Shown here piece by piece: positions 1 to 42,914 of a stretch of DNA of 42,914 nucleotides. Origin of the DNA: a virus (taxonomy: Duplodnaviria > Heunggongvirae > Uroviricota > Caudoviricetes); IMG/VR virus record IMGVR_UViG_3300014205_000186, positions 64,001 to 106,914 of that record. One strand, given 5' to 3'. A program made the translations under genes and the position numbers. The notes below the pieces were generated by a model. That model made no database searches. It saw nothing but the letters and a program-made list of their open reading frames with translations, and was not told the DNA's origin. Each line of letters begins with the position of its first letter. The stretch's first letter is position 1.

Positions 1-27
1 AGCGAATATGATTGCTTTGATATTCAT

Positions 28-939
28 ATGCCAGATCTTTTAATATTTCAAACTTATAATATTACTCCAGCCCTAATAGAATGTTTAAAAGAAAATCTAG
101 CTACTAAAGTTATTATGAAAGCTAGTGATTTTGGATCAATAAGCGAAAAGGTTTCTAAAGAATATCCTGTTTTAGTTAAAAACGATAAAGAATTAGATTT
201 AATGTTAAAACTAAAAGAAGCAACTGGTAAGCCAGATTTTTTGTTTATTCATTATCACCCTGATTATTTGGAAAGAACACATGGTTATTGGGCTAGTCAA
301 GGCTTTAAGGTTATTTCAGATTTAAATGCTGCTGATATCTTTGAGTATACTAATGGTGAATCTAAAAAAGAATATGAATGTGATATAGCTTATGTTGGCG
401 GATCTTGGAACTATAAAAATTTAGTATTACACCCATATATATTACCTTTATGTCAAGACTTTAAGTATAAAATTAAGATATTTGGAAATGGCTGGAGTGT
501 TCCACAGTCTATGGGATTTCTTCCAGAAGGAGAAGAAAAAAATCTATATTCTTCAGCGAAACTTAATCTATGCTTACATGAGCCACATTCTCAAAAATAT
601 GGATATGATATTACTGAAAAATTCTTTAAATTAGCTATTAATAAAGCACTTTCTGTAACAGACTATGTTTGGGGATTAGAAAAGATATATCCAAAAAACT
701 GTATTAATTCAGCAAGGTCTCCAAAAGAATTTCATCAAAAAATATATGATCTTATTAATGATTGGGATAATTATCACTTGTTTAGAAAAGAATACACTGA
801 AAACGCTTATAAACACACTTTAGAAAATCATACCTATTTTGATAGGATTAGTAATATATTTCTTAGTCTCGGTATGAAAGATGAATCTAGTAATGTTTTA
901 TTGAAGAAGTCTGAAATTATTGAAAAATTAAAATTATGA
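28..939 (+). CDS. CgeB/YkvP-like (GT-B fold) glycosyltransferase, probably 5'-truncated by the window
   Basis: CDIAYVGG, KIKIFGNGW, LYSSAKLNLCLH and HTYFDRI resemble the Glyco_trans_1_2/CgeB C-terminal domain. The frame has no stop from base 1, so the true start may lie upstream. Confidence 0.75.
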   Translation: MPDLLIFQTYNITPALIECLKENLATKVIMKASDFGSISEKVSKEYPVLVKNDKELDLMLKLKEATGKPDFLFIHYHPDYLERTHGYWASQGFKVISDLNAADIFEYTNGESKKEYECDIAYVGGSWNYKNLVLHPYILPLCQDFKYKIKIFGNGWSVPQSMGFLPEGEEKNLYSSAKLNLCLHEPHSQKYGYDITEKFFKLAINKALSVTDYVWGLEKIYPKNCINSARSPKEFHQKIYDLINDWDNYHLFRKEYTENAYKHTLENHTYFDRISNIFLSLGMKDESSNVLLKKSEIIEKLKL

Positions 940-1145
940 AAATAGAAATAACACAACAAACTCATACTGTTACTATAAATATAGACAGTTTAATTACAAA
1001 AAACTCCGGATTCTTTTTTGATGATAAATTTATATATATCTTTGAAAAAGAACCATTTATTGAATATAATATAGAGGATTTGAAAGAAATGGAGTATTTA
1101 GGAAAAATAAAACATAAAATAAGGTACTTTCTAAGTAATGTCTAA
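936..1145 (+). CDS. hypothetical protein (69 aa)
   Basis: ATGA overlap with the upstream stop and short overlap with the next gene. Confidence 0.55.
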   Translation: MKIEITQQTHTVTINIDSLITKNSGFFFDDKFIYIFEKEPFIEYNIEDLKEMEYLGKIKHKIRYFLSNV

Positions 1146-1983
1146 AAAATATAAAATAACCTTAACTGGAGCAAGTGGATTCTTAGGGAAAAATCTATTA
1201 AGATATTTATCAGATCACGAAGTTATTAAAGTATATAAGAGCCAAAAGATTGAAGACGGATGGTATTGCGATCTAAATAGAAAAGACTCTGTTAAAATGT
1301 TAATAGACCGTTCTGATCCAGATATTATTATTCATGCTGCTGCAAATCCGGCAGCAAAACATCCAAGTGATTATAAGGAGTTTCTAGAAAACCATATTAT
1401 TTCTACTGTTAACTTATTAGAACAGTGTAAACCTGGAACAAAATTTATTTATATTTCCTCTGTTCTTGTATTTGGAAATTGCTTTCCGGTTATGGAACCA
1501 ACAAATTTATATGGATCTTGTAAATTATCTTGCGAGTTTTTCTGTGAAGTCTATGGGAAACTAAAGGATTTAAAAGTAAATATTATTAGACCCTGTGCTA
1601 TTGTTGGACCAGAATTAACACACGGTTTATTATTTGATATTAAAAAGAAGCTAAAGAGCGAAGATAAGACCATTGAATGCTGGGGAAAAGAACCTGGATC
1701 AACTAAGCCATTCGTTCATGTTGACGATGTTTGTGAATGGGTTTTAAAGTGTATTAATTATAATGTTACAATGCCTGTTAATTGTTTTCCGCAAGATTCT
1801 ATTAGTGTTAAACAAGTAGTTGAAATAGCTATGAACACTATGAATATTCAAAAAGAAATTATTTGGAATCCAGATAAGGTTTGGATGGGAGATAATAACA
1901 TAATTGATACTTCTAATCAGCAATTTTTATGCGTAAGATCTAGTAGTACAGAAGCTGTAAAAAGGTGCTTTAATGAGACATAA
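1138..1983 (+). CDS. NAD-dependent epimerase/dehydratase (extended SDR)
   Basis: TGASGFLG Rossmann motif, IHAAA, YISS, catalytic YGSCK (YxxxK), FVHVDDV. Confidence 0.9.
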   Translation: MSKKYKITLTGASGFLGKNLLRYLSDHEVIKVYKSQKIEDGWYCDLNRKDSVKMLIDRSDPDIIIHAAANPAAKHPSDYKEFLENHIISTVNLLEQCKPGTKFIYISSVLVFGNCFPVMEPTNLYGSCKLSCEFFCEVYGKLKDLKVNIIRPCAIVGPELTHGLLFDIKKKLKSEDKTIECWGKEPGSTKPFVHVDDVCEWVLKCINYNVTMPVNCFPQDSISVKQVVEIAMNTMNIQKEIIWNPDKVWMGDNNIIDTSNQQFLCVRSSSTEAVKRCFNET

Positions 1984-2650
1984 TGCTTGGGATAGTTTTG
2001 CAAAAGATATTAAAAATTGTCCATTGGAAAACTTGGTAAAGAATAAGTCTTTTATGCAAACAATGTTCGCGTCTCAATTTGAGACAGAGGAACTAGAATA
2101 TTTAATCAGAGAATATTGTTTAGATGAGATCTATTGCCTTATATGGGAACCTATAGAATCTATGCCAGAATCAAACAATATTCATCAACTTTATCATTTA
2201 ACAAGGTTTTTACAATATGCAGGCAAAAATGCTTTTATTAATGTTACTGAGTTTGGTGGCGGGTATGGTAGCATGTGTGTTCGTATAAATCGTTTACTCA
2301 AACCAGAAGGCTATAATATTATTGATCTTCCAGAACTTTCAGAGGTTCAAGAAAGATATCTTAAAGAAAATAATGTAAAAGCTAATTTGGTTAACTCTTT
2401 AAGCGGTTTAGAATCTGGAAAAACATTTATAGCTTTATGGTCTTTAAGCGAAACACCAGAAGAAATAAGAAAAGAATACTTAGAAAAACTAGATTATGAA
2501 AATTATTTTTTTGCTTTTGGAGACGCCTTTTTTGATTTGCAGAACCACAACTTTTTTAAAGAATTTCAGTTAAAAAGATCAAATATTAAATGGAATTTAG
2601 AAAACTTTCCTTTCTCACAAAATCAATATTACTTAATGGGTAAATCATGA
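1973..2650 (+). CDS. putative sugar O-methyltransferase
   Basis: EFGGGYG SAM motif I, YNIIDLPELSEVQERYL and FIALWSLSE match the putative sugar O-methyltransferase pattern. Confidence 0.75.
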   Translation: MRHNAWDSFAKDIKNCPLENLVKNKSFMQTMFASQFETEELEYLIREYCLDEIYCLIWEPIESMPESNNIHQLYHLTRFLQYAGKNAFINVTEFGGGYGSMCVRINRLLKPEGYNIIDLPELSEVQERYLKENNVKANLVNSLSGLESGKTFIALWSLSETPEEIRKEYLEKLDYENYFFAFGDAFFDLQNHNFFKEFQLKRSNIKWNLENFPFSQNQYYLMGKS

Positions 2651-2847
2651 ACAAAGAAAAAACAGTAAAAAAGATTAGAAGCAGAGCTTTAACAAAAGAC
2701 CGCCCTACTAAAAAAGAACAATTAAGGATTTACGAGCCAGAAAAGAACGACCCTTGCCATGCTAATAACTTAAAGCATGATTATAGGTTTTTACCATTTG
2801 ATAATTATGGTGTTTGTTCAAGATGTAATTCTGAGGTTTTAACATAA
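2647..2847 (+). CDS. small Cys/His protein, possible zinc finger
   Basis: PCH...KH...CSRC; coupled to both neighbours by overlaps. Confidence 0.5.
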   Translation: MNKEKTVKKIRSRALTKDRPTKKEQLRIYEPEKNDPCHANNLKHDYRFLPFDNYGVCSRCNSEVLT

Positions 2848-3380
2848 TGGTCTGGGAAGATATTTATAAAAATGATTCTGCTTGGTTTGATTATTCAGAT
2901 CTTTATAATATGGCTTCTGATTTATATACAGATGGTATTTTTGTAGAAATTGGAGTATTTAAAGGTGCTAGTTTATCTTATTTAATGCTTAAAAATCCTA
3001 ATAAATCGGTCTTCGGAGTAGATACATTCAAAGGCGATCCTTTAAATGAAAATGAGCAAAGAATTATTAAAAAAGATAATCTTGATCTAGAAAAAACAAC
3101 AAGAACCAACCTTGAAAAACTTGGATTAAAACCAAACTTAATCGTTAAAGATTCTGTTGAGGCTGCTGAAGATTTTAAAGATCAAAGCTGTTCTTTCGTG
3201 TTTATTGACGGAGGACATATGTATAGTCAGGTTTGTGCAGATATTAAGGCTTGGCTTCCTAAAGTAAAAACTGGTGGTATTCTAGCTGGACATGATTACA
3301 ACTCTGACGGAGTAAAAAGAGCTGTTGATGGAAACCTTAAAGTAAATACTATGGGAAACTGTTGGTGGACAAAAGTATGA
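2847..3380 (+). CDS. class I SAM-dependent methyltransferase (Methyltransf_24-like)
   Basis: VEIGVFKGAS, GVDTF, FVFIDGGH.Y..V.ADI.AW.PKVK.GGILAGHDY. Confidence 0.9.
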   Translation: MVWEDIYKNDSAWFDYSDLYNMASDLYTDGIFVEIGVFKGASLSYLMLKNPNKSVFGVDTFKGDPLNENEQRIIKKDNLDLEKTTRTNLEKLGLKPNLIVKDSVEAAEDFKDQSCSFVFIDGGHMYSQVCADIKAWLPKVKTGGILAGHDYNSDGVKRAVDGNLKVNTMGNCWWTKV

Positions 3381-4021
3381 GTAAAAAGACAAGCTTTATT
3401 AAACCTTCTAATATGGGTCAAATAACTACTAGATTAAATTATTTAAACCAAGCTAAAAAATTAATAAAACCTGGAGACGTTTATCAATTTGGGGTATTTT
3501 CAGGAGTAAGTATTAAAAATATACTTCAAAAATATACAGAATTTAATATTAATACTAGTGTTTGGGGGTTTGATTCGTTTGAAGGACTTCCTAAAGAAAC
3601 TAAAGAAAAAGTTGGGTATCCTGAATGGGAACAGGGAGAGTTTAGTTCTTGCGATTATTTAGACGTAGAATCTCCACACGAAGCCGCAAATCTTATTAAG
3701 GAATTTATTCAAAAAGATTACTCTAATCCAATAGAAATGATTGTTGGGTTTTATGAAGACTCTCTTAAAACGGCTTATCATTCGGATATGAAACCCGCTT
3801 CTTGGTTAGATATAGACGTAGATTTATACAGCTCAACCATAGAAGCTATGGAATTTATGATTTCTAATAATTTAATAGTTCCTGGAACGTTATTGTACTA
3901 TGATGATTACAAAGGAACTAATCTTGGAGAGGGTAGAGCGCATAAAGAGATATCTCAAAAATATGGTCTTAAAACGGAGAAGCTATTAGGTGATGGAGAA
4001 GTTTTATTTGTTGTTCTGTAA
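3377..4021 (+). CDS. TylF/MycF/NovP-family O-methyltransferase
   Basis: QFGVFSG, WGFDSFEGLP, IDVDLYSST, YYDDY. Start moved to the ATG at 3377, which forms an ATGA overlap with the upstream stop. Confidence 0.85.
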   Translation: MSKKTSFIKPSNMGQITTRLNYLNQAKKLIKPGDVYQFGVFSGVSIKNILQKYTEFNINTSVWGFDSFEGLPKETKEKVGYPEWEQGEFSSCDYLDVESPHEAANLIKEFIQKDYSNPIEMIVGFYEDSLKTAYHSDMKPASWLDIDVDLYSSTIEAMEFMISNNLIVPGTLLYYDDYKGTNLGEGRAHKEISQKYGLKTEKLLGDGEVLFVVL

Positions 4022-4169
4022 TATTTTAAGTAACAGACAAAAATCTAGAATAGCTAAAAAGACAAAGTTTTGGTGTTCTAAATGCGATGCTAATAAAGTT
4101 GGTCAAAATGGTAAATGTAAAAATTGTGGCTATATAGAAAACAAAAAGAAAAACGAGAAAACAACATGA
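3993..4169 (+). CDS. 58-aa zinc-ribbon microprotein (not in ORF track)
   Basis: Hand translation MEKFYLLFCNILSNRQKSRIAKKTKFWCSKCDANKVGQNGKCKNCGYIENKKKNEKTT: two CxxC pairs. Its TGA overlaps the ATG at 4166. Start codon uncertain. Confidence 0.65.
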   Translation: MEKFYLLFCNILSNRQKSRIAKKTKFWCSKCDANKVGQNGKCKNCGYIENKKKNEKTT

Positions 4170-5089
4170 TAGGTATTACTGGTGGTGGTTATATAGGATC
4201 TTTATTAGCTGAAGACTTATTAAAAATGGGTGAAAAAGTAAGATGTATTGATAATTTCCATAAAGGAGATTGCGATCATTTATTTAGTCTTGTTAAAGAT
4301 TATCCAAATTTCGAATTTCAGCATGGTGATATTAATCATGTTGAAGACGTAGTAAAGTTCGTAAAAGGCGTTGATAGAATTTTTAATACTGCTGCTATTG
4401 TTGGTACTCCAGCTTGTTCTAAATATCAAATACTAGCTAAAGAAACGCATTTAAATGGTCTTAAAAATGTTTTAGCTGCAAAAGATGGAGAATGTTGCTT
4501 TATTCAGTTTTCTACCGATAGCTGTTATGGAATTGCTCCAAGTTTTTGCACAGAGGAAACCCCTTTAAATCCTCAATCTTTATATGGTGAAACTAAAGCA
4601 TTAGCTGAACAGATTGTTAAGAGATATCCTAATCATCTTATTGTAAGATTATCAACAGCTTGCGGGATTAGTAATGTAATGAGACTTAATCTACTTGTTA
4701 ATGATTTGGTTTATGAAGCTGTTACAAAAGGCAAAATTGGAGTATTTGAGCCAAATGCAGGTAGAAGCTTTATTAACGTAAAAGATATTAGTAAAGCTTG
4801 CATTTTCTTTATGGATTTATTATATAGAAAAGAAAATAAACATACCATATATAATATTGGGCAAGACTCTATGAATTATACCAAAGGTGAACTAACACAG
4901 CTAATTTCTAAGATAACCGGATGTGAAGTCAATAACATAGAAGGTAAAGATCCAGATTGTAGAGATTATAAAATTTCTCACCAAAGACAATATGAAGCTG
5001 GTTTTAAACCTAAAATTACAATGGAAGAAACAATAGAAACCCTTATTAAGGCGGTTCCACTAATAGAATGGCAGAGGAAATACCAATAA
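4166..5089 (+). CDS. NAD-dependent epimerase/dehydratase
   Basis: ITGGGYIG, TAAIVG, FSTDSCYG, YGETK (YxxxK), RSFINVKDI. Start at 4166 (ATGA overlap) is preferred over 4124. Confidence 0.9.
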   Translation: MIGITGGGYIGSLLAEDLLKMGEKVRCIDNFHKGDCDHLFSLVKDYPNFEFQHGDINHVEDVVKFVKGVDRIFNTAAIVGTPACSKYQILAKETHLNGLKNVLAAKDGECCFIQFSTDSCYGIAPSFCTEETPLNPQSLYGETKALAEQIVKRYPNHLIVRLSTACGISNVMRLNLLVNDLVYEAVTKGKIGVFEPNAGRSFINVKDISKACIFFMDLLYRKENKHTIYNIGQDSMNYTKGELTQLISKITGCEVNNIEGKDPDCRDYKISHQRQYEAGFKPKITMEETIETLIKAVPLIEWQRKYQ

Positions 5090-5757
5090 CAGCATTTTGT
5101 CTTTGTATACCAGAAAGAGAAAAATTTTGGAAAGAACTAGGTTTTCAATGCGAATCTATTGGAATACCATTTTATCCATGCTTTCCTAATGATAATCTTG
5201 AATTAGCTTATAATCTAGGAACAACTTTCAAATATGGTAAAAGCGGAATGATAGATAATAGATGGAAACACGCACTAGCTTTTATGGCACATCATGAAAT
5301 GGTTTATAGAGCAAAAACTAATAATTTACCGATGGTTTTAATGCTTGAAGATGATGCTTATATTACTAAACGATACCCAGAAATTTTTCAAAGACTTAAA
5401 CATCAAATACAAAATTTAAACTTTGATATTATTTATTTTGGATGGTGGATTGGTGATGAAAATGATTACTTTAATGATTCGGTAGAGTTTTTATGGCAAG
5501 AACATGAAAAGTGTGGATTAATGAAGATTCGTCAATCCGTTGGTTTACATGGGGCTTTAATTAATAAAAGTGCATATAATACAATATTAAATATGCGTTG
5601 TATAGACTGTATGGATTCGCAAATAGGAAAAACTGATTTAAACTGTTACGCTGTTCTACCAAAAATTATACATACAAGAAGTATAAAATCACAAATGGAA
5701 GATAAAATTATGAACAGAAAAAAGATACCAATGTTACAAATAAAGGAATACCAATGA
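5068..5757 (+). CDS. GT25-like glycosyltransferase
   Basis: ALAFMAHHEM, VLMLEDDA (DxD-like), FDIIYFG, GLHGALIN, DCMD. Confidence 0.75.
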   Translation: MAEEIPITAFCLCIPEREKFWKELGFQCESIGIPFYPCFPNDNLELAYNLGTTFKYGKSGMIDNRWKHALAFMAHHEMVYRAKTNNLPMVLMLEDDAYITKRYPEIFQRLKHQIQNLNFDIIYFGWWIGDENDYFNDSVEFLWQEHEKCGLMKIRQSVGLHGALINKSAYNTILNMRCIDCMDSQIGKTDLNCYAVLPKIIHTRSIKSQMEDKIMNRKKIPMLQIKEYQ

Positions 5758-6380
5758 AATACCTAAAAGATCCTTATTATTTAAACTCAGAATTAAAAAA
5801 CAAACAAAAGAATGGTCAAGATTGTCTTGGCAAAAACTTTAATGAGTTAAAAAAATTATTAACTAGAAAAGAAGTTTTTGAAGTAGGTTTTGATTTTGGT
5901 CAAAGACTATATGCCTTAAAAGATTCTTGTAATGTTATTGGCGGAGTTGAATTTGATCCTAATTTTGGATTATATAAGAAACACGTAAATCTGTTTGATC
6001 ACGGTTGGGATATTAGATTTACCCAATTAGAGTTCTGGAACCCACAAAAAAGACAATGTGTTTTTACTAATAATTTTCTAAGTATTTTTAACGAAGATAA
6101 TAGAGCATTATTACTTGATAAGTTAAAGAATATGTCAGAAGAGTTGTATTTAAATGAAACCTGTGAACTAGATCTACAAAAACAAGGTAATATATATGTA
6201 TTTAATAACGTCTCAAGGAATGATATCAAAAGCGATTCAAGAACAGTTGAAGTCCAAAAAATTGAATTACCATGCTTTAAGCCACTCACAGATAGACTTG
6301 CGAGAACAGTGGATGATGTCAAAAATGCTGGAAAGAGTCAGACCGGACAATCTAATCCACCTAGCGGCATTCAGTGGTAA
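5754..6380 (+). CDS. divergent SAM methyltransferase-like protein
   Basis: VFEVGFDFGQRL resembles motif I, followed by GGVEFD. The last ~60 codons overlap the next gene. Confidence 0.45.
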   Translation: MKYLKDPYYLNSELKNKQKNGQDCLGKNFNELKKLLTRKEVFEVGFDFGQRLYALKDSCNVIGGVEFDPNFGLYKKHVNLFDHGWDIRFTQLEFWNPQKRQCVFTNNFLSIFNEDNRALLLDKLKNMSEELYLNETCELDLQKQGNIYVFNNVSRNDIKSDSRTVEVQKIELPCFKPLTDRLARTVDDVKNAGKSQTGQSNPPSGIQW

Positions 6381-7113
6381 CCTAAACTTTAATCAACAGT
6401 ATCCTTCTAGAACTTTTGAAGATAATATTAGAATTGGTATAAACGTCTTTAGTGAATGGGCTAAACATTCTAAAAACAAGGCTTTAAACATAATACCTTC
6501 CTGCGCATATCCTGACGCAGATATCTTATATGAGTCTATGTTATGGGATGGTAAATGTCATAAAACTATTGAGTCTCATGGATTAGCTCGTAGATGTATT
6601 GAAGCATATACTAGACAGCTTAATAAAGAAGGGGCTAAGATTATTACTGCTATAGTTAATAATTCTTCTGGAGAAGGAGACTCTTTTGATTTAGAAAAAA
6701 CAAAAGTTGTTGGAGCAATGATTAAGAAATTCTGTGATGCGGATTTTTATGGAACTAAAACAGTAACTCTTTGGGGAGACGGTAATGTTACTAGAGAGTT
6801 TATTTATTCAAAAGATGTTGCTAAGTGTCTTGTTAAACTAATGCAGGATTACGAAGATTATTCAGAGCCTATTAATGTGACTTCTGGACAAGTTATTAGA
6901 ATTAAAGAATTAGCAGACTTAATAGCTGATTTATCCGGATTTACCGGAGATATAGAATGGGATATTTCTAAGCCTAATGGTCAAAACCAAAAAAGTCTTA
7001 GTATGACAAAAATGAAAAGAAATATTGATATTGAATTTACCCCAATTGAAGAATGGCTTAAAAATATTATTAATTGGTATAAAGAAAATTACTTAAAAGA
7101 GGTAAAATGTTAA
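6196..7113 (+). CDS. fcl: GDP-L-fucose synthase (Fcl/WcaG)-like protein with substituted catalytic residues
   Basis: Aligns end to end with E. coli Fcl (SCAYP, WGDG..TREF, SKPNG), but the glycine motif reads TSQGMIS and YxxxK reads HGLAR. Confidence 0.75.
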   Translation: MYLITSQGMISKAIQEQLKSKKLNYHALSHSQIDLREQWMMSKMLERVRPDNLIHLAAFSGNLNFNQQYPSRTFEDNIRIGINVFSEWAKHSKNKALNIIPSCAYPDADILYESMLWDGKCHKTIESHGLARRCIEAYTRQLNKEGAKIITAIVNNSSGEGDSFDLEKTKVVGAMIKKFCDADFYGTKTVTLWGDGNVTREFIYSKDVAKCLVKLMQDYEDYSEPINVTSGQVIRIKELADLIADLSGFTGDIEWDISKPNGQNQKSLSMTKMKRNIDIEFTPIEEWLKNIINWYKENYLKEVKC

Positions 7114-7550
7114 TTATTATCAGTAAAGACTTATCTTGTTCTCAAATTAACTATGAGGTTTTTCAACAATTAAATAAGCTAGTAGATAAAATACCTTGCT
7201 GTTTAGTGTATAAGAATTTGACTAATAGCTTTTATCCAGCTAAGTTTCCGGTATTAAATTACTCAAAAATATTTTCTGGTTACCTTACTAATTCACTAAT
7301 AATAGCTACTGATTTAGACTCTGCTTATACTTTAAGTAATGTTAAAAATAGTGCTAAAAAAATATTCTATGCTTGGGAACTAGAATTTTTAAAAAATAAG
7401 AATTATACTACTAATTATCAAATATATAATTCTTTACCGGTATTTACAAGATCAAAATCATACAAAGAAGCTTTAGATAACTATGCTAACATAGATTCTA
7501 AAATAGAAGAACTTAACCTGGAGACATTATGGACGCTAAATATATCATAG
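7107..7550 (+). CDS. hypothetical protein, possibly a glycosyltransferase N-terminal-like domain
   Basis: IIATDLDSA...KKIFYAWELEF is reminiscent of GT-B N-domains; last gene of the glycan cluster. Confidence 0.4.
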   Translation: MLIIISKDLSCSQINYEVFQQLNKLVDKIPCCLVYKNLTNSFYPAKFPVLNYSKIFSGYLTNSLIIATDLDSAYTLSNVKNSAKKIFYAWELEFLKNKNYTTNYQIYNSLPVFTRSKSYKEALDNYANIDSKIEELNLETLWTLNIS

Positions 7551-8287
7551 AACAGTATTTTGATAAAGAAAGAAGCATAGTAGATATTGCTGAAGAACTT
7601 CATACTTATCCTAATAAGATAAGAAGAATAATTCTTAAGTCTGGATTAGCTTTAAGAAATAAATCAGATTCTCAAAGAATTGCTCTTAAAGAAGGTAGAG
7701 CCACTCACCCAACAGAAGGTAAAGAAAGAGACGATGAAACCAAGGCTAAAATCTCTGAATCTGTTGCGGTTAAATGGCAAGGGTTTTCAGATAAGAAACG
7801 AGAAAAAATGCGAGATTCTTTCAAGAAATCCTGGAAAAAGCGTGACAAAAGCGATATAATAGATATGCACAAGAAGGCAATGGATGGAATGTCCAAAGCA
7901 GGAAGAGAGGGTTCAAAAATTGAGAACTTTATATTTGAAGAACTTGATAGCAGAGGTTATAATCCTATTAGACACAAAAAGGGTTTAATAGCAAATACTA
8001 ATCTTGAACCAGATATAATATTACCTGATATTAAACTTGTAATAGAAATTGATGGACCAACTCACTTTAAGCCAATTTTCGGGCAAGAAAGATTAGATAA
8101 GGTTATCGCTTCTGATGCTGAAAAGAACGCTTTATTCTTACAACATGGTTTTTGTGTCTTTAGAGTTAAGTATGAATCTAAAACTCTTAGCCAATATAAA
8201 AAGAGAAATGTTATAGAAACCATTGTAGAAAACATTGAAAAAATTAAATTAAATCACCAATCAACCATACTGGATATTGACCTATGA
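7529..8287 (+). CDS. free-standing endonuclease, DUF559/Vsr-like, with N-terminal HTH and basic helical repeats
   Basis: SIVDIAEELHTYPNKIRRIL (HTH-like), Lys/Arg-rich middle, EPDIILPDIKLVIEIDGPTH nuclease motif. Confidence 0.75.
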   Translation: MDAKYIIEQYFDKERSIVDIAEELHTYPNKIRRIILKSGLALRNKSDSQRIALKEGRATHPTEGKERDDETKAKISESVAVKWQGFSDKKREKMRDSFKKSWKKRDKSDIIDMHKKAMDGMSKAGREGSKIENFIFEELDSRGYNPIRHKKGLIANTNLEPDIILPDIKLVIEIDGPTHFKPIFGQERLDKVIASDAEKNALFLQHGFCVFRVKYESKTLSQYKKRNVIETIVENIEKIKLNHQSTILDIDL

Positions 8288-8967
8288 GTAATGAATTTAA
8301 GTTTGAAGACGAAAAAGAAGTAAACGATACCTCTGATCCAGTTCCAGAATATGGTTCAAATGAATGGGAAGAATATGTAATGTCCCAATTCACTGAAAAA
8401 GAACTATATGTGGACGAAAAGGAAAATAAATATCCTACTCTTAACGGAATGAGAAGAGTTGCTCTATCAGTACTTGGCAGCTTATATAAAAGCGGTCCAA
8501 TATCAGTAGTTTCTAATCTTCCAGATTCATCATATTGTGTTTATGAATTAGTGTTCGAGAATAGTAAATGTTATAGTGCTGCCGCAGACGCTCATATACA
8601 GAACGTAGCTGGACCCTATTCAATATATCCTACAGCTATTGCAGAGAGTAGAGCTGAGGCTAGAGCGTACAGGAAGGCGTTATTATTAACTACTGCTTCA
8701 GCAGAAGAAATCAAGGGAAATGAGAAGGCTTTTAATACAGTTTTACAGACAGTTAAAGAATATGATTCAGAAGGAGATATATCTTCACAACAAATTAGTA
8801 TTATTGAGACAAAGTGTAAGAAAATGAAAATAGACAAAGCTAAGTTTTTACAAAGTGAAAATGTTAGTGTAGATTTCAAAGGTGCTAAAAGAGCTGACGG
8901 AATCAATTTATCAAAAAAAATATCGGAGTTCCAACAAAAGGGAATTCCACAAGAACTAAAAATTTAA
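8284..8967 (+). CDS. putative single-strand annealing protein (Sak/Rad52-like)
   Basis: PTLNGMRR and AIAESRAEARAYRKAL...SAEE resemble the AETRA..RALR.A motif of phage annealases; directly upstream of the SSB. Confidence 0.55.
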   Translation: MSNEFKFEDEKEVNDTSDPVPEYGSNEWEEYVMSQFTEKELYVDEKENKYPTLNGMRRVALSVLGSLYKSGPISVVSNLPDSSYCVYELVFENSKCYSAAADAHIQNVAGPYSIYPTAIAESRAEARAYRKALLLTTASAEEIKGNEKAFNTVLQTVKEYDSEGDISSQQISIIETKCKKMKIDKAKFLQSENVSVDFKGAKRADGINLSKKISEFQQKGIPQELKI

Positions 8968-8985
8968 TTAAACCAAAGGGATAAA

Positions 8986-9573
8986 ATGAGTAAATTATTA
9001 TTAGAAGAAAAAAGCGGTAAGATTGCAGACGTTCATTTTGCTTATGTAAAGCTTCAAAGACCTACTAAAAAGTATCAATCTGAAGATACTGAGTTTTCTG
9101 TAGATGTTGTTGTTGATAAAGCAACCGCTAAGGAAATGAAGAAGAAGTTTCCAAAAAATGGTGTTAAAGAAGTTGATACAGCAGAATTTGAGAATAAGTA
9201 TAAATTTGAACCTCCGTATCCAGAACAAGATGAACAATTTGTTTTAAAGTTTAAGACTAATTCAACAACTAAAGAAGGTGAGCCAAAACCTTACGAATGG
9301 TCAATTCGTCCTAAAGTATATGTTCCTAACGGAGAAAAGATTAAGGACGTAACAATGGATGTTAGAGTTGCTAACGGATCATCTGGAGATATTGCTTTTA
9401 ATGTAAGTAATGGAAACTTTGGAGTAATTCATCACTTGTCAGCAATTTTAGTTAAGAATATGATTGAATTAGAACAAAGACAAGCATCGCCATTCGGTGA
9501 AGTAGATGATAGCAATGATACTTATGAATCAATGGCTGAAGAATTTGAAGATTCTGAAGACGTTGGATTCTAA
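8986..9573 (+). CDS. single-stranded DNA-binding protein (gp2.5/DUF2815-like)
   Basis: VHFAYVKLQRP...FSVDV, VANGSSG.IAF, acidic tail ending in Phe (EEFEDSEDVGF). Confidence 0.75.
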   Translation: MSKLLLEEKSGKIADVHFAYVKLQRPTKKYQSEDTEFSVDVVVDKATAKEMKKKFPKNGVKEVDTAEFENKYKFEPPYPEQDEQFVLKFKTNSTTKEGEPKPYEWSIRPKVYVPNGEKIKDVTMDVRVANGSSGDIAFNVSNGNFGVIHHLSAILVKNMIELEQRQASPFGEVDDSNDTYESMAEEFEDSEDVGF

Positions 9574-9584
9574 ACTATATTAAT

Positions 9585-10340
9585 TTAGAAAAATAATAAG
9601 CTCTGTAATAGCCCCTGTAATAGGGGCTTATTTATTATAAAAATAATGAATCCAAGAAGAACAAAGAATAATAAGATAATAAAGATACTAACAAAGATAA
9701 TCGTTATAATATTATTGTTATTAGAATCTATAAAATTGTCTCTTCCGGCTTTATTACTACTATTACCAAATTTATCTCCAATATTAATATCACCACTATT
9801 TCTATCAGCTCTTTCAATAAGAATTTTAGAAATCTCTTTATTTTGTTCTAGTTTTTGTTCTAAAATAGATATCTGGCTAGAAATAAACTCTGAAGCTACC
9901 GCATTTTGTTGTAATATTAATACTGTTTTTTGCAGGTCTAAAAACTTGCTTTTAAGATCTTCATAATCTTCACTGGTAATCCTTTTGGCAAATACTATAT
10001 ATCCTTCATGTTCTCCTGTTTCTGGATACTTATGAACATATAGTTTAATATTTATATGAGATCTATCTTTTCTAATATAGGTTTTTTCAAGATAATATTC
10101 TTCTTTACTTCCTGCTATAATAGAATTAACTTCTGCTTGATCTGCTCCAATATCTTCTTTTTTTGTGATATCCTGCCAAGTTTTTTCTTTTAATTCTGAT
10201 TCAGAATATCCTAATAGTCTACACCAAGCGTGGTTACAAAAAACGAATTTATCATCTAGTCCAACAAATGATACTGGATCTGGATTTTTTTCACAAGCTA
10301 ATTTCCACCAAGGAAATTTAGCGTCTTCTTTGTTTGACAT
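9585..10340 (-). CDS. PAS-domain protein with coiled coil and C-terminal transmembrane helix
   Basis: FCNHAWCRLLGYSESEL...WQDIT..ED...YYLEKTYIRKD is a typical PAS S-box; hydrophobic IITIIFVSIFIILLFFVLLGFIIFII near the C-terminus; no kinase, GGDEF or HTH output domain. Confidence 0.85.
   Translation of the reverse strand: MSNKEDAKFPWWKLACEKNPDPVSFVGLDDKFVFCNHAWCRLLGYSESELKEKTWQDITKKEDIGADQAEVNSIIAGSKEEYYLEKTYIRKDRSHINIKLYVHKYPETGEHEGYIVFAKRITSEDYEDLKSKFLDLQKTVLILQQNAVASEFISSQISILEQKLEQNKEISKILIERADRNSGDINIGDKFGNSSNKAGRDNFIDSNNNNIITIIFVSIFIILLFFVLLGFIIFIINKPLLQGLLQSLLFF
9610..9628 (+). terminator. intrinsic terminator-like hairpin at the convergence of the two gene blocks
   Basis: AGCCCC-tgtaata-GGGGCT followed by TATTTATT, 36 nt after the SSB stop; overlaps the 3' end of the PAS gene on the other strand. 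Confidence 0.6.
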
Positions 10341-10345
10341 TAATA

Positions 10346-10654
10346 TTATTCTTTTATTGAGTTAGCAATGTTGGAGATCTTATTTAATAATATTTGCTTT
10401 TCTTGTTGATGTACCTCGATACATTGTTTAATATGTGATAATGATTCAGACGCCGATTCTGATGCTAATAGTAAGGTATTATAATTATTTTTTAAACTAC
10501 TAATAATCTTCTTATTATCTAATAATAAACATATAATTGATAAAATGTTAAAAATATTCAATATAATAATTAACCAAATAGGTGCCCAAAACAAAGACAT
10601 AATCATATTTAAAAAGAGTATTATAGAACAATAAATATTAGCATTCTTAATCAT
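10346..10654 (-). CDS. two-TM membrane protein with C-terminal coiled coil (holin/antiholin-like)
   Basis: Two hydrophobic segments in residues ~8-46, then a helical polar tail. Confidence 0.55.
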   Translation of the reverse strand: MIKNANIYCSIILFLNMIMSLFWAPIWLIIILNIFNILSIICLLLDNKKIISSLKNNYNTLLLASESASESLSHIKQCIEVHQQEKQILLNKISNIANSIKE

Positions 10655-11048
10655 CTACCGGCCTTTGTAGCTCTCTTATAACACTTTCTATTCTTAACTC
10701 TAGTTCTTTATTTTCTTCTTTGTTCATTGTCGAAGAAATTTTCATTAATTCTATTACTGCTGAACTTTGTCTATTTAGAGATGCTTTAATATATTTTAAT
10801 TGATCTAAAGTAGATTCTGTTTGTTTTTTTAAAATCTCAACTAAGTCTACCATTTTTAAAGAAGAATCAGCATATTTTGTATTAGTTTCACTTATCGTGG
10901 TTAACGTTTTAATAATATGATCAGATATTCTATTACCAATTTTCCAAAGTCCATATCCCACCGCTGTTAGCAAACCAACAAAAAGTGCTCCAAAAATACC
11001 ATATTGAAACACTTTTTCTAAGATAAGCTGAATAGTTGAAACGTCCAT
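10647..11048 (-). CDS. BhlA/UviB-like holin candidate
   Basis: QYGIFGALFVGLLTAVGYGLW single TM after a short acidic N-terminus, then a long coiled coil, as in BhlA-type holins. Confidence 0.55.
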   Translation of the reverse strand: MDVSTIQLILEKVFQYGIFGALFVGLLTAVGYGLWKIGNRISDHIIKTLTTISETNTKYADSSLKMVDLVEILKKQTESTLDQLKYIKASLNRQSSAVIELMKISSTMNKEENKELELRIESVIRELQRPVDD

Positions 11049-11094
11049 AAAGAACCCTAGCGCAATATATAATGTTTTATAAAAAGTCTGATTA

Positions 11095-11478
11095 TTATTT
11101 CCTTTTAACTAGTTTTATAATTTTTAAAATATTTTCTCTAGACTGATATCCTTCTAAACTATACTTAAACCAACCATTTTCTTTTTTAAAAAATAATAGT
11201 ATTCTTGGTATTACAACGTCTTTCCCAAGATATTTTTCAGTAAAAGATCTATCTTTATCAACATCTACATATATAAGAGATACCGAATCAAGCTCACCAG
11301 AGGCTACCATAGGCTCTATAACAGCCCTTTTCATAGATTGGCATGGAGCACACCACTTAGCAGAAAAGATCGTTAAAATTGGCTTCTTGGACTTGAGAGC
11401 TATATCTAAACGAGATTCTAACGGTGCTTCTGGTGAGCCGATTTGAAAACATAAAAATAATATCAGAAACTTAAACAT
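11095..11478 (-). CDS. thioredoxin-family protein with hydrophobic N-terminal leader
   Basis: FSAKWCAPC active site, cis-Pro motif VIPRI, leader MFKFLILFLCF. Confidence 0.85.
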   Translation of the reverse strand: MFKFLILFLCFQIGSPEAPLESRLDIALKSKKPILTIFSAKWCAPCQSMKRAVIEPMVASGELDSVSLIYVDVDKDRSFTEKYLGKDVVIPRILLFFKKENGWFKYSLEGYQSRENILKIIKLVKRK

Positions 11479-12305
11479 TAGGGCTTAATCCATATATAAA
11501 ATTTATGCCCGTTTCTATTAACTTCTTGACCACCTTGGATCTCATGTAAATAAGATATTACTTTTGTTCCAGATTTAAATTTCGGAAGAAGTTTTTCCAT
11601 TAGTTCTGGATACAAATACATGGTAACTATATCTGCGTGTTCATAGGTAAATTTTAAAGCATTTCCTTGATATATCTTCACTAAATTATCTAATCCAGCA
11701 GACTTAATACGGTCTTCAGCTTGTTTAGCAGATTCCGGATTAAGCTCAATACCAACGCTTCTACAACCAAACCATAAAGAAGCATAATAAACTATTCTAC
11801 CGTCACCACAACCAATATCATATAAAACCTCGCTCTTTTTAGGATTTGCTAAAGCAAGCATTTCACTAACAGCTTCGTAAGGTGTAGGAACAAGTTCTGT
11901 ATTAGTTAATAACGAAGGAATATTAGTAGAAACACTAACAGGGCTATTAATAAGGCGTCGTTCCTGTCTATAAGTAGTTACGTTTTCATACCAACAAGTG
12001 ATTCCGTTACATCTTTTTACCTGAGTAACAACTGGAACAGACACTATTTCATAAGTAGGTTGTGTAGTTGATTGTGCGGTAATTGGTACAGGAGTATAAT
12101 TAGTAGCTTGAGGAGCAGGAAAATAGTTTGTTCTTTGTTCTGCTAACTGAGCCGCTATTCCATTAGGGCCATAACACATTTTACAATTTGGATTATTACA
12201 AACTGGATGATTATAGGTTTTATTATCCCAAACCGCTTGAGCAGATGCTTGAGCGGGTACTAATAATAACCCTAAAAGAATTAATATAAGAGTTAAAAAT
12301 CGCAT
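11478..12305 (-). CDS. signal-peptide-bearing class I SAM methyltransferase (FAM173/DOT1-like)
   Basis: Signal peptide ending AQASA; Cys motifs CNNPNCKMC and CNGITC; VPTP..V..ML, YDIGCGDGRIV, VGIELN, ADIVTMYL. Confidence 0.85.
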   Translation of the reverse strand: MRFLTLILILLGLLLVPAQASAQAVWDNKTYNHPVCNNPNCKMCYGPNGIAAQLAEQRTNYFPAPQATNYTPVPITAQSTTQPTYEIVSVPVVTQVKRCNGITCWYENVTTYRQERRLINSPVSVSTNIPSLLTNTELVPTPYEAVSEMLALANPKKSEVLYDIGCGDGRIVYYASLWFGCRSVGIELNPESAKQAEDRIKSAGLDNLVKIYQGNALKFTYEHADIVTMYLYPELMEKLLPKFKSGTKVISYLHEIQGGQEVNRNGHKFYIWIKP

Positions 12306-12316
12306 AATATTCTCTC

Positions 12317-13033
12317 TTATTTGTTAAGACCGGCAGCCAAAGCCCTTGCAACAGCTCTATAATCAGCCGTAGCAGTTATAGTAAGTTTACTAATTGCTAG
12401 ATTTATTGGTTCTCTCCATGTTTTAGCCCAAGTAGCATCGCTTCGTCTTAATAGTAATGTATCTTCAATTGCTCTAACAACTAAAGCTTTAGTAACAGAT
12501 AAACTTGGACACTCCCCTCTATTACACATAGCTTCAATATCTGAATCAGTTTTAAGAATAGCTAGAGCAAGAGCTTTAGCGGTTCCGCTATCTGCTAATT
12601 GAGAAGATAATTCATAAGATAATTGTTCAATCTTTTTTAGTTCTGGTACTGGAGTTGGATCTGGGTCCGGATCAGGTTTTGGGTCGGGATCTGGGTCAGG
12701 ATCTGGGTCAGGATCGGGAAGACTACCAGAAATAACTACTGTATGGGTTACATAACCAATATCGGCTTCTTTATCAGCTACTATTAAACCAAAGGTATAT
12801 GAACCAGCTTTACCAGAAGCAAATGCTAATTGTCCTGGACCAGTATTTCCACAAGCAATACTTTGAATACCTTCTGGCATTACCCATTTATGTCCATCTC
12901 CTACACTTTTACTGCCGTCTAATACAATTAAGTCACCAGGACTACCTTGTTTAGGACCATCAATTATTGCTACCGCATCTGCAAAAACAGGAGTAACTAA
13001 TAAAGCTAGAATCAGTAATATTTTTAAGCCCAT
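12317..13033 (-). CDS. exported protein: PKD/Ig-like domain, (DP)n linker, helical domain
   Basis: Signal peptide ending VFA, GDLIVLDGSKS (PKD/REJ-like), Asp-Pro linker. Confidence 0.65.
   Translation of the reverse strand: MGLKILLILALLVTPVFADAVAIIDGPKQGSPGDLIVLDGSKSVGDGHKWVMPEGIQSIACGNTGPGQLAFASGKAGSYTFGLIVADKEADIGYVTHTVVISGSLPDPDPDPDPDPDPKPDPDPDPTPVPELKKIEQLSYELSSQLADSGTAKALALAILKTDSDIEAMCNRGECPSLSVTKALVVRAIEDTLLLRRSDATWAKTWREPINLAISKLTITATADYRAVARALAAGLNK
12645..12720 (-). repeat. (Asp-Pro)n low-complexity linker
   Basis: PDPDPDPDPDPDPKPDPDPDPTPVP encoded by degenerate 6-bp units. Confidence 0.9.
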
Positions 13034-13959
13034 GATAACGCCCTCTTTTCAATCCAAGTAAGAATATTTTCCACTTTAATAAAACCATTACCAAATCTAT
13101 TATCTTTACCAATAGGTCCAGCATCTTTAATAAAATCTTCAGAAGATAACCAAGTCATAAGTTCTCTTGAGGTCATCTTAGTTGAATAGCCCATTTGTCG
13201 TAATACTTGTCTAAGCAAACCAAAAACGCTTGCAATAGTTGGGCAAGACATTGATGTTCCTGACATAGATATCAATTCTATTTCGCTACGAATTCCACAA
13301 GAAATAATCCCTACACCACCAGCAATAAGATCAACTGCTGGACCACCACTTGAAAAACCGGCGGGATTTCCACTACTATCTGATGCTGCAACAGCTATAT
13401 TATAAGGAGATAAAGCTGGAGATATTACAGTATTAGATCCGTTATAACCAGAATTACCAGCAGAAAAAAAGCACCACTTACCAGAACTTTCAATTCTTTT
13501 AAGAGCCGCAGTAGTTCCAGAATCTACAGATCCTCCACCACCCCACGAACAGCTAACAATATCACCAAGTTGTTGAGCTGCAATATCAAGTCCGGCAATA
13601 GTATTTCCACCGCTACCATTGTCTCCAAGAACTTTAACAACTTTAAAATTTGCTTCTGGACAAGAAGATAAACCGTCTCTTCCACAATTACTACCAATAG
13701 TATGACTACCATGCCCATGTCTGTCAGTTACATCTGAAGATGAACCTCCGGTAACATTAGCACTAAATAATGGTTCTGGTAATAATGAGTGCTTTTTATA
13801 ACCCGTATCTAGATTAATAAATATTATTTCACGGCCAGTAATACCAGCAGCATTAATCTTTTTAATTCGTTCGTCAACAGTCCAAGGGCGATCCCCTGGA
13901 GCAAGAGAAATCATTTCTATTTTAGTATCTGGAGGGATACCATAAATTGGTTGTTTCAT
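13024..13959 (-). CDS. S8 subtilisin-like serine protease
   Basis: Triad motifs LDTG, HGHGSH, GTSMSCP and oxyanion motif SAGNSG; no obvious signal peptide or long prodomain. Confidence 0.92.
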   Translation of the reverse strand: MKQPIYGIPPDTKIEMISLAPGDRPWTVDERIKKINAAGITGREIIFINLDTGYKKHSLLPEPLFSANVTGGSSSDVTDRHGHGSHTIGSNCGRDGLSSCPEANFKVVKVLGDNGSGGNTIAGLDIAAQQLGDIVSCSWGGGGSVDSGTTAALKRIESSGKWCFFSAGNSGYNGSNTVISPALSPYNIAVAASDSSGNPAGFSSGGPAVDLIAGGVGIISCGIRSEIELISMSGTSMSCPTIASVFGLLRQVLRQMGYSTKMTSRELMTWLSSEDFIKDAGPIGKDNRFGNGFIKVENILTWIEKRALSWA

Positions 13960-13985
13960 TTTGTTATCCTAAAATATGTTTAAAA

Positions 13986-14351
13986 TTATAAATATTTAGC
14001 TATTAGTAATTGAATAACTTTCAATAAAATAGCTAGTAGTTGAGGATTAACCGCAACAGATTTAATGCTTTCTTCGTGTCCGTGAGTAGTACCTAAAGCA
14101 TGTTTCTCACCAACAACTCTTTCTAGTTCATCGGCACAATCTTCTAAAGTAGAAGGAGGAGTGTAATCAACGCTTTCTAAAGTACCAACAGTGTTATCTC
14201 CAAGGTATTTACCTAAAGAGCCAACAACACAACCAACATCTTGTAAAAGCTGAGAGCGTTCTTCTAGAAATGTTCCACCACGAATAATACGAACAATATC
14301 AAGAACACAATCAACTTGAATAACAGGTTTAAATTCACAATCGCATGGCAT
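13986..14351 (-). CDS. hypothetical protein with amphipathic C-terminal helix
   Basis: Ends NPQLLAILLKVIQLLIAKYL; 5 Cys. Confidence 0.6.
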   Translation of the reverse strand: MPCDCEFKPVIQVDCVLDIVRIIRGGTFLEERSQLLQDVGCVVGSLGKYLGDNTVGTLESVDYTPPSTLEDCADELERVVGEKHALGTTHGHEESIKSVAVNPQLLAILLKVIQLLIAKYL

Positions 14352-14407
14352 AATAATTACCTTCTTAAAATTTTTAAAACAAAATACAACCCATATTTAT
14401 TATAGTA

Positions 14408-14560
14408 TTAGATTCTACCCAATAATAATAAAATAATGATTAGGATTACTAAAAACCCTACTGGACCATATCCCCATTCTGTACTGTGTGGCCAAGTTGG
14501 AAAAGCCCCGAATAGGGCTAGAATGAGAATTATTAACAGAATTAATGATAAGGTGCTCAT
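14408..14560 (-). CDS. DUF3309-family small membrane protein
   Basis: LILLIILILALFGAFPTWPHSTEWGYGP..GRI matches the DUF3309 pattern; GAGGT RBS before the ATG at 14560. Confidence 0.8.
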   Translation of the reverse strand: MSTLSLILLIILILALFGAFPTWPHSTEWGYGPVGFLVILIIILLLLGRI

Positions 14561-14561
14561 A

Positions 14562-14942
14562 TTATCTACCTCTATAAACCTCTTCGTTTGCTTTTTGTCC
14601 AACCCCTCCAATTTTAACGTGATTGGATCGTTGTAAATATGTTGCTATAACGAAAAAGAAGGCGTTATTTAAAGTTTCTGACTGGATAGAATTTATCTGA
14701 CAATAGATAACCGCACCAGTAATTCCAATACTAATAATTCCTTGTACCGATTCCCAAATAAGGGACACAAAAGCCTGTCTACCAACTACAATATCTTCTT
14801 GAGCAGTTGTTTTAGGAGGAAGAGACATTTTACCATCCTTACCCTCAATTGGGACAGTATTATTTAATTTTTCGTCTATTACCTCGACTTTAAGCGGTCC
14901 CTCATTAACAACTTCAACTTCTGCCGGTTTTTGAGGTTCCAT
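14562..14942 (-). CDS. two-TM membrane protein (holin-like)
   Basis: Polar N-terminus, hydrophobic segments GIISIGITGAVIY and AFFFVIATYL, basic C-terminus. Confidence 0.55.
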   Translation of the reverse strand: MEPQKPAEVEVVNEGPLKVEVIDEKLNNTVPIEGKDGKMSLPPKTTAQEDIVVGRQAFVSLIWESVQGIISIGITGAVIYCQINSIQSETLNNAFFFVIATYLQRSNHVKIGGVGQKANEEVYRGR

Positions 14943-14956
14943 ATAACCACTTTAAA

Positions 14957-15256
14957 TTATCCAAGAAGTCTAATAATTAGTTCAATAAGAGCCATAATTT
15001 CTGGTAGACGATCAAGAATAATCTTAATAATATCTCCATTAGCCATAGTAGAGACATCTTGACCTGCTGTTAGAGCTTGTTCGGTAACTACATTATCAAC
15101 ATACTCGTTAACGCTTTCTCTTACATTAGGAACTAAATATAGAGAGCGTAATTTAAATTTCTGAAAGAAACCGAGGTTTGATTCTTGAACAGCCTGAACA
15201 AATAGGCGTGATGGGCGAACTGCTTGGACTGATTCTAGTTCTGTTAATTCTGACAT
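14957..15256 (-). CDS. hypothetical protein with amphipathic C-terminal helix
   Basis: Ends IIKIILDRLPEIMALIELIIRLLG; preceded by the conserved upstream motif. Confidence 0.6.
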   Translation of the reverse strand: MSELTELESVQAVRPSRLFVQAVQESNLGFFQKFKLRSLYLVPNVRESVNEYVDNVVTEQALTAGQDVSTMANGDIIKIILDRLPEIMALIELIIRLLG

Positions 15257-15286
15257 AATAAGTACTCTCTAATTAGAAAAGGATTT

Positions 15287-15307
15287 GTATCTATATATAA
15301 GTACTCT
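15287..15307 (-). promoter_or_regulatory. conserved 21-bp upstream motif, putative late promoter (copy 1)
   Basis: Minus strand AGAGTACTTATATATAGATAC, 20/21 identical to the copy at 38422-38442. Confidence 0.7.
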
Positions 15308-15325
15308 TTATTGCCACTCAAGATT

Positions 15326-15556
15326 TTACATTCTACTAAAGACTGCCACAGCAACTTCTACAATATTTAATGCCCAAAATAAATACCACTGCCACTTATA
15401 TCGTTTAATATACCAAGCTACAAATAACCCACCCATGAATAAATGAGCGGTATCTTTATAAACCGAAATCCAATGAAACTCTTCAGGTTCTACATTAAAT
15501 CCAAGATAAATTCTAGAAAGTGCTAATAGGACACCAAGTAAAATAGTGTAAATCAT
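15326..15556 (-). CDS. small membrane protein (about 3 TM)
   Basis: Three hydrophobic/aromatic segments in 76 aa. Confidence 0.6.
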   Translation of the reverse strand: MIYTILLGVLLALSRIYLGFNVEPEEFHWISVYKDTAHLFMGGLFVAWYIKRYKWQWYLFWALNIVEVAVAVFSRM

Positions 15557-15558
15557 TA

Positions 15559-15691
15559 TTAATTCATATCTTTATTGAAGATTCGGTTATATACTAACAT
15601 AACACACGCAGAGCCACACAGCCAAAGCAGAATCGCGAGTGAGGTTAGGTGGGCTACTATAGCCTAATCCTGTTTTAGTTACTTTTGACAT
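15559..15691 (-). pseudogene. frameshifted 43-aa single-pass membrane peptide gene
   Basis: The span is 133 nt (44 codons + 1). Removing one G at 15663/15664 gives MSKVTKTGLAIVAHLTSLAILLWLCGSACVMLVYNRIFNKDMN*, which stops 2 nt before the next ATG. Confidence 0.55.
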
Positions 15692-15723
15692 AATATTACT
15701 CTTGAAAATTAATTTTGATTATA

Positions 15724-17649
15724 CTAATAAATACTCTTAATATACTTTGCTTGGCCACAATCCCATAATTTTACAAAACCACTATTATATCCAGAATTAG
15801 ATGGGAAATTCATTCTGTGAACTTTTAAACTATTTTTAACCCAAGAAAAGCTTAAATATTCAGTTTTCTTTTCAAAGCCTAAACTATTTAAGTATTCTCC
15901 AGAACCGTATCGAAGATCAATAAAGGTTTGAACAAAGCTTGGATTTAAAGTTTTCTCAACATGTTTAATTAATTTTGAAAACCCACCAATAACATTAGTT
16001 TGAATCTGATGACAAAATCTTGAAACATCTAATCCAGTACCTAATCTAAAAACTCTTATAGCTGTTACTAAATTATTGTTATAATAAAGTCCAAAAGCCC
16101 GACCTCTACCCTTACCCATTAAGTGATTATTTGCGAAAAATTCATTAGCTTCATCTTTACTTAGTTCACGAATTACACATTTACGAGCAAATATTCTATT
16201 AGATCTGTTTAGCTTATTTAAAATAATAGATTCAACCTTTTCTTTTTGATTTAAAATTTCATCTTCAGTAAAGAATAAAGAAGTAAAACCTTCAGAGATA
16301 TAAAGTTCTCTTTTTTCTTTATGATAATTCTTTTCTCTATAAGCTTCTGAGTGCCAATATAAGCCGTCACATTCAAGAATTAAATTGTTGATTTTAAAGT
16401 CAGCTATTCTGTTTGAGATTCTAAATTGTTTTTCGTATGGTATATTTAATGGTTTAAGTATGGATTCCTCAAAGAATGTTTCTAGCCCGCTCTCTTTCTT
16501 TTGCATTGACATGGCTATATCGGGACCGTATTTTTTGATTCTTTTATACATCGAGTCTAAAACAAGACCCTTTTCTTCTGCTATTTCAACCATTAATTTA
16601 TTATTATAAGTTTTATTAGTTCCATTGGCTTTTAAAGCTTTTCTAATAATATACTTATAACCACTTCTTTTTGAGTGATGATCTACTCCATATTTTCTTA
16701 AACAAGTTTCTTTAGATTTTTGTAAAACTTCTTTAGTACCAAGAGGACTTGTTGACCCATATCTTTTCAAGCAAGTATTTTGTATTTTTTCTTTAATTTC
16801 TTTAGATTGAATTGGTACTTGAACACTATATCTTTCAATCATTGTAGATTCGCGCTTATCTTTTACCTCTTTAGATTTAGAAGGGTATTCTACTCCGTAT
16901 TTTTCTAAAGATGTTTTTTTAGATTTTTCAATAAATTCTTTAGTGCAGGAATAATATTCAACTTCGTATTTCTCTAAAAATATCTTTTTAATAGATTCTT
17001 TACCTAAATCTGAAGATAAATAATTTTCTGATCCATATTTTTCTAAACATGTATTCTTTATTTTATTTTTTACTTCTTCTGATTGAAAAGGATTTTCTAC
17101 TCCATACCTTTCTAAATTTGTATTTTTAACTTTATTTCTTATTTCTTTATTAGACAGATTATTCTCACAACCATATCTTTCTAAATTTGTTTCTTTAATC
17201 TTTTTTTGTACGGAATCTAGTGATAATGTTGATTTACAGCCATATTTTTCTAGATTTGTTTTTTCAATTTTTTCTTTAACATTATTAATAACAAAAGACT
17301 CTTTTCTCGAAATATATGCACATGTGTCCTCGGAATAATGAGAGCCTTTTAAAATTGCAAATACATAACCCTCTTTTGCATTTTCAATAGACCATTTTTC
17401 AAATATAGAAAAGTCTTTCCATTCATCACAAATTGTGAACCCTTGAAAGTTTTTATCTAATTTATTAGATTTTTTTATTATAGCTCTCCAGGTTCCGTAA
17501 TATTTTCTACTTTTAAATGTTTTTTTAGAACACTTACAAGTAAAATCTTTTCTACTAGAATCAGCTCTAACTTTTAAAGTTTCTCCACAATCACATTTAT
17601 AAATATTAAAATAATGAGATTTTTCCTTTATTTGTTCAAAAAATTTCAT
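15724..17649 (-). CDS. mosaic free-standing homing endonuclease (degenerate HNH-like N-terminus, 23-aa repeats, Vsr-like nuclease, Hef-like C-terminus)
   Basis: ICDEWKDFSIF..W, nine K.K.T.LEKYG repeats, ADFKINNLILECDGLYWHSE, RIFARKC...NHLMG, SRFC, KLWDCGQAKY. Confidence 0.8.
   Translation of the reverse strand: MKFFEQIKEKSHYFNIYKCDCGETLKVRADSSRKDFTCKCSKKTFKSRKYYGTWRAIIKKSNKLDKNFQGFTICDEWKDFSIFEKWSIENAKEGYVFAILKGSHYSEDTCAYISRKESFVINNVKEKIEKTNLEKYGCKSTLSLDSVQKKIKETNLERYGCENNLSNKEIRNKVKNTNLERYGVENPFQSEEVKNKIKNTCLEKYGSENYLSSDLGKESIKKIFLEKYEVEYYSCTKEFIEKSKKTSLEKYGVEYPSKSKEVKDKRESTMIERYSVQVPIQSKEIKEKIQNTCLKRYGSTSPLGTKEVLQKSKETCLRKYGVDHHSKRSGYKYIIRKALKANGTNKTYNNKLMVEIAEEKGLVLDSMYKRIKKYGPDIAMSMQKKESGLETFFEESILKPLNIPYEKQFRISNRIADFKINNLILECDGLYWHSEAYREKNYHKEKRELYISEGFTSLFFTEDEILNQKEKVESIILNKLNRSNRIFARKCVIRELSKDEANEFFANNHLMGKGRGRAFGLYYNNNLVTAIRVFRLGTGLDVSRFCHQIQTNVIGGFSKLIKHVEKTLNPSFVQTFIDLRYGSGEYLNSLGFEKKTEYLSFSWVKNSLKVHRMNFPSNSGYNSGFVKLWDCGQAKYIKSIY
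16654..17274 (-). repeat. nine tandem 69-bp (23-aa) degenerate repeats in the endonuclease
   Basis: EKIEKTNLEKYGCKSTLSLDSVQ, KKIKETNLERYGCENNLSNKEIR ... QKSKETCLRKYGVDHHSKRSGYK. Confidence 0.9.
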
Positions 17650-17693
17650 TTTATTCCTTTTATATAATCCTATTAGTGTTAAAATTTACGCCA

Positions 17694-18311
17694 TTAAAGA
17701 TATTCAACGGAAAAATATCCCGCCGTAAGTTTCGAACCAGTGCTACTTGGACTTTGGGAGATACAAATATAAAAATCATGCTGAGTAGAACTTGTGCTCG
17801 GGCCGTTTGGACGAAGCCCTGATACCCCTGGGGAGTCAATTAAAGATAATATACTACCAGATCCGTAAATATTTGTCCAACTAGCTAATCCACTACCTAG
17901 ACTTCCGGTTTGGGTTGTACTAGGATGAATAGTTTCGTAAGCCATGCAAACAACACCGCTTGGATTATTATTTATATTATTTCTATCATAACACCTGAAT
18001 CTAGCATTCTGAGTAGTAACAGCAGATCCATGATTAAAAGAAACTTTTAAAGTTGCTAAATAATTAGGTATATCAAGAACATTTTTAGAAGTTAAACCAT
18101 TAATAGAACCAGAAGCTGGATGTGTATATTTTACGTTGTTTACTTGTGGGCCTTGGAAAAGACCATTACTATCGGTGATCCAAGTGGAATCTTGATAAGA
18201 ACCAACATTAACACTCTGGCCAAAAGTTGCTCCATAAAACCCTAACCCGCTACCATTCAAACCAACATTATTAATAGCTAAATCGTTAGCTGAAAAAGAA
18301 ATTGTTGCCAT
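17694..18311 (-). CDS. putative virion structural protein (Ser/Gly/Asn-rich, beta-type)
   Basis: Composition, low-GC3 codon usage in the gene body like the tail tube gene, own copy of the upstream motif. Confidence 0.6.
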   Translation of the reverse strand: MATISFSANDLAINNVGLNGSGLGFYGATFGQSVNVGSYQDSTWITDSNGLFQGPQVNNVKYTHPASGSINGLTSKNVLDIPNYLATLKVSFNHGSAVTTQNARFRCYDRNNINNNPSGVVCMAYETIHPSTTQTGSLGSGLASWTNIYGSGSILSLIDSPGVSGLRPNGPSTSSTQHDFYICISQSPSSTGSKLTAGYFSVEYL

Positions 18312-18332
18312 TTTTGTTACCTTTTAAAAATT

Positions 18333-18353
18333 GTGTACATATATAAATACTCT
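18333..18353 (-). promoter_or_regulatory. conserved 21-bp upstream motif, putative late promoter (copy 2)
   Basis: Minus strand AGAGTATTTATATATGTACAC, 18/21 identical to copy 3, 21 nt before the ATG at 18311. Confidence 0.7.
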
Positions 18354-18378
18354 TTTAAGAGATTTTGTATTTAATAGA

Positions 18379-18813
18379 TTAATTCAACCATAGTTTAGTA
18401 GCTTCTTCAATAGAAATCTCTGTTTTATCTAACTTTTTATTAACCAAATTATGTAATTTAACACCAGATTCAAAAAACCCCTTTTGGTTTGAAAAATCCA
18501 TAGGAGAAGATTCTAATAATATCTTTGTATGATTTCTACATTCTCCACATGGTAATTTTTTAAGCCAATTCTCAAACCATTCTTTTGTTTCTTGTTCTGA
18601 CTTATACTGGTAGGTATGTAGTAATTTCCAAAGGTTTCTTGAATATTCTATTCTAGGATCTACTGATTTCGCCTTATTTTGGTTTTGATGAAAATCTGGA
18701 ATAGTAGGTGGAATAAAATCTTCACCAGTATAAACTGTTACAGATTCTCCGACCATAGAGCATAAACAGATTGCATTATCAGGAATTTTTCTTCCACATT
18801 TACAAGTTGTCAA
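18379..18813 (-). CDS. Erv1/Alr-family FAD-dependent sulfhydryl oxidase
   Basis: LWKLLHT, LPCGECRNH (CxxC), LHNLVNKKL are the three hallmark motifs. A TTG start gives an N-terminal CKC...CLC; an alternative ATG at 18756 would omit it. Confidence 0.88.
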   Translation of the reverse strand: MTTCKCGRKIPDNAICLCSMVGESVTVYTGEDFIPPTIPDFHQNQNKAKSVDPRIEYSRNLWKLLHTYQYKSEQETKEWFENWLKKLPCGECRNHTKILLESSPMDFSNQKGFFESGVKLHNLVNKKLDKTEISIEEATKLWLN

Positions 18814-20050
18814 AATAAGCCCTATGTGTTCCTCTTGATATTAATCCATCATATCTAGTATATCTACCTACTAAAACTCTTCCACACCAAGGTGGTCTAT
18901 AAGCTAAAGTATATTGATCGTCGCTTTGGTCTTCATATTTTTGAGGCGTTGCATAAATTGCAGAAGCTCCACAATTTGGCTCAGAAAATAAATATGTACA
19001 GGTTCCGGATTCCTCATCTACTACCCCTGTAATATGATTTGTATAAACAAAATGATAGCTAGTAATTTTCATTGTTGGAACTAAGAAATTAAAATAATAC
19101 TCTACGTTATAAGTTTTTACATAACTACTATATGCCGTAACTACCCCTGTATAAAGATTTCTAAACGAAGTTGTACCAGATTTTCTATATATTCCTGCTC
19201 CAGCGTCTATTCTGGGTATACTGTTATATGTTATACTATTACGGGATATATCACAGGTTGGAATATATAAAGGAAGAATAAAAGTTTGATTAAATACTGA
19301 TAAATTAGTTAATTCTTCAAGTTCATAATAAATAGTTCCACCATATGGATCATCATCAGTAGTACGCTCCCAGCTTATATCATTAAAATTATTAAATTCA
19401 TAAACTAATGAGTTCTTAGTAAACATACATTCAGGAGTTAATTCAACATAACATCTTGGACCACATTTATTATCTTTTTCAATATATACATAAGGTACAC
19501 TACCAAGATTATAATAAGTTTCAATAATTTCCGGATCTGAATTTTGAGCATCTAAAAAGTTAAAATAAGTGGTTACCTTTATTTTCCCTGTTTCACAATC
19601 AATTATCATATTACCAGAACAAAGTAGCCAATTACAATAAGCGTCTTGAACAGAAGTTCCACAGGCGTTTGTAGCTTCAATAGTATAGTAATAGTTATAA
19701 AAAGCATCATATCCAGAAAAAGTCCAAGCCCAATCTAATACAGTATTAATCTCTCCGGAAATATCTCCTGATTCTATTATTAAATAATCTCCGTAAGTAT
19801 ATCTTAAAGCAGATGTCTCAGCTCTAGAAGTAGAATATATAAATCTTCCATCTTCCCAAACAATACTTACAACAGGTTTTCCAGAACCATCTTCTGGACA
19901 ACATAAACAATCTCCTTGAAAACATCCTAAATCAGACATTACTAAATTAGGAACACCTAATAAAGAGTCTCCTTCCATAGCTATAATTGGCTGTGAAAAT
20001 GGACTAGGAATACTAGGAGATACTATTCTAAATAGATTTGGAGCTGTCAT
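18800..20050 (-). CDS. Cys-rich putative tail-tip/virion protein
   Basis: 15 Cys in 416 aa (e.g. CFQGDCLCC), Tyr/Thr-rich; start at 20050 forms a TAATG overlap with the upstream tail gene. Confidence 0.6.
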   Translation of the reverse strand: MTAPNLFRIVSPSIPSPFSQPIIAMEGDSLLGVPNLVMSDLGCFQGDCLCCPEDGSGKPVVSIVWEDGRFIYSTSRAETSALRYTYGDYLIIESGDISGEINTVLDWAWTFSGYDAFYNYYYTIEATNACGTSVQDAYCNWLLCSGNMIIDCETGKIKVTTYFNFLDAQNSDPEIIETYYNLGSVPYVYIEKDNKCGPRCYVELTPECMFTKNSLVYEFNNFNDISWERTTDDDPYGGTIYYELEELTNLSVFNQTFILPLYIPTCDISRNSITYNSIPRIDAGAGIYRKSGTTSFRNLYTGVVTAYSSYVKTYNVEYYFNFLVPTMKITSYHFVYTNHITGVVDEESGTCTYLFSEPNCGASAIYATPQKYEDQSDDQYTLAYRPPWCGRVLVGRYTRYDGLISRGTHRAYFDNL

Positions 20051-23000
20051 TATAATGTTCCAGAACATCCTCTAGCGGTAAACCAAGTTAACCATTGACC
20101 AGATCCTAGAGAAACTTTATCATATTCGAATAACAAATAATCTCCGCTAGGAGTAATTCTTAAATCTCTAATATAACCACTTGGACCTCCACCGGCAACC
20201 CAAACACCTCTTGATTCATCCCATCTAGTATCTAATGGACCAACCTTCCAGTCTTTGGGATTATTAATATCTTCTGGAACCATTTCTCCATTAATATCAT
20301 ATCCCCAACCAGCTAAAACCATAGGAGATTTTAAAGCCATGCTTCTATAAACTTCAATTTCTCCACTTGTATTACTTATATTAATATCTTTATGACCACT
20401 TGCTCCAGCGCCATGAACAATAACCCCAAGATTATCTTTTACAGCGTTTTTAAAAGGGTTTAATTGCTCAACACTTTCAGGTACTCCACTAGTATTCAAA
20501 AAATGAGGCATATAATCGCCAGAATAATTTGTATCAGTTGTAAAAGGTGTAAACAAAGTATCTAAGCTACAACCAGCAATAGATTCCCAATCTTCTGAAT
20601 CTAGAACTCTAGGAGTCTCATAAAATGGCATTGAAGCAGTATTATATTTAACGTTTCCGCTTCCGTATGTACTTGACATAATCATCTGGTGTGGGCTATT
20701 AGGATTCTTTTTTCTTGATTTGTTATTAAGACCTAAGAAAGATCCGAATCTAACAGTTTTTAATGGTTGATTAGGTTTCTTAGCATTTTTTCTAATAGCT
20801 TCTCTTCTTAAAACATGCATCTTTTTGAATTGTTCTATTCTATGCATAGTTTGATCTGAAAATCTTTGTGACCATTTATCCATTCTATAAACAGTTGTTA
20901 CGCCACCTTCTCCAACACTTGTATTAATTTGTGTAATAACTGGTCCACCGGCAAAAATTTGATGAGCAATACTAAAAATAGGAGATCCTGGAAACTCTAC
21001 TGAACCAGATTCACCTATCATAGAATTAACAGTAACATCTCTTACTCTAGCTGTTCCGGCATCATTCATTTGGGAAAAACCGCCATAATTCCAAGGGGTT
21101 AATTCTATATCTTGTTCAAATTCAACTTTACCCTGTGATCCTTGAGTATACCAAGGGCCATATGTTACAAGATTATTTCTAAGTGGAATAGCAGCCATTT
21201 GTGGAATTAAACCAAGTTTAGATAAATCTATATCATAACTTGAAGCACCAGCTTGAGTTCTCCATCTTTGAAAATCTCTTTCAGCCTGAGCATGATGAGC
21301 TACTGGTTGAGCATCTATATAACCTTGTTGTAAAACATGTAAGACACCACTAGCATAATGACTATATTTAACTCTACCAGGAAGAGTAATAACAGCTCTA
21401 GGAGAAAAAGCTGTATTTTTATTTAAGAAAACTAATTCTTTATCAACACCACATTTAACAAACATGTATTGTCCCTGAATATAATAATCATCTTCACTTA
21501 ATTCTCCAAGATCTAAATCAGCAACAGTAAAGGGGCCAAATCTTACATAGGCTACTAATTTATTGTTTTCATCTAAAGCAAAATACGGATAGTTTGGAAC
21601 TAATCCTTGATTAATAGCTTGACCAATTAAAGATTCTTCAATATATCCAGAATCAGCAGGTTCTAAACTAGTTGTAATAGAATAGTCTTCATTTCTCTTT
21701 GCTAAAACAAAAGGAATTCTAACCATAAATTTTTTATCAAGATATTCTCTAGCAAAAGTAGCAATATAATCATAAACTTTTTGTACTAAAAACGCATGGT
21801 TAGACTTAAGATAAATATCTCTTTCTAATTTAGCAAGATCTTTAACACCTAAATTATTAATATTATGATTTTGAAGCTTACTAGCATCAACATCTGGATC
21901 TTCGATAATTCTATCGTGTTTTCCATAATGAATACTAGATTTACGCAATTGCTTTTTAGCCTTTGAAAAGTTTTGTTCCTCTTCATCGGTTAATTTTTTA
22001 TGTTGCTGTAAAAACGTAGACCAAGCAGTATAAGATTCAATAGCTGCTCTTAATTCATATATATCAGTAGGATAATTATACCAATATTTTCCAGGCCAGC
22101 TTATTGGTTGACCATCAATATAAAAACTTTCATTAGAATTCTGAACAAATTCATTACTAAAAGAAACGGCTCTTTGAGCTAGATTAACATTTCCTTGTAA
22201 ATCTTTACCCCAATATCTAGCAATAGTATCATCATAAATAGGGTTTACAACTCCGCTACTACTTGTTCCTGTCACATTAGACTGATAATACATCTGTTCA
22301 ACTTGACCGCCAATTAAAAACTTATTAGCGGTAGTATATCTTAAATCAAACCCAGCTTCAGTACTAATATAATTTTGTTGTATTTGGGCTAGTAATCTAT
22401 AAATAGAACCATTTAGCCGTGGTATATTATTACTAACTGTAATGACACTAACATAATTTCCTATCATTATAACAGTAAAATCATGATTAGCTAAACTACA
22501 AATATCTTGAATAAAATCTAATAAAGAAATATTTGTTGAAGATATTCTATAATCATTTGGAACGTCTGGAAGCAAAGATAAATCAATAAAATATGGATAT
22601 CCCGCGAGATATACCGGGGTAATTTGATTTAATTGAGTAAAAGCATCTCTTATTAGTCTCCAAGGTATTCCTGCTTCATTAATTAGAGAATTTCCATAAC
22701 CAAAACTTTCAAGATATCCAAAAACGTTATATAAGTTAGGTACTGAATAAGTAAATCCAGTATATCCTCCTATAATTAATTCAACTCCGCTCAATAAATC
22801 TCTTGGATCAGAAATAGATACTTCCCAGCCCCTATTAATAGAATGAGATTTTACCTCTTTAATATTTGTTAAAATGCCATCGAAGATCCAACCGCTATAT
22901 TCAAATCTTCCAAGTTGACCTATAAAGCCATCGAACCTTTCAAATAAAGCGTCGTCTTCAACTAAGGATACATCTAAAACAGAGGCTTGATCTCCCCAGC

Positions 23001-23070
23001 CCATATTTAGATTAAAACTTCTGATTGAACAACCTAAAAAATGTTGTTGAATTGCTGCTTCATCTGGCAT
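20050..23070 (-). CDS. large tail-tip/hub (Tal-like) protein
   Basis: Third gene after the tape measure; N-terminal FDGIL...WEVSISDPR and ISLLDFIQDICS resemble tail hub folds. Confidence 0.6.
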   Translation of the reverse strand: MPDEAAIQQHFLGCSIRSFNLNMGWGDQASVLDVSLVEDDALFERFDGFIGQLGRFEYSGWIFDGILTNIKEVKSHSINRGWEVSISDPRDLLSGVELIIGGYTGFTYSVPNLYNVFGYLESFGYGNSLINEAGIPWRLIRDAFTQLNQITPVYLAGYPYFIDLSLLPDVPNDYRISSTNISLLDFIQDICSLANHDFTVIMIGNYVSVITVSNNIPRLNGSIYRLLAQIQQNYISTEAGFDLRYTTANKFLIGGQVEQMYYQSNVTGTSSSGVVNPIYDDTIARYWGKDLQGNVNLAQRAVSFSNEFVQNSNESFYIDGQPISWPGKYWYNYPTDIYELRAAIESYTAWSTFLQQHKKLTDEEEQNFSKAKKQLRKSSIHYGKHDRIIEDPDVDASKLQNHNINNLGVKDLAKLERDIYLKSNHAFLVQKVYDYIATFAREYLDKKFMVRIPFVLAKRNEDYSITTSLEPADSGYIEESLIGQAINQGLVPNYPYFALDENNKLVAYVRFGPFTVADLDLGELSEDDYYIQGQYMFVKCGVDKELVFLNKNTAFSPRAVITLPGRVKYSHYASGVLHVLQQGYIDAQPVAHHAQAERDFQRWRTQAGASSYDIDLSKLGLIPQMAAIPLRNNLVTYGPWYTQGSQGKVEFEQDIELTPWNYGGFSQMNDAGTARVRDVTVNSMIGESGSVEFPGSPIFSIAHQIFAGGPVITQINTSVGEGGVTTVYRMDKWSQRFSDQTMHRIEQFKKMHVLRREAIRKNAKKPNQPLKTVRFGSFLGLNNKSRKKNPNSPHQMIMSSTYGSGNVKYNTASMPFYETPRVLDSEDWESIAGCSLDTLFTPFTTDTNYSGDYMPHFLNTSGVPESVEQLNPFKNAVKDNLGVIVHGAGASGHKDINISNTSGEIEVYRSMALKSPMVLAGWGYDINGEMVPEDINNPKDWKVGPLDTRWDESRGVWVAGGGPSGYIRDLRITPSGDYLLFEYDKVSLGSGQWLTWFTARGCSGTL

Positions 23071-24521
23071 TATTCATATATCCAAGTAACGTTATAAGAA
23101 GCTGATCCAGTTAATGGTTCCCAGTTTTCTTGTGGTTGTTGTCTAAAAGATTTATTAGCACCATTATTAATAGGATCTAATTGATAAACTAATCCAGAAA
23201 CTAAATATTCTGGAAAATCAAAAGTTATATCTCCGGATGGAGGACCAAGAAGAAAATCAATAGTTAAGCTTTTTTGTTTCTCTGGACCTGTTCCTAAATC
23301 TTGTAATACTGGACCCCTGTAAGGGCTGCTTCTTCCTATTACCGGAACTATTGCTACGCTATAACCTTCTTTTTGATAAGAAACAGAAATTCTTTCTGAT
23401 AAAGCTCCGCTAATATAACTTGTTCTTCTGTTATCATAATTATAGGAATAAGAAATATTACCCTGTAAAGGATTTCTACCAACATTAGTACTAAGTGGTA
23501 AAGGATTTAATGTTGTTCCGGTATATAATTGTGCTCTAGATAAGAAACTATTAGATATTGAAGAAAAATATCCAGAAGCAGCATCCCATTTATGTCCGCT
23601 AACATTATTTAAAACTCTTGATTCTAATCCTTGAATATTTCCAGCAACTTCAACAGAAGTAATACCATCTAAAGCAGATTGACTAGAAACAGAATAATCT
23701 TCTATTATATTACCGCTAGAAAAAACCCAGCTTTCATTTACTGAATAAGAAGCCGCTGTTTCATCTATATTTTCTGTTAGAATATGATTATAAGCACCTA
23801 AAGTGGATAGATTATTAAATCCCGAAAATATAGTATTACTAATTCCAGTTCTAGACGCTATCCAGTTTTTAGCTTCCATAAAAGGATGATTTAATATTCC
23901 ACTATTATAAGAAGCTTTTCCCGTAGCAGATAAACTATGTGTAACTCTGTAAGTAAAAGGAGTAGTGGCTGCTAGAGAAGCAATGGGTCCAGGAACGAAA
24001 GAAGTTGTTCCAAGAGGTTGTTCGTTAGGTTCTATTGACCAAGATTCTACCGCTGATTCTAAGTTATAGTTTAAAGAGCCATCAACATTAGGATAAATTC
24101 TATCCGTAACCATTGATATTGAATATTCACAAGTATTAAACCACGGCCCTTCTTGAAATACTATTTCTACACTAGCTGGGAAAAAATGTAAAGTAGTTCC
24201 AAGATCTTCTGGGATAACCTCGAATTTCTTACCTATATTATCTTTATTAAAAATCTGCCTAAGAGCTTCTTGTTTTTTAAGAATACTAGATAATCTTTCG
24301 GAATCTGCTATATTTTCATCAGCAGGGTAATCATTTGTTGTCCAAAAAGTACCGCTAGAACTTGGAGATCCTTTATCAGCAAAAATAACACTAGAAAAAT
24401 TAACGTTATAAACTTGACCTATAATTCTTCCGTCTGGAGATTGTTCGAAATTTCTAGAATAGTTCAAACTAACAGCAGGAATTATTCTTTTACCATCATA
24501 AAGAACTTGTGTAGTACTCAT
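23070..24521 (-). CDS. minor tail protein (distal tail/Dit-like)
   Basis: Position in the tail module, beta-strand-rich alternating pattern, translational coupling. Confidence 0.55.
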   Translation of the reverse strand: MSTTQVLYDGKRIIPAVSLNYSRNFEQSPDGRIIGQVYNVNFSSVIFADKGSPSSSGTFWTTNDYPADENIADSERLSSILKKQEALRQIFNKDNIGKKFEVIPEDLGTTLHFFPASVEIVFQEGPWFNTCEYSISMVTDRIYPNVDGSLNYNLESAVESWSIEPNEQPLGTTSFVPGPIASLAATTPFTYRVTHSLSATGKASYNSGILNHPFMEAKNWIASRTGISNTIFSGFNNLSTLGAYNHILTENIDETAASYSVNESWVFSSGNIIEDYSVSSQSALDGITSVEVAGNIQGLESRVLNNVSGHKWDAASGYFSSISNSFLSRAQLYTGTTLNPLPLSTNVGRNPLQGNISYSYNYDNRRTSYISGALSERISVSYQKEGYSVAIVPVIGRSSPYRGPVLQDLGTGPEKQKSLTIDFLLGPPSGDITFDFPEYLVSGLVYQLDPINNGANKSFRQQPQENWEPLTGSASYNVTWIYE

Positions 24522-27500
24522 TATGAACCCTCTATAAACATATTAATATTGCCGCTTTGGCTATAAGCAGATGGTAAAAAGAAGTCTAATTGATATCTTG
24601 CGTTAGATTGAATATTTGGCATAAACATATTAAAATGACCATCAGTAGTAATATTACCTTCAACAAACAAATTAATAGAATCTTCTGTTTCTTCTGTTGA
24701 AGCATCTATATAAAGATTAATACTCCCTTCTGGATTAAATTCAGAGTTTATACTAAAACCAACAGAAGAGAAGACACCGTAAGCAGAATCTCCATAGTAA
24801 TACGGATAGCCATATTCATCATAATAAATGTTATCCCAGCCAATTTCAGAAAATAGAGATTGAAGAGATATATTAAATGATTCACTAGTTTCTTCTGGAG
24901 TGGTTCCTTCTATAAATAAATTAATATTACTAATATTTAATACTGGGCCACTAGAATATAAATCTAGATCATCAAAAGAAACCTGTCCACCAATTGTATT
25001 AAAGGTTATACCAGATTGCTGAATAATTGACCCATTAGTATAAAAGTTTACATAATTATTACTAGCATCTTGTCCCTTTAGGTAAAAATCTACACCACTA
25101 CTAGAAACAGCGTTATGAAGATAAAAATCTAAAGAATCATCTTGATAAGTGTATCCTTCTGTAACAAAAGATATTGGTTGAACACCTGTCTGGTTAATAT
25201 ACCAACCATTAAAAGACAAAAATACATCTTTAATAACTAGGTTATAATCATGATTAGAGTTATTATAAGAGTTAAGATTAAAGTTTATATAAGTTGGATA
25301 ATTAAAATCTGTTTGTGGTCTATTTCTATTAGCCGCATATGTAAACGGTTGAACTTCTAATAATCCAGAACCATTAGCTAAATGTGTTTGAAAATTTAAG
25401 GTGTTATCAAAATAAAATCCTACACCATTTGTTAAAAACCCCTCGTTATAGTAACCAGATAGATTTAAACCGGATGGATTATTGCTAACAAGTTCATAAT
25501 TAATATTTACTAAGTAGTTTTCTGGTCCAGTTAATAATGTATTGTAAGCAAAAATTGATGGACGATTTTCATATAAAGATTCTTTTTCAGCCATTGTTTC
25601 AAGATTAACAAAGAAGCTATCATTAATAACCTTGTTAATATTTTTAGATTCTAATTGAATATGGTTCCCGCTAGCCAAAACTTCGGAAAGATTAAATCTA
25701 GAAACATAAAGATTATTTATATCAGCGGCTTCTGAATAAGAATCAGAAATACCATATTCATGAATATATCCTTTAAAATCTGTTAAACCAGATCCACCAA
25801 TATATAGGTTACCAACTCCACCAGGAGCAACTGAAGATGAAGAATAAGCATTATAAAAGTCTATATCTCCAGTTGATATATAAACATCTACCTTATTTAA
25901 TGGCCCAAGTCTCTGACCGGTAATAATAATCATGCTATTTGGATAAGAATCTATATTAGCATAGTTATATGATCCAAAATTGTTTCTTGCGATAAAATTT
26001 AACTGTTCATCTTCTACAGATAATTTAAAATCTAGTGTTGTTCCGGTATATTTTTCTAATAAGGTAGCTCCATAAGAAGATTTTAAATAATTATAATTAC
26101 CACTTGTTGAGCAATGAAGCATAACAGTATAGTCATTTAAAGTATCTATACTTTCTACTATATTGTTATCTTGTTCTAAATATAGATAGTTTTTATAAGC
26201 TTTATTATGATATTGATACGAATCTATTTCCTCATTATAATAATTTGACCATACCGATGGATAATAGCTAATTGGAACACTATCACCAGAATTTAAAGGT
26301 TTATAAGCAATGTTGAAAAACTCGTTATCATAACCACTTTGCTTTATCCTGTTTCTTCCAGAATTAATAGAAAAGGAAGCTTTGGGATTAAGATTATTTA
26401 CTCTATTATTAACATGGGCCTGAATATTAAAACAAAGCATATCATCATTAGAACAATATAAGTCAATTTGAGCACTTGATATTTTAGTGTCTCTTGGAGG
26501 CTGATAAAGTCTAACAAAAAAGTTATCCATTAAGTCAGAAGTAGATAAATAACTGTTAGGTAATCCACTTCTTGAAAAAGATAGGTCGGAAGCTAATCTA
26601 GTAAAACCGCCCTGATTTTGAACATGAAAACCAGATCCAAAACCAACACAATTACTAAATTCATCCAGAAATAATCCTAAAGAACACCAATCTTGATTAT
26701 TACTAATATTACCAGAAGAGTTATTAGCTCTAATACTAAAGATACATTTATCTATAGTTCTTGTATTATTATTCTGATTAAATATTCCGCTAGTATTAAA
26801 ATAGAAATCTATGTAAGAATTATTATATAAATAACCACTTTCAGAAATAGAATTATTAACAGGGTTATATATCCATGTTCCATCAGCACCAGAAGTATTT
26901 GTTGGTCCAGCAACGAAAGAGGCATCTGAGTTATTTACTCCAGAATTATTAACTGCTCCTTCTACCAAACTAGGATAAAAAGAATAAATTTCTGGGGTTA
27001 AAGAATTATAAGAAGAATAAACTGATCCAGAAAAATTAATTTCTAATTGTCTTAGCTTATTATCTAAAGCTGGTGTTACATCAGATGGATTAACAGTTAC
27101 CTTAACAATATCATGTCTAATTTTTGTTTTAGTTAAGTCTTTATTTGTAACTAATGCGTTTAATTGACTAAAAGAAGGGGTAAAGTATCCTGATTGAGAT
27201 ACTTGATACTCCCCGTCAACTAATTCATATGGACCAGAAGTATTAAAAGTAGTGCTATATAGACTAACATTATTAATTTTTAAGTCAAAATCAAAATCAT
27301 ATTGAAATCCGCTTAAGAAAGATACTTTTGTGTAAACCTGTTCTGGTACAGTATTATTCTGATCAGGAATACAATAAAATTCTCTTAATCCCCCACTTTT
27401 AAAGTTAACATAACCAGAAGACTGATTAAGATTATGACAGACTCTATAATTTGCACTTGTCTGAGTACCAGTTTCATCTAAAACAAAACTACTAGCATTA

Positions 27501-27535
27501 TATAAAGAATCTTTAATAAGTCTTAATCTTGACAT
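24521..27535 (-). CDS. tail protein with LamG/concanavalin-like domain and C-terminal short repeats
   Basis: DYTVMLH...NLYIGG...FKGYIHEYGI is LamG-like; immediately downstream of the tape measure. Confidence 0.65.
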   Translation of the reverse strand: MSRLRLIKDSLYNASSFVLDETGTQTSANYRVCHNLNQSSGYVNFKSGGLREFYCIPDQNNTVPEQVYTKVSFLSGFQYDFDFDLKINNVSLYSTTFNTSGPYELVDGEYQVSQSGYFTPSFSQLNALVTNKDLTKTKIRHDIVKVTVNPSDVTPALDNKLRQLEINFSGSVYSSYNSLTPEIYSFYPSLVEGAVNNSGVNNSDASFVAGPTNTSGADGTWIYNPVNNSISESGYLYNNSYIDFYFNTSGIFNQNNNTRTIDKCIFSIRANNSSGNISNNQDWCSLGLFLDEFSNCVGFGSGFHVQNQGGFTRLASDLSFSRSGLPNSYLSTSDLMDNFFVRLYQPPRDTKISSAQIDLYCSNDDMLCFNIQAHVNNRVNNLNPKASFSINSGRNRIKQSGYDNEFFNIAYKPLNSGDSVPISYYPSVWSNYYNEEIDSYQYHNKAYKNYLYLEQDNNIVESIDTLNDYTVMLHCSTSGNYNYLKSSYGATLLEKYTGTTLDFKLSVEDEQLNFIARNNFGSYNYANIDSYPNSMIIITGQRLGPLNKVDVYISTGDIDFYNAYSSSSVAPGGVGNLYIGGSGLTDFKGYIHEYGISDSYSEAADINNLYVSRFNLSEVLASGNHIQLESKNINKVINDSFFVNLETMAEKESLYENRPSIFAYNTLLTGPENYLVNINYELVSNNPSGLNLSGYYNEGFLTNGVGFYFDNTLNFQTHLANGSGLLEVQPFTYAANRNRPQTDFNYPTYINFNLNSYNNSNHDYNLVIKDVFLSFNGWYINQTGVQPISFVTEGYTYQDDSLDFYLHNAVSSSGVDFYLKGQDASNNYVNFYTNGSIIQQSGITFNTIGGQVSFDDLDLYSSGPVLNISNINLFIEGTTPEETSESFNISLQSLFSEIGWDNIYYDEYGYPYYYGDSAYGVFSSVGFSINSEFNPEGSINLYIDASTEETEDSINLFVEGNITTDGHFNMFMPNIQSNARYQLDFFLPSAYSQSGNINMFIEGS

Positions 27536-30500
27536 TTAACCCTCGAAATTACCAAGATTAGGCATCTTTGTTTTAATTAGTTTATTAATACCGTTTTTAA
27601 TTTCGGATTGAATTAGAGCAGCAATTTCTGGTTTAATTTGAGTAAGTACTTGAGCACCATTAAGATAAACATCTACTCTATGTGTTCCGTTCATGGTAAT
27701 TTCAGTTGGTATCTTAGAAATAGCATCTCTCATATTTTGAATTTGAATACCAAGTTGATTCACGGCAAGGTTAAATTTAGAAACTACCTCTGTATCTATT
27801 ATAGGGTTACTTTGAACTAACCCGCCAGAAGCATATCTTTTTGCTCCGCTATTAGTTCTTTTTAGAGTTTGAATACCTATTTTTCTAACCGCTGGTTTAC
27901 TTAGAACAAATTCTCCAGGAGTCAATAAAGCGGGAATAGAATCGGTATTACCAAAACCAGGAACAATTCCTCCAGAATTTCTTCTAATTGGCATACGATT
28001 TACACCAGAATTTTTAAAAGTTGTATTTAAAGCTTCTAATTGACCTCTTAAATTATTAATTTCAGAGTTAAGACTTCCAATTGAAGTATCTTTAGGAAAA
28101 TCGTTTAAAGATTTAAGTAATATACTATCTTTAGATTCAACATCCTTAGAAATTGCTTCAAAGTTTTTGGTTCCGCCAACTTGAGAAATTAAACTAGTTC
28201 TTTTATCATTAGCTGATAATAATTTAGTAGTAGCTTCTCCTCTAATCTCTGTTAAAGATTTTTTAAGAACTTCAAAAGCTTTAGAAACAGCAATAGTACC
28301 ATCTTCTTTTCTTCCTATATCCCCTTTTTGTAAATCCTGTCTAACTTTATCTAGTTGGTCTGGAGATAAACTTTGTACTAAAGATCCAGCTCTTTTATCA
28401 AAATCAGAAATAGAAGATCTAACTGGTCCAGATAGTCTAGTAAATGAATCGTTTTCTTTTAGTGCTAAACCCTTTTCTCCTTCTAGTTTCTGTAATATTC
28501 CAGATACAACGTTTGGAACAGAACCAAACTTATTAATATCTTCGTTTACAGCTTTAATATCTGGAGCATTAACAAGAGCATTTTCTCCAAACCTACCAGT
28601 AATACCAGATAAACTATTTCTTTTTTGAATAGTATCTTGTAGTCTACCACTAGTGGTTCCAATTTGATTTCTAATATCTCTTGTTTGACCTTCAGCTAAA
28701 ATATTTTTAAGATCAGAGAAAAATGTTTGCATATCCTTATTTAGCTGTTGAGAAAACTGTTGTCTATCAGTAATAAGACTAGTATTAATAGCTTGCTGAG
28801 CTTCTTTCTGAGTATTTAATGAAGCTTCTATTTGAGCCTGAATACTGTTTTCTTGTTTACTTGGAGATCCGGTATTTTGAAAACCCTGTGGTAAACCAGT
28901 AGTATTATTAGCTATAGAATCTAATACTTCTTTTCCAGTTTTTCCAGATCCAACAACGCTATCAGCATATGTTTTCAGGAAAGATATAACATCCTTTTTT
29001 AGATCTTGTGGGGTTCCGCTTAAACTTCCTGTAGCCGCTGCTGATCTAGCACCGCGAACAGTACTTGATAATCTATTTTGTTCTTCTCCGGTACTACTAG
29101 CAAAATCTAAAGCAAAATCTCTCTTAGAAAGTCTTTCTGATTGTGCTCTATTTAATTGTTGTTGTAATATAGATAATTCAGAAGTAGTATTAGCTAAATA
29201 AGATAGAGCTGAAGTTGTCTTTTCTAGAGCTGATCTCTCATTCTCTAAAGCAACTTGAATTCTTGCTCTTAGTTGAATATCTTCAGTATCATTTAATTGA
29301 GTAGTTAATCCTTGAATATTACTTTTTCTTTGACTAACACCAGCTTGAAGTCTACCAACAGATAATCCACCAGTATTTATTCTGGTAATATCTCTTTCAT
29401 TAGCTAATAGCTGAGAATCAACATTTTTACCAGTAAAAGTACCTCTTGCTTGAATAAGTGAAGATCTATTTTGAGCTACTTTAGTTATTCCCTCTAAAAT
29501 AGTTTTATCGAATCCTCTTAGATTTTCCAAAGATGCTGAAAACTCATTTAATTTAGTTGTGGAAGTTTCATAAGCAGAAGAAATAGCATCTAAAGCTGGT
29601 TTAGTACCTTCTAATAATGTTTGTAGGGCTTTTTGCGGGTCTTTGCTTAAATTCTTGAAGAACTCTGGATCTTTATTGTCTGAACCAAGTAAGTCTTCAA
29701 CTCTTTGAATAATTAAATTACTTACTGATTTTCCTATACCAGCACTCTTTAAAGATTCGGCAAACCTTTCTGTAACAGCTCCGGTATCATCTAAAGCAGA
29801 ACCAGATCTTAAATTAGATAAGATATCTGGAAGTATATTACTTGCTTTTATAATATCTGAAGCAGTTTTACCAAGAGTCTTTCCGGCTTTTCCAAATTGA
29901 CCAGTAAAATCTAGTACTTGTTTTTCTAAACCCTTTGTACTAATTCCTGTTTCAACAATATCAAGAGCGGGAGATACACTATTTTTTAAACTAGTAGAAC
30001 CAGATGATCCAGAAGCAAAAGACTGTAAGTTACTAGTAAAAGTATTTACTCTTTGAGAAGCTATAGTAAAGGCTTCAGAGAATCTAAGAATAGACTTAAC
30101 ATTATTATCAAACTCTCTTATTGTTTTAACACCCTTTTGAAAAGCGTTATCAAACTCAGTAGCGGCTTTGATATCTTTTTCAATATTTTCTTTAAAGTCA
30201 GAAAAAGGAATACCAAGAATACCAGCAATCATTCTTTGAGTTCCGTCATCAACTCTTTGAGTGAAATTCTCATAGCTATTAGATATCTTTGATATATCTC
30301 CTACAAAGTTAGCTAGGTTTACTTTTTGATTACCTAATTCTCCTAGAATATTTTCTCTTATAGAAGGATCTGAAGTAGATTGTAGATTTCTTTGTAAATT
30401 CCGAACATTAGAAGTTACATCAAAAGCTGAAGTTTGAGAAGTGGTTTTTTCTTCTTTAATAGAATCAAAAATTTTACCAAGAGATTCTATAGACTTGTTA

Positions 30501-33500
30501 GAACTTACTGTAGCTAATTGATTATCAAATTCTTTTAATGAGCCTATTACCCCAGTAGTTGCTCCATAAACACCGCCTAAAGCTGCTCCAACAGCAGTAC
30601 CAATACCAGGAGCAATAAGAGTTCCTATACCAGCTCCAATAGCCCCAGCGCTAGACGCTCCACTAATAGCTCCGCCTAAAGCAAAACCAGATCTTGAACC
30701 TTGTTTAGTATCAGTTCTTTGAGAAGACTTCTTTATTTGGTCTCCAATAAAATCTCCTATAAATCCAGCAGCAATACCAATTCCTATACCAGAACCACCA
30801 CCTAATTTAGAAGAAAATTTAGAAAATCTATTTCTTGAAGGATTGTTAGGATCGCTTCCACCAGAGCCAAAAAGTCTTTCTCTTAATGGCGGTTTATTTG
30901 GTGGGCCACCGCTACCAATACCAAATAAAGATTTTACAGCACCATTTCTATTAGTTTGGTTTAATGAAGAATAACCAAAAGCACCAACTCCAGATCTTAC
31001 TATTGAGTTTGGAATAGCTCTTGGGTCTTGTAAATTAAATTTCTTAGCAATTCTAGAAGTAATAACTTGTTGATTAGCCGCAAATCTACTTCCTTCTATT
31101 TGACCAATTCTAGTAGCGCCTTGAGGAACACGTTGTAAACTTTCTAAATAAGAGCTTCTTTTTTGACTTTTAGCAATATCTTCTCTAATTAAATCTGGTT
31201 GCGTTGGCCCAATTTTATCTGAAACAAAACTGGTAGAAAGTGGAAAAAATCTAGCAAATCCTGAATCTTTTTGTTTTCCCCTAGCAACAACAGACGAAAA
31301 AGATTGAGCGAAAGTTTCTTCTCTACCTCTTTTATCAGCTTTGCCACCTTGGGTATAATACTTTAACGCCTCTCTTTGTTGTTTAGTTATATCTTTTCTT
31401 TTTCTAAGATTTTTAATATCCTGCTTTCTTCTTCTAGCAAATTCTTTATCGTCACTTAATTTTCCACCCTGACTAGTATAATCAAAAGCATGACCGAATT
31501 CATGTAAAGCTGTATCTGCTTGTTGGAGTCTTGGTCTTTGAGTAGAAACTACAACTCTTTTTTGATTTGGGTCATAAACACCTGGAACATTATCATAAGA
31601 AACTTTTTTAGACCCTTGGCTCATCTGTCCTTTAAGTTGCGGATAAACATCAGTAATTTTTTCAGCATTAACTCTAGTTACTCCAGCTTTTTCGAGCTGT
31701 TCTCTTACTTTTTGAGGTATTTTATTATAAACGTCTTCGTCTGATAATTTAGCAATTCCGTCAGGACTAGTAACTCTAGATAAAACTTTATTAAGTTCTT
31801 GTTTTTTTATAAGTTCTTCAAGAGCTTTACTAGAAGTTTTATTTGATAAGGCTCTACTATTTTTAAATACAGATTTTTCATTTTTTCTTGATAAAGCAAT
31901 TTTTTTAGTTTCATCTTGATCAAATAATCTTTGTAAAGCTGGTGTTCTATTATTATCTTGCGATAAAATTCTAGGACTATCAATAGTTTTTCTACTAAAA
32001 ATTTTAGAAGCAAATAAACTAGCTTTATCTAGTTCAGAACCGAAAGCTTTTACAGTACCAATAACAAATAATATTTGAGTTGCTAATCCAGCTAATCCTA
32101 TAACATTTTCTTTAGTAGTATCTTCAAGTTTACTAAACTCACCAAAAAGACCAGCATAAGAAGCTGCTGTAATACCAGCAACACCTAAACCAGTTTTACT
32201 AATAGACTTACCAACTAAACCACCAGCAGCAAACGCTGGAACAATTCCCTCATTAATCATATTAAGTCTAGATGGACCTAACTTTTTAGCAGCTCTTTTC
32301 TTAACAACAAACTCTCCAGGCATAGCAGCAATTAACTGACTATCTTTATTACCTATACCAGGAATGTATCCGCCATCCTTTTTAGCTAGAAAACTATCTT
32401 TAAAACCTTTAATAAATGGTCCAGAAGAAGAACCAATTTTAAGTGCTCCTAAGATTAAAAGTGGCTCAAGTAAATCTTTAAATGACGCGGCTAATTTAAT
32501 AGTAAATTTAGTTAGATCTAAAATATCTGTAATTAAAGACTTAATACTTTCATCTTGAGCAAATTCTCTAATCATTAACTGAAATTCTTCTCTGACCTTG
32601 GTTAACTGATTAGCATAACTTTCTTGAGCTATAGCAGCATCTTTTGTAAGGCTATCAGTTCCAGCAAGAGCTACTTGAATAGCGTTCTGAGAAACCTCAA
32701 AACTTCTTAATAGAGGAATAATTTTGTTGATCTGTCTAAAACCAGCTAATTCTTCAGCAATTTGAGCTATTCTAGGATCTGCTCCACCAATCTTAGCAGT
32801 TTCTTGAGAAATTCTTTTTAGTGCTTCAAAAGCCCCAACAAAGTCACCGGCTTTAAAATCTGGATTTCTACCAAATTGATCTTGAAATTCTCTTACTTCT
32901 TCTGCTGTTCTTCTAATATTAATTCCAAAGTCAGCTAAGAATTTACTAGTACTTAATCTTTGAAGTCTAGTAGTAATAGTACGAATACCAACCGCTACTG
33001 TATCAGCAGATTCTCTAGTAGTAGATCTTACAGTTGTAAACAAACCTATTAATTCATTAAGACTACCACCAGCAGAAGCAAAAGCACCACCAGCCTTTTG
33101 AATCGCGGTTGTAATATCTGAAGATTCTACAGCGAAAGCAGCAGAAACAGCATTAATACTGCTTAAGGTTGCGTCAAGATCACTTGTTTTAAGACCAAAC
33201 TGAGCCATAGCTGCTACAGCACCTTCAACAGTGTTTTCAATATTTTCGAAGGTTGCTGCTATTTCAGTTTTCGTTAATGCTTCAAGAGCTTCTCTAACTT
33301 GATGAGTTGAAAAACCAGCCTGAGCTAAAACTTGTGACGTATTTAAGATACTTAAAGACGAAACACCATATTTAGTAGCTAATCTACCTACTTCATCTCC
33401 TAAAGCTGCTGTATTTTCTACTGATTGTCCAGTAACCTGTCTAATTTTAGTAAGTTGTTTATCAAAATCTATAAACTCACTAATAGCATTTCTAATAGCA

Positions 33501-34615
33501 AAACTTAATCTAAAAAATCCAGCGGTTACTAAAGTATAAGCACCAAATCTTTTAAGGGTAATACCGCTCTGTAAACCAAGATCGTATAAAGCGTCTCTAG
33601 AACCTCTAATAGAACTAGTTAAAGTATTCTGAGCAGCAATAGAAGATTTACTAGATAGAGTCTTTATAGACTTTGCGGCAGCACTAATATTAGATAAATT
33701 AAGTCCGGATAATCCAGTTTGCAAAGAGCTAACAGCCGAAGCTAAAGCTCTAATAACACTATTGAATCCTATACCACTTGTTTTAGCCTTGTTAAAAGCT
33801 ATAGCAACTCTATTTAGGCCATCCTCTAATTTATCTACATTTTTAATATCTTTAAGAGATAGATCAAAGGTAATCTTTTTACCATTAATCTTACTTAAAG
33901 AAGCAATAGATTTAGCTATTAATCTTGTTCGAGAAGCAATAGAGTCAAATTGGGTAAGATTAAATCCAGAAACCTGTGAGTTTAAAGAAGAAACTGCTGT
34001 ATTTAATTTTTGAAAGTTATCTAAAGTACCCTTTCTTAGATTAAGACCTATACTAAGATTTTTACTTCGAAGATCTTTAATTAAATTAGCAACACGAACA
34101 ATTTCTTCATCGTTTATAGCTTGAACAGTAAACTTCATTGGGGAATTTAAACTAGTTTTAAGAGCATTAATCTCTTTATATACTTTTTTAATTTCCGCGT
34201 GTAACAAATCAGAATTAATACCAACGTTAGCGTTAATAGGCTTAGATTTTAAGCTTTGTTTAACGCTATTAATATTGGCTAGTATGTTTTTTGTAGCAGA
34301 TTCTATATTAGAAGAATCAAATCTAATCTTAAGAGGCTTGCCATCTAAACTTCTTTTAATAGAATTGATTTCTTTGTATACTGTTTTGATATCTTCTGGC
34401 TTGATTCTTAAACCAATATTTAATGGCTTATTTCTAAAACTTTTTTGTAAAGCTCCAACTTCTTTATAAACATTTTTAATATCAGAAGGATCTACATTAA
34501 GCTTAAGAGTACTTGGTTTTTTATTAATTCTCTGTTTTAAATCATCTACAGTAGACTCAATCTTAGAATCTAAAACTAATAAAAGCTCAGCCGTAATACC
34601 AAATTTATCAGCCAT
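27536..34615 (-). CDS. tail tape measure protein (TP901-type core) with accessory domains
   Basis: FDKQLTKIRQVTG...LAQAGFS TP901 core, glycine-zipper segment, two GG..PG.GN.DS..A...PGEFV motifs, position after the chaperones. Confidence 0.92.
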   Translation of the reverse strand: MADKFGITAELLLVLDSKIESTVDDLKQRINKKPSTLKLNVDPSDIKNVYKEVGALQKSFRNKPLNIGLRIKPEDIKTVYKEINSIKRSLDGKPLKIRFDSSNIESATKNILANINSVKQSLKSKPINANVGINSDLLHAEIKKVYKEINALKTSLNSPMKFTVQAINDEEIVRVANLIKDLRSKNLSIGLNLRKGTLDNFQKLNTAVSSLNSQVSGFNLTQFDSIASRTRLIAKSIASLSKINGKKITFDLSLKDIKNVDKLEDGLNRVAIAFNKAKTSGIGFNSVIRALASAVSSLQTGLSGLNLSNISAAAKSIKTLSSKSSIAAQNTLTSSIRGSRDALYDLGLQSGITLKRFGAYTLVTAGFFRLSFAIRNAISEFIDFDKQLTKIRQVTGQSVENTAALGDEVGRLATKYGVSSLSILNTSQVLAQAGFSTHQVREALEALTKTEIAATFENIENTVEGAVAAMAQFGLKTSDLDATLSSINAVSAAFAVESSDITTAIQKAGGAFASAGGSLNELIGLFTTVRSTTRESADTVAVGIRTITTRLQRLSTSKFLADFGINIRRTAEEVREFQDQFGRNPDFKAGDFVGAFEALKRISQETAKIGGADPRIAQIAEELAGFRQINKIIPLLRSFEVSQNAIQVALAGTDSLTKDAAIAQESYANQLTKVREEFQLMIREFAQDESIKSLITDILDLTKFTIKLAASFKDLLEPLLILGALKIGSSSGPFIKGFKDSFLAKKDGGYIPGIGNKDSQLIAAMPGEFVVKKRAAKKLGPSRLNMINEGIVPAFAAGGLVGKSISKTGLGVAGITAASYAGLFGEFSKLEDTTKENVIGLAGLATQILFVIGTVKAFGSELDKASLFASKIFSRKTIDSPRILSQDNNRTPALQRLFDQDETKKIALSRKNEKSVFKNSRALSNKTSSKALEELIKKQELNKVLSRVTSPDGIAKLSDEDVYNKIPQKVREQLEKAGVTRVNAEKITDVYPQLKGQMSQGSKKVSYDNVPGVYDPNQKRVVVSTQRPRLQQADTALHEFGHAFDYTSQGGKLSDDKEFARRRKQDIKNLRKRKDITKQQREALKYYTQGGKADKRGREETFAQSFSSVVARGKQKDSGFARFFPLSTSFVSDKIGPTQPDLIREDIAKSQKRSSYLESLQRVPQGATRIGQIEGSRFAANQQVITSRIAKKFNLQDPRAIPNSIVRSGVGAFGYSSLNQTNRNGAVKSLFGIGSGGPPNKPPLRERLFGSGGSDPNNPSRNRFSKFSSKLGGGSGIGIGIAAGFIGDFIGDQIKKSSQRTDTKQGSRSGFALGGAISGASSAGAIGAGIGTLIAPGIGTAVGAALGGVYGATTGVIGSLKEFDNQLATVSSNKSIESLGKIFDSIKEEKTTSQTSAFDVTSNVRNLQRNLQSTSDPSIRENILGELGNQKVNLANFVGDISKISNSYENFTQRVDDGTQRMIAGILGIPFSDFKENIEKDIKAATEFDNAFQKGVKTIREFDNNVKSILRFSEAFTIASQRVNTFTSNLQSFASGSSGSTSLKNSVSPALDIVETGISTKGLEKQVLDFTGQFGKAGKTLGKTASDIIKASNILPDILSNLRSGSALDDTGAVTERFAESLKSAGIGKSVSNLIIQRVEDLLGSDNKDPEFFKNLSKDPQKALQTLLEGTKPALDAISSAYETSTTKLNEFSASLENLRGFDKTILEGITKVAQNRSSLIQARGTFTGKNVDSQLLANERDITRINTGGLSVGRLQAGVSQRKSNIQGLTTQLNDTEDIQLRARIQVALENERSALEKTTSALSYLANTTSELSILQQQLNRAQSERLSKRDFALDFASSTGEEQNRLSSTVRGARSAAATGSLSGTPQDLKKDVISFLKTYADSVVGSGKTGKEVLDSIANNTTGLPQGFQNTGSPSKQENSIQAQIEASLNTQKEAQQAINTSLITDRQQFSQQLNKDMQTFFSDLKNILAEGQTRDIRNQIGTTSGRLQDTIQKRNSLSGITGRFGENALVNAPDIKAVNEDINKFGSVPNVVSGILQKLEGEKGLALKENDSFTRLSGPVRSSISDFDKRAGSLVQSLSPDQLDKVRQDLQKGDIGRKEDGTIAVSKAFEVLKKSLTEIRGEATTKLLSANDKRTSLISQVGGTKNFEAISKDVESKDSILLKSLNDFPKDTSIGSLNSEINNLRGQLEALNTTFKNSGVNRMPIRRNSGGIVPGFGNTDSIPALLTPGEFVLSKPAVRKIGIQTLKRTNSGAKRYASGGLVQSNPIIDTEVVSKFNLAVNQLGIQIQNMRDAISKIPTEITMNGTHRVDVYLNGAQVLTQIKPEIAALIQSEIKNGINKLIKTKMPNLGNFEG
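31270..31740 (-). other. ATLF/PPEP-like zincin metalloprotease domain inside the tape measure protein
   Basis: VPGVYD, ALHEFGHAFD (HExxH at 31490-31504), LSDDKEF, YYT, EETFAQSF. Confidence 0.8.
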
Positions 34616-34617
34616 TT

Positions 34618-35322
34618 TTATTCTACTTTAATAGGTTCGCCATTTTTAAGAAACGGTTTTCTTTCCTTTTTTTCTTCCTTTTTAACAACTTGATAGTCTT
34701 CGTCTACAGTTTCACCACTCTCATTAATGTATTCAAGATCATTATTAAGAAACCCAAACTCAGTTAAAAATTTGTTTTCGGGAAATTCTTTAATATAATC
34801 TCCGTTTCCATAAACAATATTTGCTAGCTCTCTTGCTAGTTTTTCAGCATAAGATTCTCTAGAATTGTTAAGGTAATCATCATAAGATTTAAAGACTTTT
34901 GAACCATCTTCATTAAAACAACAACTAGATACTAAAGAATCAAAATAAGCATCATCTGCTTGACCTTCCGCTGTTAAAGAAGAGTTTTCCCGAAGAATAG
35001 ATAACTTATTTAAAAGTCTCATTCTTAGTTCATTAGTCTCAATAGCTAGTTTTCTAGCTTCCATAAGATCTATGCCACCTTCTTCAAGCTTTTGAACATT
35101 AGAAACTATATTGTCTGATAGCTCCCCGACAAATTGATCATCTTTTTCATCCCAAATATTTCTATCTTTCAAGACCTTGTTTAGATGAGATTTTAAACAG
35201 GCTCCGTTTTGTAAAGCATCACTAAATACTCTACTTTGTTGTAGTTTAGCTTGAGCTTCATCCTTAGCAGTTGGCTTAGAGACATAATAGGTCTTTTCAT
35301 CAATAATAACTTCTTTTTTCAT
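34618..35322 (-). CDS. putative tail assembly chaperone
   Basis: Acidic helical protein immediately upstream of the tape measure. Confidence 0.55.
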   Translation of the reverse strand: MKKEVIIDEKTYYVSKPTAKDEAQAKLQQSRVFSDALQNGACLKSHLNKVLKDRNIWDEKDDQFVGELSDNIVSNVQKLEEGGIDLMEARKLAIETNELRMRLLNKLSILRENSSLTAEGQADDAYFDSLVSSCCFNEDGSKVFKSYDDYLNNSRESYAEKLARELANIVYGNGDYIKEFPENKFLTEFGFLNNDLEYINESGETVDEDYQVVKKEEKKERKPFLKNGEPIKVE

Positions 35323-35546
35323 TTTCCTAGTTCCTTTTTGTGTAAACGTATCTGGTGATTACCTAAATCTAAAATCTTTTCTCTTACTATTAAAAACTTT
35401 TTATAAAACTCTTCATCCTTTAGTTCCTCTTTAAATTGAATTTGAAATAAATCTATTGCTCCAATCATAACTGTTTTAAGTCTATTTTCCACGAATATGC
35501 TCCATTTGCATCTTATGAAATTGTTCCTGAACATCCATTCTAACAT
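35319..35546 (-). CDS. hypothetical protein (start uncertain)
   Basis: Fills the gap between chaperone-like genes; likely starts later than 35546. Confidence 0.45.
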   Translation of the reverse strand: MLEWMFRNNFIRCKWSIFVENRLKTVMIGAIDLFQIQFKEELKDEEFYKKFLIVREKILDLGNHQIRLHKKELGK

Positions 35547-36489
35547 CTATAAAATTGTGATGATCTACTTTTCCTTTTTCATAGATCTGTTTAAGTCTTT
35601 GTTCTTGCACTCTTAAAGCTGTTTTACTATTCATTTTTTGAATTCTATCAGCTTGTTCTTTTGTTTCGGCTACTATGAAAACCTCTTGACAATTATTTAT
35701 TTTACTGTTTACATTTAGTTTAGAGGTATTTTCAACAGCTTTTTTCAATGATGCTTCTTTTTGTAAAATTAACCAGCCATCAATAGCATCGTTATCTAAA
35801 ATTAGGTCTTCTATTGGGGCATCGTGAGATTCTCTAATATTATCATATATTTTAGACCACATTAATAAAAGCTGTTGTTCTAATGACGGAACCCCTTTAA
35901 ATATATTATAACCCTTTAAAGTATACCAAGTATTAGACCATGATGATTTCTTAGCTAATTCTCTTATATCGGTATTAGAAATATTAATATTGTTTAGTTC
36001 GGATATAATCTGTAAAGGACTATAATTTTTAAACTTATACTTTTTCTTTCCTTGATAGGTAGTATGAGAAATTAAGTAAACAGATCTAGCATATCCCGCA
36101 ACACTTTCTAAGGAATATCCTTCATATTTTGCAAGATGGTTTAAAACCTGATTTTGTTTCTCTCTAGCTTGTCTTATTAAAGATCTTACTGGATCAGCAT
36201 CAATAGTATTAAATCTAGCACAAAGTTCTTTTTGAAGATTTTCTATTAATTTTTGAAAGTCTTTTAAGAACCCGATATCTTTAATCAATACTTCTCCGTT
36301 ATTCATTAAAAAACTTCTTATTTCTTCCTGAGTTAATACTTTTTTCTTTTCAAGATATTCACAGTATATTTCTTCAGCCTCATATAACAAATTAAGGCTA
36401 GGTGTGTGAACATCTAGCCCAAGTTTGCTTAAAATAGTCTTTCCAGAAAGTATTCTATAAAGTATCTTTTCCTTTTCGTGATCCTTCAT
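35482..36489 (-). CDS. putative tail assembly chaperone
   Basis: Helical protein between tail tube and tape measure; LLLMWSKIYD...DAIDGWL. Confidence 0.5.
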   Translation of the reverse strand: MKDHEKEKILYRILSGKTILSKLGLDVHTPSLNLLYEAEEIYCEYLEKKKVLTQEEIRSFLMNNGEVLIKDIGFLKDFQKLIENLQKELCARFNTIDADPVRSLIRQAREKQNQVLNHLAKYEGYSLESVAGYARSVYLISHTTYQGKKKYKFKNYSPLQIISELNNINISNTDIRELAKKSSWSNTWYTLKGYNIFKGVPSLEQQLLLMWSKIYDNIRESHDAPIEDLILDNDAIDGWLILQKEASLKKAVENTSKLNVNSKINNCQEVFIVAETKEQADRIQKMNSKTALRVQEQRLKQIYEKGKVDHHNFIDVRMDVQEQFHKMQMEHIRGK

Positions 36490-36497
36490 ATTTTAAA

Positions 36498-37361
36498 CTA
36501 GATGAAATGTTTTCTTTTTAGGTAAAAATCTCGGTTTTGGGTCATAAAGGAGTCTAGTTCTTTACAAATAGACTTTGTTCTAATTAATAGTTTATACCAA
36601 CCACGATCAGCTTGAACTTTACCTATATCATTACAAATCTTAGAGTTAACATCTTGTAAAAATTTTTCATTTACACAAGTAAATTCAAAATAATAACCGT
36701 TTTTAGTACATCGTCTTAAATATCCGTCTCCGTCGTGGTATCCGCAAAGAAAATCGTATTTAAATTCATTTGGAATATCAGGAAGAACTTCATAACCAGT
36801 TTTAGGAGATTCTAAACCAAGATCATATAAGGATAACACTATTTCTTTTGAAGCTATACATAAAACAGATTTATTATAATATTTATCAGTTCTTTTATCA
36901 TATCTTTGACTAGATCTAACTTCAGAATATGGCGAAATATTATCCCGAATATATTCTAATATAGAAACATCTTTAGTATTTATATTATAAACTAAAGACA
37001 TTCCTCTTTTACTATTTAGACTAGATATATAACCATCGGCAATAGTAAAACCTAAAATATAAGCCATATTACTAGACCAGCTTTTAAAGAAATCTACATT
37101 CTTTTCCAGAGGAGTAAAAGATTTTATATTAAGCGTTTTAGCAGCAGCCCACACACATGTTCTATCACAACCAAAATGAGAAGCTATTTCATCAACAGAT
37201 AGCTTCCCATAGTTTTCTCTCATATAATTTCTTTTATATTCACGTCTATCTAAACCCATTTTTCGCATTAATCTTTGAACTCTTGTAGTTGTCACCCCAA
37301 GTTCTTCTGCTATTAAATAGGCTGGTTTTTGAATATAATTTTGAGTTATATAGTCTTGCAT
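36498..37361 (-). CDS. free-standing double-motif LAGLIDADG homing endonuclease with N-terminal HTH repeats
   Basis: YILGFTIADGYI and FLCGYHDGDGYL; two HTH-like segments at the N-terminus. Confidence 0.88.
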   Translation of the reverse strand: MQDYITQNYIQKPAYLIAEELGVTTTRVQRLMRKMGLDRREYKRNYMRENYGKLSVDEIASHFGCDRTCVWAAAKTLNIKSFTPLEKNVDFFKSWSSNMAYILGFTIADGYISSLNSKRGMSLVYNINTKDVSILEYIRDNISPYSEVRSSQRYDKRTDKYYNKSVLCIASKEIVLSLYDLGLESPKTGYEVLPDIPNEFKYDFLCGYHDGDGYLRRCTKNGYYFEFTCVNEKFLQDVNSKICNDIGKVQADRGWYKLLIRTKSICKELDSFMTQNRDFYLKRKHFI

Positions 37362-37368
37362 ACTAATA

Positions 37369-38400
37369 TTATAGTCCGGCCGGGTCGGCGTCCGACAGAA
37401 TCACAAGGTCATTAAAATTACTAAACGAATAGGAATCCGTAACATTCGATCCATCCGTTGAAACATTGGATGAGACACTAGATAATTTATTTTTTGTTCC
37501 AAGATCCCAAGAATCTCCCCATACAGATCTAAGAACAATTTCTTGATTACTTAAGTTGTTACCATCACCGAAAAGCCCAGCTTCAGTACCACCAGCAAAG
37601 TCACCATCTACAGAAAGCACTTCAATATCACAGGTTACTTCAACAGGGAAAGAAGCATATCTGAAGAATGGGTTTCTACGACCTAATTCAACGAGTTGTT
37701 CTCTACCAAGATCTGTTGAAATTGATACGTTTTGAATTCTAGCAGAATAAGATGTTCCGTCAGCTCTTTCTTGATTATAACCGTTAGCATCTATTCCAGG
37801 AATACCGTTAATACCTTTAGGCCAAAGTGAAGATATACCACTAGTATTTCCCATTCTTACGTGCTGTCTACGCATGATACCAGAAGCAGGAGTATCGGTA
37901 TTAGTGAAACCACCAGTAAATGTAAATGATCCAGAAGTCCAAACTTTATTGTTTCCAACAAGAGTAATAGATTCTGTAGCATTATCTTCTGCTGGAAAAC
38001 TGTAAGACATAGAGCTTACATATAATCCAGAAGCAGTCATTTGAGCATTTGGAGTACCGCTTGCAGAGTTTTGTGTATCTCCGAAAGTAGAAAGAGCCAT
38101 AATGCAACGCTCTGTAGATCTACCAACTAATGAAGGTGAAGTAGCATCAGGAGTTGCTAAGTGATATATGAAAGGATAACCATCAATGAGTTTTTCAATA
38201 GTAAACTCAACATCTGGGGTGTCTTCTACGTTATCATAAATTGAAATTTGCCCAAGTTCAAATACTTCAGTAAGGTTGAAGGTAATATTAGAACCTAGTG
38301 ATTGAACACCATGAGCAGGAACGAAAGTTGAACTACCGTCTGGAGCAAAGCCAATAGCTTCAATTGCCCAGAACAGTCTTTTATTTTGATTTAAAGCCAT
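37369..38400 (-). CDS. major tail tube protein
   Basis: GVQSLG...EVFELGQ and RIQNVSI...LVELGRR...PVEVTCDIEV tube-like motifs; low-GC3 codons; upstream motif; position. Confidence 0.8.
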   Translation of the reverse strand: MALNQNKRLFWAIEAIGFAPDGSSTFVPAHGVQSLGSNITFNLTEVFELGQISIYDNVEDTPDVEFTIEKLIDGYPFIYHLATPDATSPSLVGRSTERCIMALSTFGDTQNSASGTPNAQMTASGLYVSSMSYSFPAEDNATESITLVGNNKVWTSGSFTFTGGFTNTDTPASGIMRRQHVRMGNTSGISSLWPKGINGIPGIDANGYNQERADGTSYSARIQNVSISTDLGREQLVELGRRNPFFRYASFPVEVTCDIEVLSVDGDFAGGTEAGLFGDGNNLSNQEIVLRSVWGDSWDLGTKNKLSSVSSNVSTDGSNVTDSYSFSNFNDLVILSDADPAGL

Positions 38401-38421
38401 TTTTTATCTCCGAAAAAGTAA

Positions 38422-38442
38422 GTATCTATATATAAATACTCT
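38422..38442 (-). promoter_or_regulatory. conserved 21-bp upstream motif, putative late promoter (copy 3)
   Basis: Minus strand AGAGTATTTATATATAGATAC, 21 nt before the tube ATG. Confidence 0.75.
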
Positions 38443-38453
38443 ATTTTTAAATA

Positions 38454-39269
38454 CTAATAAACACCCATAGATAGCTCTGCCTCGGTTTCAAACCTTACGG
38501 TTCCATGATAAAGACTATTATCTAATTTAGAAACAGATTCTATTTCAGTATTATTAATATAACATGAATAATTTCTAGCTTCTGTATAAGGATGTGTATT
38601 GATTAAATTGTTATAAGTTCCGGAACGATTTGTTAGAGTTCCGTTAAAATTAAGGGGAAAATCACCACTATTATATGCCCTAAAAAAATCAAAAAGAGCA
38701 ATATGAGAATCTACTTGATTATATAGTATATCAGATATTTTCTCGACTACTTCTGGATTTTTATGAAAAATATTGAAAATAATATCTTGTCTAACATCCC
38801 TTTCATATGTTCCAATAGCATGTGGATAAGAATTAGAGCTTCCCAATTCAAGTGCTATACAAGGTAATTGAACAGCATGTTCTCTAAAAGATCCTTGATG
38901 AACTTCTAAAAGACCGGCATCACCACGAAAAAATGGATTATCTTTACCATCAAAAACAAATATATTTTTCAAGGAATAAGAAGCATATACTCCAGATTGT
39001 ACAGTATTAAAATAAACTAAACCATCTCTGTAATTAATAGTATAACCACTTTGAGAAATACTTATATTATCTTGTTCCCAAACCCAGTTCTTTTTAGTAG
39101 CTCCCCAAACCATACCACCAGAATATCCCGGCATACTTACTATAGAAAGATTTCCAGAAGTATTTGTATAAGCTCCGAAAGAATAAAAAGCATAATCTAA
39201 CCACGAAACAATACTTTGTGATAGTACTTTAGAATAATTTGGTTTATTGAGATCAAAAGATTTTAACAT
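38454..39269 (-). CDS. putative tail terminator/completion protein
   Basis: QLPCIALE...DIIFNIF...HGTVRFETE pattern; directly upstream of the tube gene. Confidence 0.6.
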   Translation of the reverse strand: MLKSFDLNKPNYSKVLSQSIVSWLDYAFYSFGAYTNTSGNLSIVSMPGYSGGMVWGATKKNWVWEQDNISISQSGYTINYRDGLVYFNTVQSGVYASYSLKNIFVFDGKDNPFFRGDAGLLEVHQGSFREHAVQLPCIALELGSSNSYPHAIGTYERDVRQDIIFNIFHKNPEVVEKISDILYNQVDSHIALFDFFRAYNSGDFPLNFNGTLTNRSGTYNNLINTHPYTEARNYSCYINNTEIESVSKLDNSLYHGTVRFETEAELSMGVY

Positions 39270-39970
39270 TACTTTAGATGTTTCTCTATAATACGACCAT
39301 ATTCACTGATTAGAAAATTTCTATTGTCATTTAAGGCTCTAATAATCCAGTGAGAATTTTTGGTTCCAGAAAACTCAGCAGGAACTTTCCAGCTACTATC
39401 TGATTTTATCATTAAACCTTTTCCCGATCTACTATTAGGGGCTACAATATCTTGATACTCATATCCGTAAATAATATACTTGTTGCCCTCGTATAAGAGC
39501 CATCTAAGCCACGGAAGCTCTTTACCTACTTCTACTGCCCCAAACGCTGCGAAGTCGTTAGAGATGTCATTAGACGCCTTCTTGCCCGTTTTTACGTTAG
39601 CCTCTGGAGAATCAAAGATTCCTGGACTAATATTCTTAGAAAACACATTAATGTCCAACAGAATATATTTACCTTCTTGTTTTCGTGTTTTTAGTTTGGG
39701 TATTACTGAAATTGATTTTCCAAATTCCGTTAAGATATAATCTACTCTTTGTTGTGCGGTTCCTTCTGGAATACCAAATTCGTGAGTTAATTTACCAGAG
39801 ATTAAAGAATGATACGTTGGGGTTTTCTTCCAGATATCTAAATTTTCCTTAATAATGTCTTGCTTTATAAGATCTGAAACGGCTCTAAGTCTCAAATAAA
39901 GTTCTCGCAAAAGATGTTTTCGTATCTTTTCAGCAATTTTTTTTGAACTTTCTTTGAAAATTATTGGCAT
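39269..39970 (-). CDS. putative neck/tail-completion protein
   Basis: Basic protein in the connector block; LPWLRWLLYEG...HWIIRAL. Confidence 0.5.
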   Translation of the reverse strand: MPIIFKESSKKIAEKIRKHLLRELYLRLRAVSDLIKQDIIKENLDIWKKTPTYHSLISGKLTHEFGIPEGTAQQRVDYILTEFGKSISVIPKLKTRKQEGKYILLDINVFSKNISPGIFDSPEANVKTGKKASNDISNDFAAFGAVEVGKELPWLRWLLYEGNKYIIYGYEYQDIVAPNSRSGKGLMIKSDSSWKVPAEFSGTKNSHWIIRALNDNRNFLISEYGRIIEKHLK

Positions 39971-39993
39971 TTTGACTATATTTAAGTAAAAAG

Positions 39994-40386
39994 TTAAATT
40001 ACATCAAGGAAAGCTATAAAGTATCTACTTCCAAAACCGTGTGGCATAGGATTAGCAGCTAGCTTATAAGTTCTTCCGCTATACCTAATTTCAGTAGCTC
40101 TTAAAAGTTTTTCTGAATCAGACATATAGCCTAATATCTGTACTCTTCCATCAATAAACTGAATAGTTCCAGACTTTAACCAATCTCTAGGAGAGTGATA
40201 TAATCTTAAGTTAATAGTTTCAGTTGTTTCTTCTGTATCATCTAACATCTCTTCGTAGTTTATAATATTAATATCCTTTTTAGTCTTATAAACGATTGTT
40301 ACTGTTCTACCTATATTAGGTTCTTCTAGGAAAAAGTCAACAGCTTCAAAATAAGGATCAAAAAATCCAGAAGGAAGTGATATCAT
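39994..40386 (-). CDS. putative head-closure (stopper) protein
   Basis: Size, beta-rich pattern, GRTYKL..NPMPHGFG; position. Confidence 0.6.
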   Translation of the reverse strand: MISLPSGFFDPYFEAVDFFLEEPNIGRTVTIVYKTKKDINIINYEEMLDDTEETTETINLRLYHSPRDWLKSGTIQFIDGRVQILGYMSDSEKLLRATEIRYSGRTYKLAANPMPHGFGSRYFIAFLDVI

Positions 40387-40823
40387 TATGAAAAGTTATT
40401 TCCAGATATATATTGAACAGTAGTTGGAGTTATTATAGCAAACCCTTCTTGATTTGATAAATAGTCTCTCTTGATATTACTGTAATCATTAATTAAAGAG
40501 TCTAATAAAGCTCTTAAATCTTTTGATCTTCCAGAAATATCTATACTACTAGGCCCATCTACTATCTTAATAGATTGATAAGAATAAGATCTAATTTCTG
40601 TTTGTAATAATAATATTCCAGCCTTATAAGCAACTAATAATATAAAACCATTATCTATAGGGTCTGGAGTTATAGTACCACTAGTGATACTAATTACATA
40701 ATCTATATCAAATGTATATTCTCTTTTAACTATAATAGCAGCAGTAATTATAAGCTTGGTTAATACAGCATCAGATTCTATACTATTAGTTAAAGCTCTT
40801 AATATTATTAGGATTTCGTCCAT
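40386..40823 (-). CDS. putative head-tail adaptor
   Basis: Helical N-terminus, IKIVDGPSSIDIS hairpin, position upstream of the stopper. Confidence 0.6.
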   Translation of the reverse strand: MDEILIILRALTNSIESDAVLTKLIITAAIIVKREYTFDIDYVISITSGTITPDPIDNGFILLVAYKAGILLLQTEIRSYSYQSIKIVDGPSSIDISGRSKDLRALLDSLINDYSNIKRDYLSNQEGFAIITPTTVQYISGNNFS

Positions 40824-41017
40824 TATTTAGATTCGGCTATTCTTAATGTTTCTAGAGCTACTCTAGCAATTTGTTGTAAAGATCCTTGCTTCTGTAATAA
40901 TTGTCCAATAATAGAATAAGCTCCACCTTCAGCTAATCCAATTAATGTTTGATGATCTTCTTTGGTTAAACTAATAGTAACAAGATCTTCTTTATTTTCT
41001 ACAACTTCTTCATTCAT
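40823..41017 (-). CDS. hypothetical protein (64 aa)
   Basis: AAAGGA RBS before the ATG at 41017, preferred over the TTG at 41050. Confidence 0.55.
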   Translation of the reverse strand: MNEEVVENKEDLVTISLTKEDHQTLIGLAEGGAYSIIGQLLQKQGSLQQIARVALETLRIAESK

Positions 41018-41055
41018 AATATTTCCTTTAAAAAAATTAATAAAACTCAATTATA

Positions 41056-41607
41056 TTATATAGATTGTTGTAAATCTAAATAATCATCCTTTGTAATTAC
41101 TATTAAACCAGTTTGAAGTTTTGAAACCCAATCGCTAGCATATAATTTAGCTCCAGATTCACCAACGCAATTTGATCTATACCATTTAGAACCAATTTGA
41201 ACTGGTTTATGAGATTCTCCAAAGGTTCCCCAAGTTTCCCAAGTTTCTTCTTCTGAGAATGAACTTAATGATTCTATATTGTCTATTTCAAACCATACTG
41301 GTAAACCTTCTACGTCTCCACTAAAAGCTACTAATAAACTTGCATAGTCTATTGTTAAGAAAGATTGATTTTCAATAGGTCCACATAATGCTAATTCTGA
41401 ACCTCTTCCTCTTGTAAATGGTGCTCCACCCATATCTAAATCGTTTAAAAGTAATATGTATGGATTTTGATTTCCAGCAACGAAATTTGTACCAGGTAAA
41501 CCAAAAGCAGTATGTACAGCGTTAACAGTTTGAGCTGCTAGTTCACTTAATACTGATAAGGTTAAAAAGCTAGGAATCCAAATATAACATTGTCCATCGT
41601 TTTTCAT
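41056..41607 (-). CDS. hypothetical protein
   Basis: Intact 183-aa ORF with operon-type spacing. Confidence 0.6.
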   Translation of the reverse strand: MKNDGQCYIWIPSFLTLSVLSELAAQTVNAVHTAFGLPGTNFVAGNQNPYILLLNDLDMGGAPFTRGRGSELALCGPIENQSFLTIDYASLLVAFSGDVEGLPVWFEIDNIESLSSFSEEETWETWGTFGESHKPVQIGSKWYRSNCVGESGAKLYASDWVSKLQTGLIVITKDDYLDLQQSI

Positions 41608-41619
41608 AATATTATTCCG

Positions 41620-41904
41620 TTATTTTTTATCTTTTTTATCTTTTTTAATCACGTCCGGAATCTGAAATTGAGCAACTAAAGCTTCTTGTTCAGGTTTTGA
41701 AAGAGATCTAAACATTTGTAAAGCTAACGATTCTTTATATTGAATTAGATTTCTATAATGATTATCGCCTATATCTCTAACTACTTGATTAATAAAATCT
41801 TGAACATTTATTTGTTCTTCTTCTGGAAGATTTTCGTTTTGTAGTTGTACTGCGTATTCTAAGCCCCAATTTTGTTCTTCTGAAAGTTGTGTTAAATCTA
41901 CCAT
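41620..41904 (-). CDS. hypothetical protein, possible fibre assembly chaperone
   Basis: Small acidic helical protein downstream of the fibre-like gene; AAAGGT RBS. Confidence 0.55.
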   Translation of the reverse strand: MVDLTQLSEEQNWGLEYAVQLQNENLPEEEQINVQDFINQVVRDIGDNHYRNLIQYKESLALQMFRSLSKPEQEALVAQFQIPDVIKKDKKDKK

Positions 41905-41928
41905 TTTTATACCTTTATGAAATGTTTA

Positions 41929-42054
41929 TTAAACGAGACACAGAACACGATAAGCTGTACAAGAAGCATCGTAAATTGCGACTGCATACTTGATAGCACG
42001 ACGGTCTGGTTCGTTGGGTGTGCCGGTGAATGTGGTTGATGTGGTAATTGCCAT
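41929..42054 (-). pseudogene. 41-aa chimeric relic ORF (start of a foreign gene fused to an old fibre C-terminus)
   Basis: AAGGA RBS, MAITTSTTFTGTPNEPDRRAIKYAVA joined to IYDASCTAYRVLCLV*, which parallels the end of the upstream fibre gene. Confidence 0.6.
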
Positions 42055-42064
42055 GATTGATTCC

Positions 42065-42913
42065 TTAAGCTGCAACGGCAAGCACTTTGTATGCAGTGCC
42101 AGCCGCGTCATAGAGTGTGAGGGTGTGAGTGGCTGTTGGCGTTTCGGCAGCCGCATTTGCGTTGGTTTGGAGCTTGCCTTGATACGTTGCGAAGTCCGAA
42201 TCGTCGGCAAGTCGTGCTTGGAGGATTGTGGTGGATCGTTTGAGGGAGGGGAAGGATGAAGTATCACCACCGATATTTACACGCAAATTAGTTACGGTAG
42301 CACTTGTAATAGTCATTACATTTACGGCACCTGACCCAATCGTAAATCCGTTCGCGACACCTCCTGAAGTACCGAAAGTGTGGGAATACGCTAAAATACT
42401 TGCTTTTTCTGTAGTGTCATAAAACCACTTCAACGCCCCACCATCAAAAAGAAATGAATTTTGCCCAGCTACTGCTGGCCTGATTCTAATCGTACGCTGC
42501 GTTGCCCCTACATGCTCCGTTCCAATCTCCAGCACGTTGCTTACCCACCGCATAAAGCCACGTTCGTAGACGCTGCCAGAGGTGTATGTGTTGTAGATAT
42601 TGAACGCTTGGGCGTTGGTGCCGTTTCGTTGGGCCAGGGTGTTGGCGGCATCACGAAGGAGGATGACATCCATATTGCTATGAGGTGTCGTGCTGGCCGC
42701 CCAGCCGATTGCACGGTCTGATCGCACGAAGAATCCGATATTGTCAAACGAACTATGGTGTACTCCTACAGAGTAAATCCCAAGGTAGGTACCAAAAGGC
42801 GATCCAATTCCGTTTCCAATTCCAGCATTATCCCCAACTTTTACTGCCAAACCATTGATAAAATGCGTGGCGACACCTGTGTAGTCAACTTTAAACTTCG
42901 ATACACCATTCAA
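42065..42913 (-). CDS. tail fibre/appendage-like protein, 5'-truncated by the window
   Basis: Gly/Ala/Thr-rich; RDAANTLAQRNG..AQAFNIYNTY...YERGFMRW; about 45-50% GC versus about 30% elsewhere. Confidence 0.6.
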   Translation of the reverse strand: MNGVSKFKVDYTGVATHFINGLAVKVGDNAGIGNGIGSPFGTYLGIYSVGVHHSSFDNIGFFVRSDRAIGWAASTTPHSNMDVILLRDAANTLAQRNGTNAQAFNIYNTYTSGSVYERGFMRWVSNVLEIGTEHVGATQRTIRIRPAVAGQNSFLFDGGALKWFYDTTEKASILAYSHTFGTSGGVANGFTIGSGAVNVMTITSATVTNLRVNIGGDTSSFPSLKRSTTILQARLADDSDFATYQGKLQTNANAAAETPTATHTLTLYDAAGTAYKVLAVAA

Positions 42914-42914
42914 T

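Follow-up and report, generated by a model that had tools for sequence, protein, structure and literature searches.

The locus described here raises the question of how a tailed phage might introduce disulfide bonds into its own structural proteins. The classical bacterial route to disulfides is periplasmic and relies on DsbA and DsbB. Phage particles are put together in the cytoplasm, a reducing environment whose strong thiol reductases would oppose an enzyme of this kind. Recent cryo-EM work has revealed disulfide-stitched phage tails and whole virions, with the route by which the bonds are made left unexplained. Sulfhydryl oxidases of the Erv type are well known from eukaryotes and from their large DNA viruses. 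Our search of the literature returned no description of an Erv oxidase in a bacteriophage, and a 2026 paper (PMC13576161) likewise states that, for phages, dedicated machinery of this kind is undescribed; this bears out the view, put forward in a preliminary description of this DNA, that such a pathway is not characterized in tailed phages.

The window analyzed here, a stretch of 42,914 nucleotides, is the terminal 42.9 kb of a phage record from IMG/VR (106.9 kb, ~30% G+C, ~69% complete). Its tail module is marked by a tape measure protein of 2359 aa without a single Cys (27536..34615, (-) strand), which matches PF10145 with 75.8 bits as well as several tape-measure PHROGs. Three large Cys-poor genes (20050..27535, (-) strand), encoding proteins of 1004, 483 and 1006 aa with 0.2-0.8% Cys, lie between the tape measure and a Cys-rich gene, and their products are presumed to be distal tail or baseplate proteins based on this position after the tape measure and on a gene order that is kept in relatives. 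The Cys-rich gene (18800..20050, (-) strand), which is the final large gene of the module, encodes an all-beta protein of 416 aa in which 15 residues are Cys; its ATG shares 1 nt with the TAA of the 1006-aa gene, and this start fits the N-termini of its homologs. The gene for the Erv/ALR-family sulfhydryl oxidase (18379..18813, (-) strand, 144 aa) comes next and begins with a TTG at 18813, a site at which the closest relative (L040) has an ATG. The preliminary description had placed this gene at the end of a tail-tip operon, and this has to be revised since a conserved, syntenic gene of 205 aa (17694..18311, (-) strand) comes 67 nt after Erv and is found after it in every relative whose contig extends that far; a homing-endonuclease gene lies beyond. 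PHROGs and NCBIfam hold no family for the Erv, 416-, 1006-, 483-, 1004- or 205-aa proteins, and Pfam gave no match for the 205-aa protein or for the 1006-, 483- and 1004-aa proteins. Atlas feature searches with the 1006-aa and 205-aa proteins returned solely unnamed phage clusters, assigned to Uroviricota in the case of the 205-aa protein, and a scan for promoters and terminators gave results at the level of chance.

The assignment of the 144-aa protein to the Erv/ALR family is close to certain on every feature that can be tested by sequence and fold. As the preliminary description had proposed from the motifs WKLLHT, CGEC and HNLVN, all of which are present, the protein is a compact Erv/Alr domain: it scores 46.5 bits against PF04777 (Evr1_Alr; E 4.9e-12), well above the curated cut-off of 27.6, over profile positions 1-92 of 93, and a six-frame search of the genome gave 47.2 bits at the same locus. 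The profile PF04805 (Pox_E10) gave only 13 bits, under its cut-off. Among PDB sequences, a two-sequence profile matched 3gwl (ASFV pB119L, 9e-11), 2hj3 (AtErv1), 1jr8 (Erv2) and ALR. The AlphaFold (AF2) model, built with 19 family members in the alignment, has an overall pLDDT of 81, and the five helices (residues 53-67, 73-86, 91-102, 110-127 and 135-142) are each modeled with pLDDT >90. In a Foldseek search with this model the top 24 PDB matches were all of the Erv family with a probability of 1.00, most of them at an rmsd of 1.6-2.8 Å; ALR, AtErv1, pB119L and Erv2 were found at this probability, and no non-Erv fold was. The best superposition was on pB119L (rmsd 1.6-1.8 Å, TM 0.77).

The five-helix FAD-binding core spans residues 53-144 (18382..18657, (-) strand) and carries the three signature motifs of the family. 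W62-K-L-L-H66-T (18613-18630, (-) strand) lies in helix 1; C89-G-E-C92 (18538-18549, (-) strand) directly precedes helix 91-102 and aligns with the CxxC of 3gwl, 2hj3 and 1jr8; and H121-N-L-V-N125 (18439-18453, (-) strand) lies in helix 4. In the alignment of the 19 family members W62, H66, C92, H121, N122, V124, N125, L128 and K130 are invariant, W142 is conserved within the close set of relatives, and the CxxC is replaced by C-x-C in five members. Going by published Erv structures, we take W62/H66, the H-N-x-V-N motif, the lysine and the aromatic residue of helix 5 to be the FAD contacts. The N-terminus is polar and has no hydrophobic stretch, so that, by reading, it lacks a signal peptide as had been noted before. 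We infer from these features that the phage protein binds FAD, acts as an oxidase and resides in the cytoplasm. A relative with two domains in tandem (P0011) hints at a dimer-like Erv unit. A FastTree phylogeny built on 94 columns from 197 Erv domains lacked resolution and gave no supported clade containing the Erv of the window, and we therefore make no claim on the origin of the gene or on its transfer from giant viruses or eukaryotes.

If the phage carries an oxidase, its most conspicuous candidate client is encoded immediately upstream. Across the entire record the mean Cys content is 1.74%, and the 416-aa protein, at 3.6%, stands above the presumed virion genes, nearly all of which have 0-1.3% Cys, the one exception being a 183-aa ORF at 1.6%; for the structural proteins around it the range is 0-0.9%. 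Several non-structural proteins of the phage reach 4-7%. The cysteines of the 416-aa protein are also strikingly constant: in an alignment of ten homologs with 23-52% identity they are 94% conserved, against 69% for Gly, the next-best residue type, and 13% for His, of which the protein has just three, and all nine close homologs have exactly 15 Cys. As this is an odd number, at least one Cys must be unpaired. Four of the cysteines form an N-terminal cluster, C43-x4-C48-x-C50-C51. The structural model (pLDDT 77) is all-beta, comprising a pair of Ig-like sandwiches plus an extended beta-meander; it led to no convincing family, with TM <=0.2 in Foldseek searches of the PDB and BFVD and TM <0.3 in the Atlas; VIA-align returned matches to Ig-like and beta-meander structures at Z <=7.5, some of them weak matches to fragments of phage baseplates or spikes. 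The position of the gene points to a distal tail or receptor-binding protein, in which we infer that disulfides are formed.

The two genes are joined physically. The start of Erv overlaps the end of the Cys-rich gene by 14 nt (18800..18813, (-) strand), with the TAA at 18800-18802, as is read directly from the DNA; an overlap with this stop had been stated in the preliminary description. The overlap implies that translation of Erv is coupled with that of the Cys-rich gene. An exhaustive profile search, with 3,496 Erv hits at E <0.001, identified a small family that shares the full length of the phage Erv, including its N-terminal arm, and the linkage of the two genes was followed in ten related contigs with 30-54% Erv identity and a G+C content that ranges from 28% to 62%. 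On the contigs that reach far enough, the order is tape measure, ~1000 aa, ~480 aa, 1000-1120 aa, a gene of 400-530 aa, Erv and a gene of 203-205 aa. Erv overlaps the gene upstream in 10/10 contigs, by 14 nt or, in three loci, by 4 nt and in one (L049) by 1 nt. In all ten relatives this upstream gene is rich in Cys, with 15-27 residues when complete (3.3-6.4%) and neighbors that are mostly at 0-1%; one copy is partial and has 2.1% Cys over its C-terminal 192 residues, the same as the corresponding part of the 416-aa protein. Among 35 other viral Erv loci, a rough baseline that consists mostly of giant-virus MAGs, a Cys-rich gene (>=3.3%) was found upstream on the same strand in only 3, and the suggested linkage between Erv and a Cys-rich tail-module gene is thus upheld in the ten related contigs.

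A tblastn search with Erv against 50,697 deposited phage records gave a sole match, to the giant virus Mollyvirus (8e-4), and blastn of the region gave nothing. A pattern scan for the close Erv family in 185,579 prokaryote genomes found none, hence no prophage and no clue to the host, and a scan of IMG/VR for Erv returned mostly giant-virus MAGs, with the close family not among them. Cluster look-ups yielded neither a name nor a taxon.

The core of the phage enzyme is preceded by an N-terminal arm. This arm (residues 1-50; 18664..18813, (-) strand) holds the pairs C4-K-C6 and C16-L-C18, which make up four of the six cysteines of the protein, together with a conserved V-Y strand. Conservation among the Erv relatives starts at codon 1, and the arm cysteines are conserved family-wide, one of the four being absent in some relatives. 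Modeled alone, the arm is poorly ordered (pLDDT 50-65). Perhaps its four Cys act as an electron shuttle like that of Erv1 and Erv2, or hold zinc, or do both; metal could be bound, in place of disulfides, by these residues and by the N-terminal Cys cluster of the 416-aa protein. The preliminary description had read the CKC and CLC of the arm as a possible shuttle disulfide, and while both Cys pairs are present and conserved, a shuttle is now one of two readings, the other being that of a docking element, for which structure prediction speaks.

The prediction of a complex between Erv and the 416-aa protein reached a score of 0.67 (0.65, 0.67 and 0.69 in separate runs), against 0.00-0.01 for the controls, the best of which scored 0.01. 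This mark was attained for 58 out of 80 solved complexes, as against 2 out of 110 mismatched pairs, counts that apply only roughly here as the prediction was made from our own unpaired alignments. Contacts agreed between runs to at least 86%, with a partner pLDDT of at least 76. On the side of Erv, the modeled interface comprises residues 4-39, which include the Cys arm and the V-Y strand, and residues 85-90 of the loop that carries C89. On the side of the partner it comprises residues 255-261 and 268-279, which adjoin C196, C208, C266 and C389 and coincide with the most conserved motifs outside the cysteines (N254, P260, L261, Y262, I273 and Y275). We know of no similar solved complex, and it is thus unlikely that the prediction reproduces a structure already known to the model. 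Binding of Erv to the 416-aa protein is in this way supported by modeling, in which the arm looks primarily like a docking element, one that would tether the oxidase to its client.

A further consideration is whether relay proteins stand between the two. The sole thioredoxin-fold gene in the 107-kb record (11095-11478) encodes a WCAPC motif behind a hydrophobic, signal-like N-terminus, and its product is, judging from its sequence, probably exported; it was rejected as a cytoplasmic relay partner on account of this N-terminus. No glutaredoxin was found in the record, which represents ~69% of the genome. The comparison with giant viruses drawn in the preliminary description therefore holds for the oxidase and falls short for the relay, in that no vaccinia-type A2.5L or G4L was found in the 107 kb. 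Within this ~69% of the genome the arrangement looks like a system of one enzyme and one client, unlike the three-protein chain of vaccinia.

Taken as a whole, we consider it fairly probable that the phage Erv oxidizes its own Cys-rich tail protein in the bacterial cytoplasm. In this mechanism Erv would be a cytoplasmic FAD-dependent sulfhydryl oxidase that is made late and in translational coupling with the 416-aa tail-end protein. Its flexible N-terminal arm would dock by strand addition on the most conserved surface of the partner, and docking would bring the C89-x-x-C92 active site beside the substrate cysteines. Electrons would then pass from the substrate thiols to the CxxC, on to FAD and finally to O2, yielding H2O2, and disulfides would enter the tail protein in the reducing cytoplasm before or during tail assembly. 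The chances appear about even that a phage lineage of ~180 kb, as judged from the largest related contigs, possesses in this pair a self-contained system, with an arm-clamped Erv that serves a single client adhesin, makes no use of relays and may persist into the virion.

The proposed oxidation of the tail protein has to be weighed against the possibility that the main role of Erv is that of a chaperone or adaptor in assembly, with no redox function, in which case the cysteines of the partner and of the arm would bind metal or would oxidize by themselves after lysis in oxic water. The gene is placed exactly where fiber chaperones usually are, and the stable, arm-mediated binding that is predicted would suit such a function. 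The arm carries CxC or CxxC and then CxC in a small hairpin, a pattern like that of a zinc knuckle, and the odd Cys count and four-Cys N-terminal cluster of the partner could be understood in the same way. A mere adaptor, however, would have no need of the CxxC/CxC and of the full set of flavin-contact residues, which are invariant family-wide, and His is nearly absent from the partner and unconserved (three residues, 13%). The tandem relative also argues for a redox role, since its second domain has lost Cys where they were unneeded and one intact site is retained. On balance we regard a chaperone without redox chemistry as unlikely.

Oxidation of a dedicated client also differs from the view that Erv oxidizes proteins more generally, with several targets in the phage or the host, acting for example to shift the thiol redox state of the host or to disable thioredoxin-dependent functions, with its adjacency to the Cys-rich gene reflecting co-expression only. 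Erv enzymes such as Erv1, Erv2 and ALR oxidize many dithiols in vitro, and the non-structural phage proteins with 4-7% Cys would offer further substrates. Against this, the overlapping pair is kept in 10/10 contigs down to ~31% identity while the surrounding genes change, and the interface predicted with the neighboring protein is specific when set against its controls (0.00-0.01), so that we hold general oxidation to be distinctly improbable. That Erv is borne on the virion at the tail tip and serves during infection, not assembly, with thiols or disulfides in the envelope or receptor of the host as its targets, is very improbable, for although docking on the tail-end protein is predicted to be stable, the exported-looking phage thioredoxin suggests an interest in envelope redox chemistry and vaccinia E10R is itself virion-associated, such a role leaves the partner's own conserved cysteines without explanation.

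Should the proposed oxidation of the tail protein be correct, a phage Erv wired to a Cys-rich tail protein would supply a mechanism for the disulfides of phages, would extend a hallmark of giant viruses to the viruses of bacteria and would amount to a so far undescribed strategy of phage assembly in which disulfides are formed de novo in the cytoplasm of the bacterium. What is new here is an Erv with a conserved N-terminal arm in a phage lineage, together with a controlled prediction that this arm docks on its client. An oxidase of 144 aa that is targeted to its substrate may also be of value as a tool for the production of disulfide proteins in the bacterial cytoplasm.

Among known systems, the tail-fiber chaperones of the lambda Tfa and T4 gp38/gp57A type resemble the phage system solely in gene layout, with a small gene placed directly after a distal tail or fiber gene and a product that binds the protein encoded there and helps it to mature. 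They have no relation to the phage Erv in sequence or fold, and they act without redox chemistry. The cellular enzymes Erv1/ALR and Erv2 share with the phage protein the Pfam family, the fold, the flavin-adjacent CxxC and the flavin-contact motifs. Their sites of action are the intermembrane space of mitochondria or the ER, where Mia40 or PDI is the partner, and they contain a structural CX16C disulfide. A Cys pair in a flexible arm is typical of these cellular enzymes, as CxxC in Erv1 and as CxC in Erv2. The phage Erv differs from them in that the CX16C pair is absent and the arm holds two Cys pairs, and the span from the tryptophan (W62 in the phage protein) to the CxxC seems shorter than in ALR. 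Viral Erv oxidases with extra parts are represented by mimivirus R596, which is reported to use a shuttle disulfide in an unusual motif (PMC3509050), and by baculovirus P33 (Ac92); their extra domains differ from the phage arm and they come from viruses of eukaryotes, and they match the phage Erv much more weakly, with 3gwn at E 0.043 and Ac92 at a Foldseek E of 1.4.

The closest counterpart is pB119L of ASFV (3GWL), which is both the best PDB sequence match and the best superposition and which likewise has one CxxC. This protein amounts to a minimal Erv core (~100 residues) and is produced late, by a virus whose assembly takes place in a reducing cytoplasm. Unlike the phage Erv, it stems from a eukaryotic virus and lacks the N-terminal four-Cys arm, and the identity between the two is 26%. 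The reported partner of pB119L is pA151R, a separate CxxC protein and not an adjacent structural gene product. The vaccinia pathway, E10R-A2.5L-G4L, follows a logic that the phage system would share, namely a viral Erv oxidase, which in the phage has no signal peptide, that serves to form disulfides of virion proteins in the cytoplasm. In vaccinia two relay proteins serve several membrane proteins, whereas for the phage Erv the prediction is of direct docking on a single dedicated substrate.

The tape measure protein encoded in the tail module (window 27536-34615, minus strand) is 2359 aa long and contains no cysteine. Its counterparts in relatives measure 2284-2520 aa, and these lengths imply a very long tail. 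Two homing-endonuclease genes lie within or beside the structural module, both on the minus strand: a LAGLIDADG-type gene of 287 aa (36498-37361) and, directly after the tail genes, a 641-aa gene combining DUF7487 and DUF559 (15724-17649; phrog_3339), which has a counterpart in one relative. Also downstream of the tail module, the window phage carries a subtilase of the Peptidase_S8 family (13024-13959, minus strand), whereas three relatives carry a papain-like Peptidase_C1 at a similar position 3' of the module (L040:7284-8171, L044:12490-13368 and L051:10272-11153), a difference that may represent an exchange of protease type inside one cassette.

Just one gene of the 107-kb record has a thioredoxin fold (11095-11478, minus strand). 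It encodes a 127-aa protein with a PF00085 match and a WCAPC motif, and a gene of this fold is also present in a 133-kb relative. As the N-terminus of the protein is hydrophobic and signal-like, it is probably exported, and we therefore rejected it as a partner of Erv, the sulfhydryl oxidase-family protein, in the cytoplasm. This gene nevertheless suggests that the phage also handles thiols of the envelope.

Within the Erv family, the active site and the domain architecture both vary. In the family alignment (A2), a subgroup of five proteins (P0010, P0042, P0044, P0125 and P0134) carries C-x-C in place of CxxC, in the pattern P-x-x-x-C-x-C. The C-x-C gene at the relative locus L048 (8001-8435), of the same family as the Erv of the window, retains the overlap with its upstream gene, whose product has 24 cysteines. 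At another relative locus, L052, the Erv protein (8001-8900; 299 aa) comprises two tandem domains, the second of which retains W-LH and HNLVN but contains no cysteine, so that the protein reads as a fused pseudo-dimer with a single active site. A 4-nt overlap joins this gene to the preceding one (6739-8004; 421 aa, 27 cysteines), and two small genes with 6% cysteine lie immediately upstream. Cysteine-rich upstream genes also occur at other viral Erv loci: on a 74-kb IMG/VR viral contig, a 521-aa protein with 38 cysteines (7.3%) is followed after a 3-nt gap by a 140-aa Erv gene (L005:8001-8261), and at two loci from giant-virus MAGs (L029 and L036) genes with 9-10% cysteine stand immediately upstream of Erv.
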